The notes beneath the pieces were generated by a model that was not told the DNA's origin, made no database searches, and worked only from the letters and a program-made list of their open reading frames with translations. From positions 7,586 through 71,585 of the forward strand of contig NZ_CALUDM010000001.1 in NCBI RefSeq assembly GCF_943914805.1: a stretch of 64,000 nt of DNA. The letters are read 5' to 3'. This stretch comes from an uncultured Acinetobacter sp. (lineage in GTDB: Bacteria > Pseudomonadota > Gammaproteobacteria > Pseudomonadales > Moraxellaceae). The number at the start of each line of letters is the position of its first letter. The stretch's first letter is position 1. A program made the translations under genes and the position numbers. This document shows positions 1 to 64,000 of the stretch, one piece after another.

Positions 1-21
1 AAACAAATAATGACTTTAAAT

Positions 22-999
22 ATGGCAAAAAACTTCTATGAGGAATTAGGTGTCGCTAAAACAGCAACACCCGACGAAATTAAAAAGGCTTATCGCAAAT
101 TAGCTAGAAAATACCATCCAGATGTAAGCAAGGAAGCCAATGCTGAAGAAAAAATGCAGGCCATCAATGTCGCTTATGACACACTTGGCGATGAAGAAAA
201 GAAAAAGCAATATGACTTTGAATTAGAACATCCACAAGGTTTTGGTGGTTTTGGACAAGGTTCTGGCGGCTTTGGGCAAGGTTCAGGTGGTTTTGGTGAT
301 GGGCAATATTATCAGCAAAGTCACCAAGGCAATGCACAAGACTTTAGCGGATTTGAAGATTTATTCGGTCGCTTTGGTGGCGGTTTTGGCGGTGGTCAGC
401 AGCATGATTTTGGTCAACGTGGTTCTAGACAACAAAGAAGCTATAAGGGTGAAGACCAACATGCCAGTATAGAAGTTCCGATTGATGTTGCCTACGAAGG
501 CTCAACGCAAAGCATTACCCTACAAATCCCAACTTATAATGCTTATGGTGAACCTGAAGTTCAGCGTAAAACCTTACAAGTTAAAATTCCAAAAGGCATG
601 AAAGAAGGACAACAAATTCGTCTTTCTAAGCAAGGTCAAGCTGGGATCAATGGTGGTGAAAATGGTGATTTGTACATCGAAATTCAGTACCAAGATACCG
701 ACCGTATTCGAGTGGAAGGCGCTGATGTGTATTACACCGTTGATGTCACACCTTGGGAAGCAGCACTCGGACAAAGTATTGAGGTCAGTACGCCCGCAGG
801 GAAAGTAAAAGTCACCGTTCCTAAAAATGCCAAAAGCAATCAACAATTACGTTTAAAAGACAAAGGAATACCAAATAAAACACCTGGACACTTATATTTG
901 GTGATTAATATTGTATATCCAAAAGCAGAAACAGAAACCCAGCAAAAAGCTTATCAAGACTTTGCTGATGCTTTTTCACATTTTAATCCTCGTTCATAA
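22..999 (+). CDS. cbpA: Curved DNA-binding protein CbpA (DnaJ-like co-chaperone: J domain, G/F region, C-terminal DnaJ_C domains, no Zn finger)
   Basis: N-terminal J domain with HPD motif (NFYEELGV...KAYRKLARKYHPDV). Gly/Phe-rich GFGGFGQGSGGFG linker. No CxxCxGxG zinc-finger repeats. 329-aa ORF (start at M22; track ORF opens at 10). Immediately followed by cbpM, as in E. coli cbpAM. Confidence 0.85.
   Translation: MAKNFYEELGVAKTATPDEIKKAYRKLARKYHPDVSKEANAEEKMQAINVAYDTLGDEEKKKQYDFELEHPQGFGGFGQGSGGFGQGSGGFGDGQYYQQSHQGNAQDFSGFEDLFGRFGGGFGGGQQHDFGQRGSRQQRSYKGEDQHASIEVPIDVAYEGSTQSITLQIPTYNAYGEPEVQRKTLQVKIPKGMKEGQQIRLSKQGQAGINGGENGDLYIEIQYQDTDRIRVEGADVYYTVDVTPWEAALGQSIEVSTPAGKVKVTVPKNAKSNQQLRLKDKGIPNKTPGHLYLVINIVYPKAETETQQKAYQDFADAFSHFNPRS
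238..300 (+). repeat. In-frame tandem nucleotide repeat encoding the G/F-rich linker of CbpA (ggttttgg.../ggctttgg... units)
   Basis: Visible repeated GGTTTTGG(T/A)... and CAAGGTTC(T/A)GG units encoding GFGGFGQGSGGFGQGSGGFG. Confidence 0.6.
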
Positions 1000-1037
1000 A
1001 CCTGTATGCAAATTAACAATGTCAAAGGAGAGCAATC

Positions 1038-1370
1038 ATGACAACTATTCAATATCGTGAGATTGTCTATGACGGTTATCAGGATGCAGAAATCGTAGAC
1101 GAAAATTTAAATTTAGATCTGAAACGCTTTGCGCAAGCATGCGGTCAAAGTCCTGATTGGATTTTGCAATTGCTTGAATATGAAATTTTACCGGCTCGCC
1201 CTGAAGATCGTATTCATCAATTCTTTGGAGAAGATATTTCACGTGCTCGCCGAGCTTATCGTCTACAACGTGACTTTGAAGCCAGCCTGTCCGCCGTCGC
1301 AATGATGATGGATTTAATTGATGAAGTTCAACAATTACGCAAACAAGTCAAACACTTTCACTTTGAATAA
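1038..1370 (+). CDS. cbpM: Chaperone modulator CbpM (MerR-like fold)
   Basis: 110-aa ORF 38 bp downstream of cbpA with GGAG RBS. Size and position match the cbpA-cbpM operon architecture. Confidence 0.7.
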   Translation: MTTIQYREIVYDGYQDAEIVDENLNLDLKRFAQACGQSPDWILQLLEYEILPARPEDRIHQFFGEDISRARRAYRLQRDFEASLSAVAMMMDLIDEVQQLRKQVKHFHFE

Positions 1371-1399
1371 CGCTAATTCATTTCAAATTGTTAATAGCT

Positions 1400-1428
1400 A
1401 GTGACAGGTTAATATTTAACCTGTCATG
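1400..1428 (+). terminator. Perfect 10-bp-arm palindrome TGACAGGTTA-atatt-TAACCTGTCA after cbpM; terminator-like hairpin or protein-binding site
   Basis: Seen at 1402-1426. Reverse complement of left arm equals right arm. Not followed by a strong T-run, so a binding site is an alternative. Confidence 0.45.
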
Positions 1429-1508
1429 ATCAGCAACCTGTACTTTATGTTTTGCTAAGTTGTTTTTGTTAATCGATTAAAATCTTTTACACGAGGTGAC
1501 GTGCTACC

Positions 1509-1778
1509 ATGAACTCTAAGGTAATGAATAAAAAGCTTAAACTGATGTTTCCTGAGCACAGAGAGCTGATGTGTACTTTAAAACAAGAAGACCCACATTT
1601 TGCTAAACTTTTGACAGATCACGATCAACTGGATCGTGAAATTAGCCAACTTGAACTTGATCCCATTAATCATATTCATGCGGACATTGAACTGCTGAAA
1701 CGTAAAAAATTAAAATTAAAAGATCAACTTTATCTTATTCTACAAAAAGCAGCCCAAATGAATCCTCAAACAGAATAA
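1509..1778 (+). CDS. DUF465 / YdcH-family small protein
   Basis: Motif MFPEHRELMCTLKQEDPHFAKL...LKRKKLKLKDQL resembles E. coli YdcH (MFPEYRDLISRLK...MKKQKLQLKDEM). The true start may be the internal Met at about 1545. Confidence 0.7.
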   Translation: MNSKVMNKKLKLMFPEHRELMCTLKQEDPHFAKLLTDHDQLDREISQLELDPINHIHADIELLKRKKLKLKDQLYLILQKAAQMNPQTE

Positions 1779-1785
1779 CGGTTGA

Positions 1786-3030
1786 TTATTTCAGTTTTGT
1801 GATTTTTTCGACTTCTTTCATGGTTTGCTTAATTGGTTCATAATTTAAAAACCAAAGCAGATCGACACGTTGATTTCTGTGTTGTTGAGCAAGCATATCA
1901 ATGACACTTCTTTCCCCTCGTCCAACCAAATGTCTGCGATAAAAATAGACGATTAGGATTACGGTACACAACAGCATCACCATTAACATCATCCAAAAAC
2001 CAACAGGATTTTTGAGCCCAGGAATAAATTCAAAATTCATTCCATAGACACCTGTTAATAATGTTAATGGTGCAAATACAGCCGTAATGATTGCAAGTAT
2101 TCGCATATTTTCATTGGTTTGATTGGCAATCGCTGAAAAATGTAGATCAATTGCAGATTGTATCGCATTGCTTAAACGCACTGTATATTTTTGAATCCGT
2201 TCAACATGGCTGACGAGATCATCCACACGAACGAGCATCATGTCTTGTTTTTCAGTCTTTTTCTTTCCTTTCAGATGAGAGTAGTTTTCTACAATTTCAT
2301 CTCTAAGCTCCTGTAAAGCATCAATTTGCTCTTCACATAAATTTTCGATTTGTTGAAAGCCTAAATTCTCTTGAAAAAGTTGGTGCCATTTGGAAAATCG
2401 ACGATTGCCTTGTAGTAATTCTTGCTGCCAAAATTCAACACGTTTCGATAATGGACCACGTAAATCTAAATAGCCATCAATCATAATATTTAACAGTCGT
2501 AACGCTAAATCCAAAGGCGTAAGCGGCAGTTTTCGCGGTTTATTTTGCTCATCTAAACTTTTAGTGGTGACATTGCTGATTCGTGACAAATAACTCTCAA
2601 AAGTATGATTACCTTTTTCATGCACTGTAATCAAAACCTGTGAAGTTATAATAAAACTAATCGGAGAAGTCGCTAATCCATAGACATTTTCATACTGATC
2701 TGACGCATTCTCACCATTATCAATTTGGTCATCAGGCGTAATCAGTTTGCGGAAAATGAGTAAATCGTACTCTTCCATCGCATCAAATGCGCAAGGATGA
2801 TCTATATTTAAAATATCTCGAATGTGATATTCATTAAGTTGAATACCCGTCGCATCCAAAACTTCTTTTTGCCATTGTTCAGCACGATTCACCACATCTT
2901 CACGGGTACAATCAATCCAAATAAATTGCGGTTCTGCTTGAGAACTATTTTCTCGCTGTACACAGGTGTGGTGTTCATCTTGATGTTGAAAAAAATAAAA
3001 TGTTTGCATAATCGCAATAATTGTTGGCAT
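1786..3030 (-). CDS. CorA-family divalent cation (Mg2+/Co2+) transporter with extended N-terminal cytoplasmic domain
   Basis: C-terminal two TM helices with the signature YGMNFEFIP (GMN motif) followed by a basic tail. 414 aa, longer than the about 316-aa E. coli CorA. Confidence 0.75.
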   Translation of the reverse strand: MPTIIAIMQTFYFFQHQDEHHTCVQRENSSQAEPQFIWIDCTREDVVNRAEQWQKEVLDATGIQLNEYHIRDILNIDHPCAFDAMEEYDLLIFRKLITPDDQIDNGENASDQYENVYGLATSPISFIITSQVLITVHEKGNHTFESYLSRISNVTTKSLDEQNKPRKLPLTPLDLALRLLNIMIDGYLDLRGPLSKRVEFWQQELLQGNRRFSKWHQLFQENLGFQQIENLCEEQIDALQELRDEIVENYSHLKGKKKTEKQDMMLVRVDDLVSHVERIQKYTVRLSNAIQSAIDLHFSAIANQTNENMRILAIITAVFAPLTLLTGVYGMNFEFIPGLKNPVGFWMMLMVMLLCTVILIVYFYRRHLVGRGERSVIDMLAQQHRNQRVDLLWFLNYEPIKQTMKEVEKITKLK

Positions 3031-3155
3031 TTCTTAATTTACATCATGCCATAAAAAAAGCCCTGAACAAGCCAAAGTTATCACTTTGACAAAGCTCAGA
3101 GCCTTTTTAATCAATTTTAATTCACATGAGTAAACTCATCTGAATATGCAAAAGA

Positions 3156-5249
3156 TTAAGCTTGATCTACATCTTTCATTGTTAATTTAATACGACCGCG
3201 GTTGTCTACATCTGCAACTTGTACTTTAACGTCTTGACCTTCAGCCAATACGTCAGACACGTTTGCAACACGTTCGTTAGAAATTTGAGAGATATGAAGT
3301 AAACCATCTGTACCCGGCATAATGTTTACAAACGCACCGAATTCAACGATACGAATCACTTTACCAACATAGATTTTACCTGGTTCAACTTCAGCAGTAA
3401 GTGCTTGGATTTTAGCGATAGCAGCTTGAGCAGCCGCTTTAGTTTCACCAAATACACGAACTGTACCGTTGTCTTCGATATCAATCGCTGCTTTAGTTTC
3501 TTCAGTGATTGCACGAATTGTCGCACCACCTTTACCAATAACATCACGGATCTTATCTGGGTTGATATTGATCACTTGGAATGTAGGCGCATGCATTGAA
3601 ATTTCAGGGCGTGCACGTGAAATCACTTGGTTCATTGCATTAAGGATATGCATACGACCCGCATACGCTTGATTTAACGCAGCTTCCATGATTTCTTCAG
3701 TGATACCTTCGATTTTGATATCCATTTGAAGTGCAGTAATACCGTTAGCAGAACCCGCTACTTTAAAGTCCATATCACCAAGATGATCTTCATCACCTAA
3801 GATGTCAGAAAGAACTGCGAAACGCTCGCCTTCTTTCACTAGACCCATTGCGATACCCGCAACTGGTGCTTTAAGTGGAACACCTGCATCCATAAGTGAT
3901 AATGAAGCACCACAAACAGAAGCCATAGAAGATGAACCATTAGATTCAGTAATATCAGATACGATACGAATCACGTATGGGAAACGGTCAGCAGCAGGAA
4001 GAACAGCTTGTACACCACGACGTGCTAAACGACCATGACCAATTTCACGACGCTTAGGACCAGATTCACGACCTGTTTCACCTACAGAATATGCAGGGAA
4101 GTTGTAGTGCAACATGAAGTTGTCAGTTTTTGTACCTGAAAGTGTATCTACCATCAATGCATCACGTGTATTACCCAAAGTTGTTGTTACCAACGCCTGA
4201 GTTTCGCCACGAGTAAACAATGAAGAACCGTGTGCACGATCTAATACGCCTACTTGAACGTCTAAACCACGAACAGTTTTAGTATCACGACCATCAATAC
4301 GTGGCTTACCTGACAAGATGTTGTCACGTACTGTACGGTATTTAAGGTCTTCAAATAATTCATTTAAATCATCTGCAATGCCTGTTTCGTCATTTTCTGG
4401 AACGAATTGAGCAACTGCTTCAGCTTGTAATGCATCTAAAGCTGCATAACGATCATGTTTAACCGCAATGGTGTATGCTTCAGAGATTTTTGCTTCAAAA
4501 GCTTCTTTAAGTTTTGCACGAAGATCTTCGTTTTTAGCTGGAGCAGTCCAAGTTGACTCAGTTGCACCTGCTGCCGCAGCAAATTCTTTAATCGCTTGGA
4601 TTGCGATTTGCATTTCGTCATGACCGAAAAGCACAGCACCTAACATTTGATCTTCTGAAAGTTCTTTCGCTTCAGATTCAACCATTAGAACTGCTGACTC
4701 TGTACCTGAAACAACAAGGTCAAGATCGCTTTCTTTAAGTTGTTCTAAATTTGGGTTAAGAACATATTCACCGTTGATCAAACCAACACGTGCGCCAGCA
4801 ATTGGACCACGGAAAGGAACACCTGCAATTGACATTGCAGCTGAAGTACCTAACATTGCAGCAATGTCAGCATCCATCGTTTTATCAGAAGAAACAACAG
4901 TTGCTGTTACTTGGATTTCGTTATAGAAACCTTCTGGGAACAATGGGCGAATTGGACGGTCGATAAGACGTGAAATTAAAGTTTCAGCTTCTGAAGCACG
5001 ACCTTCACGTTTACCATAACCACCTGGAATACGACCAGCAGCATATTGTTTTTCTTGATAATTTACTGTTAATGGGAAGAAGTCTTGACCCGCTTTCGCT
5101 TTTGGTTGAGCAACAACAGCAACAAGTACTGTTACGCCACCCATTGTAATCATTACAGTATTTGCTTGACGTGCAACACGACCTGTTTCAAGTACAACTT
5201 GGTGTTGGCCATATTGAAATTCTTTACGAATAACATTAAACATTGACAT
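3156..5249 (-). CDS. pnp: Polynucleotide phosphorylase (PNPase)
   Basis: N-terminus [26 protein letters not shown]...[28 protein letters not shown] is almost identical in pattern to E. coli PNPase. Two RNase PH domains plus C-terminal KH/S1 ([13 protein letters not shown]). Located downstream of rpsO. Confidence 0.97.
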
Positions 5250-5384
5250 GTATTTTTATTTCCTAGTTCTTTTGAACAGTTATTCTAGTGGAGACCCCTA
5301 AGGTTTGGCATTCATTTTAACCACATAAATGACAAAGCTTAGAAGCCGACCTCACTAGAGAATAAACACTAATTTTAAACACAA

Positions 5385-5412
5385 AGAAGGAGCGAAACAT
5401 TCGCCCCTTCCA
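5385..5412 (-). terminator. rpsO-pnp intercistronic rho-independent terminator/attenuator (minus strand)
   Basis: On the minus-strand RNA: GGGGCGAA-ugu-UUCGCUCC followed by UUCUUUGUGUUU. The stem is perfect only on the minus strand (one G.U wobble). An additional GATCTAG/CTAGATC hairpin lies at 5415-5436. Confidence 0.6.
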
Positions 5413-5500
5413 ATGATCTAGTCAAAAGCTAGATCGACTTTAGTTTTCATCAATACAGCATTCAGCATGCAATAATCCGAAAATAAAAGTTTAAATCGAA

Positions 5501-5770
5501 TTAACGACGTAAACCTAAAGCAGCAATCAAATCGCTATAACGAGTAGCATCTTTACCTTTAAGGTAATCAAGAAGCTTACGACGTTGGTTAACCATACGA
5601 ATCAAACCACGACGGCTATGATGGTCGTGTTTATGTTCTTTAAAGTGACCTTGCAAATCATTGATTTGAGCAGTCAATAAAGCAACTTGTACTTCTGGTG
5701 AACCAGTGTCATTTTCAGCACGAGCGAATTTCGCAACGATCTCTGCGCGATCTGTATTTGTTAAAGCCAT
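5501..5770 (-). CDS. rpsO: 30S ribosomal protein S15
   Basis: 89 aa. [71 protein letters not shown] is a near-canonical S15 sequence. Confidence 0.97.
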
Positions 5771-6123
5771 TCGATTTCTCCGAGATGCTTATATATACTT
5801 GATAAAAATCAATTTAATGAAAAACATTAACTTTGACTGCCGTGCATCACTACAGCAGTCGCCTATTTTAAAGGAACTACCCTAAGATTGCAAAATTATC
5901 GTGGTGATATTTGTCGTTTATCTTCTGAGCCAATCCTGTTTATTGATGCACCCGACATTTTCCTTATGAGAAAGAACTGAGACAAAATTAAGAAAACTCA
6001 AAATAATTGAAGGGTTTGCCCAAGCTGATCTAAAAACCTTACTTGCAAATTTATAATTAAGCTTTGGCAGTTAGGACACTGACAATAAAAGGTTCTAAAG
6101 GCAGACTGGCACATATAAAAAAA

Positions 6124-7437
6124 ATGATGGAATACAATGTGAAAATATTTTCAACCAATACCTGTTACGTGCCAAAGGATTTAAGCACCGTTACACAGTC
6201 AAAGCATGAAGTTGCCGCAGAACTTGGGGGAATGACTGATGCACAAGTACAAAAAATTTGGCACAGCATTGAGTCTTTATACAAAACAGGGAATCACCCG
6301 TTAATTAGCGTTTGCATACGACGTAAAGGGCAAATGATTTTAAATCGTAGTCTAGGCTATGCACAGGGCAACACAGCCAATGGCTTAGCGAAAGACGCCC
6401 TGATTGCCACTCCTGATTCCCCTGTATGTTTATTTTCAGCATCTAAAATCGTGACCGCCATGTTGATCCATATGTTGGATGAAACAGGTGAAATCAATTT
6501 GCTTGATCCGATTAGCCATTACATCCCTGAATATGCTCAGAATGGTAAAAGTCGTGCCACGATTTTTCATTTATTGTCACATCGTGGTGGTATTCCTCGC
6601 ATTGAAATGGAAGTCACACCTGAATTATTGTTTGATCGTGAGCAGATTTTACATCATCTTTTTGCAGCAAAACCGTTACTCCCTGCAGGCACACATCTTG
6701 CCTACCATGCAGTGACCGCAGGTTATGTGTTAGGAGAACTGATTGAACGCGTGACTGGGCAAGATATTCGTCAGTTTCTACATGAACGCATTGAAAAACC
6801 AATGGGAATGGATTACTTCAACTACGGGTTAAAGTCTAAGTTGCGTGATCAAGTTGCATTGAGTGCTGCAACTGGGATTCACCCCAAATTAGGCACTGAT
6901 TTTTATTTAGATCATGTCTTAGGTGGTGGTTTAGAACTTGCTGTAGACGTAACCAATGACCATCGTTTCATGGATACCATTTGCCCAGCAGGAAATATTT
7001 ATACCAGTGCTGAACAAGCCAATCGTTTCTTTGAAATGTTGCTCAATGGCGGTGAATACAATGGTACACAGATTATGAGCCCTCAAACTGTTTTCCGTGC
7101 AACTTTACCAACTTCCGCAACAAGTATAGATCGTACACTTTTAGCACCGATGCGTTATGCACTGGGGCCAATGCTCGGTAATAATCCAGTCGGAATCTTT
7201 GGCCCACATACAGGACAGGCTTTTGGACATTTAGGTTTTTCTAATATTCTATGTTGGGCAGATCCTGAACGTGATATCAGTGTCAGTATTCTAAATACAG
7301 GAAAATCTGTTGTAGGTACACATCTGAAATCTTTAGCTAATGTGTTATTGCAGATTTCTACTCAATGTCCAAAAATTCCAAAAGCACAACGCCGTTCTTT
7401 ATTCAGTACTGACCGCACCACAATGGATTTGGTTTAA
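6124..7437 (+). CDS. Serine hydrolase of the beta-lactamase/transpeptidase fold (esterase/class-C beta-lactamase-related)
   Basis: S-x-x-K active-site motif (FSASKIV) near the N-terminus of the catalytic domain. About 440 aa, typical of EstB/AmpC-like hydrolases. The track ORF opens with TTG at 6064; the ATG at 6124 (MMEYNVK) is more plausible. Confidence 0.6.
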   Translation: MMEYNVKIFSTNTCYVPKDLSTVTQSKHEVAAELGGMTDAQVQKIWHSIESLYKTGNHPLISVCIRRKGQMILNRSLGYAQGNTANGLAKDALIATPDSPVCLFSASKIVTAMLIHMLDETGEINLLDPISHYIPEYAQNGKSRATIFHLLSHRGGIPRIEMEVTPELLFDREQILHHLFAAKPLLPAGTHLAYHAVTAGYVLGELIERVTGQDIRQFLHERIEKPMGMDYFNYGLKSKLRDQVALSAATGIHPKLGTDFYLDHVLGGGLELAVDVTNDHRFMDTICPAGNIYTSAEQANRFFEMLLNGGEYNGTQIMSPQTVFRATLPTSATSIDRTLLAPMRYALGPMLGNNPVGIFGPHTGQAFGHLGFSNILCWADPERDISVSILNTGKSVVGTHLKSLANVLLQISTQCPKIPKAQRRSLFSTDRTTMDLV

Positions 7438-7495
7438 TTCAAAATCACACCATAATATATTTTAAGGCAGATATTTGTTTTAGAACCGTTCTAAT

Positions 7496-7532
7496 AAAAA
7501 AGCCCTAAGATTACGCTTAGGGCTTTTCCATT
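7496..7532 (+). terminator. Rho-independent terminator of the serine hydrolase gene
   Basis: AAAAAGCCCTAAG-attacg-CTTAGGGCTTTTCC: 9-bp GC-containing stem followed by a T-run. Confidence 0.7.
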
Positions 7533-7830
7533 TACGCTGTAATTTCTTATTTTTTCATTGTTGTTTTTTAATTTATTATTTTTATTTTCCGTGCCCATTC
7601 ACGTTTTATTAATACGGTCCATGTTCTTAATTTTTCGCATTTCCTTATGTTTTGTATTGTGACAGATTTATTTTCCAACAAAAGTCGTATTTTTCACCTT
7701 TTCCTGTACGAAATAACCCACATTAGGTAAACAATGAGAGTTTAAATCGAGGCAGACTATTAATATTTTATAAATGACCAGTGTTATAGACTGAAACTTT
7801 GAGTAAACGAAATACAAAATCGTAGCAAAT

Positions 7831-7868
7831 AAAAAAGCCCTGTAGTCTCTCCCAAAACTACAAGGCTT
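7831..7868 (-). terminator. Minus-strand rho-independent terminator about 215 bp downstream of recD
   Basis: Top strand AAAAAAGCCCTGTAGT-ctctcccaaa-ACTACAAGGCT. On the minus-strand RNA the 11-bp stem is perfect with one G.U wobble and is followed by U6. On the plus strand the same position is a C.A mismatch, so it is strand-specific. Confidence 0.6.
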
Positions 7869-8083
7869 AGCGGCTGTAAGTTTCCTCTTATCACTTACAT
7901 CATGTAAGTTCGCAGTCTCTCGACTTTAACTCGTTATTATTATGTGATTTTACTCAACGATCCTTGCTGAGCTCTTTATGGACTCATCATCTCAGAAAGC
8001 CTTGTGAAGCTCTATGCGCTAATATCTCGAATTCATGTAAGCAATTTCGTACATAACGTAAATTAGTTACATTTCATTAACAA

Positions 8084-9847
8084 TTATTTGTTTTTATTAA
8101 TTTTACTAACCAATCCACTCATTCTAATGGTTGCAATGCTCAAAGATTGTCTAAATGCATTTTTATCGACCAGTAAACTCACCACAGACTTGGCGCGTGT
8201 TATTGCTGTGTAAATCAGTTCTTGGCTTAAAAGTTTTGTTGCAGCCTTATCCAAGACCACAGCAGTATGGGTAAACTCTGAACCTTGTGACTTATGAATG
8301 GTCAGTACAAAAGCAGTTTGAATGGCTTTAGGCAGCCGAGTGGCAGAAATCCATTTATTTAAACTTGGGAAAAATACTTCAAATTGTTCAGCTTGTTGTC
8401 TGTGTTTAAAACAGATTCCAATATCACCGTTGGATAGTCCCAATTGATAATCATTATAAGTCATCATCACAGGGCGTCCGACATACCAATCGCCTTGACG
8501 GTATAAAGTTGGAAGCGCTTCAAATAAAGCCCTTTCCATTTCTAGATTTAAAGTATTTAGACCAAACTGACCATGCCGTACGGCGGTAAGTATTCGATAT
8601 TGATCAAATGCTTGGGTAACTGAATCGATGTAATCATTCGAATTTTCAGCATTGAGATATTCTTTTAAACTTTGAAAATACTGCTGAAATCCCCAACTCA
8701 ATTTCTGATAATACGAAGCTAAATCTGTTTGGGGAATATCTTCAGGTAAATATTCCAGTTGAATGATATCTTGCATATCTTTTTGCAAAATAATCGGCTG
8801 CAATTCAGACGCCTGCACCACTTCATTTTCAAAATGGCTGAGTAATGTTGTTGGGTCAATATCAGATTGTTTTTGCGCCTGAATAAATTGCGCCATTTTC
8901 CCAATCAGGGCATCACCTTTAAAACGCTGACTGTTTAATAAATGGCTACGATTTTCTTGTAATGATGCAACTTGTTGTAAATCCGCAAGAACCGATCCAA
9001 CATCTACCGAAGCAAGCTGATTGGCATCGCCCAATAAAATCAATCGACAATGATCAGGAACAGCTTCAAATAATAACGTTGCGAGATTTAAATCCAGCAT
9101 CGATGCTTCATCAATCACAATCACGTCGTAAGGCAAGGGTTGTCGCTGATTAAAACGTGGCAATTGTTGATGACCTAAGCCCAATAAACGATGAATCGTG
9201 ATGGGATTAAATTGATCTAAACGTAGACCAAACTTTTGTAATTTAGGATCTAATAATGACTTTTGTAATGCCTCACCCATACGTTGTGCAGCCTTACCTG
9301 TTGGTGCGGCCATAGCAATACGAATATTTGGAATAGCGTGATGTAATACGGCAATAATCCGTGCCAAAGTGTATGTTTTACCTGTCCCTGGCCCACCTGT
9401 AATGATATTAAAAGCATGTTGCGCAACGCTATTTAAAGCAGCTTTTTGATACACATCCGTCAGGAGATCATCAAAAGAAGCAACATCAATAGGCTGTATT
9501 TTTTGTTGTTTTAACCGAATGACTTGGGTTGCTAATCGTTGCTCTAATTTCCAATAACGATAGAGATAAAGATATTGCGCATCGTAAACAAAAGGCACCA
9601 CCTGATTTTGTGTCACATCTTCTGATAAGGCGAGCTCTGATAAAGCGAGATGACCCAAGCTTTGTATATTTTGCCCTTGTTGTGCAATACAACTATCCCC
9701 TTGCAAATTTGCTTCCAGCACTTTTTCAATCAGTAATTTCGCCTGATCGAGCTGATGTGGGTCTGTGGAAAACTGCTGTAACAGATACTGACTCCACACC
9801 GCTATCCATTGCGGTGTTTGAATGTCCAAATCTTGTTTATTTTCCAC
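8084..9847 (-). CDS. recD: Exodeoxyribonuclease V alpha subunit RecD
   Basis: SF1B helicase motifs: Walker A ITGGPGTGKTYTLARI, DExx VIVIDEASMLD, C-terminal TIHKSQGSEF. 587 aa. Last gene of the recC-recB-recD operon. Confidence 0.9.
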   Translation of the reverse strand: MENKQDLDIQTPQWIAVWSQYLLQQFSTDPHQLDQAKLLIEKVLEANLQGDSCIAQQGQNIQSLGHLALSELALSEDVTQNQVVPFVYDAQYLYLYRYWKLEQRLATQVIRLKQQKIQPIDVASFDDLLTDVYQKAALNSVAQHAFNIITGGPGTGKTYTLARIIAVLHHAIPNIRIAMAAPTGKAAQRMGEALQKSLLDPKLQKFGLRLDQFNPITIHRLLGLGHQQLPRFNQRQPLPYDVIVIDEASMLDLNLATLLFEAVPDHCRLILLGDANQLASVDVGSVLADLQQVASLQENRSHLLNSQRFKGDALIGKMAQFIQAQKQSDIDPTTLLSHFENEVVQASELQPIILQKDMQDIIQLEYLPEDIPQTDLASYYQKLSWGFQQYFQSLKEYLNAENSNDYIDSVTQAFDQYRILTAVRHGQFGLNTLNLEMERALFEALPTLYRQGDWYVGRPVMMTYNDYQLGLSNGDIGICFKHRQQAEQFEVFFPSLNKWISATRLPKAIQTAFVLTIHKSQGSEFTHTAVVLDKAATKLLSQELIYTAITRAKSVVSLLVDKNAFRQSLSIATIRMSGLVSKINKNK

Positions 9848-9930
9848 ACAGTTATCCTCAGAGTTATCTACAAGGTTTTAAACATAGTTATCCACATGAT
9901 AACTATATATTAATAAAAGAATAAAGCTAC

Positions 9931-12900
9931 TTATCCAGCATTTTTCAGCATTTTATCCTCAGCAAAATATCCCAAAATCGCATCTAACCTGAGAATAAAT
10001 TCGCTGCTTGGTCGCCAATAGTGATAGCCTTGCTCAGCTTGACCATTCATACCACGTAAATAAAGATAAGTTGCACCGCCTAAATCACGGTCAATGTGGT
10101 AGTTTTCAAGCTGTACGCTCAAATAACGATGTAAAGCCACCAAATACAAAGATGCCTGCAACCAATAACTGGCATGTGACATGCTTTCCTGTATGGCTTG
10201 GGTCGTATAATTCTGTTGGTCTAAACCTAAGAAATTACTTTTATAATCGGCAATGTGATATTGCTGACCATCAAAAAACACCAAGTCAATTGAACCATTT
10301 AAATAACGAGCAGAATTCATTTCTTTAAATTCTGGCATATGAATATCATATTCATCAAAGAGTTGGTGAATTCGTTTAGTCGCCAAGACTCGATCGGATA
10401 ATGCCAAATAAAATGGAAATTCGGATAAATACTGATGTATATCAAGCTGTCCTAATTCAAAATGATCTAAAATTGGTGTCGTTAATACATCATTTAACCA
10501 GTCGGAAACCCATTGCAATAACGTTTCTTCTGCTTTTTGACTATATTCAGCTTTTTGATTATCTTCGGTTATTTGCTGCGGAAAAGCCAATTGGTATTGG
10601 GCAATTAATTCAGACCATAATGACGAATAATCATTTTTAAAACGGCGATGAATTTCGAGTTGCCAATATTGTCGGTCTTTAAAATCGATATGTTCAAAGA
10701 TTTCATGTAAGAAATTACCTGCCACCGTTCCTTTTGGAAAATTGGCTTTGATCCAAGCAATCGGCTGTACTTTTTCTTCACCTGCATCTGCAATAGGTTC
10801 AACAATAACCTGTTGAATTTCATCCTCAGCACTCTCTACCACCTGTTCGGCAACAGCCAAAGCATCTTGGATTTGTTGACGTGTTAAATGCTGTGCCAAG
10901 GCACTGAAACTGGTTTTACCTCGTGCATAAAAACGCTGAGTTGGAAATACTTCTGCGACAAAAGGTGGCTGAATCTCAGCTTTTGTTGCTTGCAGTCGTA
11001 TTGGTCGTTCAATTAACAGTTCTTCTTGGACGCTGCCTGCATGTTGAAATGCAGTCACAGGATGACCTCGCCAAAATGCCAAACCTGTGGTTGATTTACC
11101 AACATTGTCTTGCATCATGGCATAGACCCGATAACTGGCGCGGGTTAATGCCACGTACCATAAACGATGATGCTCGGCCAATGCACGTTCATCATGTTGT
11201 GCAATATCTTCTTTTTTAAGTGTATTGCTATCATTTACTGCAACCACTCGTTGGATTTCAACTTGCCCAGTGCTGTCGTTGAGTTGCTCTACGGTCGAGA
11301 AGTTGAGTGTTTTGTGCATTTCTTTAAAGTCTTTGTCTGCACCCAATAAGAACACGACTTTAAACTCTAAACCCTTGGATTGGTGAATGGTCATCAATTG
11401 AACCCCTGCCTCATTTGACAGTTTACGTTCCATTTCCCACTCACGCTCCATTGGCATGGTCAGTTGTTTTAAATACCAATGATAAAGATTTTGTGCGCCT
11501 TGATATTGTTCACTATGTTGGCTCAATAATTCAGTTAAGTGACGTAGATTTACCACGACACGTTCATTGTCACGGCTTTGCTTTTCAACCAACTTTGTCC
11601 ATACATGGAACTGCGTCAGCGCATATTGCCAAGCAGTTAAAAAACCTTGATTCAACCACATCTCACGGATTTGATCGAACTGTTCAATATAATGACTCAA
11701 CCCATCAGCATGTTGTTCTAACTCAATCAATTGTGTTAGTTGGAAGCCCAATAATCGACTGAGCAAAGCACGCTTTATTTTGGCTTCATCATAAGGATGC
11801 ATAATCGCTGCCAATACAGCACCGACATCTTTGGCAATCTGACTTTCAAAAACACTTTTTTTCGAAGGGCGATTCGTACGAATCCCTAAAAATTCTAAAG
11901 CTGATTGGGCTTTATCTAAGCCATCATGGTTTTTTGACAGAATCGCAATATCATTTTCATCCAGTGCTCGATTCCCCAATTTTTCTGCAAAATATAAATT
12001 GCCTTGAATACCTTGATTGAGTAAATCTCGAATTTTCCAAGCCACTTGCTCAGCTTCTTTATTTTTATCTTCAAGTTGTATCCAACGTAAAGGCTGTGGA
12101 TTTACAGAACTTTGATCGATTAAGTCAGGATGTGGTCTTGAACCTGCTTGTACTGGGGTATAACGCACTTGTTCGCCAAAATCCATTTGTCGCTGAAATA
12201 AGGCATCAACCACTTCAACCAAAGGTTTCACCGAACGATGGTTATAAATAAGATTGTATTCATGCCCTTCTTTGCCAAACACATCTTGATGTGCTTTAAG
12301 AAAAGTCAGCATATCACCACCACGGAAGCCGTAAATCGCCTGTTTACGATCACCCACCATGATCATACAACCGTTTTTGACACGACTTGGATGACGCCAA
12401 ATTTGCGCCAACATATCATCCTGATCCTGATTAGTATCTTGGAATTCATCAACCAAAATCAGTGGATAAGAGGCATGTACAAAAGTCGCAAAACGTTGCC
12501 CTTGCTCACCCTGTAAAGCTTCAGCAAGTGTCCGAATCTGTTGTGAAAAAGTGGTTTCACCTTTTTGTTGTAAAACTTGTGGTAAACGTTTTTTCACTTC
12601 TTGAGCAAGATAGTATTTTAAGAACGTATCTGTTCCAATCAACTGTTCTTCAAAATTTTCAATCTGTTGATAAATATTTAGTAATTGTCGAATAATAGGA
12701 TGCTGATAGAAAGTTGTTTGCACATTTTCCGCAGCCGCTTTCTTAAAAATCTGTTCTTCACGTAATACTTTTATAAGAGTCGCTAAGTCTGTTTTCGCCG
12801 CAGAAAGTGACGTACTTAAATAATGTTTTGCCCCCGAACGCTGTAATGTTTGAATAATGTGAGGCAAACTTTTGGCAAAAATACGATTAAAACGACCATT

Positions 12901-13755
12901 TCTAAACTTGGTACCATTAATCTGTTTGTAATGCTCACCGTCCAATAAATAATAAGCTTCTAAAGACTGTAATTGATCCAGTGGAATTTGTTTGAATTGC
13001 TCAACTGCATTTTGAAAAGTTTTAAAATCGGCTGTAGAAAATTGTGGTTCAACAAATTTCGCTGAAGCAAAATTTAAACTTTGTTCAACGGTTGCAACGT
13101 AGTAATCCACACCATGCAATTCACCTGCAAACATCAAACTATCGATGATTTCTTGCGATTGTTTTTGAATCCATTCACGCAGAATGTCATGGATCAATTG
13201 ATGACTATAACTTTTCGCATCATCGGTAATTTCAGCACGTTCAATCTTGCCACTTTCAAATGCAAATTCACGTAAGAGCTTTTGGCTAAAGCTATCCAAA
13301 GTTCCCACAAATAATTCATCTAACTGATCAATCACCAATTTTAGGCGCTCGCAAGCGTAGGCAATGCGTGAGGCAAAAGTTTCTAATAACTTGGAAAATA
13401 ACGGATCAGACTCTTGTTTGGCTTTCGCTAAAACTTCGTGTTCAGTTAATTCACGACAAGCCTCAAAATAACGAGCTGTTTCTTGTAATCGAGAGCGAAT
13501 ACGACTTTTTAATTCAGCTGCAGCTTTACGGGTAAATGTCGTTGCAATGACTTGTTTGGGTAAATATTTTTCTAGGAATATCCGAACCATTAAACTGGAT
13601 AAAGTATAAGTTTTTCCTGTTCCAGCAGACGCTTCAATCCAGTGTAAGCCTAAAAATTGCATATCTGAAATTGGTTGAATAGACACTTTTTTCGTGTTTG
13701 CAATGACTGACGTTTCAACAGTCGTTTGTGGAGAAGTCGCATTATTCATCATCAT
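9931..13755 (-). CDS. recB: Exodeoxyribonuclease V beta subunit RecB (helicase-nuclease)
   Basis: 1274 aa. N-terminal UvrD-like helicase with Walker A IEASAGTGKTYTLSSL. C-terminal PD-(D/E)XK nuclease region (GSIDLVF...DYKSN). 4-bp ATGA overlap with recC. Confidence 0.92.
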   Translation of the reverse strand: MMMNNATSPQTTVETSVIANTKKVSIQPISDMQFLGLHWIEASAGTGKTYTLSSLMVRIFLEKYLPKQVIATTFTRKAAAELKSRIRSRLQETARYFEACRELTEHEVLAKAKQESDPLFSKLLETFASRIAYACERLKLVIDQLDELFVGTLDSFSQKLLREFAFESGKIERAEITDDAKSYSHQLIHDILREWIQKQSQEIIDSLMFAGELHGVDYYVATVEQSLNFASAKFVEPQFSTADFKTFQNAVEQFKQIPLDQLQSLEAYYLLDGEHYKQINGTKFRNGRFNRIFAKSLPHIIQTLQRSGAKHYLSTSLSAAKTDLATLIKVLREEQIFKKAAAENVQTTFYQHPIIRQLLNIYQQIENFEEQLIGTDTFLKYYLAQEVKKRLPQVLQQKGETTFSQQIRTLAEALQGEQGQRFATFVHASYPLILVDEFQDTNQDQDDMLAQIWRHPSRVKNGCMIMVGDRKQAIYGFRGGDMLTFLKAHQDVFGKEGHEYNLIYNHRSVKPLVEVVDALFQRQMDFGEQVRYTPVQAGSRPHPDLIDQSSVNPQPLRWIQLEDKNKEAEQVAWKIRDLLNQGIQGNLYFAEKLGNRALDENDIAILSKNHDGLDKAQSALEFLGIRTNRPSKKSVFESQIAKDVGAVLAAIMHPYDEAKIKRALLSRLLGFQLTQLIELEQHADGLSHYIEQFDQIREMWLNQGFLTAWQYALTQFHVWTKLVEKQSRDNERVVVNLRHLTELLSQHSEQYQGAQNLYHWYLKQLTMPMEREWEMERKLSNEAGVQLMTIHQSKGLEFKVVFLLGADKDFKEMHKTLNFSTVEQLNDSTGQVEIQRVVAVNDSNTLKKEDIAQHDERALAEHHRLWYVALTRASYRVYAMMQDNVGKSTTGLAFWRGHPVTAFQHAGSVQEELLIERPIRLQATKAEIQPPFVAEVFPTQRFYARGKTSFSALAQHLTRQQIQDALAVAEQVVESAEDEIQQVIVEPIADAGEEKVQPIAWIKANFPKGTVAGNFLHEIFEHIDFKDRQYWQLEIHRRFKNDYSSLWSELIAQYQLAFPQQITEDNQKAEYSQKAEETLLQWVSDWLNDVLTTPILDHFELGQLDIHQYLSEFPFYLALSDRVLATKRIHQLFDEYDIHMPEFKEMNSARYLNGSIDLVFFDGQQYHIADYKSNFLGLDQQNYTTQAIQESMSHASYWLQASLYLVALHRYLSVQLENYHIDRDLGGATYLYLRGMNGQAEQGYHYWRPSSEFILRLDAILGYFAEDKMLKNAG

Positions 13756-16700
13756 TCCTCCTCCACAAATTGATACTGATAAATCGGTTGATACAAATCA
13801 TGTGCAAATTGATCGCAGGCATGTTTCAACAATGCCGTAGCATCCTGTTCTTGCAAGATAAATTGCCAATCTCGATGAAAGCGAGTGGCCTCATTATCCT
13901 CCACTGAAAATGCACTAAAACGTGCAGCATCAGCATTCCACTCTTTTAAAATATCGCCCAGATCATCAATAACAATCTGTCCTGATTCATTTTCAAACCA
14001 TTCTAAAGCCTTGTCTTTTTCTGCTAATTTTAATAATAACGCTGCAGGTAAGACCAATGGTTGTGACTGCGCATAAGCATAGGCCTTAAACCATGCCAGC
14101 AAATAGACTTTGGCTTGTTTGGAACTTAATCCTGTACTGATAATGGTGACATCACTGAATAATGCGATACGGCGCAACGCTTTGGACTGAGTATCATCTA
14201 AATCTAAATAACTAAGCCACAATAAATATTCTAGCCACACTTTTGCACGACGCTTCGCACGACCACTGGATGCATCCATACTGACCCAATCATTGACTGT
14301 ATGTAGTGGCACAGTGATGTTAACCACAAACTTATCTTCAATACGCCATTGACGTTGTGTGGTTGCTGTGACTTCAGTTGCATAACGTTTTAAGCGGACA
14401 TTCAAAGCATCTTGTTCAACTAAACTGATTTGCCAAGCGCTGTGTTGAACTTTGCCGATGGGCAATTGATCTTGTAGCTGATTTTGTAACTGGTTTTGTA
14501 GTTGCTCAGTACCATGAATGACCGATTGATCAGCTAGGCTGTCTTTGCCTAAATTCTGCTTTTGTAAAAAATCTCGAATCTGATAACGTGCCAACCCATC
14601 TAAAACCAAAGGTTCAACTTGAGTTGGAATATCTTCCGCACTCAAATTTTCAACCCCTAAAGTTTTCAAATATAACCGTGCAGGGAAAGTCACATCATTA
14701 ATCCATTGCCCTGCGTCTAAAACAGTGACGTCATCTTGCACAACGGGATATGGCACATTTGCCCATGCTTCCCTATGCGATAAGCTGTCGGCTTGGCGGA
14801 TTTGTTGTGCCACTTGATACCATTGATCTTGATAGCGAATATTTTCTGCCGATTCAAAGCCATTTGGGTCAAAAGGTTGTAAGGTATGAATGTGATATAG
14901 AGATTGAATTTGTTCAGGAATTTCAATGCCGTTGAGCTCAACCAAAGTGTCAGTTTGGTTAGATGAAGTTGTTTCAGATTGGCTAATAAAAGCAATATGA
15001 TTCATCAATTCCTGCAACACACTGGATGGATCACGGACTTCACCATCACTCACATCAAAACCATTATAGAACAGCCACAAATTTTCTTGTGCTAAGAGCA
15101 AAGCATCCAAAAATGCCCCTTGATCATCATCTAAACGTGAACGATCACCCAATTGTGGCTTGAGAATTTCCATCAAATCGAAAGGCAAATGTGAACTTCT
15201 ATTTGGAAATTTCCCACCATCTAAATTCATCATCACAATCAATTTATACGGTAATGGGCGAATCAAACCAATTTGGCTAAAGGTAATTTGCCCTGTTGGT
15301 AAAGCCTGATCAATTTGCCCTTCTAAAATGTTTTGGATTTCGGTAAGTAAATACGGTAATGGCAAATGAATATTTTTAAGAATTGGATTTTCTTGTTCAT
15401 CATAAAAACTGGCTAATGTGAGCATACGCTCTTGTTTTTTAACAATTTCACGGACTGATTTTAGTGCTTCAACACCAGCTTGTTCAAATTCAAGAATGTC
15501 CTGCATCAATAATTTTAACCATGTTTCAGCATCTGATTTTAAGCCTGATTCCGTACTTAACTCATGTGCTGTCATCCAATGGCGACGTTCGACAAAATCT
15601 TGATAGATCGCAATGAGTTTACTGATCAGTTCAAAATCACTTGGTAAAACTTGCGCATAACTGAGCGTATTTTCAAACATTGCATGTTCAGGAATCGCCA
15701 CACCCAAAACCAAACGATCTAAAGCAAATTTAAAACTAAAGCGATAGTCTTCATCATCTGCGCTTAAACCCCGTTGCAAATGTGCATCATCTAAACCTCG
15801 CTTAAACCCTGCACTGATCAATAATGCGATCATACGTTGAGTATTTTGAATATTCAGTTCATAACGTAATTGGGTTGCGTTTAAATTCAACCAATCTGCA
15901 AAGTCTTCAATACTCAATCGCCCTTCGACTAACTGAATTCGACCTAAAACGGCACGCCATGCATTGACTGCATCCAGTTGCGTCACCCCTGCAATTTTAA
16001 CAGGTAAATAAACGCCCTCTTGATTAGGCGCATGAGGAAACACACTCCGAATCAGTGGTTCAATTTGCTTTAAATCAGGCACTAAAACCAAAACATCACT
16101 TGGTCGGTGCGGGTTTTCAGCACTACTTTGCGTTAACCAGTGAATCAATTGATCTTTTAATACTTCCAGTTGGCGAAGCGAAGAATGACAAACATGGATT
16201 TGAATTGAGTTATCCTGTGGGTCTAAAACATAGGCATGCGCTTCTGGTTCGACCAAATACAAAATATCAGACTGTAACTTTGATAATAAATCTGTGGGTG
16301 CTTCATCGACAAAAGCATCGACCCATTGCCCTTCTTCCCCAGAAGATAAGTTGGATAAAATGGAGAAATGGTCACGGGCTTGTTTTCCAAAACGGGTCAG
16401 TAATGGATGGCGTGATTCACGAATTTCAGCATTAAAATTTAAGGTAAATTCATCAAAGAATTTTTGAATATCTGCATCGGTCGCTTTGGGATGTTTGGTA
16501 ATAAAACGCTCTTTGACTCTTAGATCATATTGCTTTTTCCAGTTTGGATCGACACTGTCCGCCCAATATTCTTGTGATGGGTTGTAATGTAAAATCACCA
16601 CATCCAAATATTGTCCCAAGCGTCTTAAAAACTGCAATTGGCTCGGTGGTAGATCCAATAAAGTAAAAATAATCAATCGGCTTGGTAATTTCTTTAATGC

Positions 16701-17483
16701 TTTTTGACGACGTTCTGGATCATCCATAACTTGCCAAAAATCAGCATCAATACTTTTCATTTCAATGAAATCTTCATGAAATGTATGTTGCCATAACCAA
16801 CGTTGCCAACGTTCTAATTGCTGTGCTTGATTTAAAGTAAATGCTGAAACTTGTTGATTGGTCTTAAAAAATTGTTGTTCTAAATCCAGTTCCTGACCTT
16901 GCCCCCATTGCCCTAACCAATTGTTTGAACAAGTACAAACATCGCCCTGATTCTGTTGGCAACCACGCAAACAATCACCACGATACTGCATATAGTTACT
17001 GAACAATTTCGATACTTGTTCAGATACCCAATACAACATGCTTTGCTTTTTGAGTTGCTTCTCTAAACCATTTTCAAGCTGTGAAGCTGAATCATAAATA
17101 CGTTGAATAATTGAATAAAGTGGATGATCTTCTGCAAGACTATTTTCAGCCGTTTCGATAAAGCCTTTTAAAGTTTGATAAATTCGCCATTTCATAATCA
17201 AACGTGGAATATTGGCTTTTCGTACTTTGTCTTTATCATCCAAAACTTGTTGATATGCAAACCATTGAAAGCCACGAATGCGTTGATGAAACAGACTATT
17301 GGCACTAATACCTTGTTGTTCTGCAATTTTTTGAGTTAACCATTCCTGAACCGCAGGACTCGGTACAATAAAATGTTGCGTTTGGAGTACAGCAAACGGA
17401 TTCTTGGAAGGCTTGATGGTATTTTGCAATAGACCTTGCACCAATACTTCAATGCTTTGACTTTGAATCACATGAATTGCCAT
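13752..17483 (-). CDS. recC: Exodeoxyribonuclease V gamma subunit RecC
   Basis: 1243 aa, first gene of the operon, overlapping recB start. Size and position match RecC. Confidence 0.85.
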   Translation of the reverse strand: MAIHVIQSQSIEVLVQGLLQNTIKPSKNPFAVLQTQHFIVPSPAVQEWLTQKIAEQQGISANSLFHQRIRGFQWFAYQQVLDDKDKVRKANIPRLIMKWRIYQTLKGFIETAENSLAEDHPLYSIIQRIYDSASQLENGLEKQLKKQSMLYWVSEQVSKLFSNYMQYRGDCLRGCQQNQGDVCTCSNNWLGQWGQGQELDLEQQFFKTNQQVSAFTLNQAQQLERWQRWLWQHTFHEDFIEMKSIDADFWQVMDDPERRQKALKKLPSRLIIFTLLDLPPSQLQFLRRLGQYLDVVILHYNPSQEYWADSVDPNWKKQYDLRVKERFITKHPKATDADIQKFFDEFTLNFNAEIRESRHPLLTRFGKQARDHFSILSNLSSGEEGQWVDAFVDEAPTDLLSKLQSDILYLVEPEAHAYVLDPQDNSIQIHVCHSSLRQLEVLKDQLIHWLTQSSAENPHRPSDVLVLVPDLKQIEPLIRSVFPHAPNQEGVYLPVKIAGVTQLDAVNAWRAVLGRIQLVEGRLSIEDFADWLNLNATQLRYELNIQNTQRMIALLISAGFKRGLDDAHLQRGLSADDEDYRFSFKFALDRLVLGVAIPEHAMFENTLSYAQVLPSDFELISKLIAIYQDFVERRHWMTAHELSTESGLKSDAETWLKLLMQDILEFEQAGVEALKSVREIVKKQERMLTLASFYDEQENPILKNIHLPLPYLLTEIQNILEGQIDQALPTGQITFSQIGLIRPLPYKLIVMMNLDGGKFPNRSSHLPFDLMEILKPQLGDRSRLDDDQGAFLDALLLAQENLWLFYNGFDVSDGEVRDPSSVLQELMNHIAFISQSETTSSNQTDTLVELNGIEIPEQIQSLYHIHTLQPFDPNGFESAENIRYQDQWYQVAQQIRQADSLSHREAWANVPYPVVQDDVTVLDAGQWINDVTFPARLYLKTLGVENLSAEDIPTQVEPLVLDGLARYQIRDFLQKQNLGKDSLADQSVIHGTEQLQNQLQNQLQDQLPIGKVQHSAWQISLVEQDALNVRLKRYATEVTATTQRQWRIEDKFVVNITVPLHTVNDWVSMDASSGRAKRRAKVWLEYLLWLSYLDLDDTQSKALRRIALFSDVTIISTGLSSKQAKVYLLAWFKAYAYAQSQPLVLPAALLLKLAEKDKALEWFENESGQIVIDDLGDILKEWNADAARFSAFSVEDNEATRFHRDWQFILQEQDATALLKHACDQFAHDLYQPIYQYQFVEEE

Positions 17484-17669
17484 AATTTCTCAACTGTCAA
17501 TCTTCAATCATTTGTGTCAGTGCACAAAAACATAAACATTCGCCACTATACATCTTGATCATACTATGGCATTTTTAAAGCATTATTTGGAAATAACTTC
17601 ACAATTTCAAGCTCAAAAGCAGCTTCGCTAGAAATATGATAAAAAGCTTGAATCAAAGGTAATTGTTTT

Positions 17670-18182
17670 ATGAAAATTGATAAAATCCCTGACGCGATCG
17701 ACCCAAATTTAAATTTAGAACAGGTCCGCGAAGAATGTCTAGAACTGGTAAAAAAACGTTCTTATGTATCAGCAGGTGCAGCCGTTGTTCCCGTGCCTTT
17801 TTTTGATGTGGTGATTGATGTTGGGATGTTGTCCTTTTTAATTCCTGAAATTAATGCTCGTTTTGGTTTAGCGCCTGATCAAATCAGTGTTTATGACCCT
17901 GCAACGAAAAAAATCCACTGGAGTGAGTTACGTAAACGTGGCTTTGAATTTTCAGGCTTGGTGGTTGCTCGTACCGCTGTAAAATCATCTTTAAATAATA
18001 TTGCAGCCAAAGTCATCACCAAACAAGTCACCAAGTTTATTCCTTTAGGTGGTTCAATCATTGCTGCCAGCTTGGGCTATATTGTGATGAAAAAGGTTGC
18101 CGAAGCACACGTTGAAGATTGCTACAAACTTGCCAAGAGCATTCAGCAGAAACAACAAGCCAGTGTGGTGAAATCTGCTTAA
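17670..18182 (+). CDS. Small conserved hypothetical protein, DUF697-like (resembles C-terminal domain of YcjF)
   Basis: 170 aa. Segment AAKVITKQVTKFIPLGGSIIAASLGYIVMKKVAEAHVEDC resembles the YcjF/DUF697 region ...[22 protein letters not shown]. Assignment rests on my recall of the family. Confidence 0.35.
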   Translation: MKIDKIPDAIDPNLNLEQVREECLELVKKRSYVSAGAAVVPVPFFDVVIDVGMLSFLIPEINARFGLAPDQISVYDPATKKIHWSELRKRGFEFSGLVVARTAVKSSLNNIAAKVITKQVTKFIPLGGSIIAASLGYIVMKKVAEAHVEDCYKLAKSIQQKQQASVVKSA

Positions 18183-18258
18183 TGTAAAATATAGATGATA
18201 AATCTAATACTGATTAGCTAAGAGTAATTTAATGATTGCTCATTTTAGATTATTGGTA

Positions 18259-18284
18259 CTCCCTCCTTTTCCAAAGGAGGGTTG
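18259..18284. terminator. GC-rich hairpin CCCTCCTTT-tcc-AAAGGAGGG between convergent genes
   Basis: Perfect 9-bp stem at 18261-18281 between the DUF697-like gene (+) and ppk2 (-). No strong flanking T-run on either strand. Confidence 0.4.
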
Positions 18285-18433
18285 GGGAGGATTTAAAATA
18301 CTTAACGAACGGGTATTAGGATGATAAATCCATTTTTTATTCGTTATCTAATTCTCACCACACACCTTGCCTAGAAAGCCCTTCCATATAAGTGTCAAAA
18401 TCAATAAACGTATCTAAGCTAATGGCTAAATCA

Positions 18434-19861
18434 TCAATCCGTTTTTAACTGTTTCAGAATTGCTTTTAAGACCTGAATCCGAGCTGAATACTTATCATTG
18501 GTCGCAACAATATGCCACGGCGCATAGGCTGTATTAGTACGTGCAAACATATCCGCAGCCGCATTCAAATAATCATCCCAATGCCCACGATTACGCCAAT
18601 CATCAGGGGTAATTTTAAAACGTTTATGAGGCGTTTCTTCACGGGCTTTAAAACGAGCTTCTTGCTCATCTTTGGTAATCGCCAACCAAAATTTTATGAT
18701 CACAGTTTGATTATCTGTTAAATCTTTTTCATAACGGTTAATTTCATCGTAAGCACGTTGCCACTCAGCAGGCTTAGCAAATCCTTCAATCCGTTCAACC
18801 AAAACACGGCCATACCACGTTCGATCAAAAATCGTAATCTCACCATTATCGGTCAGCTTCGTCCAAAAACGCCATAAATAAGGACGACGTAACTCGTACT
18901 TTTCAGGTGCTGCAATGGTATGGATTTCATATTCACGAGGATCAAGCTTTTTCACAATCCGTTTAATTGACCCACCCTTACCTGCCGCATCCATTCCTTC
19001 AAAAGTAATGATGACATTACGTGAGTCATTGCGTAGGGCATCGGATACTTTCTTCGTCAAGTTTTTTAATTCCGCTTGATAATCCTCCTTAGTCATTTCT
19101 TCTGTAGAAGGATTCAATAATTCCTCTGGAATTGGCGTTTGACGCCATTTAGTACGCACTGTGGTTTTATGTTTTGGTAATTGTTTTAAGGCATGCAAAA
19201 TATATTGTGCAAATTGTTGATCACGTACACTTTCATCCTCACAATCAATCACATACCAATCATCGGTAAATCGCTGGCGTAATTTTTGGACATTGTCATA
19301 TTGTTTTTTATTACGCCAATCCAAACCGAATAATTTATGCCATCGTTGTTGAGAGGCATCCATATCATCCATACGTTTTTGTAAATTTTTCCAAGGTAAA
19401 TCAAACCAAACCTTAATGACATCGACATTATTATTTTTTAAATCTTGTTCATAAGCACGCATATTTTCCACATAAGCATCAAATAGCGTGTCATCTAAAG
19501 GCTTAGATACATGTAAAGCAGTGGCTAATAAATCACTGTACCAATTGCCAAAAAACACCTGAATTTGACCTTCGGCAGGAATAAAACGAGCATACGGTTG
19601 CCAAAATGTTTGTTTACTTTCAAATAAATGTGCAGGATCAGCTTTCACACGTAGATAACGAGGATCAACCCATTCACGCAGTTGTTTTACCGCCTCGCCT
19701 TTTCCTGCCATTTCAATGCCACTGACAAGAATCACTAAGCTTTTTGCGTTATTTTGATCTCGGGAATTTTTCAAAGCATATTGTGCTTCAATTAAATCCA
19801 CCGATAATTCTTCTTCATTACGCACAGAAATTTGTAATTGTTGTTCTAACATAAGCTTCAC
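18434..19861 (-). CDS. Polyphosphate kinase 2 family, two-domain polyphosphate:AMP phosphotransferase (PAP)
   Basis: 475 aa with two PPK2 domains, each with its own Walker A (VILVSGIEMAGKGEAV and VIITFEGMDAAGKGGSI) and lid motifs. Same size and architecture as the Acinetobacter johnsonii PAP enzyme. Confidence 0.85.
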   Translation of the reverse strand: MKLMLEQQLQISVRNEEELSVDLIEAQYALKNSRDQNNAKSLVILVSGIEMAGKGEAVKQLREWVDPRYLRVKADPAHLFESKQTFWQPYARFIPAEGQIQVFFGNWYSDLLATALHVSKPLDDTLFDAYVENMRAYEQDLKNNNVDVIKVWFDLPWKNLQKRMDDMDASQQRWHKLFGLDWRNKKQYDNVQKLRQRFTDDWYVIDCEDESVRDQQFAQYILHALKQLPKHKTTVRTKWRQTPIPEELLNPSTEEMTKEDYQAELKNLTKKVSDALRNDSRNVIITFEGMDAAGKGGSIKRIVKKLDPREYEIHTIAAPEKYELRRPYLWRFWTKLTDNGEITIFDRTWYGRVLVERIEGFAKPAEWQRAYDEINRYEKDLTDNQTVIIKFWLAITKDEQEARFKAREETPHKRFKITPDDWRNRGHWDDYLNAAADMFARTNTAYAPWHIVATNDKYSARIQVLKAILKQLKTD

Positions 19862-20057
19862 ATTTTAATGAGTCATTTCATTTGAGTATAACCACTTCAC
19901 TTATTGAAATTTATATATTTTATGTATAGAAAATAAAAAAATTGCTGCTCTTAAAAATATAGACTGGCATTATTTATGCATTCTTTTGATTTAATTGTCA
20001 TAGAGATACCGTTAAACTGTCTTTATGCTTTTAAAAAATGATATTTAGAGTTTTTAC

Positions 20058-20762
20058 ATGTCTAAACTTGCAGAACTAGACCAGCTTTTAGAACAATACC
20101 AACAATTTAGCTACCATACTGACCCAGTTTTAGAAAAACGCTTACATGAAGCACAAGATTGGTTAAAAATGCGTATTCAACGCACCCATCATGAATTGTT
20201 TAATCAACCTGAAAATCAGTTGATGGCAAAATATTTTATTAACCGTTTATATGGCGGGCCAGAATTTGATGATTTGGCTGTTCAAATTGAACGTCTGTTA
20301 AAATATGCCCATAAAGCTGAAAAAATCATTCCTGAAAATGCAATCAAAACAGGACTTAAATCGGTTGGCTTAGCAGTATTGGCTATGCAATTAGATGAGG
20401 AAGTTGCGGCTCAACTCCTCCAAGATTATCCAGTGAATCAAGCCATTGATGATGAAATGATGCGTTTAACGCTGATTAAACTTGATCAACAGCAAGCGCG
20501 TGACCAACAATTACTGTTATTAGATGATTTAGGTACCGCATTAGATAAATATATGCGCTCATTCATTATGCATACTGCTTTTAAAATGTGTAAAGGCACA
20601 GCGAATAAATATCATTTTGAATTAATGTATGACTTTATTGGTGAGGGTTTTGTTGCAATGAAGCCAATGAAATCTGCGGCAAAATTCATTCACGAATTTA
20701 CAGTGAAAGAACGTGAAATCGTTGAAAAAGTACATTCAGGACAAGTGAATCCGTTTGTTTAG
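20058..20762 (+). CDS. Hypothetical protein (234 aa, acidic, helical; no recognisable catalytic motif)
   Basis: Clean ORF with own promoter region, followed 24 bp later by a 20-bp perfect inverted repeat. No family recognised from sequence. Confidence 0.5.
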   Translation: MSKLAELDQLLEQYQQFSYHTDPVLEKRLHEAQDWLKMRIQRTHHELFNQPENQLMAKYFINRLYGGPEFDDLAVQIERLLKYAHKAEKIIPENAIKTGLKSVGLAVLAMQLDEEVAAQLLQDYPVNQAIDDEMMRLTLIKLDQQQARDQQLLLLDDLGTALDKYMRSFIMHTAFKMCKGTANKYHFELMYDFIGEGFVAMKPMKSAAKFIHEFTVKEREIVEKVHSGQVNPFV

Positions 20763-20786
20763 GCTTTAAATAAACGCAATAAATAG

Positions 20787-20844
20787 AATACTTGCTCAGC
20801 AATAGCGTATTTACATTAAAATAAGCTATTGCTGAGCAAGTATT
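20787..20844 (+). terminator. 20-bp perfect inverted repeat AATACTTGCTCAGCAATAGC-(18 nt)-GCTATTGCTGAGCAAGTATT; terminator or operator downstream of the hypothetical gene
   Basis: Arms are exact reverse complements. Followed by TGATGTTTT. Loop is long (18 nt), so a regulatory palindrome is also possible. Confidence 0.5.
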
Positions 20845-21098
20845 TGATGTTTTCACTTAAATAACTGATAAATGGTGTTCATTTCGTATACGCCAATAAA
20901 TAAATCAGGCAATGTTATAATTTTTAAATTATTTCAATTCATTAGCTTTGCTTTTTCATCTGTTTCTAACGCTATTCACAATCTTTTTCTGTATATTATT
21001 CATAACAATTGCATGATGAACACTGCAAAATTTTACAGAATCTGTCATTATGCATCGCAAGACGAAATTTCTAATTTTTGTGTTCAGGAGTGACTTAA

Positions 21099-22043
21099 AT
21101 GTCGAATGAAAACCAAAAGCCAACCCCACAAGCAGAGTCGGCAACAAATACAGACAAAGTCAGTCCTTTCCTAAGTGAACCATTACCGCAAGGCACACCA
21201 CAAGGTCAGCAACAATCATTACAACAACAGTCAGTCGATACGCCTGTTTCAGGTAATGTGCCTAAATATAATTTGCCACGTGGTGCAAATACTGGAAACG
21301 TGGGTGCAACCACACATTTCGGCTACCAAACTGTTAGTAGCGATGACAAAGCGCAGAAAGTTGCTGAAGTTTTCCATTCTGTTGCAAGTAAATACGACAT
21401 TATGAATGACTTGATGTCATTTGGTATTCACCGTCTATGGAAACGCTTTGCGATCAATATGTCTGGTGTACGCCGTGGTCAGCGTGTACTTGATATCGCA
21501 GGCGGTACAGGTGACTTAGCCAAAGTTTTCAGCCGTGAAGTTGGCCCAACAGGTCATGTTGTATTGTCTGATATTAATGAATCTATGTTGAATGTAGGTC
21601 GTGATCGTTTAATCGATGCAGGCTGTACCAATGTTGATTTTGTTTTGGCGAATGCTGAAACTTTAGAACCTTTCGAAGATAACAGCTTTGATCTTTTGAC
21701 CATCAGCTTTGGTCTACGTAACGTGACGGATAAAGATGCCGCACTTGCTGCAATGTATCGTGTCCTTAAGCCAGGTGGTCGTTTATTGGTATTAGAATTC
21801 TCTAAACCTGTATTTGAACCCTTCTCAAAATTATATGATTTGTATTCATTTACAGCCCTTCCTATCATGGGCAAAATCATTGCCAATGACTCTGAAAGTT
21901 ATAAATATTTGGCAGAATCGATTCGTATGCACCCTGACCAACGTACGCTTAAAAGTATGATGGAAAATGCAGGCTTCCAGAATTGTGATTACCACAACCT
22001 TACAGGTGGTATTGTCGCAGTGCATCGTGGTTTTAAACTGTAA
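21099..22043 (+). CDS. ubiE: Ubiquinone/menaquinone C-methyltransferase UbiE (annotated with a Q-rich 63-aa N-terminal extension; true start may be GTG near 21300)
   Basis: [46 protein letters not shown] matches the E. coli UbiE N-terminus (TTHFGFQTV...[26 protein letters not shown]). SAM motif [12 protein letters not shown] is present. Confidence 0.9.
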
Positions 22044-22072
22044 TCATTCACAGTCAACGGATCAGGTAAACT

Positions 22073-22741
22073 ATGTGGTCGATTCTGGCACTCGGTGCAG
22101 TTGAACGATTAATCAATCAATTCATAAACTTGGATGCGATTACTCGCATCCAATTAAATACATTGCAATCTCAAATGCTGCGTGTGGTGATAGATACGCC
22201 ACAACTTTCTGTTGATGTTTATTTTGATGAAAATAAAGTTCGCCTAGAACCCACTGTGACAGGTCATAGTGAAGCTACATCAATTTTTGAACAACGCCCA
22301 TTTGATCAAAAAGTTGCCATATCAGAAGCAACCGCAACACTGCATGTAAAGAATGTAGTTGAATTATTAAAGTTATTATTGTCTGATGATGTCGGCAATA
22401 TTCCCTTGCAAGGCGATTATCATCTCTTACAAGATGTTCAACGAATCATCCAACAGGCTGAGCCTGATTTGGCATCACATTTAAGTCCGTGGATTGGACC
22501 CGCACTTGCCCATGAAATTGCAAAAATTCAATTGGCACCCAAACATTTAAAACGCTCATTACAAAGCCATTTATTTTTTGCTGAAGATTTTTTTAAAGAA
22601 GATAGCGGTTTATTTGCACCTCGTTGGCAAATGGATGATCTTCAACAAGATACTCGCCAGCTCAACCAAAATATTGACCGTCTAGAAGCCAAAATTAAAC
22701 AGCTTCAAATGGCTTTCACTCCTACACAATTTGGTGATTGA
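22073..22741 (+). CDS. ubiJ: Ubiquinone biosynthesis accessory factor UbiJ (SCP2 domain)
   Basis: 222 aa between ubiE and ubiB. N-terminal SCP2-like region LALGAVERLINQFINLD. Confidence 0.75.
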   Translation: MWSILALGAVERLINQFINLDAITRIQLNTLQSQMLRVVIDTPQLSVDVYFDENKVRLEPTVTGHSEATSIFEQRPFDQKVAISEATATLHVKNVVELLKLLLSDDVGNIPLQGDYHLLQDVQRIIQQAEPDLASHLSPWIGPALAHEIAKIQLAPKHLKRSLQSHLFFAEDFFKEDSGLFAPRWQMDDLQQDTRQLNQNIDRLEAKIKQLQMAFTPTQFGD

Positions 22742-22745
22742 TTTT

Positions 22746-24365
22746 ATGATTCCGCACATTACCCGTTTATTCGAACTTTGGCGCATCGCCGCGCACTATA
22801 GACTCGACACACTGGTTCCTGCGGATGAACTCCCAGAAAAAGCAAAGCATGCTTTGGCTTTGATTCGTCTACACCCTGCTGCTTGGTCGAGCAGAGAACG
22901 TAAAAATCCATTGAAGCTGAAACTGGCTTTAGAAGAAATGGGGCCTTTGGCGATTAAACTTGGGCAGTTACTATCAACTCGCCGTGATCTGATTTCACCT
23001 GACATTTTACAACAATTGGTGTTATTACAAGATCGTGTCAAACCCTTTGATTCAAAGGTGGCTAAAGCTCGAATTGAAGAATCATTAAAAGCCAACGTTA
23101 GCACTTTATTTGCTCGTTTTGATGATCAACCTCTAGCAGCAGCATCCATTGCACAGGTTCACACAGCAGCCTTGCATGATGGTCGAGAAGTGGTTGTGAA
23201 AGTCACTCGTCCTGATATTCGTAGTCAAATTTTAGAAGATTTTGAAATTTTGACATGGCTTGGTGCAAATCTTGAGAAACGTTTAGAAGCTGCCCGTGCC
23301 GTGCATTTATCTGAAATTATTCAGAACTATCGTCAAGTCATTTTAAATGAGTTGGATTTGACTTTAGAAGCTGATAACACTCGCCGTATGCGTCATTACT
23401 TTACAGGTTCAAGCATGATGTATGTGCCTGAAGTGTACATGGACAGTAAAGACGTCATGGTGGCTGAGCGAATTACTGGCGTTCCAATTTCAGATATTGA
23501 AACCTTTGAAAGACTTGGTATGGATCGAAAAGATCTTGCTGAAAAAGGTTTAACCATCTTCTTTACCCAAGTGTTCCGTGACAATTTTTTCCATGCAGAT
23601 ATGCACCCCGGAAATGTGTTTGTTGAAACGCTGAACCCAACTCACCCACGTTATATTGCACTGGATTGTGCAATTATGGGGGAATTGTCTAAGCAAGATC
23701 AGATGACTGTTGCTCGCATGCTGCTTGCAGTAATGAACAGTGACTTCATGCAATTGATTCAGATTGTGCATCAAGCAGGCTGGATCCCACCGGGAACAGA
23801 TCAAGATGCTTTAGCCCGTGAAATGCGTCGTACTGTTGGGCCAATGGTCTCTAAACCAATGCATGAATTGGACTTCGCAGGGATTCTACTGCAAGTCATG
23901 GATATTGCTCGTCGCTTCCATTTAGAAATTCCACCACAGCTAATGTTATTGCTTAAAACATTGGTGCATGTGGAAGGTTTAGGTACAGACTTGTACCCTG
24001 AATTGGATATTTGGAGTTTGGCAAAGCCAATCCTGACCGAATGGGTTAAAGCACAAATGAATCCGCAGAAAAACTTAAAAGAATTGGGACAAAAAATTCC
24101 TGATTTACTTTTAGGTGCGCAGGATTTTCCAACTTTGATTGTAGACAGTTTAAATGGTCTAAAAAATCAGTCTGCATGGCATGCCAAACAGCTCCATGAA
24201 TTACAAATGATGCGTTTAGAAGTTGAACATCAACAAAAGCGTAGTTGGATTTTCGGCAGTATCATGGCGATTTTCCTATCGATTGCGATTATTGCGCCGT
24301 GGTATGTTTCGATTGTTCTGATTGTATTCGCTGGTATTTTAGCGCTTTGGCGGATTGCAAAGTAA
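22746..24365 (+). CDS. ubiB: Ubiquinone biosynthesis regulatory protein kinase-like UbiB
   Basis: ABC1/UbiB kinase-like motifs (AAASIAQVHTA, HADMHPGNVF) and C-terminal TM helices. ATG at 22746 (MIPHITRLFELWRI) lies 4 bp after the ubiJ stop; the track ORF opens earlier with TTG. Confidence 0.9.
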   Translation: MIPHITRLFELWRIAAHYRLDTLVPADELPEKAKHALALIRLHPAAWSSRERKNPLKLKLALEEMGPLAIKLGQLLSTRRDLISPDILQQLVLLQDRVKPFDSKVAKARIEESLKANVSTLFARFDDQPLAAASIAQVHTAALHDGREVVVKVTRPDIRSQILEDFEILTWLGANLEKRLEAARAVHLSEIIQNYRQVILNELDLTLEADNTRRMRHYFTGSSMMYVPEVYMDSKDVMVAERITGVPISDIETFERLGMDRKDLAEKGLTIFFTQVFRDNFFHADMHPGNVFVETLNPTHPRYIALDCAIMGELSKQDQMTVARMLLAVMNSDFMQLIQIVHQAGWIPPGTDQDALAREMRRTVGPMVSKPMHELDFAGILLQVMDIARRFHLEIPPQLMLLLKTLVHVEGLGTDLYPELDIWSLAKPILTEWVKAQMNPQKNLKELGQKIPDLLLGAQDFPTLIVDSLNGLKNQSAWHAKQLHELQMMRLEVEHQQKRSWIFGSIMAIFLSIAIIAPWYVSIVLIVFAGILALWRIAK

Positions 24366-24414
24366 TAAAACAGTTGAAACTATAATTCAAAGCAAGATCA
24401 AATAAATAAGCACA

Positions 24415-24443
24415 ATAGCGACTGAAAAGTCGCTATTTTTTTG
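24415..24443 (+). terminator. Rho-independent terminator after ubiB
   Basis: AATAGCGACT-gaaa-AGTCGCTATT followed by TTTTTTT. Confidence 0.8.
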
Positions 24444-24529
24444 TATAACAATGACTCCAAAGTCACCCACTGAAACCTCTCGCCATTGCGCTGTCATTCA
24501 CTCAACTTAAAATAAAACCATCAATTTGA

Positions 24530-25624
24530 GTGAGTACAGCCATGGCCCAAATTCTACAAAAACGTCCTTCATCAATCACCCTACGTGCAGGCTCACTCGC
24601 CAAACAACTCATTGAAAATGAAGGTCTATATGCACATCAAGTGGATACTATTCCAGGTGCGGCTGGTGGTCCCAAAGGCATCGGGCTTACAGGGCTAGAT
24701 CAAGCCATATTTGGTGAATTTCTTCCTCAGGCTAAACAACGCCGTTTCTTAATCGGTTCATCTGTTGGTGCATGGCGCTTTGCAGGGATTGTGACACAAG
24801 GTGAAAAACTGGGGCCCGAAAAACTGGCTGAACTGTATATTCATCTTCCTTTTCGTAAGGGAATGAAAATTGCTGAAATTGAGAAAATTTCTAGAGAAAT
24901 GCTTGCAGGTATTCTCACCGATCAAACCCATAAGCTGATTGATCATCCCGACTATCATTTGACGATCATTGCAGCAAAAGCACAGCATTTATTTCAAAGT
25001 GATCAAAAGCTTGCGCTATATGGATCTTTACTTGGCATTATCGGTAGCAATGCAATTTCACGTGATCACTTAAATAAATTTATGCAACGTGTCATTTGTC
25101 AGCCTGCTGATTTTCCACAATTTAAAATCCAAGAAGATGCGTTTAAAACCCATTATGTCAATTTTAATCAGGGCAATGTGACTGATTGGCTCATGGCTTC
25201 AGGCTCGATTCCTGGCGTTACACCTGCCGTAAAAAATATTGCAGATGCACCTCAAGGTGCGTACCGTGATGGCGGTTTGATCGATTACCATATTGATTTG
25301 CCATTTCAAAGCAAGGGCATTGTTTTATATCCACATTTTACCGACAGCATTACCCCAGGTTGGTTTGATAAAATGTTTAAATCACGCAGAGCCAATCCCG
25401 AAAATCAAGCTCGGACTTTGTTAATCTCTCCATCTCAAGACTATTTAAAATCATTACCTTTGGGACGCTTACCAGATCGTAAAGATTTTGTACTAAAAGG
25501 CTTAGATGAAAAGCAACGAATTCAATTATGGAAACAATCTGTTGCAGAAAGTCAGCGTATGGGCGATGAGTTTTTAGAGTTGATTGAAAAGCAGAATTTT
25601 AATCAAGTCATTCAAACACTTTAA
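24530..25624 (+). CDS. Patatin-like phospholipase family protein
   Basis: GxSxG nucleophile motif (IGSSVGAW) and catalytic Asp in a DGG context (YRDGGLIDYH). About 360 aa. Confidence 0.6.
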   Translation: MSTAMAQILQKRPSSITLRAGSLAKQLIENEGLYAHQVDTIPGAAGGPKGIGLTGLDQAIFGEFLPQAKQRRFLIGSSVGAWRFAGIVTQGEKLGPEKLAELYIHLPFRKGMKIAEIEKISREMLAGILTDQTHKLIDHPDYHLTIIAAKAQHLFQSDQKLALYGSLLGIIGSNAISRDHLNKFMQRVICQPADFPQFKIQEDAFKTHYVNFNQGNVTDWLMASGSIPGVTPAVKNIADAPQGAYRDGGLIDYHIDLPFQSKGIVLYPHFTDSITPGWFDKMFKSRRANPENQARTLLISPSQDYLKSLPLGRLPDRKDFVLKGLDEKQRIQLWKQSVAESQRMGDEFLELIEKQNFNQVIQTL

Positions 25625-25655
25625 TCTGCATCTACGACTCATTTGATGAGTACAA

Positions 25656-25700
25656 ATTTTAGGAATAAATTGCTTTAAATTTATTCCTAAAATATTTTTC
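25656..25700 (+). terminator. Rho-independent terminator after the patatin-like gene
   Basis: ATTTTAGGAATAAATT-gctt-(ta)AATTTATTCCTAAAAT followed by ATTTTTC. Confidence 0.7.
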
Positions 25701-25856
25701 TTGATCGATTTTCTAAAAAACTTTTGAGGTTCTAAGTGATTTGTATTGCCCTACAGTAATACAACTTAAAATCTCGAATGGAGATAATATCTAATTGATT
25801 ATGCGAATCATCATTTTATCTGCTAAATTATGATTAAAATTTAAATACTTAAAATA

Positions 25857-27137
25857 ATGATGAAACCACCCCACTTCGCCATCATTGGAGCAGGAACCGC
25901 AGGATTAGCCACTGCTATTTTACTTGCTCAGCAAAATATTCAAGTCACTATTTTAGAAAAAGCCAACACACTTGAACCTGTGGGTGCAGGCTTACTGCTA
26001 CAACCTTCTGGGCTTGCGGTCTTTGAACATTTAGGTGTTTTAAACGAAGCACTAAAACTTGGTGCAGTTGTTACAGGTTTAGAAGGACAACTCGCCAACG
26101 GTTTTAAACTGGTGAATAGCCATTACTCGCAAGCACATCCCGATTTTTATGGACTAGGGATTCATCGAGCAAGTTTATGTCATGTTTTAGAAAATAAATG
26201 TCGTGAATATCCTGAACTGATTACATGGCAAATGAATGTTGATATTCATAAACTTGAAGAATTATCCAATCAAGTTCGAGTCTATGGTCATGTTAATGAT
26301 GCATCATTTGATGATGTTTTCGATACGGTGATTATTGCCAATGGTGCTCGTAGTACATTAAGACCAAAATCTTGGGTTAAAGTCGATCAAGCTTATCCTT
26401 GGGGAGCAAAATGGACGATTGTTCCTGAATGTTTAGCAATGGATAGCCAAATCCTGCATCAATTTTATGACCGCTCAAAAATCATGATGGGCATTTTACC
26501 CACTGGAGCAATCCCTACAGCGCCAAATCAGCGTCTTTCAAGTATTTTTTGGAGCCTTCCAACGAATCAATTGGGGCATTTTCTACAAAACTCTCAAGCA
26601 CGTTCCGACTGGTTAAATGAAGTTGCTAAGCGCTGGAAACCTGCTGCCGATTGGTTTGAACAAGTGATTGCCCAGCCCGAAGAAAAACAACAATGGCTAT
26701 CGGCAAATTATCGTGATGTTGTCATGTCTAAATTTGGAGAAGGACGAATAGCTGTGATTGGCGATGCTGCTCATGCCATGAGCCCGCAACTTGGACAAGG
26801 TGCAAATATGGCACTTTTGGATGCATGGGCTTTGGGGCAAGCCGTTCAAAACGCAAGAAAAAATGAGGGTATTGATTATGTTCAACTTTGGCAAACTTAT
26901 CATCAACATCGTAAAAGCTCGACGGCCTTTTATCAATTTTTAAGTCGTTTATTGACACCACTTTACCAATCTGATTTGTGGTGGGCAGGTAGTTTAAGAG
27001 ATTTGAGCTTTTCTTGGATGTATCGAATCCCCTATTTCCGTAAAGAAATGGCAGTCACGGTTTCAGGTTTAAAGTCTGGAATGTTCAGCCAAATGCGCTA
27101 TGAAGATATTGCTAAAAATAATGATAAACAACGTTAA
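25857..27137 (+). CDS. FAD-dependent monooxygenase (aromatic hydroxylase family)
   Basis: N-terminal Rossmann GxGxxG (IIGAGTAGLATAILLA...ILEK). FAD-binding GD motif GDAAHAMSPQLGQGANMALLDA, typical of UbiH/salicylate hydroxylase-type flavoproteins. Confidence 0.7.
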   Translation: MMKPPHFAIIGAGTAGLATAILLAQQNIQVTILEKANTLEPVGAGLLLQPSGLAVFEHLGVLNEALKLGAVVTGLEGQLANGFKLVNSHYSQAHPDFYGLGIHRASLCHVLENKCREYPELITWQMNVDIHKLEELSNQVRVYGHVNDASFDDVFDTVIIANGARSTLRPKSWVKVDQAYPWGAKWTIVPECLAMDSQILHQFYDRSKIMMGILPTGAIPTAPNQRLSSIFWSLPTNQLGHFLQNSQARSDWLNEVAKRWKPAADWFEQVIAQPEEKQQWLSANYRDVVMSKFGEGRIAVIGDAAHAMSPQLGQGANMALLDAWALGQAVQNARKNEGIDYVQLWQTYHQHRKSSTAFYQFLSRLLTPLYQSDLWWAGSLRDLSFSWMYRIPYFRKEMAVTVSGLKSGMFSQMRYEDIAKNNDKQR

Positions 27138-27416
27138 GACAGGACAATAGCCGTATTTAAAATACTGTTTCTGATCTCTACGCAATCCAAACCAATCGAA
27201 AGCCGCGCGTAGATCATTGTCTTAATCATTCATAACAAAGCGATCGTCATAATTTTTGAATGAGTTATATTTTCAATATATTTCCGAGAAGCCTCTGTTT
27301 AAACTCAGTTAGATTACTGTAGAAAGATTTCCGCAAATCAGTTCAAATCACGTAAACTATAGACCTCTACGTTGACATCGTAGTGCTCTCAAAATTTATT
27401 AACTTGGTGAAATCCT

Positions 27417-28202
27417 ATGAACAATCTGCAATGGCTCGATGAAGTAAAATTTAACGAACAAGGACTTATTCCTGCTATTGCACAGCATCATCAAACAGGA
27501 CGTATTTTGATGGTGGCATGGATGAACCGTGAAGCACTACAACTCACTGCTGAAAAAAATCGTGGTGTCTATTTCTCTCGCTCACGCAATAAACTTTGGT
27601 TTAAAGGCGAAGAATCTGGTCATTTTCAAACTGTTTATGAAATTCGTTTGGACTGCGATGCAGATGTTATCGTATTACAAATTGAACAACAGGGCGGAAT
27701 TGCGTGCCATACAGGACGTGAGTCTTGCTTCTATCGTAAGCTTACGCCAAATGGTTGGGAAATTGTTGATGCACAACTCAAAGACCCTGCTTCTATTTAT
27801 GCTGAAAAAGCATCTGCAAACCCACATACTATGGCTATGAATGCATCAAATGCTCAAGCTGAACAAGTTGAAGTGCTCGATTATTTAGGTAAGATGATGG
27901 CGCAACGTAAGTCAGCAGATGCAGACTCTTCTTATGTGGCGACACTTTACCAAAAGGGTTTGAATAAAATCTTAGAAAAAATTGGTGAAGAAAGTGTTGA
28001 AACTATCATTGCGGCTAAAGATTTTAAATTAGCTGCCAATGAAGACAATAAAAACGATTTAATCTATGAAGTGGCTGATTTGTGGTTCCATACCATTGTT
28101 ATGCTCGGTTATTTCGATCTAGATATTCAGTTGGTATTGAATGAATTGGCACGTCGCCAAGGACTTTCAGGACTTGTTGAAAAAGCTAAACGTAGTCATT
28201 AA
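27417..28202 (+). CDS. hisI: Bifunctional phosphoribosyl-AMP cyclohydrolase / phosphoribosyl-ATP pyrophosphatase HisIE
   Basis: HisI core ([13 protein letters not shown]...[11 protein letters not shown]...[11 protein letters not shown]) followed by HisE MazG-like region (ATLYQKG...[13 protein letters not shown]). Confidence 0.9.
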
Positions 28203-28242
28203 ACACTTAGAAATCTTTCCTTACGAAGCATTCTTCTTCGTT

Positions 28243-28297
28243 AAAAAAAGAGGGACTAAGCATATAAAATGATTTTATATGCTTAGTCCCTCTTTCC
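28243..28297. terminator. Bidirectional terminator, 21-bp perfect stem, between hisIE (+) and phoX (-)
   Basis: AAAAAAA-GAGGGACTAAGCATATAAAAT-g-ATTTTATATGCTTAGTCCCTC-TTTCCC. A-run upstream and T-rich downstream, so functional on both strands. Confidence 0.8.
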
Positions 28298-28375
28298 CTT
28301 ACGCCATATTTGGCTCAGGGTTAGGGGGAGATTCTTAAAAATTAGAACAAAAATTTATATTTCTCTTAAAACAAA

Positions 28376-30376
28376 TTAAACAGGCTTCTTCTCTACAGAA
28401 GGCGCAATCGGATCAGCCGTTAAATAACCTACAGCCGCTGCATAGCGATCTTTATAATTAGCACGGATCAATGGATCTAAAGTCGCTTGAACTTTACTGT
28501 GCAAAGAACCCCAATCCCCCGGATGCTGGAAATTACTCATAATATACGTCCAACCATTGATTGAATCGACCGCATGTAAACCTGTAGATTCTGCACCTGC
28601 TGGACAAGAAAGAATTCGATCTAACTTTTTAGTATCAACGTTATATGCCCATAAATAATTATTCACATGGTTACCACTGTCTTCACCAATGAATAAAGTA
28701 CGGAATGTCTCAGAGAATTTTAAATTATCCGCACTGGCAATCGTGTTTGGATCAGCTGTATTACCAATCCCCAATGGATCTGTTGCAGCATCGATATCTT
28801 TACCAATCAAAAGCATATGTGATTGATATGGCACCCAGTCACTGATAATTGGGCTACCTGATTTATCATTTTTAGCACCTGCAAGATCATGCGCAACGAT
28901 ACCACCTGCTGAAATTTTCTTCGCAAATGTGACATTGTTGCTTTCTGTCCAAGCGGCATTGCCTTTAATCATAGAGTCTTGAATATTGGCTAAAGCAGAA
29001 TAGGCAACTTTGTCTTTGGCATTGACCGTTGTACCTTCCATCTTGGTAAATGCCATACTTGCGCCCATCAAGGCTGCATAGCGATGTGTTTCCAAGAATG
29101 CTGCTGCTTTTTCCATGCCTGGTTTAACTTTGACCCATATGCTTTTCTTCTGCAGAATGATCTTGGTGAAACTCGCATCTTGCGGATCTTTATCCAAACT
29201 TTCCATGATATCGGTCGGTTGAATATTTTTAACATTCACCAAATCTTCAATTTCTTGACTCGTAGCATGCCCCAATTTAATCCATTGAATTTGTGCCGTT
29301 GAGGTCTCATTCAATTCATTTAAATACTTGGCAACATACAATGTTCCTGCAGATAAATCTTTTTCTTTATCAGCAACAAACATGAACAAACCACCATTGG
29401 TATAGTCATCGCCCATTAACGCTGTACGGTTATCAGGCATGACTTGAATCAATTCATGTGAAATACGACCTAAACAATAATGCTTTTTCACAGAACCTGT
29501 GCCGTCTTTGTTAACAGTGATCTCAGGTAAATGCCCATAGTTATAGGCTTTTGCCGAAGTTTCATCACCATACACATTTTTACTGTAGGCTTTCATGGTT
29601 GCCATATCAGTACCTAAGCCTTGTGCAAATGCATCTGGCTCATATTCTTCACTCGAAAGATGTGTTCCCCACGGCGATAAACTTGCGCCACAAGTAATCC
29701 ATAAACCATGTGCCTTAGACATATCAACATTGTGGTATTTCACTAAGCTTAAATGCCCTGTTTTTGGATCTTGATCTAGCGAAATAATGGCAATAGGCGA
29801 TGGTAATTTACCGTACATATCATTGCCAGCTAAATCACGGCTGGTATATTCAAATTGCACAACTGCAAAGACTGGATTGCCTTTTACACCATCAACTTTG
29901 GCATCTTTCACGGTCAATAATGATGTCCCATCTGGACAGTCTGAAAAGAACTGACGTTCTTGACCTGCGACAGATTTATCCATAATCGCTTTATTATTAA
30001 TATCATAATAACCGCCTGCCAAAATTTTACCGCCCTTCCCATCACTGACCATATCACCCGTTTGGAAGAAGGTTTTATACGCAAGTTTATATTCAGTCTT
30101 GGTATTATCATCCCAAGTCACAGCTAAACCCGAAGCAACAGTCGTTGTTGCCATCGCTGCTGCATTTGCCAATGTTGGCGCATCCATTGGGGTAAATGTC
30201 GCTGATTTTAATTTAGCTGGATTTACTGGTGGCGTAACGACTGTATCGTTGTTGTTGTCATCGTTACATCCTGCAAGTGTTGCAGAAGTCGCCATTGCCC
30301 CAAGTGGAAGAAAAGGTACGCTGGCTAACCATTTGAGAATTTCACGACGTGTGTGCTGGTTGGCTGAGTTTGTCAT
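28376..30376 (-). CDS. Tat-secreted alkaline phosphatase PhoX family (DUF839)
   Basis: N-terminal twin-arginine-like signal (HTRREILKWLASVPFLPLGAMATSATLAGC, possible lipobox). Internal CGASLSPWGTHLSSEEYEPD matches the conserved PhoX SPWGT...EE active-site region. 666 aa. Confidence 0.55.
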   Translation of the reverse strand: MTNSANQHTRREILKWLASVPFLPLGAMATSATLAGCNDDNNNDTVVTPPVNPAKLKSATFTPMDAPTLANAAAMATTTVASGLAVTWDDNTKTEYKLAYKTFFQTGDMVSDGKGGKILAGGYYDINNKAIMDKSVAGQERQFFSDCPDGTSLLTVKDAKVDGVKGNPVFAVVQFEYTSRDLAGNDMYGKLPSPIAIISLDQDPKTGHLSLVKYHNVDMSKAHGLWITCGASLSPWGTHLSSEEYEPDAFAQGLGTDMATMKAYSKNVYGDETSAKAYNYGHLPEITVNKDGTGSVKKHYCLGRISHELIQVMPDNRTALMGDDYTNGGLFMFVADKEKDLSAGTLYVAKYLNELNETSTAQIQWIKLGHATSQEIEDLVNVKNIQPTDIMESLDKDPQDASFTKIILQKKSIWVKVKPGMEKAAAFLETHRYAALMGASMAFTKMEGTTVNAKDKVAYSALANIQDSMIKGNAAWTESNNVTFAKKISAGGIVAHDLAGAKNDKSGSPIISDWVPYQSHMLLIGKDIDAATDPLGIGNTADPNTIASADNLKFSETFRTLFIGEDSGNHVNNYLWAYNVDTKKLDRILSCPAGAESTGLHAVDSINGWTYIMSNFQHPGDWGSLHSKVQATLDPLIRANYKDRYAAAVGYLTADPIAPSVEKKPV

Positions 30377-30421
30377 CTAGAGTTTCCAATTTAATTTTAG
30401 AATTTTTCCTCGCTTGATTTT

Positions 30422-30450
30422 AGAAATACAGCATGACAGTTCGATTTCAC
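30422..30450 (-). promoter_or_regulatory. Candidate Pho box upstream of phoX (perfect CTGTCAT half-site with 11-bp-phased weaker repeats)
   Basis: Minus strand reads GTGAAAT-cgaa-CTGTCAT-gctg-TATTTCT, 46-75 bp upstream of the phoX ATG. A TAAAAT -10-like hexamer lies at 30393-30398 (minus). Spacing to the -10 is longer than in E. coli phoA. Confidence 0.3.
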
Positions 30451-30637
30451 TTTTAAGTCAATTTAAAGACAAAAACTTAAAAACTCATATTGTGATAAAA
30501 ATTATAGGGATAGCTCTTTGTGGATTCTCATAAAGATGCTCCGAGCAATATCCCACTAGAATTACCCCTTGTATTGAGGAAATTTTGCTATACTCAGCGC
30601 TGTATTAAATTCTCAACTTATAAGACTTCATAACCCT

Positions 30638-32131
30638 GTGCCTTATTCTTTTACACCAACTACAGAACAAAGTTTTGCAATTGCAGAAGCAAAAAAGGGA
30701 CAATCCTTTAAAGTGATTGCCTATGCTGGCACAGGTAAAACCACGACTTTACAGTTGATTAGCGATGCAATGCCGAATCGACGTGGTATGTATTTGGCTT
30801 TTAATAAGGCAATTGCCACTGAAGCACAGAATAAATTTCATAATAATGTCGATTGTCGAACCTTCCATTCATTAGCATTTAGAAGTGTGCCACGTGGTGT
30901 AACTGATAAATTACGTTTACCTCGTTTAAGTCCAAGTTTTATTGCTAAAGAATATCGTCTTGAGCCGATTACCCTGCGACGCTTAATGGGTGGTCGTTAT
31001 GAAAAATATATCTTGATGCCAAGTCGCTTAGCCAGTTTAGTGGCAAATGCTGTCAGTTATTATTGTTCAACCAGTTCGCAATACCCTGCGCCACGTCATA
31101 TACAAGCGCCAAGTTGGTTACATCCTGACGATGTGGAATCCTTACAAAAACACCTTTATCCTGCGGTAGAAAAGCGTTGGTTGGAATCGATTGATCCAAA
31201 TCACCAAGCAGGTATTGGTCACGATATTTATTTAAAATTATGGGCATTATCAGACCCTTATATTCCTGCGGATTATGTCCTATTCGATGAGGCACAGGAT
31301 GCTGACCCATTGATGTTGGGCATTTTACTGCGCCAACGTAGCACTCAAGTGATCTATGTCGGTGATGCACATCAACAGATTTACGCATGGCGTGGTGCGG
31401 TCAATGCTATGCAAAAAATGCCTTTACCTGAATCACGTTTAACCACGTCTTTCCGCTTTGGTGATGCGATTGCAGATGTTGCCAATCACTTACTCGGCGC
31501 TTTAGATGAAACTGTGCCATTATTAGGCAATCCCGACATGAAATCTAGTGTGGTCAATAAGCCACATACCAAAATGCGTGATGCAATTTTATGTCGTACT
31601 AATGCACGTGCCATGGAGTTACTACTTTCAGGTTTAGTACAAGGTGATAAAGTCAGCTTGCAAGCCGATCATGTCAAATTAAATCGTTTTGTCGATGCAG
31701 CAAGTTTGCTTAAACAAGGTAAACGTGTCACAGATGTGCCTGAGTTGGCTTGGTTTAATTCTTGGCATGATGTCCATGAGTATTGTGAAACCAATGATGG
31801 TAGTGATATCAAACCTTTAGTAAAACTGGTCGATGATCATGGCACTGAACCGCTTAAAAAAGCACTTGCTAAAATTACACCAATAGAGCAAGCTGATTAT
31901 GTGATCTCAACTGCACATAAAGCCAAAGGTTTAGAATGGAACCGTGTTCATATTGAAGATGACTACCAATTTAAGATCAATGGTCTTGAGCATAAAATCA
32001 GTGATGAAGAATTAAGGCTGCTATATGTTGCTTGTACTCGAGCAAAAGTTAGTTTAAATATTCATCATATTTATGATTTAGTACAACAACTTAAACAAAA
32101 AGTGCCATTCAAAAATAAAGCAACTGCATAA
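30638..32131 (+). CDS. Compact SF1A UvrD/PcrA-like DNA helicase (AAA_19 + UvrD_C-like, about 500 aa)
   Basis: GTG start. Walker A VIAYAGTGKTTTL. Motif Ia RTFHSLAF, II VLFDEAQDADP, III YVGDAHQQIYAWRGA, IV SFRFGDAIA, V/VI ISTAHKAKGLEWNRVHI. Lacks long 2B/accessory insertions. Putative TATACT -10 about 45 bp upstream. Confidence 0.85.
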   Translation: MPYSFTPTTEQSFAIAEAKKGQSFKVIAYAGTGKTTTLQLISDAMPNRRGMYLAFNKAIATEAQNKFHNNVDCRTFHSLAFRSVPRGVTDKLRLPRLSPSFIAKEYRLEPITLRRLMGGRYEKYILMPSRLASLVANAVSYYCSTSSQYPAPRHIQAPSWLHPDDVESLQKHLYPAVEKRWLESIDPNHQAGIGHDIYLKLWALSDPYIPADYVLFDEAQDADPLMLGILLRQRSTQVIYVGDAHQQIYAWRGAVNAMQKMPLPESRLTTSFRFGDAIADVANHLLGALDETVPLLGNPDMKSSVVNKPHTKMRDAILCRTNARAMELLLSGLVQGDKVSLQADHVKLNRFVDAASLLKQGKRVTDVPELAWFNSWHDVHEYCETNDGSDIKPLVKLVDDHGTEPLKKALAKITPIEQADYVISTAHKAKGLEWNRVHIEDDYQFKINGLEHKISDEELRLLYVACTRAKVSLNIHHIYDLVQQLKQKVPFKNKATA

Positions 32132-32161
32132 CACTGTAGTTTTTTTCTTTACAGGTGTCCT

Positions 32162-33532
32162 ATGAAACTACAAAGCATTCATTTTCGACATATTTATCAT
32201 TTTTCCGATTTAAAAATAAATTTTAAACATTCAAAAAAACCGATTACCGTCATTATTGGTGATCAAGCTTCAGGTAAAACAGCGATTATTAAAAATATTT
32301 ACCAAGCTTTAACATGGTTTCCTGCACGTTATAAAGACCTGCGCACACCGGGCGTGGTCATGCTTGATCAAGACATTATGATGGATCGGGTACAAGCAAA
32401 AATCGATGTGCAAATACATGTTCCTACTGAATTCGGCTCATTACCTGAAAGTGACGGTGCGACTGAAACAGATACACAAAGTTGTCGTTGGCAGTTATTT
32501 AAAACACTGAATGCCAATGGTGTCGGTATCAGTAAAGTTGAATTGGAACAATTAGAACAAGCGGTCACTTTGTATAATCAGGTCATAAAAAAAGACCCTG
32601 TTCAAGGGCTTCCATTACTTGCTTATTACCCTGCTGAACGTTTTGTCAATGAAGTCAATATTCTCAGTAAAAACAACCCACTGGTTTTACAGCAATATAA
32701 TGCATACGAATTAGTTGCTATTCCCTACACTACTTTTGCACGTTTTTTTGAGTGGTTTAGAGAAATTAGTGATATTGAAAATGCACAAACGGCGCAACTT
32801 TTTCAAAATATTCTGAGACATAAAGATACATCAAATAAATCAACTCAAGATTTTCAAAATACCTTATTCCAAGCACATTCTCAGCTACATGCACCTAGCC
32901 TGCAGGCATTAAAAAGCACACTTAAAACAGTGATTCCTGAAATCACAGATATCTTTTTAGAATATCAACCTAAATTACAATTGATGGTCACCTATAAAAA
33001 CCAAACCATGTCCTATCAACAATTGTCCAATACAGTCAAAAACTGGATTGGTTTAGTCGGTGATTTGGTACGTCGTCTGTGTTTACTGAACCCTTTAAGT
33101 CTATATCCATGTTTAGAGGGTGATGGTGTTCTGCTCATTGACCAAATTGATGTAGATTTAGATCAATATTCGATTCAAGTGATCTTAGATCGATTACACC
33201 AAGCCTTTCCATTGCTACAAATCATTGTTACAGGTAGCCATGAAGAGTTACTTGAACAAGCAGATGAATACCAATGTTTCCATTTAAAAAATAAACAATT
33301 ACATGAAATACAGCCCAATTCTGCATGGCAAGAATATCAACATATTTATGAAAATTTACTCAAAGAAACAACTGATCATTCAGAGCATGAATTATTAGAA
33401 CCGAATAACGACTCACTCAATGCACAGCAACTCTATGAACAGTTTCAATCTTTAACGGAAGAACAGCAAATTGAGTTAAAACGATTAATCCAAGCAGGTG
33501 ATGATTTATCACCACATACATCTTTGCTTTAA
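32162..33532 (+). CDS. ABC-type (SMC/RecF/OLD-like, AAA_21/AAA_15 class) ATPase without recognisable nuclease domain
   Basis: AGGTG RBS 30 bp after the helicase stop. N-terminal Walker A IIGDQASGKTAI (aa 31-42). About 290-aa inserted helical region. Walker B/D-loop VLLIDQIDVDLD and H-loop QIIVTGSHEELL near aa 320-350. C-terminal 100 aa helical, with no TOPRIM/HNH/PLD motifs. Confidence 0.75.
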   Translation: MKLQSIHFRHIYHFSDLKINFKHSKKPITVIIGDQASGKTAIIKNIYQALTWFPARYKDLRTPGVVMLDQDIMMDRVQAKIDVQIHVPTEFGSLPESDGATETDTQSCRWQLFKTLNANGVGISKVELEQLEQAVTLYNQVIKKDPVQGLPLLAYYPAERFVNEVNILSKNNPLVLQQYNAYELVAIPYTTFARFFEWFREISDIENAQTAQLFQNILRHKDTSNKSTQDFQNTLFQAHSQLHAPSLQALKSTLKTVIPEITDIFLEYQPKLQLMVTYKNQTMSYQQLSNTVKNWIGLVGDLVRRLCLLNPLSLYPCLEGDGVLLIDQIDVDLDQYSIQVILDRLHQAFPLLQIIVTGSHEELLEQADEYQCFHLKNKQLHEIQPNSAWQEYQHIYENLLKETTDHSEHELLEPNNDSLNAQQLYEQFQSLTEEQQIELKRLIQAGDDLSPHTSLL

Positions 33533-33924
33533 ATGAACCGTTACTTTGAATTAAACGCTGCATTGAATTAAATACTGCTTTGAAATAAATAGTTTCTAGC
33601 AAGGTTAAATTTATATAAAAACTGAAGTTCAATAGAGTCAGTCTAGCTTTGGATAAATCAACCCATTTCTCATAAGATGAATATCTGTTTTGGATGTTCA
33701 TTTTATTTTTAATTTAAATTTTAAATGCTCAACATTGCTGATTGTGGCTGAATAAGTTTGATGAATAATTTTCAAACACTCTCAAAGTGAGATGAAGCGT
33801 ATAATTACGATTGTTTGCGCAAAAACTGACAAAATAATTTGATGTTATTCCGATCATGTAATAAGATGAAAAATTGATTTAGATTCGATTTTATCAATCT
33901 AAATTGATCTTCTAATCGTTTTAT

Positions 33925-33950
33925 CAAGTTGCGCAACACAACTTGTTTTT
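33925..33950 (+). terminator. Terminator-like hairpin CAAGTTG-cgcaaca-CAACTTG + TTTTT about 105 bp upstream of mrpA
   Basis: 7-bp perfect stem followed by T5. Lies inside the 522-bp AT-rich spacer between the ATPase gene and mrpA. Confidence 0.45.
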
Positions 33951-34054
33951 GCTTATTAATTTAATTCGGCTTTCAAGATTTAAGTTCTTGGATTGCTCTT
34001 TGCGCTCCTCAAGTCCTTGAAAGATAAGATTTACATAGGTTTTACGACCTATTC

Positions 34055-36898
34055 ATGACAATGGATACGCGTGTGCTTCCGATTATTGTATTGTTACCAT
34101 TAATACTTGGCACAACCCTTGTCCTGTGGCTGAAGCAATTCTCTCGCGGGTTAACAGCTTTAGGAGCAATAGGGGTTAGTCTAAGCAGTTTTATTCTGTT
34201 ACTGACTCAAGCTAAATCAGTATTCAATGGTCAGGCTGTTTTAGAACATTGGCAATGGTTACCTCAAATTGGTATCGATTTCAGCTTTCGCCTCGATGCG
34301 CTCAGTCTTATTTTTGCCTTATTAATCAGTGGAATTGGTACGCTGATCTATATTTATGCCTATTATTATTTAAATCCAAAAAACTCTCTCAGCAAACTCT
34401 ATGCATTGCTCATGATGTTTATGACAGCAATGTTGGGAATCTCGCTGTCTAATAATTTAATTATTCTGTTGGTGTTTTGGGAGCTGACCAGTATTTCATC
34501 ATTCTTATTGGTGGGTTATTGGAGTAATTACGATGCCGCACAACGTGGCTCTCGTATGGCGCTGACCGTCACAGGAATGGGTGGTTTGGCAATGCTCGGT
34601 GGTTTCGTCTTATTGGGACAAATCACAGGGACATATCAAATCGACCAACTCACCACCATGGCAGCAACTATTCAGCATAGTCCGTTATTTGTTCCTGCTT
34701 TATTGCTGATTCTATTGGGTGCATTTACTAAAAGTGCGCAATTTCCGTTTCACTTTTGGCTACCCAATGCCATGGCAGCACCAACGCCTGTATCTGCATA
34801 TTTGCACTCAGCAACGATGGTTAAAGCAGGTATTTTCCTACTAGCACGCTTATTACCAATATTTGTCGGTTCAGCGCTATATCACAATATCGTTACAACC
34901 ATTGGTTTATTTACCTTATGTATGGCGGCATTTTTTGCCATATTCAAAGAAGACCTCAAAGGTCTGTTGGCATATTCAACGATTAGCCATTTAGGTTTAA
35001 TCATGTGTTTATTGGGCATCGGTTCACCGCTTGCTGTAGCCGCAGCCATTTTCCATATCATTAACCATGCGACATTTAAAGCTGCCTTATTCATGATTGC
35101 AGGTATCATCGACCATGAGTCTGGTACACGTGATTTAAGAAAGCTCAGTGGGTTATGGCAATTGCTTCCTTTTACAGCGACACTCGCTATGATTACCGCA
35201 GCAAGTATGGCAGGTGTACCACTGACCAATGGTTTCTTGTCCAAAGAAATGTTCTTTACTGAGTTAGTGGCGAATTTGTCTGGCGCCTATGTTGTCGTAG
35301 CGGCAATTATTGCGACATTGGCAGGTTTATTTGCTGTCGCTTATTCAGTACGCCTTGTACATGGGGTATTTTTTGATGGCCCTGTTGGCAAAGATGTTCC
35401 AAATAAAGATGCACATGAACCATCATTAGGTATGCGCGCACCTGCCATTTTGTTGGCAACATTGTGTATTTTGGTCGGTATCCTACCTGCTTTATTGGTT
35501 CAAAATATTATCAATGCAGGCACACGTGCCAGTACACAACTCGCAAACTTTGAAGGTGTTCATTTAGCTATCTGGCATGGCTTTAATTTACCTTTAGTGA
35601 TGAGTGCAATTGCGCTTTTCGGTGGTATTACCTTCTATTTTGCCTTAGCCAAAGATAATCGTATTCGCCAAATTGATCTTGACCCGATGATTGGCAAATT
35701 CCAAGGCAAATTAATTTTTGAAAATTTCCTCAAAGATTTATTATTATTCTCACGAAAAATTAAATTAAGAACTGAAACGGGTTCATTACAAAACTACTTA
35801 TTGTGGATCGTCGTATTCAGTATTGCTTTGGTTGCAACACCATTACTCAATCAAAACTTAACCACTGGCACACGTGAATTAACTCATGCCCCGTTGGTTG
35901 CAATCGTACTTTGGCTCTTACTCTTCTCAGCCTGTTGGATGATGTTATGGTTTCACCATGAACGCATTAAAGCCGTGCTGATCAGTGGTGCTGTTGGTTT
36001 AGTGGTCACTATGATTTTTGTCACGCTGTCTGCGCCTGATTTAGCATTGACTCAAATCACGGTGGATGTGGTGACAACGGTTCTGTTATTGATGAGTTTA
36101 TCGTTATTGCCACAACTGACACCGTATGAATCTAGCCAAACACGTCGTTGGCGAGATGCCATCATCGCCATTGGTGGTGGTTTAGGCATCGGTTGGATTG
36201 CTTGGTTAATTATGACTCGTGATCACAACTCAATTTCATGGTTCTTTGTACAACAGTCCTTACCACTGGGTGGTGGCTCGAATATTGTCAATGTCATCCT
36301 TGTGGATTTCCGTGGATTTGATACCTTCGGTGAAATCACGGTATTGGGTATTGCTGCAATTGGTGCGCTTTGTTTAATGGATGGTATGCGTACGCATGGC
36401 ACGACCATTACCCAAGGTTTAAGTTATCGCTTTAACCCTTCACCACTCATGTTTCGTATGACAGCTTCGTGGGTATTACCAATCGCATTGGTGGTCAGCC
36501 TCTATATTTTCCTCCGTGGTCATAATTATCCAGGTGGTGGTTTTATTGCAGGTTTAATTACCTCACTGGCATTGGTCATTCAATATATTGCACTTGGGCA
36601 AGACCAAGCAGAAAACATGCTTAAAGCCAAATCAGGTCGCTTATACGAAATTTGGATCGGGATTGGTTTAATAATCGCAGGATTGACGGGCATTGCTGCA
36701 TGGCTTTGGGATCGACCATTCCTCACCAGTGCGCATGTTTATGTTGAATCAGGAATTTTCGGGAAATTCCACTTTGCTTCTGCGGCAGCATTTGATCTTG
36801 GTGTGTATGGCACAGTGGTTGGTGCAACCATGTTGTTAATTTCTGTACTGGGCGACTCTCGACATTCGAGTATGTCTGGTCCTGTACCTAAGGAGTAA
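34055..36898 (+). CDS. mrpA: Multisubunit Na+/H+ antiporter subunit MrpA fused to MrpB (PhaAB-type)
   Basis: 947 aa polytopic membrane protein. NuoL/MrpA-like N-terminal antiporter core plus C-terminal MrpB-like extension. First gene of a 6-gene mrp cluster. Confidence 0.85.
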   Translation: MTMDTRVLPIIVLLPLILGTTLVLWLKQFSRGLTALGAIGVSLSSFILLLTQAKSVFNGQAVLEHWQWLPQIGIDFSFRLDALSLIFALLISGIGTLIYIYAYYYLNPKNSLSKLYALLMMFMTAMLGISLSNNLIILLVFWELTSISSFLLVGYWSNYDAAQRGSRMALTVTGMGGLAMLGGFVLLGQITGTYQIDQLTTMAATIQHSPLFVPALLLILLGAFTKSAQFPFHFWLPNAMAAPTPVSAYLHSATMVKAGIFLLARLLPIFVGSALYHNIVTTIGLFTLCMAAFFAIFKEDLKGLLAYSTISHLGLIMCLLGIGSPLAVAAAIFHIINHATFKAALFMIAGIIDHESGTRDLRKLSGLWQLLPFTATLAMITAASMAGVPLTNGFLSKEMFFTELVANLSGAYVVVAAIIATLAGLFAVAYSVRLVHGVFFDGPVGKDVPNKDAHEPSLGMRAPAILLATLCILVGILPALLVQNIINAGTRASTQLANFEGVHLAIWHGFNLPLVMSAIALFGGITFYFALAKDNRIRQIDLDPMIGKFQGKLIFENFLKDLLLFSRKIKLRTETGSLQNYLLWIVVFSIALVATPLLNQNLTTGTRELTHAPLVAIVLWLLLFSACWMMLWFHHERIKAVLISGAVGLVVTMIFVTLSAPDLALTQITVDVVTTVLLLMSLSLLPQLTPYESSQTRRWRDAIIAIGGGLGIGWIAWLIMTRDHNSISWFFVQQSLPLGGGSNIVNVILVDFRGFDTFGEITVLGIAAIGALCLMDGMRTHGTTITQGLSYRFNPSPLMFRMTASWVLPIALVVSLYIFLRGHNYPGGGFIAGLITSLALVIQYIALGQDQAENMLKAKSGRLYEIWIGIGLIIAGLTGIAAWLWDRPFLTSAHVYVESGIFGKFHFASAAAFDLGVYGTVVGATMLLISVLGDSRHSSMSGPVPKE

Positions 36899-36901
36899 CT
36901 C

Positions 36902-37267
36902 ATGATCAGTTTAGAATTTTTAGTCGCATCTGCGATTGGATTACTCGTTTCGACAGGAATTTATTTAATTCTCCGTGCACGTACTTTCCCTGTTGTTTTG
37001 GGTCTAGCCATGATTGGTTATGCGGTGAATATTTTTCTCTTTGCCATGGGACGCCTACAAGTCAGCTCCCCTGCCATTTTAACCGATGCAGCCAAAGTCA
37101 CCGACCCATTGCCACAAGCTTTGGTTTTAACTGCCATCGTCATTGGATTTGCTACAACCGCTTTTATTGTTCAATTGGCGTTACGCAGTCGTTTTGAATC
37201 TGGAACAGATCATGTCGATTCTAAAGATGAATTAAATACTTTTGACTCGCGTGAGGATGAGCCTTAA
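36902..37267 (+). CDS. mrpC: Na+/H+ antiporter subunit MrpC (NuoK-like)
   Basis: 121 aa, three TM helices, immediately downstream of mrpA. Confidence 0.8.
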   Translation: MISLEFLVASAIGLLVSTGIYLILRARTFPVVLGLAMIGYAVNIFLFAMGRLQVSSPAILTDAAKVTDPLPQALVLTAIVIGFATTAFIVQLALRSRFESGTDHVDSKDELNTFDSREDEP

Positions 37268-39072
37268 TGATAAATTTCCTCGATTTTTGGCATGCTCACA
37301 CGCCTATTTTAAGTATTTTAATTCCTGCTTTTACTGCATTTTTATTGGTGTTATTGGGCAATCCTGGTTCTGGCTCTTTAGCACGAGACTGGCGTCAACC
37401 GTGGCGTCGTGGTTTAAGTTTAATCTCTGTCTTACTCGGGTTAGCAACAGCGATCGCTTATTTAATTCAAGCCAGTTCAGGGAAAATTTTTGTTTACCAG
37501 CTCAGTGAATGGTCTGCGCCTTTTGGTATCGTCCTCGTATTGGATCGTTTATCAGCGTTAATGGTTGCCCTCACCTACGTACTTGCTGTACCTGTATTAT
37601 GGTTTGCGAGTAAGCAATGGGATGAACGTGGTCGTTATTTTCATGCCATGTTCCATTTCCTTTTAATGGGAATTTGTGGTGCATTTTTAACAGGCGACTT
37701 ATTTAACTTATTTGTATTTTTTGAAATATTGTTAATGGCTTCCTATGTACTACTTCTGCATGGACAAGGTAAAGCTCGTTTTCAGCTCGGTATCCATTAC
37801 GTCACGATCAATCTACTCGCTTCTGCCCTCTTCCTGATCGGATTAGGCATGATCTATGGTTCAGTCGGTAGCTTGAACATGGCGGATGTTGCACGTTTAT
37901 TGCCAACACTTGAAAATGATCAACATAAACTTGCCATTGCAGGTGGTTTGTTGCTTTTTGCAGTGTTCGGCATTAAAGCAGCCATGCTTCCAGTCAGCTT
38001 TTGGTTACCTAAAACTTATGCTGTGGCAGCGACTCCTGTTGCTGCGATTTTTACCATCATGACCAAAGTTGGTATTTATGCGATTTTACGCGTCAATGGC
38101 ACTGTTTTTCATGATGATTTAGCTCAAACCTATTTAGATTATTGGTTATTGCCAATTGGCTTAATCACTTCTTTATACGGTGTGATTGCTGCCATGGGCG
38201 CAGATCGTTTAAGACGTTTTGCTGGTTTTATGGTGTTGTCATCCGTTGGAACGATCTTAATTGCAATTTCGATTATGAATACTGCTGCATGGGCAGCAGG
38301 GCTGTATTATCTAGTTCATAGCACGCTGATTGCAGCAGCATTTTATTTACTTTGTGGATGGATTACTTCACAACGTGGTGAGTTTAAAGATCATTTAAAA
38401 GTTTCACCAAAAATGAAACAGGACAAACTGGTCGCAGCAACATTCTTTATCATTGCTTTGATGATGGCAGGCCTACCCCCTTTCAGTGGTTTCTTGGGCA
38501 AAGTTCTCTTGCTTCAATCGACAGCAAATTTCCCTTATCAAGCATGGGTCATTGCTATTGTATTGATTGTCAGTTTACTGAGTATTGTTGCATTTACACG
38601 AGTGGGTTTTATTCTGTTTTGGCGAGCAACAACACCCGAAACAGATGCTCGCAAACCAGCATTTACTGCTTACCAAGTCTTACCTGAAAAAGCGCCACCA
38701 CGTAATGATAAAACGATTTATCTATTACTTTCAGGCTTAATGCTCTATGTCATTTGCGCAGCACCAATATTAAAATATATTGACCAAACTGCATTACAAG
38801 TAGCTGATACTTCAGCATACGAACAAGCAATTTTGAAGCCTGATTCAGAAGGTAATATCATTAGCGTACAACCTTATGATGCAAACTATGTTCCTGAAAC
38901 AAAGTATGGTGGAGAAGTTGTAGATAAAAATGCGCAATATATTCCGTATGTGATTGATCAAGATACCTTACAAGGTGAGCATATTTCGCAATATAAACAA
39001 CAGCAAATTCAGCAACAGGTAAAACAAAGCTACATGCCTGATGACCCGAAACTCAAACCAATGGAGCAATAA
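37267..39072 (+). CDS. mrpD: Na+/H+ antiporter subunit MrpD (NuoN/M-like) with about 130-aa hydrophilic C-terminal extension
   Basis: 601 aa. Antiporter core about 470 aa, then a Q-rich hydrophilic tail (…QYKQQQIQQQVKQSYMPDDPKLKPMEQ). Confidence 0.85.
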   Translation: MINFLDFWHAHTPILSILIPAFTAFLLVLLGNPGSGSLARDWRQPWRRGLSLISVLLGLATAIAYLIQASSGKIFVYQLSEWSAPFGIVLVLDRLSALMVALTYVLAVPVLWFASKQWDERGRYFHAMFHFLLMGICGAFLTGDLFNLFVFFEILLMASYVLLLHGQGKARFQLGIHYVTINLLASALFLIGLGMIYGSVGSLNMADVARLLPTLENDQHKLAIAGGLLLFAVFGIKAAMLPVSFWLPKTYAVAATPVAAIFTIMTKVGIYAILRVNGTVFHDDLAQTYLDYWLLPIGLITSLYGVIAAMGADRLRRFAGFMVLSSVGTILIAISIMNTAAWAAGLYYLVHSTLIAAAFYLLCGWITSQRGEFKDHLKVSPKMKQDKLVAATFFIIALMMAGLPPFSGFLGKVLLLQSTANFPYQAWVIAIVLIVSLLSIVAFTRVGFILFWRATTPETDARKPAFTAYQVLPEKAPPRNDKTIYLLLSGLMLYVICAAPILKYIDQTALQVADTSAYEQAILKPDSEGNIISVQPYDANYVPETKYGGEVVDKNAQYIPYVIDQDTLQGEHISQYKQQQIQQQVKQSYMPDDPKLKPMEQ

Positions 39073-39597
39073 ATGAAGCAAAACATGTCTTTACTTAATC
39101 GCTGCTTACCGCATCCATTTGTTTCAGTGATCGTGGCTGTGTGCTGGCTAATGTTGAACCACAGTGCTGAACTATTTGATGTTGTGGTGGCAATTATTCT
39201 TGGTCTGATCATTCCCAAATTGATTCAGCCTTTTATTGTCAATACACCGAATATCCACTGGCGTTCGGCAATCCAATTATTTTTTATTGTGCTTTGGGAT
39301 ATTTGTGTTTCAAACGTTCGTGTTGCAAAACAAGTCCTTGGGCCAACCAAAAACTTACATCCTAAATGGTTTCGTGTTCCTTTAGATACGGATCATGAAC
39401 ATGTGAATTCATTGCTTGCAATGATTATTACCACCACACCGGGTACTGTCAGTGCAGGAATCGATCAAGAACGAGGTGATATTTTAGTCCATGCATTAAG
39501 TTCTGAAGATCCAGAAGCTGAAATTCAAGAAATTAAAGCACGTTATGAATATCGTTTACTGGCAATTTTTCGAGTTCAGCAAGGAGAATCATTATGA
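39073..39597 (+). CDS. mrpE: Na+/H+ antiporter subunit MrpE
   Basis: 174 aa, position and hydrophobic N-terminus match MrpE. Start codon overlaps the mrpD stop. Confidence 0.8.
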   Translation: MKQNMSLLNRCLPHPFVSVIVAVCWLMLNHSAELFDVVVAIILGLIIPKLIQPFIVNTPNIHWRSAIQLFFIVLWDICVSNVRVAKQVLGPTKNLHPKWFRVPLDTDHEHVNSLLAMIITTTPGTVSAGIDQERGDILVHALSSEDPEAEIQEIKARYEYRLLAIFRVQQGESL

Positions 39598-39869
39598 TGA
39601 TATTGCCTTATGCTTTGGGGATTTGCTTAATCGCCGTGACGATATCTATGTTGCTATGCCTTATTCGTTTAGTTGTAGGTCCATCTGTGGTTGACCGATT
39701 ATTGGCTTTAGATACATTGTTTTTAAATGCAACCTGTTTAATTGTCATACTTGGGATTTACTGGGCAAGCACTTCTATGTTTGAAGGTGCTTTATTGGTC
39801 GCTATGCTCGGTTTTGTATCAACCGCTGCTTTAGCACGCTATTTCACGACGGGTCATGTCGTCGATTAA
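39594..39869 (+). CDS. mrpF: Na+/H+ antiporter subunit MrpF
   Basis: 91 aa, three TM helices, 4-bp overlap with mrpE. Confidence 0.8.
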   Translation: MMILPYALGICLIAVTISMLLCLIRLVVGPSVVDRLLALDTLFLNATCLIVILGIYWASTSMFEGALLVAMLGFVSTAALARYFTTGHVVD

Positions 39870-39881
39870 AAGGAGAGGTCA

Positions 39882-40277
39882 ATGGAAAATAATATGCAAC
39901 TTATTATGGAAGTGATTGTTTCTTTCTTTTTAATCATCGGTGCCTTCTTCACCCTGATTGGTGGAATTGGTATCGTGAAACTTCCCGATTTGTTTATGCG
40001 TTTACATGCACCAACTAAATCAAGCACTTTAGGATTAGGTAGTTTCTTAATCGCAGCAATGATTTATGCAGCATTTAATCATCGTTTTGGTTTCGCTGAA
40101 TTATTAATTACTCTACTTGCCTTCATTACTGCGCCTGTGTCTGCAAATTTAATTGCACAAGCAGCGATACATTTACGTTTACGTTCTACTTCTGGCGATG
40201 TGCCTGAAGCTTTGGACAGACCTTTACCATGGCAACGTCAAAAAGTGGTTAAACAGTTTAAAGATGGTAAATTTTAA
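39882..40277 (+). CDS. mrpG: Na+/H+ antiporter subunit MrpG
   Basis: 131 aa, last gene of the cluster, GGAG RBS. Confidence 0.8.
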   Translation: MENNMQLIMEVIVSFFLIIGAFFTLIGGIGIVKLPDLFMRLHAPTKSSTLGLGSFLIAAMIYAAFNHRFGFAELLITLLAFITAPVSANLIAQAAIHLRLRSTSGDVPEALDRPLPWQRQKVVKQFKDGKF

Positions 40278-40307
40278 AGCTACATCATCCGTCTAAAAAT
40301 CACTGCA

Positions 40308-40341
40308 ATAAAAAGCCAATGTTCATCATTGGCTTTTTATT
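40308..40341. terminator. Bidirectional rho-independent terminator between mrpG (+) and the metal-hydrolase gene (-)
   Basis: AAAAAGCCAATG-ttca-TCATTGGCTTTTT. Confidence 0.8.
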
Positions 40342-40364
40342 TATTTCATCAATTGCACAAACCA

Positions 40365-41255
40365 TTAGCTATATAAAACTGGATGTGTTTCCTCTTGGAA
40401 ACTTTCCATACCATATTCATCTGCTAACTTTTCTTTCCAATACGTCACGATTTTACTGTAATCAATTTCATCAGGATGAAAATCTGCTTTGTAATAAGAC
40501 AAATATTCAGGAATCAATGAAATTAACATTTTTGAAATCATATAAATGCCATGCACATTTTGAATCACTTTCGGCACACTCTTCCGCCAATCTTGCATAA
40601 ACAAACGTGTTGCAGAATAGAAGGTTAAACTGGCAAAACCAGTCGTGACATTACGCATCACTGCACGACGAGTGCGATCATCCTTGTAAATTGCCTGATA
40701 CACATCAAATGCCACTGCTCGATGTTCAATTTCTTCAATCGCATGCCATACCCAAAGCTTGATTGCATCATCATCTAAAGTGCTCAACACTTGTGGGTTA
40801 CGTAAAATATAGCCACCTAATAATGCTGTGAAATGTTCAAAGGCACAGGTCACAGCTAACTGCAATTTTGGATGTACACTTTTAATAAAAGCATCACGGC
40901 AAGCCAACCACGCTTGAAAGCTGTCTAAGTTGTAATCATCACGGCGCCATGCATCATTGAACTCAGCATGTGCTTTAGAGTGCATCGCTTCCTGCCCAAT
41001 AAAAGCAGCGATCTGTGCTTGCAACTTTTCATCGGTGATTTTGTCACGGACATTGCGCACACTATGTACAAAAAATTGCTCACCGACTGGAAATGTAGAT
41101 GATAATGCGGTTAATAAATGCGACATTACAGGCGAGTTAGCAAAGAAATGTCTACGAATTGCCTTAGGATTAAAGCTTGGTTTACGGACTTTAATACCAA
41201 TGGCTTTTGGACGATTTAAATATGATTTTTGTGCCGTCACTTGAGCTACTGTCAT
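40365..41255 (-). CDS. Predicted metal-dependent hydrolase (PF10118-like, HExxH-type helical protein)
   Basis: Motif-rich helical protein (…EAMHSKAHAEFND…WHAIEEIEHRAVAFD…). Track ORF opens with TTG at 41369; the MTVAQVTAQK Met at about 41254-41255 gives the usual family length (about 295 aa). My base-by-base reading of 41255-41300 was off by one relative to the track, so the start is uncertain by ±1-2 nt. Confidence 0.55.
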   Translation of the reverse strand: MTVAQVTAQKSYLNRPKAIGIKVRKPSFNPKAIRRHFFANSPVMSHLLTALSSTFPVGEQFFVHSVRNVRDKITDEKLQAQIAAFIGQEAMHSKAHAEFNDAWRRDDYNLDSFQAWLACRDAFIKSVHPKLQLAVTCAFEHFTALLGGYILRNPQVLSTLDDDAIKLWVWHAIEEIEHRAVAFDVYQAIYKDDRTRRAVMRNVTTGFASLTFYSATRLFMQDWRKSVPKVIQNVHGIYMISKMLISLIPEYLSYYKADFHPDEIDYSKIVTYWKEKLADEYGMESFQEETHPVLYS

Positions 41256-41493
41256 AGGTTTAATCCTACATTTGTCTGAATATAAATCTATATTGGCAGA
41301 AACTATACATTTGTATATTGCAAAATAGATCTCAGAATGGCAAGAATGCTCAGATTGTCTATACAGCAATTTTTTATTCGCAAAAGTACACGTATTTTTA
41401 AATTAAAAATTAATGATTATTATAGAGTTAAAGCAATATTTATAATTTTAGCATCATTCACATTTTGTCACTAAAACCACTCGGCTTCCGATG

Positions 41494-41524
41494 AAAAACA
41501 AAGCCCGCAAAAATGCGGGCTTTG
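41494..41524 (-). terminator. Rho-independent terminator after gltD (minus strand)
   Basis: Top strand AAAAACA-AAGCCCGC-aaaaat-GCGGGCTTT. On the minus strand the stem is followed by a U-run. Confidence 0.75.
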
Positions 41525-41554
41525 AAAATACGTTGAAATGCTTAAGTTTTAGAA

Positions 41555-43009
<1,455 letters not shown>

Positions 43010-43048
43010 TTATCAGCTGCACCTGCCTATATATCTACAGTAGTGGAA

Positions 43049-46000
43049 TTATTGTGGATCAGCTTGAGTTGTTTTCAACAAAGTCTGTAAATTGGCAGCT
43101 TTTGGTTTTACTAACCAGAATTTACGACCGTAGAAATCAAACTCATTGCGGATCTTATACGCCCAAGCACTACCCGTTTCTTGAATATGTTCATCTAAGA
43201 TACGACCTAAGAACGCTTTGTGCTCTTCCATCGATTCTGTAGAAATACGGTTTAACTCAATCAGCTCATGGTTATAATGATCTACAAAGTCATTATCCAA
43301 ATCAAGCACATAGGCAAAACCACCTGTCATACCTGCACCGAAGTTATGACCTACTTTACCCAGTACAGTCACAATACCACCAGTCATGTATTCACAACAG
43401 TGATCGCCAGCGCCTTCAATCACGGCAAATGCGCCAGAGTTACGAACAGCAAAACGCTCACCCGCAGTACCTGCGGCAAACAGTTTACCACCAGTTGCAC
43501 CGTATAAACATGTGTTACCAATGATTGCTGTTTCTTGAGTTTGGAATGGCGAACCTTTTGGTGGGAAGATCGATACTCGACCACCTGCCATACCTTTACC
43601 TACGTAATCGTTCGCATCACCTTCAAGTTTGATATGCAAGCCGCCCGCATTCCAAACACCGAGTGATTGGCCTGCAGTACCTGTCAAATTCACTTTCACA
43701 GGATGTGCTTCCATACTCAAGTTACCATAGCGCTTCGCAATCTCACCTGAAATACGTGCACCGATTGAACGGTCACAGTTACCAACGGTGAAATGATATT
43801 CGCCACCTGTACCTGCTTCAATTGCAGGCAACATTTCGCCAATCATTTTCTCAGCAAGTACACCTTTATCAAATGGAGCATTGCCCTGAACTTGACAATA
43901 TTGTGCCTTACCTTCAGCAGAAGGATGTGATTCAAGCAATGCGCTTAAATCAAGGTGAGCATGTTTCTCAGTTTCACCCGGAAGCACTTCTAACAAATCT
44001 GTACGACCAATCAAGTCTTTAAGTGATGCAACACCTAAAGCTGCTAACCATTCACGTGTTTCTTCCGCAATAAAGTGGAAGAAGTTAATCAGCATTTCTG
44101 GCTCGCCAATATAATGCTCTTGACGCAAATGATCTTGTTGAGTTGCAACACCTGTCGCGCAGTTATTTAAGTGACAAATACGAAGGTATTTACAACCTAG
44201 CGCAATCATTGGTGTTGAACCAAAACCGAAGCTCTCTGCACCTAAAATCGCTGCTTTAACAACGTCAAGACCCGTTTTTAAACCGCCATCCGTTTGTACA
44301 CGAACTTTACCACGAAGATCATTCACACGAAGTGCTTGATGTGCTTCTGAAAGACCCAATTCCCACGGTGAACCCGCATGATGAATTGAAGATAATGGAG
44401 AAGCTGCTGTACCACCGTCATAACCTGAAATGGTAATGAAATCTGCGTATGCTTTTGCAACACCTGCTGCAATCGTTCCCACACCCGGCTCAGAGACTAA
44501 CTTCACTGAAACCATGGCTTGAGGATTGACTTGTTTCAAGTCAAAGATCAATTGTGATAAATCTTCAATTGAATAAATATCATGGTGCGGCGGCGGAGAA
44601 ATAAGTGTCACACCTGGCACTGAATAACGTAAACGTGCAATTAAGCCATTTACTTTACCACCTGGCAACTGACCGCCTTCACCCGGTTTTGCACCTTGTG
44701 CAACTTTAATCTGAAGCACTTCCGCAGATGTTAAATATGCAGGTGTCACACCGAAACGACCCGAAGCAATCTGTTTGATTTTCGAGTTACGAATCGTACC
44801 GTAACGTGCAGGATCTTCACCACCCTCACCTGAGTTAGAACGACCGCCAATCGTGTTCATTGCAATTGCAATCGCTTCATGCGCTTCTGGTGACAACGCA
44901 CCCAAAGACATACCCGCAGAGTCAAAACGAGGTAAAATCTCTTCCACAGATTCAACAGCTACTAATGGAATTGAATTTTCAGTTTTTAACTTGAATAAAT
45001 CACGAATCGTTGCAATTGGACGATTATTCACCAACTCAGCATATTCTTTAAAATCAGCGTAGTTACCTGAACGTACTGATTTATGTAATGCATTGATTAC
45101 ATCAGGGTTGAATGCATGGTATTCCTTATCGAAAACGAATTTTAACAATCCGCCTTGCTCGATAGGCTTACGTGCTTTCCAAGCAAGTTCTGCTAATTTT
45201 TTCTGATCATTTTCAAGGTCAACAAAAGTTGCACCTTTAATACGGCTTGGTACACCTGTAAAGCATTTATTAACGACTTCTTCAGACAGACCCACCGCTT
45301 CAAATAACTGACCACCACGATAAGAAGCAACGGTAGAAATACCCATTTTCGAAAGTACTTTTAATAAGCCTTTTTCAATCCCTTTACGGAAGTTTGCTTG
45401 TGCATGAATTGGGTCACCCAATAACTCACCTTTGGCAATCAAATCATTGATCACGTCATAAGCTAAATATGGATAAATTGCCGTTGCACCAAAGCCCAAG
45501 ATCACTGCAAATTGATGTGGATCACGTGCAATCGCAGTTTCTACAATAATATTAGCATCCGTACGTAAACCAACACTGATCAAGTAATGGTGAATCGCAC
45601 CAGTCACCATCGCAGTGTTCGCTGGTAAATAACCTTCACGGATTTTCTTATCAGACAATACTAATAACGTTTTGCCATCACGAATAGCTTGAGCAGCTTC
45701 TTCACAAATACGTGTAATCGCTGCTTCTAAACCTTCAGTTTCAGCATAGTTCACATCGATATCAGCAATTTCGTAACCTTTACGACCGATTGTACGAATT
45801 TGGTGCATTTTCGAATTTGAAAGCACAGGGCTTGAAATAATCAAGCGATCAGCATGTTCTGGGCTTTGCTCAAATACATTTTGCTCACGACCTAAACACG
45901 TTTCCAATGACATCACAATCGATTCACGTAATGGATCGATAGGTGGGTTAGTCACCTGAGCAAACTGTTGACGGAAATAATCCGTCAAATGACGTACTTG

Positions 46001-47530
46001 ACGTGATAATACTGCCATTGGCGTATCATCACCCATTGAACCTACAGCTTCTTGACCACTTTCAGCAATAGGACGCAACAATTGATCACGCTCTTCAAAT
46101 GTCACCATAAACATTTTTTGAGCAGCTTTTAGGTCATCACCTTTTAAGCCTTGATCACATAAGTATTCTTCAAGCTCAGGGCTACCTTGTAAATGAACTG
46201 AATGCTCACGTAACCATTCACGATAAGGACGCATTTTTTTCAAATGGTTGCTGACATCTTTAGTATCAAGCATCTTCCCTGTAAATGTATCAACCACAAG
46301 GATTTGACCAGGACCTACACGACCTTTAGATACCACATCTTCAGGCTCATAGCCCCATACACCAATTTCTGATGCAAGCGTGATATAACCATTCTTTGTA
46401 ATAACCCAACGAGCAGGACGTAAGCCATTACGGTCTAACATACAAATCGCATGACGACCATCTTGGATTACTAAGCCTGCAGGACCATCCCAAGCTTCCA
46501 TATGCTTAGAGTTAAACTCATAGAATGCACGTAAATCTGCATCTAAAGTTTCTACGTTCTGCCAAGCTGGTGGAACGAGCATACGCAACGCACGGAACAA
46601 GTCCATACCACCACCAACAAGGATTTCAAGCATATTATCCATACTTGATGAATCTGAACCTGTACGATTTACAATCGGGTTAAGCTCAGTTAAACCTGGT
46701 AATAGTGGGTTTTCGAATTTAGGTGTACGCGCAGCAGCCCAATTACGGTTTGCTGTAATCGTATTAATTTCACCATTGTGCGCTAAATAACGGAATGGTT
46801 GTGCCAATGGCCAACGTGGCAAAGTATTGGTTGAGAAACGTTGATGGAAAACAACGATATGTGAATCCAAACGCTCATCTGCAAGGTCTGTATAGAATTC
46901 TGCAATATATGCAGGCATCATCAAACCTTTATAACTAATCACTGTAGAACACAATGTAGTCACATAGAAATACGGATCATTGGTGATTTGCTGTTCGGCA
47001 CGGCGACGTGCCATAAACAATTTACGGTTAAATTCTGCTTCTGTCACACCCATTGGGCAATTAACAAAAATTTGCTCAAATGCAGGTAAAGACTGCATTG
47101 CAATCGAACCCAATGCATCATTATTGGTTGGAACAACACGCCAACCAATAACACGGCAACCTTCTTCTTCTATTTCTTTGGTTAAAATCTGTTTTGCATG
47201 TGCTGCTAATGCTGGATCTAAATTTAAGAATACAGTACCTACAGCGAATATTTCACTCAGTGTAATATCACTAATTTTTTTTGCTTCTTCACGGAAGAAT
47301 GCTTTCGGCATAGCCAATAACAATCCGCAACCATCACCGGTCTTACCATCTGCAGCAATACCACCACGGTGCGTCATACAACTTAGACTATGAATTGCGG
47401 TCTTGACCAAGTCGTGACTTGCATCACCTTGCATATGGGCGATTAAGCCGAAACCACAGTTATCTTTAAACTCATCCGGTTGGTATAAACCTTGAGCGGG
47501 AGCTACAGTGTTAGGCGATGGCATGTGCAT
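43049..47530 (-). CDS. gltB: Glutamate synthase (NADPH) large subunit GltB
   Basis: 1493 aa. N-terminal Ntn amidotransferase Cys ([15 protein letters not shown]). Central FMN/3Fe-4S domain. C-terminal GXGXG domain. Confidence 0.97.
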
Positions 47531-47947
47531 AGCGTACCCTTCTTTCTACATAGGCCCATCAGGGCGAAAAACATTCAAACCTTAAATTACAACTTTTCAG
47601 GCATTCACGTAAGCTCAGTAAACCACTGAGTTGCGATCAAACGCCAGTCTCTTTTCACTTTAATTGAAAAATTGTTTTACAACTTTCGCACTGAATTAAA
47701 GCACTTAAATAGACGAATATCGCACACCAATTGAATCATTTCGCGCCAAAATAGGGACAATTAACTCAATTAGCGCAACAATAAAGCAAAAAATATGCCA
47801 ATTACTATTCTTGGTCACCAAACTACTCAAATATATTAAAATAAAAGCCTTGCTAAAAAATCACAAAGATAAAGAGTTATTTTTTAAGCACTAGTATTGT
47901 GCAAAAATAGATTTAATAATCAATTTGGCTCCAAATTGGTGCTAAAA

Positions 47948-48814
47948 TTAATTAAATGGATCACTGATTTCATGCTCTACTGGCTTTTTCTCAGTTGAAT
48001 TTGCTACAGGCTCTTTAGGTTTGTTCTGAGGTTGTGCAGTCGTCGATTGTGATTTCTGTACATCGATTACATTGCCAGATTCATCACGACGAGTAATTGT
48101 CGTTTGTGTCGTGTTCACAGTATTTGAACCTGTAATTGCAGCAAGTGCAGACTTTGCCTGTGCCAATAAAGATTCATCAATTACTGGAAGTGGAGCAGAT
48201 TTTAATTTTACTTCATACAGCTTATTGGTTCCCACCATCTCATCTGAACCTAGATCATTAACCAATGCTGCATATTTTTCGAATTGAATCGCTTGAGGAT
48301 GTATTGTATTCGGTAATTTAAAATTCAATTGCCCTAACTGTGCTTTTGCTTGATTATCATTTTTAAATACGCCATAAACGAGAACATATTGCTCAGTTTG
48401 ATTTTCACCACTTAAACGGAAATAGATAAAGTTTTTACGATCCGCCTGTTTTTCTAAAAAGCTACGAATAATATCTTCATCAGTGGATTTAAACAGTTCA
48501 ACAGTCCAAGCTTTCTTATTTTCTTGAAGGAATTTAGTTCCACGAAATTCAGTTGCATGATTTCCAGCGGCAACAACACGAGTGGTCATTTCCAAAGGAC
48601 GCACTTCATCCATCAGACTGCCCAAGTGTGCAGAAGCTGCTACTTTTTCAGGCTGAATTTGAACTTGAGTTTCTCCAATAGGATTCGCCACTGTAACCAA
48701 TTCTTTGGTATCTGTAATTGCCCAAAAAATTAATGCTGCAAAAAGGCACAGCAATCCGCCAATTAACCAAATATATTGTCGAATATTTTGCCAATTTGTA
48801 CGAACTGCTACCAT
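47948..48814 (-). CDS. DamX-like inner-membrane protein (position downstream of aroKB); hypothetical
   Basis: 288 aa. Single N-terminal TM helix (YIWLIGGLLCLFAALIFWAI), then a periplasmic region rich in T/Q/N/K. Sits where damX lies in the enterobacterial aroK-aroB-damX order, but I could not recognise a C-terminal SPOR domain. Confidence 0.4.
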   Translation of the reverse strand: MVAVRTNWQNIRQYIWLIGGLLCLFAALIFWAITDTKELVTVANPIGETQVQIQPEKVAASAHLGSLMDEVRPLEMTTRVVAAGNHATEFRGTKFLQENKKAWTVELFKSTDEDIIRSFLEKQADRKNFIYFRLSGENQTEQYVLVYGVFKNDNQAKAQLGQLNFKLPNTIHPQAIQFEKYAALVNDLGSDEMVGTNKLYEVKLKSAPLPVIDESLLAQAKSALAAITGSNTVNTTQTTITRRDESGNVIDVQKSQSTTAQPQNKPKEPVANSTEKKPVEHEISDPFN

Positions 48815-48830
48815 TTAAAACTCACCTTTA

Positions 48831-49910
48831 CTATATTTGATTCGCTAAAATCGCTTGTTTCATCAACTCAACATCAAAATCTTTTGTGATGATTGCTTGA
48901 CCAAGTTGCTTGATCAATACCAAACGGAGTTGTCCATTTAAAACCTTTTTATCATGCGACATATAAGCTAAAAATTCATCGAGTGGAATTTCAGGACATG
49001 CTACAGGCAATTGCGCACGTTGTATGATTTTTTTTGTACGCTCTACATCACTTTGCGAAATCCAACCCATTCTATATGATAGATCCGCAGCCATCACCAT
49101 ACCTGTTGCTACAGCCTCACCATGCAACCAAACCCCGTATCCTAAATATGATTCGATTGCATGACCAAAGGTATGACCTAAATTAAGTAAAGCACGTTCA
49201 CCCTGTTCTTTTTCATCATTCGCAACAATACGTGCCTTATGCGCACAAGAACGATAAACAGCTTCAGCTAATAATTCAGGATTTCGCGCAACCAATCCTT
49301 CCATATTGGCTTCCAACCAAACTAAAAATGCTTCATCACCGAGCAATGCATATTTAATCACTTCAGCCAAACCAGCGGATAATTCACGCTCAGGTAAAGT
49401 ATTCAATTGCGCCATATCAGCTAAAACAACTTGCGGTTGCTGAAAAGCCCCAATCATGTTTTTACCTAATGGATGATTAATCCCCGTTTTACCACCAACA
49501 CTTGAATCGACTTGGGACAACAAAGTTGTTGGCACCTGAATAAAATACACACCACGTTGGAAACATGCAGATGCGAAGCCTGCCATATCCCCAATCACGC
49601 CACCACCTAAAGCCAATACCGTACAATCACGATTAAAACCCGCTTCAAGCAAAGCATCAAAGATCAGGTTTAAGTGTTCAATATTTTTATACTTTTCACC
49701 GTCTGGCAAAACACACACTGCAACTTGCTTACCGAGTTTTTCAATGGCGCCCAAATAATGCGACAAATATAAAGGCTGTACTGTCGTATTAGTGACAATC
49801 ATCACTTGACGTCCATAAATATAAGGCTCAAGTAATTGCTGTGGATTCAAATGACTACCAATAAAAATTGGATAGCGACGCTCACCCAGTTCTACATGTA
49901 AAGTTTGCAT
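48831..49910 (-). CDS. aroB: 3-dehydroquinate synthase
   Basis: 359 aa. NAD-binding [12 protein letters not shown] motif and metal-binding HxxxH region. Downstream of aroK. Confidence 0.95.
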
Positions 49911-49946
49911 GGTTCTGCCAAATAGTGATTAACGATAATTTATGAA

Positions 49947-50489
49947 TTAAACGATCTCTTTTGAAACAATGAGCTGCAATATTTTTAATGCTAAATCTCG
50001 TGCAGCACCCTGATTGGTTTCAATAATATAATGTGCAACATCTCGGTAAAGCGGATCACGAATTTTAAGTAAATCCTTTAACTTTTGCTCAGGATGCTCA
50101 ACTTGTAATAAAGGACGGTTTTTATCTCGATGTGTACGCAACAATTGAATTTCTACAGGTGTGTATAAATAAATCACAATACCTCTATGCTTGAGATATT
50201 CACGATTCATCACTTGAGTAACAGCACCACCACCAGTAGCGACAACTAAATTTTTCTTAGAGGTTAAATCATCAATAACGATCGTTTCTCTTGTGCGGAA
50301 ACCTTGTTCACCTTCTTTTTCAAAAATCCAAGGGATTGACGCCCCTGTTTTTCGTTCTATTTCATGATCACTGTCTAAAAATTCACGACCTAACAGTTCT
50401 GCCAAATGCCGACCGACTGTTGTTTTTCCTGCTCCCATGGGCCCTACCAAATAAATATTTGGTAGGGTTTCAAACTCTTTGCTTGGCAA
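49947..50489 (-). CDS. aroK: Shikimate kinase
   Basis: 180 aa. Walker A IYLVGPMGAGKTTVGR. LID/SB motifs typical of AroK. Confidence 0.95.
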   Translation of the reverse strand: MPSKEFETLPNIYLVGPMGAGKTTVGRHLAELLGREFLDSDHEIERKTGASIPWIFEKEGEQGFRTRETIVIDDLTSKKNLVVATGGGAVTQVMNREYLKHRGIVIYLYTPVEIQLLRTHRDKNRPLLQVEHPEQKLKDLLKIRDPLYRDVAHYIIETNQGAARDLALKILQLIVSKEIV

Positions 50490-50525
50490 GGAGTCACCTA
50501 TCGAATTGCTTTCATTGAAAGTATA

Positions 50526-52700
50526 TTAATGATTTCTATTGCGACTGTCATTAACAATTCTAGGTGTCACAAAGATTAATAACTCACGCTTATTATCAGA
50601 TTTCACATCTTTGCGGAATAAACGCCCTAAGTAAGGAATATCCCCCAAGAAAGGAACTTTAGTCTGACTATTTTGAGTTTGTTGTTCGAAAATACCACCT
50701 AAGACGATAGTTTCACCATTATCCACCAATACATTGGTATTGATTTCATTTTTATTCAGTGTTAATTCACCATTTGGTGCTGGGGCACCCACAGTATCGC
50801 TGGTAATGTTCAATTGCATTTGTACTTTACCATCAGGGGTAATACTTGGTGTTACATCTAGGCTTAATAAAACATCTTTAAACGAAGTCGTTGCAGTTGC
50901 CGTCCCACCCGCTGTTTCGACTGATTGGTATGGAATTTGTTGACCTGAAGCCACTTTGGCTTTTTGTTTGTCTGCAGTCATCACTTTTGGTGTTGAAATC
51001 ACTTCACCATAACCATCAGCTTGCAAAGCTGATAACTCTAGATCTAACATAAAATCAGACAAACTAATCAAACCAAAAGCAATCTTACTTGCACCAGCAC
51101 TCGTTACACCTAAATCCACGTTTAGGTTATCTGGGCGATTTATTGTATATTTTCCATCATCATCAGGTGTTTTTAAATCCCACAATGTTGTATCACTTCC
51201 TCCAACCAATAAGTCATTATTTTGGTTAATTCCTTTAGACAAAATACCCCATTTCACTCCCATCTCTTTGGTAAAATCAGTACTTGCCCGAACAATTCGC
51301 GCCTCAACCATAACTTGCTTGACTGACACATCCAATAAGTCAATCATTTTACGTACTTTATCAATATTCTGAGCAGTATCATTAATAATCAATGTATTTG
51401 TGCGGGTATCAGCAACTACACTTCCTCTTGAGCTTAATAAACTCTCTAAAGCCAAAGAGTCTGAACCACTAGTACGATTCGACTGTGCATTCTTAGGATC
51501 TCGAGAATCTTCTAATAGTTTTAGAATATCAGCTGCCTTAGTGTAATTCAGTTGGATATATTCTGTTTGGATTGGTGCAAGTTTTATGCTCTGTGCAATT
51601 GCTTTCGCTTCTTCCTCTTCCGCTTTGATCAATTCCGTTACAGGTGCAATCCAAATCACATTACCATTACGACGTTTATCTAAGTTTTTAGTTTTTAGAA
51701 CAATATCTAACGCCTGATCCCATGGTACATCTTTTAAACGTAGGGTAATATTTCCCTGTACGCTGTCCGAAGCCACCATATTAATCCCTGTAAAATCTGC
51801 TAGCAATTGCAATACACGGCGCACTTCAATATCTTGAAAATCTAAAGATATCTTTTTACCAGTATAAGATTGACTTGAACTCGGACGAGCTAACTTATTT
51901 TCAGCAGGACGCTTTAAGCTTACAGTCAGTTTATTTTCAGCCTGATAAGCCATATATTCATAGCTACCCGAAGACTGAATTGTAATCACACCATTTGAAC
52001 CGTCATTATAAGCATCGATTGATGAAACTGGTGTTGCAAAATCATTGACATTTAAACGTCGAATTAAGTGCGCAGGAATTTTATTCCCCAATGTACGAAT
52101 AACAACTTTACTGCCTTGTTGTTGCACATCAATAGGCGTATTCGCTCCCGATAAATTTACAACAACTTGTCCCTCACCAACATTACCACGTTGAAAACCA
52201 ATGTCAGCAACGCCCTGTTGGGCTTGCTTTGTACTAACAGGTGTTGAATAAGCAGGTAAAGTCGCTGCTTGGTTTACATTATTCATTTTTAGAATAAAGG
52301 TATTACCTTCAACACGTGTGGTAAAAGGGCCGCTATTCTTTAAATTCACTGTTAAACGTGAACGTTGCTCATCAGCACTCACTTCTACAGATGAGGCTTC
52401 CTCACTCGCCACCGGAATCGTTGACTGAGTTAAGCTTTGTTTTGCATTATCAAAATCTAAAATTAATCGCGATGGATTATCCAATTGATATGCTTGTGGT
52501 TGTGGCGGCAAACCATTGAACATAACACGAATTTCAGTTCCTTGTCCTGGTATTTTCATTGGTACGATATTGGTCATCGTTGTTTGCGCTGTTGCAACTT
52601 GCATCACAGCGATTGATACAGCCGCCAAAGTAAATTGACGAAGGTGACTATTCATAAACTGACCATCCCCACTAAACATACTTTTCAAACTATTTTTCAT
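50526..52700 (-). CDS. pilQ: Type IV pilus secretin PilQ
   Basis: 724 aa. N-terminal signal. AMIN/N domains. C-terminal secretin domain (…VPFLGDIPYLGRLFR…). Last gene of pilMNOPQ. Confidence 0.95.
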   Translation of the reverse strand: MKNSLKSMFSGDGQFMNSHLRQFTLAAVSIAVMQVATAQTTMTNIVPMKIPGQGTEIRVMFNGLPPQPQAYQLDNPSRLILDFDNAKQSLTQSTIPVASEEASSVEVSADEQRSRLTVNLKNSGPFTTRVEGNTFILKMNNVNQAATLPAYSTPVSTKQAQQGVADIGFQRGNVGEGQVVVNLSGANTPIDVQQQGSKVVIRTLGNKIPAHLIRRLNVNDFATPVSSIDAYNDGSNGVITIQSSGSYEYMAYQAENKLTVSLKRPAENKLARPSSSQSYTGKKISLDFQDIEVRRVLQLLADFTGINMVASDSVQGNITLRLKDVPWDQALDIVLKTKNLDKRRNGNVIWIAPVTELIKAEEEEAKAIAQSIKLAPIQTEYIQLNYTKAADILKLLEDSRDPKNAQSNRTSGSDSLALESLLSSRGSVVADTRTNTLIINDTAQNIDKVRKMIDLLDVSVKQVMVEARIVRASTDFTKEMGVKWGILSKGINQNNDLLVGGSDTTLWDLKTPDDDGKYTINRPDNLNVDLGVTSAGASKIAFGLISLSDFMLDLELSALQADGYGEVISTPKVMTADKQKAKVASGQQIPYQSVETAGGTATATTSFKDVLLSLDVTPSITPDGKVQMQLNITSDTVGAPAPNGELTLNKNEINTNVLVDNGETIVLGGIFEQQTQNSQTKVPFLGDIPYLGRLFRKDVKSDNKRELLIFVTPRIVNDSRNRNH

Positions 52701-52720
52701 TTTTATTCCTTAATTCAGTT

Positions 52721-53251
52721 TCAATCCACTGGACCTATTAGAACCAAACTACGTGGTCGCTCAATATAACCGTCCCGACCATCGGGTACTATTTCTAATA
52801 AATCAATACGAGTAGGTGTAATCTCGATGATTCGTCCCTGATTCATCCCCATGTAATTCCCACGTTGTACGCGTTCAATTTCGCCATCTGGTGTTTGAAT
52901 TAACCCAACAATTTGCTCAGTATTGCCCTTCATACTTCCTTTCAATGTCAACGACTCTAAAGGATAATTTTCAAGAGGCTGAGCTTGTCTAGAAAAGTTA
53001 GGATAAACTCGCTTACCTGACATAATTTTCAATTCATTTGCCAATGAACTTGGTAAAAAAGGACTACGCAACTGCTGAGCTGAATAGTTAAAACTCGGAA
53101 CTGGCGTAAATACAGGGGCAGGCTCAATTGGCAATGGCTGTTCATTTCTAATATTTGCCATTTGTTGATTCACCGCATCAATTCGAGAATCACAACCAAC
53201 CAATAACGTTGCCACCGAGATTCCACAAATTATTTTATAGGCTTTTTTCAT
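52721..53251 (-). CDS. pilP: Type IV pilus assembly lipoprotein PilP
   Basis: 176 aa. Lipobox LLVGC. 4-bp overlap with pilO. Confidence 0.85.
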   Translation of the reverse strand: MKKAYKIICGISVATLLVGCDSRIDAVNQQMANIRNEQPLPIEPAPVFTPVPSFNYSAQQLRSPFLPSSLANELKIMSGKRVYPNFSRQAQPLENYPLESLTLKGSMKGNTEQIVGLIQTPDGEIERVQRGNYMGMNQGRIIEITPTRIDLLEIVPDGRDGYIERPRSLVLIGPVD

Positions 53252-53997
53252 TGCGGCTTCCCTCCTTGCGGTGGTGTCGTTGTAGCAGCAGCGGATTGAG
53301 TTGTTTGAGCACTGGTTTGATTTGCTTCCGTACCCATATAACGATATGTTTTTGCTTTAATCTTATAATCAATTACAGGTACATCTGACTTTTTATCATC
53401 ACTTGGTGCTCCAGTCACAGTGAAGTCATGAAGTGTCACAATACGTGGCAACACAGCAATACTACTCACAAAACTACCGAATGAATGATAATCACCCGTT
53501 GCTTCAATCGAGATCGGTTGCTCAATAAAGAACTCTTGCTCCACTTCTGGTTCTAATTTGATATTTTTAAATTTCAAACCCGAACTTACCCCAGTCACAT
53601 TGATATCTTCAACCAAACTTGGAATTTCAGTTTCTTTCGGAAGCTGCTCTAGCTGCTGAGTAAAGTTCATTTCCATTTGCTGTAATTGCGCTTGATATTG
53701 CTGCAAATTTCTAAGCTTAGAATCTTTTTCCTTAAACTCATTTAACAAGTTTTGTTCAACTGTACGAGCTTGATCAATCGCATCCAATTTAGGCTTGATT
53801 GCCAAGAAATAGCCAATTGCACAGACAACAAAGAATAAGAACAACCAACAGGTAATTTTGACGGATAAAGGCCAACTCCCATAGTTATTCATATCCAATG
53901 TATTAAACTGTTGAAAAAACTTCTCAACTGTCATGTTATTTTTCTTTGGCGTATCGTTTACGGATGAATCTATTTTATCTAAGTCTTCACGATTCAT
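53248..53997 (-). CDS. pilO: Type IV pilus assembly protein PilO
   Basis: 249 aa, single TM, coiled-coil. 4-bp overlap with pilN. Confidence 0.85.
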   Translation of the reverse strand: MNREDLDKIDSSVNDTPKKNNMTVEKFFQQFNTLDMNNYGSWPLSVKITCWLFLFFVVCAIGYFLAIKPKLDAIDQARTVEQNLLNEFKEKDSKLRNLQQYQAQLQQMEMNFTQQLEQLPKETEIPSLVEDINVTGVSSGLKFKNIKLEPEVEQEFFIEQPISIEATGDYHSFGSFVSSIAVLPRIVTLHDFTVTGAPSDDKKSDVPVIDYKIKAKTYRYMGTEANQTSAQTTQSAAATTTPPQGGKPQ

Positions 53998-54644
53998 TTC
54001 GCACCCCCAGCAGCTGGAACTTGTCCAGTTTTATTAGCAGTATTTTCATCTGATGTAGCAGATACTGCAATTTCTCCTAAATCCACCGTAACCACAAAGC
54101 TTCCATACGACTCTTCAACGCGTGGAATGACAGATGTTGGTGTTTTATTTTTGTTTTCTTCAGCAGCCAAGAAAGAGTTCATAAAGGCATTACGATACCA
54201 CTCAGAAGCTTCTAATCCACGAAGAAGCTCAGCAACCGTATTTGGGCTTTCTGCTCTACCTTCAATGGTAAATTTATCTCCCACTCGGCTAAATTTTGTC
54301 AGATACATTTGTGCAGGTGTCACACGTACCAATTCATCAACTAAACGTACTGTTACAGGACGTTGGCCTTGCAAGCCTTGAATCAACTTCATCCGTTCAA
54401 TAATTGCATTACGACGTTCTTGCAAACCATCTAAAGTCTTTAATTGCGCATCTAGGTTTTGATTGGTACTGGTGATCAATTGATTGGCTTGTTCCTGATC
54501 TTCGAGTTGATGATCAAAATAGAACCATGTCAGCAATACACTCAATAACCCGATGATTGCGACCCCGATACAAATTGCGATAAATTGCTTTTTTCGTTGT
54601 TCTCTTAGCTCATCACGCCAAGGGAGTAGGTTAATCTTTGCCAT
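53994..54644 (-). CDS. pilN: Type IV pilus assembly protein PilN
   Basis: 216 aa. N-terminal motif INLLPWR followed by a TM helix. Overlaps pilM stop. Confidence 0.9.
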   Translation of the reverse strand: MAKINLLPWRDELREQRKKQFIAICIGVAIIGLLSVLLTWFYFDHQLEDQEQANQLITSTNQNLDAQLKTLDGLQERRNAIIERMKLIQGLQGQRPVTVRLVDELVRVTPAQMYLTKFSRVGDKFTIEGRAESPNTVAELLRGLEASEWYRNAFMNSFLAAEENKNKTPTSVIPRVEESYGSFVVTVDLGEIAVSATSDENTANKTGQVPAAGGAK

Positions 54645-55702
54645 TAATCAAAACTCCTCAAAGCCAAACCACACGCAACCATCAATGATGGAGCATCATT
54701 TTCTATTTTGTTTAAATCAATTTGTGGAGAGAACCCCATTTGCAGAAAAGGGTTTGCTATAGTGACGCGGTAACCTAATTTTTGTTGTAATAATTTTGCC
54801 AAACCTGGAATGTTCGCATTTCCCCCAGCCAACAAAATATGATCAATCTCGTTAAATTGGGAAGATGAAAAGAAAAATTGCAATGAACGTGCAGCCTGTT
54901 GAACAACAGCATCAAGAAATGGCATTAATACTTCTGTTTCAAAATCATCAGGTAAAGTTCGATCTTTCTTTGCACGACCTGCTTCTTCATAAGACAAGCC
55001 ATAACGATTTTGCACATCTTGAGTTAACTGCTTTCCACCAAAAACTTGTTCACGTGTATAAATAATCTTGCCATTTTGCATAACAGAAAGTGTCGTCATG
55101 GTATGGCCGATATCTAAAACGCCCACCATATTTGCACCGATCGGCAATGTATCTGAGAACACATCAAAAGCCCGTTCAATTGCATAACTTTCTACATCAG
55201 CAATTTTCGGTGATAAACCCGCAATTTCTAAGACTTCAATACGAGAATCAATATTTTCTGTACGTGTTGCAACCAATAAAACATTAACACGGTTTGAAAC
55301 AGCTAATTTATCTTGCAGAACCTCAAAATCCAGACTCACTTCGTCCAACGGAAACGGAATGTATTGCTCTGCATCCATTCGAATCTGAACTTCCCGTTCT
55401 TCATCAGACATATCAGCATCCATTTCTATGACTTTATGAATCACCATAGAGGTTGGAACTGCAACAGCTACATTTTGCGATTGAGGATTGGCAAGGTTCA
55501 CCGCTCTTTCCAGCGCATCTGCAACTGCTTCTGGATTAAGAATGTTTTTTTCAACAACACTCCCATCAAGCAAGGGGCTTAATCCATAGCTTTCAACCCA
55601 GTAACGACCGTTCTTAACAGAGAGTTCTAATATTTTTACAGAAGTAGAACTAATATCTACTCCTATTAACCCCTTATTTGGCTTACGATATAGTCTAAGC
55701 AC
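54644..55702 (-). CDS. pilM: Type IV pilus assembly ATPase-fold protein PilM
   Basis: 352 aa, actin-like fold (GVDISSTSVKILEL…). First gene of pilMNOPQ, divergent from ponA. Confidence 0.95.
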   Translation of the reverse strand: MLRLYRKPNKGLIGVDISSTSVKILELSVKNGRYWVESYGLSPLLDGSVVEKNILNPEAVADALERAVNLANPQSQNVAVAVPTSMVIHKVIEMDADMSDEEREVQIRMDAEQYIPFPLDEVSLDFEVLQDKLAVSNRVNVLLVATRTENIDSRIEVLEIAGLSPKIADVESYAIERAFDVFSDTLPIGANMVGVLDIGHTMTTLSVMQNGKIIYTREQVFGGKQLTQDVQNRYGLSYEEAGRAKKDRTLPDDFETEVLMPFLDAVVQQAARSLQFFFSSSQFNEIDHILLAGGNANIPGLAKLLQQKLGYRVTIANPFLQMGFSPQIDLNKIENDAPSLMVACGLALRSFD

Positions 55703-55866
55703 GATACATTTCCTATTATTTTTTTATCCCCAATACATAACACAAACCGACTGCAATTGGTCTTAATTTTTTACAGATACAATATCCCATCTAACAATCT
55801 ATCAAATGAAAAGCTATACTGACCAGCAATTAGTTTGCCATTAGCTATTATTAAAACTTACTTGTT

Positions 55867-58401
55867 ATGAAAAAGCTATCTTGTTCAGGTCATATTCATC
55901 CCTTTTTTTTGCTGATTATTATTATTTTAGTCGCAATTCCGATGGGCTTTTATGGTATGTATCTATATATTGCCCCGTCACTGCCAGAAATGAGCTCTTT
56001 AAAAAAGGCGCCATTGCTTAAACCTATGCAAGTTTATTCAGCTGATAATCAGCTGATTGCGGAATATGGAGGCAAACTTTCTGTTCCTGTTGAATATAAT
56101 CAAATCCCTCCGCATTTCATTCATGCATTTTTAGCGGCAGAAGATTCTTCGTTTTTTGAACATAGCGGCATTAGCTTTAAAGGCTTGGGACGAGCTGTGA
56201 GTGAAAGCATTACAGGATCAAATGTTCAAACTGGTGGTTCGACCATCACTATGCAGGTCGCTAAAAACTATTACTTATCACCTGAAAGAACCTTAAAACG
56301 CAAACTCACAGAAGTATTCTTAGCACGTAAAATAGAACAGAATTTATCTAAAGAAGAAATTTTATCTTTATATGTGAATAAAATCTTTTTAGGTAAAAAT
56401 GCTTATGGTATCGCTGCGGCAGCAAAGATTTACTATAACAAGAATTTAGACCAGCTCAGTGTTGCTCAAATGGCAATGATTGCAGGTTTACCAAAAGCAC
56501 CATCAAAATATAACCCTGTTGTAAACCCTGAACGTGCTTTAGAGCGTCGTAATTGGATTTTAGGACGAATGTTACAACTGGGTTATCTCAACCAAGCTGA
56601 ATATGAAAAAGCTGTCGCTGAACCTGTGAATCTCAGCATGCCTGATCGAGGTTTAAGCAACAAATTCCCTTATGTAGGTGAAATGGTTCGCTCTGAACTT
56701 GTAGATAAATTTGGCGACCTTGCTATTGATTCAGGTTATAAAGTTTATACAACCATCGACAGTAAACGTCAGGAATATGCTGAGGAAGCTGTCCAAAAAG
56801 GCTTAGAGGATTATGATCGACGCCACGGCTGGCGTGGTGCAGAAGCCCATGATAAACCTTTAAAAAATTTCATCCCCTATGCAAATACTTACCCTGCTGA
56901 AGTTGTCAAAGTAGGCAACAATAGCTTTGACGCAAAGTTACAGGATGGCTCTACAGTCACCGTACCTTGGTCAGGTATGTCATGGGCTAGAAAATATATC
57001 AATGCCAATGCTGTAGGCGGAGCACCTAGCCGAGCATCTCAAATTGTTTCAGTAAAAGATATTATCCGTTTAAGACCCAATGACAATAAAACAGCTTGGT
57101 CATTGGTTCAAACACCTCGAGTTCAAGGGCAACTGATTGCAATCAACCCAAATGATGGTTCAATTGAAGCTGTTGTTGGTGGTTATAATTTCTATCAATC
57201 TAAATTTAACCGTGCAATTCAAGGCTGGCGTCAACCAGGTTCAACCATCAAGCCTTTCATTTATGCATTGGCACTTGAACGTGGCATGACACCGTATTCG
57301 ATGGTCAATGATAGCCCGATTACGATTGGTCGTTGGTCACCTAAGAACTCGGATGGGCGTTATCTAGGGATGATTCCTTTACGACGTGCTTTATATTTGT
57401 CTCGTAATACTGTTTCCGTTCGATTATTACAAAGTGTAGGTGTTGAGCGTGCTCGACAATTATTGATGGACTTTGGACTACAAGAAGACCAAATTCCGCG
57501 TAACTTCACCATTGCCTTAGGTACACCACAAGTCTTACCTGTGCAAATGGCTACAGGTTATGCAACGATTGCAAATGGTGGTTACCGTGTGCAGCCACAC
57601 TTTATCAGTCGTATTGAAGATGCATACGGCAAAGTAATTTACGAAACCAATCCAGATTATGCATGTATTCCTTGTATTAATGCCAAAGATAATGATGTCG
57701 ATCCAGAAGTCATCACCCCAGATGATGAAGTGATTGAAGGTGCAACCCAAGACGTTGCAGAACCAAAAACCACACTTACAAAAGAAGAGCAAAGTAAATA
57801 TCGCCAAGCTCAGCGCATTCTCAAATCACAATCTGCATTTGATATGGCAAATATCTTACGTGATGTGATTGTACATGGTACGGGTCGTGCAGCTCTTAAA
57901 ATTGGTCGTGACGATATTGGCGGTAAAACAGGAACCACCAATGATGCAAAAGATGCTTGGTTTGCAGGGTTCAACGGCAAGTTAGTTGCCATCGCTTGGG
58001 TCGGTTTCGACCAGCCAACAACATTAGGTCGTCGAGAATATGGTGGTATTGCAGCACTACCTGTTTGGACGAGCTTCATGGGTAAAGCTTTGGAAGGCAC
58101 ACCTTCAGCGTGGGTACATTTTGATAAAAATGCCAAAGCTCCTATTTCTCGCGAGCAACGTGGATTAGCTGCCTCTGAGCAAAGTACTGAGGAGTATCGC
58201 ACTTCACCGCCTTTAGCACGTCCACTGTATAGACCTACACCTGTAGCACCAACTCGCAATCCATCGAGTGATTTTGATGATTTACCTGATGACACAGAGC
58301 AACCGCTTAAACCAAGCAATACTGCGCCACCAGCAATGGATCAAAAACCACCAAAACGCGAAAGTGATGCTTTAGAGAACTTGATCAATGAAGTTCAGTA
58401 A
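55867..58401 (+). CDS. ponA: Penicillin-binding protein 1A (bifunctional transglycosylase/transpeptidase)
   Basis: 844 aa. N-terminal TM. GT51 motifs (EDSSFFEHSGIS; RKxxE). Transpeptidase SxxK (GSTIKPF), SRN and KTGTT motifs. Confidence 0.95.
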   Translation: MKKLSCSGHIHPFFLLIIIILVAIPMGFYGMYLYIAPSLPEMSSLKKAPLLKPMQVYSADNQLIAEYGGKLSVPVEYNQIPPHFIHAFLAAEDSSFFEHSGISFKGLGRAVSESITGSNVQTGGSTITMQVAKNYYLSPERTLKRKLTEVFLARKIEQNLSKEEILSLYVNKIFLGKNAYGIAAAAKIYYNKNLDQLSVAQMAMIAGLPKAPSKYNPVVNPERALERRNWILGRMLQLGYLNQAEYEKAVAEPVNLSMPDRGLSNKFPYVGEMVRSELVDKFGDLAIDSGYKVYTTIDSKRQEYAEEAVQKGLEDYDRRHGWRGAEAHDKPLKNFIPYANTYPAEVVKVGNNSFDAKLQDGSTVTVPWSGMSWARKYINANAVGGAPSRASQIVSVKDIIRLRPNDNKTAWSLVQTPRVQGQLIAINPNDGSIEAVVGGYNFYQSKFNRAIQGWRQPGSTIKPFIYALALERGMTPYSMVNDSPITIGRWSPKNSDGRYLGMIPLRRALYLSRNTVSVRLLQSVGVERARQLLMDFGLQEDQIPRNFTIALGTPQVLPVQMATGYATIANGGYRVQPHFISRIEDAYGKVIYETNPDYACIPCINAKDNDVDPEVITPDDEVIEGATQDVAEPKTTLTKEEQSKYRQAQRILKSQSAFDMANILRDVIVHGTGRAALKIGRDDIGGKTGTTNDAKDAWFAGFNGKLVAIAWVGFDQPTTLGRREYGGIAALPVWTSFMGKALEGTPSAWVHFDKNAKAPISREQRGLAASEQSTEEYRTSPPLARPLYRPTPVAPTRNPSSDFDDLPDDTEQPLKPSNTAPPAMDQKPPKRESDALENLINEVQ

Positions 58402-58410
58402 TTCATCATG

Positions 58411-58446
58411 CAATAAAAACGCCATCCTTTGATGGCGTTTTTATTG
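58411..58446. terminator. Bidirectional terminator with 16-bp palindromic arms between ponA (+) and rlmA (-)
   Basis: CAATAAAAACGCCATC-cttt-GATGGCGTTTTTATTG. Confidence 0.8.
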
Positions 58447-58471
58447 CATAGTAGTTTGTTAAAATAGAAGG

Positions 58472-59293
58472 TTATTTTTTCTGAAATAAATAGATTTGAA
58501 ATGCAGCCTTCAATTGAGTCTTGATTTGAGCTTCCAAAGCTAAGCGCTTTTCAGGTTTTGCTTTATACGCATAAGGTGTCATTGCAATCAGATTTTTCAA
58601 TTGAATTTGATCCAATTCAAAATTAGATTCAACAATCGGATGTTCAATCAATTCGAACTGTTCTTTTAGCTGTTCAACAAATTTATGCGGTTCATGTGCT
58701 TTAACCTCCTCAAACAAACCTTCACGCATTGCCAACAAGTGCTCAGGCGCAGGCGTGACTACCATAAGATAGGCTTTAGGCTTCAATACACGTAAAATTT
58801 CTTCTTGAGGGATAGGGCTAAATAAACTGGTGCATAAATCAATAGAATGATCTAGAACAGGTAATGTTGCGCCTGTACCAACAATCCAAGTCACTTCTTT
58901 ATTGAGCTTTGCTGCAACTTGTACTGCATTTTTTGCAATGTCCACGCCTACACATTGCATAACCTCGTGCTGCATCGCATTGGTGTAATAACCTTCACCA
59001 CAACCAATATCAAGCAAGTTTTCAATTTTTAATTCACGGATCTTTTCTACAACGGCTTGTTGTAATGGTGCATAAAAACCACCAGTCAAAAATGCACGAC
59101 GTGCTTGTACAGATTCAGGTGTATCCCCTGGGTTTTTACTATGCTTATGCTGCACAACATGTAAATTGACATAACCTTGTTTTGCCACATCATAGCTATG
59201 ATTGTTTATACAGCGCCATGTCTTATCCGTTAAGCTGAGTGCTTCACGGCATACTGGGCACATCAACACATTCATAACATTCTCCAAACTCAT
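58472..59293 (-). CDS. rlmA: 23S rRNA (guanine745-N1)-methyltransferase RlmA
   Basis: 273 aa. N-terminal Zn-binding CPVC…C…H region. LDIGCGEGYYT SAM motif. Closely parallels E. coli RrmA (CPLC…DIGCGEGYYT). Confidence 0.85.
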   Translation of the reverse strand: MSLENVMNVLMCPVCREALSLTDKTWRCINNHSYDVAKQGYVNLHVVQHKHSKNPGDTPESVQARRAFLTGGFYAPLQQAVVEKIRELKIENLLDIGCGEGYYTNAMQHEVMQCVGVDIAKNAVQVAAKLNKEVTWIVGTGATLPVLDHSIDLCTSLFSPIPQEEILRVLKPKAYLMVVTPAPEHLLAMREGLFEEVKAHEPHKFVEQLKEQFELIEHPIVESNFELDQIQLKNLIAMTPYAYKAKPEKRLALEAQIKTQLKAAFQIYLFQKK

Positions 59294-59345
59294 TTAAAGC
59301 CATAAAAAAAGCCGGCAAATGCCGACTTTCTCAAACAACTTTTGC

Positions 59346-60464
59346 TTAACGCAATTTTAAAGTCATTAACCCTAAAACTACCAGCATAATTGTAATAATC
59401 CAGAAACGAATCACCACTTGGGTTTCACGCCAACCCTTTTTCTCATAGTGATGATGCAAAGGTGCCATCAGAAATACACGTTTATTACGCATACGCAATG
59501 AACCGATTTGCAAAAATACAGAAATAGCTTCAACTACAAATACGCCACCCATAATCGCAAAAACGATTTCTTGACGAACCATCACTGCAATCGTACCCAA
59601 CATAGCACCAAGTGATAATGCACCAACATCGCCCATAAACACTTGCGCAGGATGTGCGTTATACCAAAGGAATGCTAAACCTGCACCGATCATTGCCGCA
59701 CAGACAATCACCAATTCAGATGTATATTTAACATAGGGAATGTGCAAATAATTAGCAAAACGAATATCCCCTGCCAAATAAGCAAACACACCTAAACCAG
59801 CCGCAACTAATACGATTGGCATGATTGCTAAACCATCCAAGCCATCTGTTAGATTCACCGCATTTGAACCACCATTGATGACTAAATAGGTGAAAATAAT
59901 GAAGCCTATTCCCAATGGAATTGCAGAGAGTGGAATACTGAGATTCTTAAAGAATGGAATCAACAAATCCAGCATGTTTGCTGTATGCACAGGATTTTCT
60001 TGTTGTGTCGCAATAACATACAATGCAATACCTGCACCTAATGAACCGACAGAAGTCCAAAAGAATTTTTTCTTAGCAGGTAAACCAGCATTGTCTTTAT
60101 AACGAACTTTAATCCAATCATCCGCCCAACCGACAGCACCGAAAATAACCATCACAGCCAAAACAATCCAGACATAAGGATTGGATAAATCCGCCCAAAG
60201 CAGAGTACTGATTCCAATCGAAAGTAGGATTAAAATCCCGCCCATCGTTGGCGTACCCATTTTCTTAGCATGGTTTTCAGGTGCAAAAGAACTCACCGCT
60301 TGACCGTATTTTAAGGCTTGCAGTTTACGAATCATGACTGGCCCCAAAGCCCAGCCAATTGCTAATGCGGTCAATACACTTAACAGCGCTCGGAATGACA
60401 AATATCGAACAACTTGGAATGCATTTTCATAACCCGCCAAGTGCTGAAATAACCAAAACAGCAT
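59346..60464 (-). CDS. mraY: Phospho-N-acetylmuramoyl-pentapeptide transferase MraY
   Basis: 372 aa polytopic membrane protein with conserved MraY motifs ([13 protein letters not shown]; HHHYE). Confidence 0.97.
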
Positions 60465-61873
60465 TAAACTTTCTCCATCAAATCAGCCATCAACGTTTCC
60501 ATATGGGTATAACGAGAACCTTTAAACAAGAAACTCATGGACTGTGGTTGATGTGTTTTAATTAAACTTAATAATAACGGTAGTGCTTGCTCTTGGCTAA
60601 GAAAAGCTTGCATTTTTTTACCATACTGAGTGCTTCTTGCACCTTCTTGCGTTGCAGGTGAAAATTCACCAACAGCAACAACAAAGTTAATCCCTTTTAC
60701 TGAAACAAGGTCACGACCCAACATATAATGTTGTTGCGCAGCCGAACCCCCAAGCTCACCAATATCACCAATGACCATTACCCGAATCCCCTCTTGCTGA
60801 GCAAGCACTTCTGCTGCAGCCCGCATCGAAGTAGGGTTTGCATTGTAAGTATCATCAATAAATAAATAATCATTTTTGCGAATAAAATTCAAACGACCTT
60901 TCGCACCTTGTGCAGATTCTAGACCCAGTACAATGTCATCTAGATCAATACCTATTGCCAAAGCAAATGCTGTTGCAGCTTCCGCATTATGTACATTATG
61001 TTCGCCTGCAAATGGTAAATTTACTGTATGAACACCATTAGGCGTATTTATTGTGAATGTCGCAGATTGAGCTTGTAGTTCAATTTCAGATGCAAAAACT
61101 TCACCACCTTGCCCAAAACTTAATACATTTTCAGTCTGTACAGCTTGGCGGATGGTATCACTAAAATCATCATTGGCTGGAACAATCGAAGTTCCAGCTT
61201 GATCTATATGCGCATAAATTTCTGATTTAGCACGGCAAATTCCATCACGCCCACCAAACTCGCCCAAATGAGCAGTCCCAATATTGAGAATACCTGCAAC
61301 ATGCGGTTGAACTAAGTTTGAGGTGTAATCAATTTCACCTTGATGACTCGCACCCAACTCCATTACTGCATATTGATGTTCAGCCCGAAGCTCCAATAAC
61401 ATCATCGGTACACCCAAATCATTATTGAGGTTACCACGTGTAATTAAAGTTGGTGCTAAACGTGCGAGAATACTGCCTAACATTTCTTTGGTGGTGGTTT
61501 TACCACTACTGCCTGTCAATGCAATCACTTTTAATTGCGGATGTTGCGCTCGACGATATCCACCCAAATGCCCCAATGCTAAGCGAGTATCAGCTACAAC
61601 TAACTGACAAATATCTGCATCAATAGGCTGACTGACAATCGCTACCTGACAACCATTTGCAGCAACTTGTGCAATAAAATCATGTGCATCAAAACGCTCA
61701 CCTTTGAGCGCTAAAAATGCATCACCACTTTCCGCATGACGTGAATCCGTCAAAATGCGTTTAATTTCACCTTGTGGTGCTTTGTCTAAATACCAATAAC
61801 CTTGAGTCGCTTCAGCAAGTTGCGCTGCTGACCATGGCTCCAAAGGCACAGTACTTGTCGTAGAAGTATGCAT
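60464..61873 (-). CDS. murF: UDP-MurNAc-tripeptide:D-Ala-D-Ala ligase MurF
   Basis: 469 aa. Mur ligase P-loop [14 protein letters not shown]. Position between murE and mraY. Confidence 0.95.
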
Positions 61874-61882
61874 CTCTTCTTC

Positions 61883-63379
61883 CTACTGAGCTGGATAAGC
61901 TGAATTTGGTTTATGGTGTTGTGCATCAATCGCTGATTGCACTTCCACGACATCATCAAACCAATGGCGTACACCATCAATTTCTTGATAATTTTCATGT
62001 CCTTTGCCTGCAATCACGACAATATCACCCGATTGCGCATGTTTTACGGCATATTTAATTGCTTCACGGCGGTCATGGATTTCATGCACCTCGCGCTGGC
62101 TAAAATCAACATCACGTTTCATATCTGCAAAAATCTGTTCAGGATCTTCAGTTCGAGGATTATCTGAAGTCAACATGACTGGATTGGCCTGCTCTAATGC
62201 AGCTTTGGTCATCAATGCTCGCTTACCTCGATCTCGATCACCACCACATCCAAATACTGCCCAAAGTTGATTTTCGACATGGCGCTTTAAAGTTTTTAAG
62301 ACTTGTGTCAGAGCATCTGGTGTGTGGGCATAATCTACAACAAATAGACGATCTTCATCACGAATCACTTGCATTCGCCCTGGTGCGCCTTTGAGTTTTG
62401 GAACTGATGCAATCAATGCTTTGAGATCAAAACCTGCTTGTTCAGCCACAATTAAACTGGCAACTAAATTTTCAATATTGAAATGCCCAAGTAATGGACT
62501 ATTCACAGTAAATTCACCTTTTACTGTTTTCAAATGAAAACTTGCACCTTCCAAACTGTATTTAATCCCAAAAACTTGATAATCAGCAGCCTTCGCTGTG
62601 GAATAGGTCAATACTTTTGGATGCGCCAAATTACTACTTGCAGCATTAAGCATGATATCGGCATGTGCATCATCCATGTTAATCACGGCTACTTTTAAAC
62701 TTGAAAATTTAAATAAACGTGATTTTGCATCTGCATATGCTTCTAGCGTTCCGTGATAATCCAAATGATCACGACTTAAATTACTATAAGCTGCGATTTC
62801 AATATCACAACCATTGAGGCGACCTTGTTCCAAACCATGAGAACTAGCTTCAAGTGAAACAAATTCCGCACCTTGTTGAGCAAAATCATGCAGTAAGTTT
62901 TGTAAATGCAGTGCATCTAAAGTGGTATGCGAAGATGCTTCTAGGTTCGGTAAAATGCCGTTCCCTGTTGTTCCCATCACCGCACACTTTTTGCCTTGTA
63001 GCATGACTAATTCTGCAACTAAGCGTGAAATCGTTGTTTTACCATTGGTTCCTGTCACTGCAAGCACATGTGCAGCAGTCACTGGATCAGTTGCTTGTAA
63101 ATATTGTTTTTGCCATTGCCCCATTTGCTGACGTACATTTGGGCAAACAAAAACATCTGCCAGTCCTAAGTCCGTTTCGCTGACGATGCCTAAAGCACCA
63201 TTGTCTAAAGCTGATTGTACAAATTGCAATGTTTTTTCAGGCTGAGAATAACTGGTCAGCGCAATAAAAATTTGACCCTGTTGTATCGAACGGCTATCCA
63301 AACTAAACCCACGAAATGGCGCGGACATCCAAGGCAGTTGTGTTTCGACATTTACGATGTCTTGAAAATGAATCGTCAT
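61883..63379 (-). CDS. murE: UDP-MurNAc-L-Ala-D-Glu:meso-DAP ligase MurE
   Basis: 498 aa. P-loop VTGTNGKTTISRL. DNPR motif (SDNPRTED) specifying meso-DAP. Confidence 0.95.
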   Translation of the reverse strand: MTIHFQDIVNVETQLPWMSAPFRGFSLDSRSIQQGQIFIALTSYSQPEKTLQFVQSALDNGALGIVSETDLGLADVFVCPNVRQQMGQWQKQYLQATDPVTAAHVLAVTGTNGKTTISRLVAELVMLQGKKCAVMGTTGNGILPNLEASSHTTLDALHLQNLLHDFAQQGAEFVSLEASSHGLEQGRLNGCDIEIAAYSNLSRDHLDYHGTLEAYADAKSRLFKFSSLKVAVINMDDAHADIMLNAASSNLAHPKVLTYSTAKAADYQVFGIKYSLEGASFHLKTVKGEFTVNSPLLGHFNIENLVASLIVAEQAGFDLKALIASVPKLKGAPGRMQVIRDEDRLFVVDYAHTPDALTQVLKTLKRHVENQLWAVFGCGGDRDRGKRALMTKAALEQANPVMLTSDNPRTEDPEQIFADMKRDVDFSQREVHEIHDRREAIKYAVKHAQSGDIVVIAGKGHENYQEIDGVRHWFDDVVEVQSAIDAQHHKPNSAYPAQ

Positions 63380-63386
63380 ATTTTAC

Positions 63387-64000
63387 CTATTTGGATGCTT
63401 TTGCAGTTTCTAACGGCTTATCTAATGGAACATTCATCAATCTTAACGATTCTTGCATAATTCGGGCAAATACAGGAGCAGCGACAAGACCACCATAATA
63501 TTGACCTCGTGGATTTTCAACCACCACAATAATGGCTAAGCGTGGATCACTGATCGGTGCAACACCCGCAAATAGAGCACGATACTCAGTATTTGAATAT
63601 CCTCTATGGTCAGGACGTAATTTATGCGCAGTACCTGTCTTACCACCTACACGATAACCTGGAATATTAGCCTGCTTAGCAGTACCGCCCGGCATCGTAA
63701 CTTGCTCTAACATCAACAAAATATTGTCAGCAATTTTAGGGTCTAAAACCTGTTTGCCTTTCGGTTGATCTTCCAGCTTATATAAACTGAGTGGATATTC
63801 CACCCCATGATTGGCCAACATGGCATAACCTTGAGCCAATTGTAGAATGGTCGCATTTAAACCATAACCATAAGCCATGGTTCCGATTTGCGATGAATTT
63901 AATTTTTCAGGAGGTAGTACTAGACCACTACTTTCACCCGGGAATTTAACGGCTGAACGCTGACCAAATCCAACACGCTTAAAGAACGTGGGTAAGGTTT
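63387..64000 (-). CDS. ftsI: Peptidoglycan transpeptidase FtsI (PBP3), C-terminal portion; gene continues beyond window end
   Basis: KTGTA motif and C-terminal PBP transpeptidase sequence. Reading frame open to the window edge. Precedes murE, as in the dcw cluster. Confidence 0.85.
   Translation of the reverse strand, partial: TLPTFFKRVGFGQRSAVKFPGESSGLVLPPEKLNSSQIGTMAYGYGLNATILQLAQGYAMLANHGVEYPLSLYKLEDQPKGKQVLDPKIADNILLMLEQVTMPGGTAKQANIPGYRVGGKTGTAHKLRPDHRGYSNTEYRALFAGVAPISDPRLAIIVVVENPRGQYYGGLVAAPVFARIMQESLRLMNVPLDKPLETAKASK

Follow-up and report, generated by a model that had tools for sequence, protein, structure and literature searches.

A PtuA-family ATPase without PtuB encoded beside an FBH1-like helicase at a core chromosomal locus of Acinetobacter: a probable case of domestication

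Overview

Analysis of two adjacent genes in a 64-kb window (the whole stretch of Acinetobacter DNA under study) has established that they constitute a fixed chromosomal core locus across Acinetobacter and not a mobile defence island. The first gene (30638..32131, + strand) encodes an FBH1-like compact SF1A (UvrD-superfamily) DNA helicase of 497 aa with a GTG start, and the second (32162..33532, + strand) encodes a 456-aa homolog of the PtuA-family (Septu-type) ABC ATPase that has an ATG start and is present without PtuB. We consider it reasonably probable that the ATPase is a domesticated, ATP-binding but hydrolysis-poor scaffold derived from PtuA and transcribed together with a genome-maintenance helicase. 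The original prediction described the two open reading frames accurately and was right that the pair is nuclease-less and lies outside canonical defence architectures, and its suggestion of genome maintenance or an accessory role in recombination is a live alternative. Its interpretation as a variable, Gabija-like module mostly fails, so that the prediction as a whole is partly supported.

Organization of the locus

The helicase and ATPase genes are separated by a 30-bp intergenic spacer (32132..32161, + strand) that contains, as predicted, the Shine-Dalgarno sequence AGGTG at 32153-32157. This arrangement is widely retained, with a spacer of 16-43 bp in 70 of 77 orthologous loci and an SD-like motif in 74 of the 77, and no terminator was found in the spacer between the two genes. 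Upstream lies hisIE (27417..28202, + strand; PRA-CH/PRA-PH by Pfam), the ancestral neighbour of the helicase; its end is 8-28 bp from the helicase start in 57 species loci, and in most species the distance is 9 bp. Within the window these genes are parted by phoX (28376..30376, - strand), a variable insert that no more than 18 of the 80 species loci carry; it is because phoX is located there that a 261-bp upstream spacer (GC 0.31) now precedes the helicase. A bidirectional terminator with a perfect 20-bp stem is located between hisIE and phoX (28250..28292, no strand assigned), where Rfam returned only sub-threshold, spurious matches. A promoter had been proposed near position 30590, and TATACT does occur at 30589-30594 with a TG two bases 5' of it; no -35 element accompanies it and a consensus promoter scan made no call there. 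The string TGcTATACT (30587..30594, + strand) is consequently a weakly supported candidate for an extended -10 promoter of the pair in this species.

Downstream of the ATPase a 522-bp spacer (GC 0.29), in which no ORF was found, leads to mrpA (34055..36898, + strand), which is the conserved gene on this side in crown Acinetobacter. The spacer contains the hairpin CAAGTTGCGCAACACAACTTG followed by a T-run (33925..33945, + strand), which is also kept 5' of mrpA at loci without the ATPase, and this hairpin may be either the terminator of the pair or a piece of the mrp leader. Of the two flanks that were thought to be conserved, mrpA therefore is and phoX is not. The long AT-rich spacers were correctly noted, as was the lower GC content of the ATPase gene (0.350 vs 0.396 for the helicase), but neither marks the boundary of an island; the ATPase gene is the more AT-rich of the two in 68 of 71 species, which makes its composition a lasting property and not the mark of a recent arrival.

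Distribution and history of the pair

Of 79 informative Acinetobacter species loci, 77 have the genes in the order hisIE–helicase–ATPase–mrpA. When all 80 species loci are counted the ATPase is directly 3' of the helicase in 77, with one locus truncated and two devoid of the ATPase, and in A. baumannii a single allele of the locus is found on at least 1000 contigs. The original prediction had named an invariant and syntenic pair as the observation that would speak against a variable island, and presence/absence mapping gives essentially that result. The pair is also not a two-gene module by origin. In 'Moraxella' ZY210820, Psychrobacter, Alkanindiges, a JGI lineage and Faucicola the helicase adjoins hisIE and no ATPase accompanies it. 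The presence of the helicase at the same site without the ATPase in sister genera indicates that the two genes have separate histories.

Sequence intermediates of the ATPase (35-46% identity) occur in the same hisIE-helicase-ATPase context. The site downstream of the helicase is an insertion hotspot that holds different cargo in other lineages, and in the helicase tree the lineages without the ATPase branch from within groups that have it. This tree is an unsupported neighbor-joining tree, so how many losses there were and exactly where the gain took place can be given only approximately; with that reading, the ATPase was gained once at the hotspot 3' of the helicase and was later lost at least three times.

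These observations bear on whether the ATPase is only a chance neighbour of the helicase, namely a domesticated stand-alone protein with a helicase-independent host function that merely shares a transcript as hisIE does. The unrelated function of hisIE, which is plainly no obstacle to its position 9 bp 5' of the helicase, fits such a relationship, as does the loss of the ATPase from at least three lineages in which the helicase was unaffected. Moreover, adjacency traces to one ancestral insertion at a hotspot that carries other cargo elsewhere, which makes its persistence weak evidence of coupling, and hisIE and mrpA are as syntenic as the pair despite clearly unrelated functions. The one observation that speaks against a chance association is that the adjacency of helicase and ATPase has outlasted changes of the downstream flank, which may be dus, a dinB-like gene or mrpA. 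On balance we regard a chance neighbour as unlikely. Position in the core genome is, by itself, also compatible with a defence role.

The helicase is an FBH1-like protein under extreme constraint

The helicase is a member of the FBH1-like/phrog_1967 compact SF1A family and is not GajB-like. A sequence search of the PDB gave FBH1 as the best match (E=3.9e-42, compared with E=2.5e-4 for GajB), with helicase aa 20-473 aligning near full length to FBH1 384-858, and a fold search again placed FBH1 first (E=3.3e-27, TM 0.67-0.69, 27% identity), whereas PcrA/UvrD scored 1e-13 and GajB came only at rank 32 with a TM of 0.34. The FBH1 helicase domain is the closest solved relative and the SF1A motifs are present in both proteins. 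Unlike FBH1, the bacterial helicase is 497 aa in length, is devoid of F-box, PIP and APIM elements, and has its N terminus approximately 20 aa ahead of the helicase core. [quoted passage not shown]

The helicase also matches phrog_1967 'DNA helicase' (4.3e-102, aa 3-484). Relatives with 30-40% identity occur in 1,895 plasmid records and 259 phage records, the latter including Acinetobacter myophages, and lie in replication or transfer modules where no ABC ATPase was found beside them. These phrog_1967 and plasmid 'UvrD-helicase domain-containing protein' helicases are compact members of the same family over their full length. They reside on mobile elements, whereas the Moraxellaceae copy is fixed beside hisIE and extremely constrained. 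SF1A motifs Q, I, Ia, II, III, IV, V and VI are all intact and invariant in 80 helicase orthologs, including every motif quoted in the original prediction, such as Walker A AYAGTGKTTTL (aa 28-38; 30719..30751, + strand) and motif II VLFDEAQDADP (aa 214-224; 31277..31309, + strand). A total of 329 of the 497 residues are invariant, and the median dN/dS of the helicase is 0.012 as compared with 0.031 for MrpA, 0.051 for HisIE and 0.061 for the ATPase. The FBH1-like helicase is thus under extreme purifying selection and is a core gene in Moraxellaceae, including A. baumannii.

The ATPase is a PtuA family member

Both HMM matches and fold assign the ATPase to the PtuA (Septu) family. It matches the PADLOC PtuA model PDLC00271 over aa 1-426 (E=4.8e-56), and over 20 other PtuA models also match it. 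The retron ATPase_I-A model of PADLOC matches at 6.7e-46, and the NCBIfam PtuA equivalog scores 158 bits vs a cut-off of 500. PDB sequence matches are retron and Septu PtuA chains (E=1e-23), and a confident AF2 model (pLDDT 82.5) retrieved only PtuA chains among its best 50 Foldseek matches to the PDB (E 1e-20 to 8e-26). The hallmark motif TTFARFFEWFREISDIENA (aa 190-208; 32729..32785, + strand) is highly conserved and common to canonical PtuA. The claim that the ATPase contains no nuclease domain holds, since the PtuA HMM match is full-length and the best 50 Foldseek matches are all PtuA; Pfam detected no TOPRIM domain, and GajA was not among the best models.

Comparison with solved PtuA proteins shows both likeness and difference. 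[quoted passage not shown] Unlike Septu, the ATPase has no PtuB/HNH partner, and it is core chromosomal and vertically inherited, not the cargo of a defence island. PtuA proteins of type I-A retrons (Ec78/Eco7, Ec83) are the best PDB matches by sequence (E=1e-23) and by fold (8e-26). Unlike those retrons the locus has no reverse transcriptase, ncRNA or PtuB: there is no reverse transcriptase ORF and no Rfam match in the spacers, and the roughly 60-aa N-terminal extension through which retron PtuA contacts RT is missing, such that the alignment begins at approximately residue 60. A search with a PtuB profile together with tblastn detected no PtuB/HNH gene in the 64-kb window or in 83 related loci, although three positive controls each scored E<1e-80; a PtuB-like or other nuclease may nevertheless be encoded outside the 64 kb. 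PtuB does accompany outgroup relatives of the ATPase at 23-27% identity.

These assignments refute the Gabija-like interpretation of the pair as a degenerate system with a GajA-like ATPase and a GajB-like helicase, which we regard as scarcely credible. Likeness to Gabija (GajA OLD ATPase-TOPRIM plus GajB) goes no further than the broad combination of an ABC ATPase with a UvrD-superfamily SF1 helicase, apart from weak partial matches of the helicase to GajB HMMs (E about 1e-16) that cover motif stretches only. The ATPase is of a different family, with PtuA and not OLD/GajA as the outcome of HMM, PDB and Foldseek searches, and the helicase is of another subfamily. The gene order is also opposite to that of Gabija, the pair is not mobile, and the helicase was at the locus before the ATPase.

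Altered catalytic motifs and C-terminal tail of the ATPase

The ATPase motifs quoted in the original prediction are present, but their functional labels were partly wrong. Walker A GDQASGKT (aa 33-40; 32258..32281, + strand) contains invariant Q35, G38 and K39, so that the Walker A lysine is K39 and not K40. The string LLIDQIDVDLD (aa 324-334) falls within the Walker B and D-loop segment VLLIDQIDVDLD (aa 323-334; 33128..33163, + strand), in which D327, L333 and D334 are invariant, and its LLIDQID portion, labelled a D-loop, is Walker B with Gln at the position of the catalytic Glu. Among 77 orthologs this position (328) is Q in 50, A in 10, H in 9, N in 4, E in 3 and D in 1, which amounts to Q, A, H or N in 73 of 77. 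The H-loop region QIIVTGSH (aa 353-360; 33218..33241, + strand) includes the quoted IIVTGSH (aa 354-360), in which the His is displaced by one residue from its canonical place; canonical PtuA has Q..V.TTHSP, and the equivalent of its His is R in 60, H in 11, Q in 4 and S in 2 of the 77 orthologs. The signature motif is also degenerate (LSNTVK, aa 288-293; 33023..33040, + strand), with the canonical LSxG[E/Q]K replaced by LSx[S/T]xK and Gly changed to S or T in 76 of 77 orthologs. Judged by its ABC motifs the protein has kept Walker A and the Walker B Asp and has lost the canonical signature, Walker B D-E and H-loop. The intermediates with 35-46% identity still retain DE, and their H-loop is already gone. 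Additionally, residues equivalent to D359 and Q361, which contact ATP across the PtuA dimer (PMC13376987), are not conserved in the ATPase orthologs.

Loss of the catalytic Glu predicts that hydrolysis by the ATPase is poor, though the near-invariant D330 could stand in for this residue. Stand-alone Septu PtuA binds ATP for assembly without hydrolysis (PMC12819146, PMC13376987), and in this respect canonical PtuA (PMC12819146) would resemble a protein that binds ATP and oligomerizes without turning it over, as we suggest for the ATPase.

[quoted passage not shown] In the ATPase this extension (aa 385-456; 33314..33529, + strand) has decayed into a helical, acidic and fast-evolving tail in which the PtuB-docking motif YG.DAN.VLL and the terminal basic helix are absent. 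Its net charge has dropped from -2.5 to -12, its K+R content has fallen from 13% to 5%, and the tip is remodelled and acidic in 67 of 77 orthologs.

Such losses, together with multiple lineage-specific disappearances of the gene, might suggest that the ATPase is a non-functional relic in decay since PtuB was lost, having forfeited its catalytic Glu, H-loop His, signature Gly and C-terminal extension motifs. Selection data contradict this and we consider a relic very improbable. The ORF is intact in all 77 orthologs, 67 residues are invariant, the dN/dS of 0.06 is close to that of HisIE, the AF2 model is a confident one, and Walker A, the Walker B Asp, the D-loop and the PtuA core motif are invariant.

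The same data can be asked whether the locus functions as a fixed, chromosomal, nuclease-free defence system in which the ATPase senses infection or ATP depletion and the helicase or a distant host nuclease takes the place of PtuB. The ATPase does derive from a defence family, it is tightly spaced to the helicase in operonic fashion, its protein sequence changes 3-5 times faster than those of its neighbours, and its acidic tail tip could dock a new partner; interference with the helicase relatives that Acinetobacter phages encode is also conceivable. Nevertheless, the locus is not a variable one, with 77 of 79 species having it and one allele found on at least 1000 A. baumannii contigs, and the dN/dS of the ATPase does not indicate diversifying selection. 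The helicase predates the ATPase, occurs by itself in sister genera, is under tighter constraint than MrpA and belongs to a family found in replication modules rather than defence loci. No effector nuclease was found in the window or in the 83 related loci, and the cross-dimer ATP contacts are not conserved. A defence role is for these reasons rather unlikely.

A model for domestication

We favour domestication as the explanation for this locus. The helicase would act alone, as a 3'-5' translocase/helicase on ssDNA that serves the upkeep of replication or recombination, and it may remodel forks or strip recombinase filaments by analogy with FBH1, UvrD-family proteins and relatives from phage and plasmid replication modules. 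A Septu system (PtuA plus PtuB) presumably entered the accessory-DNA slot 3' of the helicase before the Acinetobacter/Alkanindiges split. PtuB would have been lost first, after which PtuA would have shed its docking tail, catalytic Glu, H-loop His and signature Gly in a stepwise manner, leaving a remnant under purifying selection that retains the PtuA-specific core along with Walker A, the Walker B Asp and the D-loop. This remnant is most likely an ATP-binding, hydrolysis-poor oligomeric scaffold in host service, expressed from the same transcript as the helicase and perhaps able to modulate that enzyme.

A more specific proposal, which we advance tentatively as possible though improbable, is that the PtuA-derived protein of Acinetobacter and Alkanindiges was exapted as an ATP-sensing, DNA-binding oligomer that steers the FBH1-like helicase, with the acidic tip replacing the PtuB-docking surface. 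An ATPase of this kind would regulate or position the helicase at forks or recombination intermediates. If exaptation did occur, it would show, in bacteria, an immune module recruited as a genome-maintenance factor, and would do so in the genus to which A. baumannii belongs.

If domestication is correct, then the locus and its surviving intermediates record a Septu ATPase losing its nuclease and catalytic residues under lasting selection, which bears on what effector-less PtuA-like ABC scaffolds can do. Domestication would also highlight an uncharacterised and extremely constrained FBH1-like helicase of the Moraxellaceae core, shared by the pathogen A. baumannii, that could matter in replication-stress tolerance, recombination or natural transformation. 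For defence-system scanners, this Acinetobacter PtuA match should not be counted as an orphan or partial Septu system. Long AT-rich spacers and low GC content around a gene pair are likewise unreliable island markers in Acinetobacter.

The helicase and ATPase genes form a core locus of Acinetobacter

The helicase gene (window 30638-32131, + strand, GTG start, 497 aa) and the ATPase gene (32162-33532, + strand, ATG start, 456 aa) lie in the same orientation between phoX and mrpA. The positions of both ORFs and the GTG start of the first in the original prediction were confirmed, and every helicase and ATPase motif that it quoted is found in the two proteins. The genes are separated by 30 bp, with the predicted AGGTG ribosome binding site located 4 bases ahead of the ATPase start codon, and the GC content of the ATPase gene is lower than that of the helicase gene (0.350 versus 0.396).

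Using the helicase to scan one genome per GTDB species, we obtained 490 relatives, the best 80 of which are all from Acinetobacter; the window itself corresponds to Acinetobacter sp. P8-3-8. The ATPase gene is directly 3' of the helicase gene and is followed by mrpA in 77 of these best 80 loci; of the other three, one breaks off just past the helicase gene and the remaining two, from MAGs, cleanly lack the ATPase. The ATPase ORF is intact in all 77 orthologs (450-478 aa), the spacer between the two genes is 16-43 bp long in 70 of the 77 loci, and an SD-like motif is kept in 74 of the 77 spacers, with a T-run in only 7. A single A. baumannii ATPase allele is present on at least 1000 contigs. 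This presence/absence mapping shows that the locus is core and syntenic and does not uphold the proposal of an uncharacterized defence island. A mobile island is likewise ruled out by the absence of tRNA genes from the 64-kb window, the absence of an integrase and the same position of the pair in 77 species.

The AT-rich spacers that bound the pair (261 bp upstream, GC 0.31; 522 bp downstream, GC 0.29) are not island boundaries. Only 18 of the 80 Acinetobacter species loci contain phoX (window 28376-30376, - strand), which is accessory and is inserted between the hisIE and helicase genes, and 57 loci have just 8-28 bp from the end of hisIE to the helicase; the length of the upstream spacer therefore results from phoX insertion. 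Downstream, the mrp leader measures 242-500 bp in most species, and the spacer in the window is an ordinary mrp leader. One metagenomic relative (L088) has two tandem phoX copies, oriented opposite to that of the window.

The core locus is also carried by A. baumannii "plasmid" records of 1.0-4.1 Mb and by "Acinetobacter phage MD-2021a" (~220 kb). The helicase identity is 91% in the plasmid- and phage-labelled records recovered by DNA similarity search (H1-H4, H26, H51-H52), which are most likely mislabelled chromosomal sequence in the collections.

Transcription signals

A scan for sigma-70 promoters upstream of the pair found no consensus match. The TATACT element proposed as a promoter does have an extended -10 TG; it has no -35 and received no call in the scan, leaving a possible extended -10 only. 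We found no terminator between the helicase and ATPase genes, and the single candidate nearby (32028-32045) was rejected since it falls in helicase coding sequence and its tail is poor. Folding of the intergenic spacer could cover the SD in a weak hairpin (-7.6 kcal/mol), and the spacer sequence is unconserved between species. A further hairpin, CAAGTTGCGCAA[C/T]ACAAC[T/C]TG, is located ~110 bp upstream of mrpA (window 33925-33945; ~3020-3045 and ~2405-2430 in related loci L063 and L065, respectively). It is conserved also in loci without the ATPase and is probably part of the mrp leader or regulatory region rather than an ATPase terminator.

The ATPase is a PtuA-family protein without PtuB

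Pfam returns only generic AAA_23, SMC_N and AAA_21 matches for the ATPase. By PADLOC models it is a full-length match to the Septu ATPase PtuA (PDLC00271, E=4.8e-56, aa 1-426), and also to a retron I-A ATPase; its score against the retron Ec78 PtuA NCBIfam equivalog is 158 bits, where the cut-off is 500. Among proteins of known structure, it is closest in sequence to the PtuA of retrons Ec83/Ec78 (E=1e-23) and that of E. coli Septu. Foldseek searches with an AlphaFold2 model (pLDDT 82.5, pTM 0.77) gave a top 50 consisting entirely of PtuA chains, with E values down to 8e-26 and no nuclease fold among them, so the profile and structure checks bear out the original description of the ATPase as nuclease-less. 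A retron context is ruled out, as the RT is absent and Rfam identified no ncRNA.

The nearest relatives outside the clade (23-27% identity) occupy canonical Septu contexts, in which PtuA is paired with the HNH nuclease PtuB. For example, the relative on Zymomonas pZMOB02 overlaps a "retron system putative HNH endonuclease", that on a Paraburkholderia plasmid overlaps a 216-aa HNH ORF, and that on an Enterobacter plasmid overlaps a 211-aa ORF inside a type I R-M island. A profile built from these three PtuBs, together with tblastn, detected no PtuB in the window or related loci, with working positive controls. The 522-bp downstream spacer contains no ORF, and the ORF, profile and tblastn searches recovered no PtuB remnant there or elsewhere in the window and related loci.

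The ATPase also differs from canonical PtuA in its motifs. Where the latter has LSQGEK, LIDE[I/V]D.HLHP and TTHSP, the window protein has LSNTVK, LIDQIDVDLDQ and TGSHE. The LLIDQID sequence originally labelled a D-loop is present and is instead the Walker B motif, in which Gln takes the place of the catalytic Glu; the Walker A lysine is K39 and not K40. Among the 77 orthologs, Walker A (Q35, G38, K39), the Walker B Asp (D327) and the D-loop (L333-D334) are invariant. The catalytic-Glu position 328 is Q in 50, A in 10, H in 9, N in 4, E in 3 and D in 1, H-loop position 360 is R in 60, H in 11, Q in 4 and S in 2, and the signature Gly position is S/T in 76. A graded series is seen among ATPase clusters at 35-46% identity, with three of them (P0256, P0257 and P0252) having kept LSQ and D-E and lost the H-loop His and HLHP, and the others having D-D, D-A or D-Q.

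In Septu, PtuB docks on paired PtuA C-terminal extensions, where a basic groove takes the PtuB acidic tail, and stand-alone PtuA binds ATP for assembly without hydrolysis (PMC12819146, PMC13376987). The C-terminal extension is the least conserved region of the Acinetobacter-clade ATPase and is without the YG.DAN.VLL motif and the terminal basic helix; from canonical PtuA to this clade its K+R content falls from 13% to 5% and its net charge from -2.5 to -12. The model places three helices here with low-confidence linkers between them. In 67 of the 77 orthologs, residues corresponding to ATPase aa 437-456 (window 33470-33529) comprise a short helix (EQQxxLxxL) and then a semi-conserved acidic tip (DD[T/Q][S/T]…L); this segment may be a docking peptide replacing the PtuB-binding surface.

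The helicase is FBH1-like

Of the proteins with solved structures, eukaryotic F-box DNA helicase 1 (FBH1) is much the closest to the helicase in sequence, through its helicase domain (E=3.9e-42, aa 20-473), with GajB, UvrD and Rep reaching only ~1e-4. A fold search gave the same picture, with FBH1 at 3.3e-27 (TM 0.67-0.69), PcrA/UvrD at 1e-13 and GajB, the Gabija helicase, at rank 32. The Gabija-like system of the original prediction, and with it an OLD identity, is therefore rejected, as the ATPase is PtuA by both profile and fold and the helicase is FBH1-like.

The helicase belongs to the phage family phrog_1967 "DNA helicase" (4e-102), compact FBH1-like members of which are also encoded at two further loci (L091, 4980-6491; L093, 3998-5722). 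Full-length relatives at 30-40% identity are present on 1,895 plasmid records in PLSDB (1,228 of them conjugative), IncC plasmids among them. They are also present on 259 phage records, some of which are Acinetobacter myophages. In the three contexts that we read these relatives are in replication/transfer modules, with no adjacent ABC ATPase. For example, the IncC relative adjoins a Tus-like protein and tra genes, and that of phage Acibel004 adjoins DNA ligase, thymidylate synthase and DHFR. The activities of FBH1, a 3'-5' helicase, include fork reversal and the removal of RAD51 (PMC12946210). The family background of the helicase therefore indicates DNA replication and recombination rather than defence. 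A fixed nuclease-free defence role, with the helicase itself or some nuclease from another locus as effector, is possible given the PtuA family of the ATPase, and is the less likely reading. As a separate observation, conjugative plasmids and lytic phages very commonly carry members of this family, for which human FBH1 is the closest relative with a solved structure.

The two genes have separate histories

A helicase 59-79% identical to that of the window is located near hisIE without the ATPase in "Moraxella" sp. ZY210820, Psychrobacter sp. HD31, Alkanindiges sp. WGS2144, a JGI metagenomic lineage and Faucicola boevrei. The JGI lineage and F. boevrei have other accessory cargo 3' of the helicase, in one case a HATPase_c/DUF4325/PIN cluster and in the other an integrase and a Zot-type filamentous prophage (L094 7229-9020; L095 6800-8917), at the position of the PtuA-like gene in the window (32162-33532). 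Because different lineages have different cargo there, this Moraxellaceae slot 3' of the helicase is suggested to be a long-lived insertion hotspot. Three deeper metagenomic lineages have kept hisIE-helicase-ATPase with an ATPase only ~35% identical to that of the window and a different downstream flank (dus; a dinB-like gene). In a neighbor-joining helicase tree, which carries no support values, lineages without the ATPase are nested among carriers. In the simplest history, the ATPase was gained once, before Acinetobacter and Alkanindiges diverged, and was later lost three times or more, with the helicase never lost; the helicase is thus older than the ATPase at this locus.

Selection and a possible host role

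Across the genus, the helicase is 87-100% identical to that of the window, MrpA 80-98% and HisIE 75-97%, with the ATPase at only 49-62% outside the closest clade. Median pairwise dN/dS values (NG86) are 0.012 for the helicase, 0.031 for MrpA, 0.051 for HisIE and 0.061 for the ATPase. Purifying selection acts on helicase and ATPase alike. Constraint on the helicase is exceptional (329 of 497 residues invariant), and the ATPase evolves as an average gene would, neither decaying nor diversifying. Its gene is lower in GC in 68 of 71 species, and this is therefore no mark of recent acquisition. A pseudogene or relic is ruled out by dN/dS and ORF intactness. The ATPase is a selection-maintained PtuA-family protein that is without PtuB and has degenerate catalytic and partner-docking features.

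We propose that the ATPase, putatively co-transcribed with the helicase, would retain ATP binding with poor hydrolysis, might oligomerize by analogy with PtuA, and may have been put to host use, possibly in modulating the helicase. Persistent adjacency is weak evidence of functional coupling because it reflects one ancestral event, and hisIE is linked to the helicase as tightly as is the ATPase. Our literature search found nothing specific on PtuA in Acinetobacter or on bacterial FBH1-like helicases. Both protein families are already known; a PtuA lineage that spans the genus by vertical inheritance, has no PtuB, is catalytically degenerate and is locked behind an FBH1-like helicase of very high conservation, accompanied by surviving intermediates, appears undescribed in the literature searched. 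The locus is a lead on defence-gene domestication and on an uncharacterized core helicase of A. baumannii.

Other features of the window

Elsewhere the window consists of ordinary backbone genes of the chromosome (recCBD, ubiB, hisIE and mrp), with ubiB at 22731-24365. A perfect palindrome with a 20-bp stem (28250-28292) is a bidirectional terminator between hisIE and phoX; its Rfam matches are sub-threshold and spurious only (sau-5971, MIR families). The recC-recB-recD operon (8084-17483, - strand) is ~13 kb upstream of the pair, and there is nothing to tie it to the finding.
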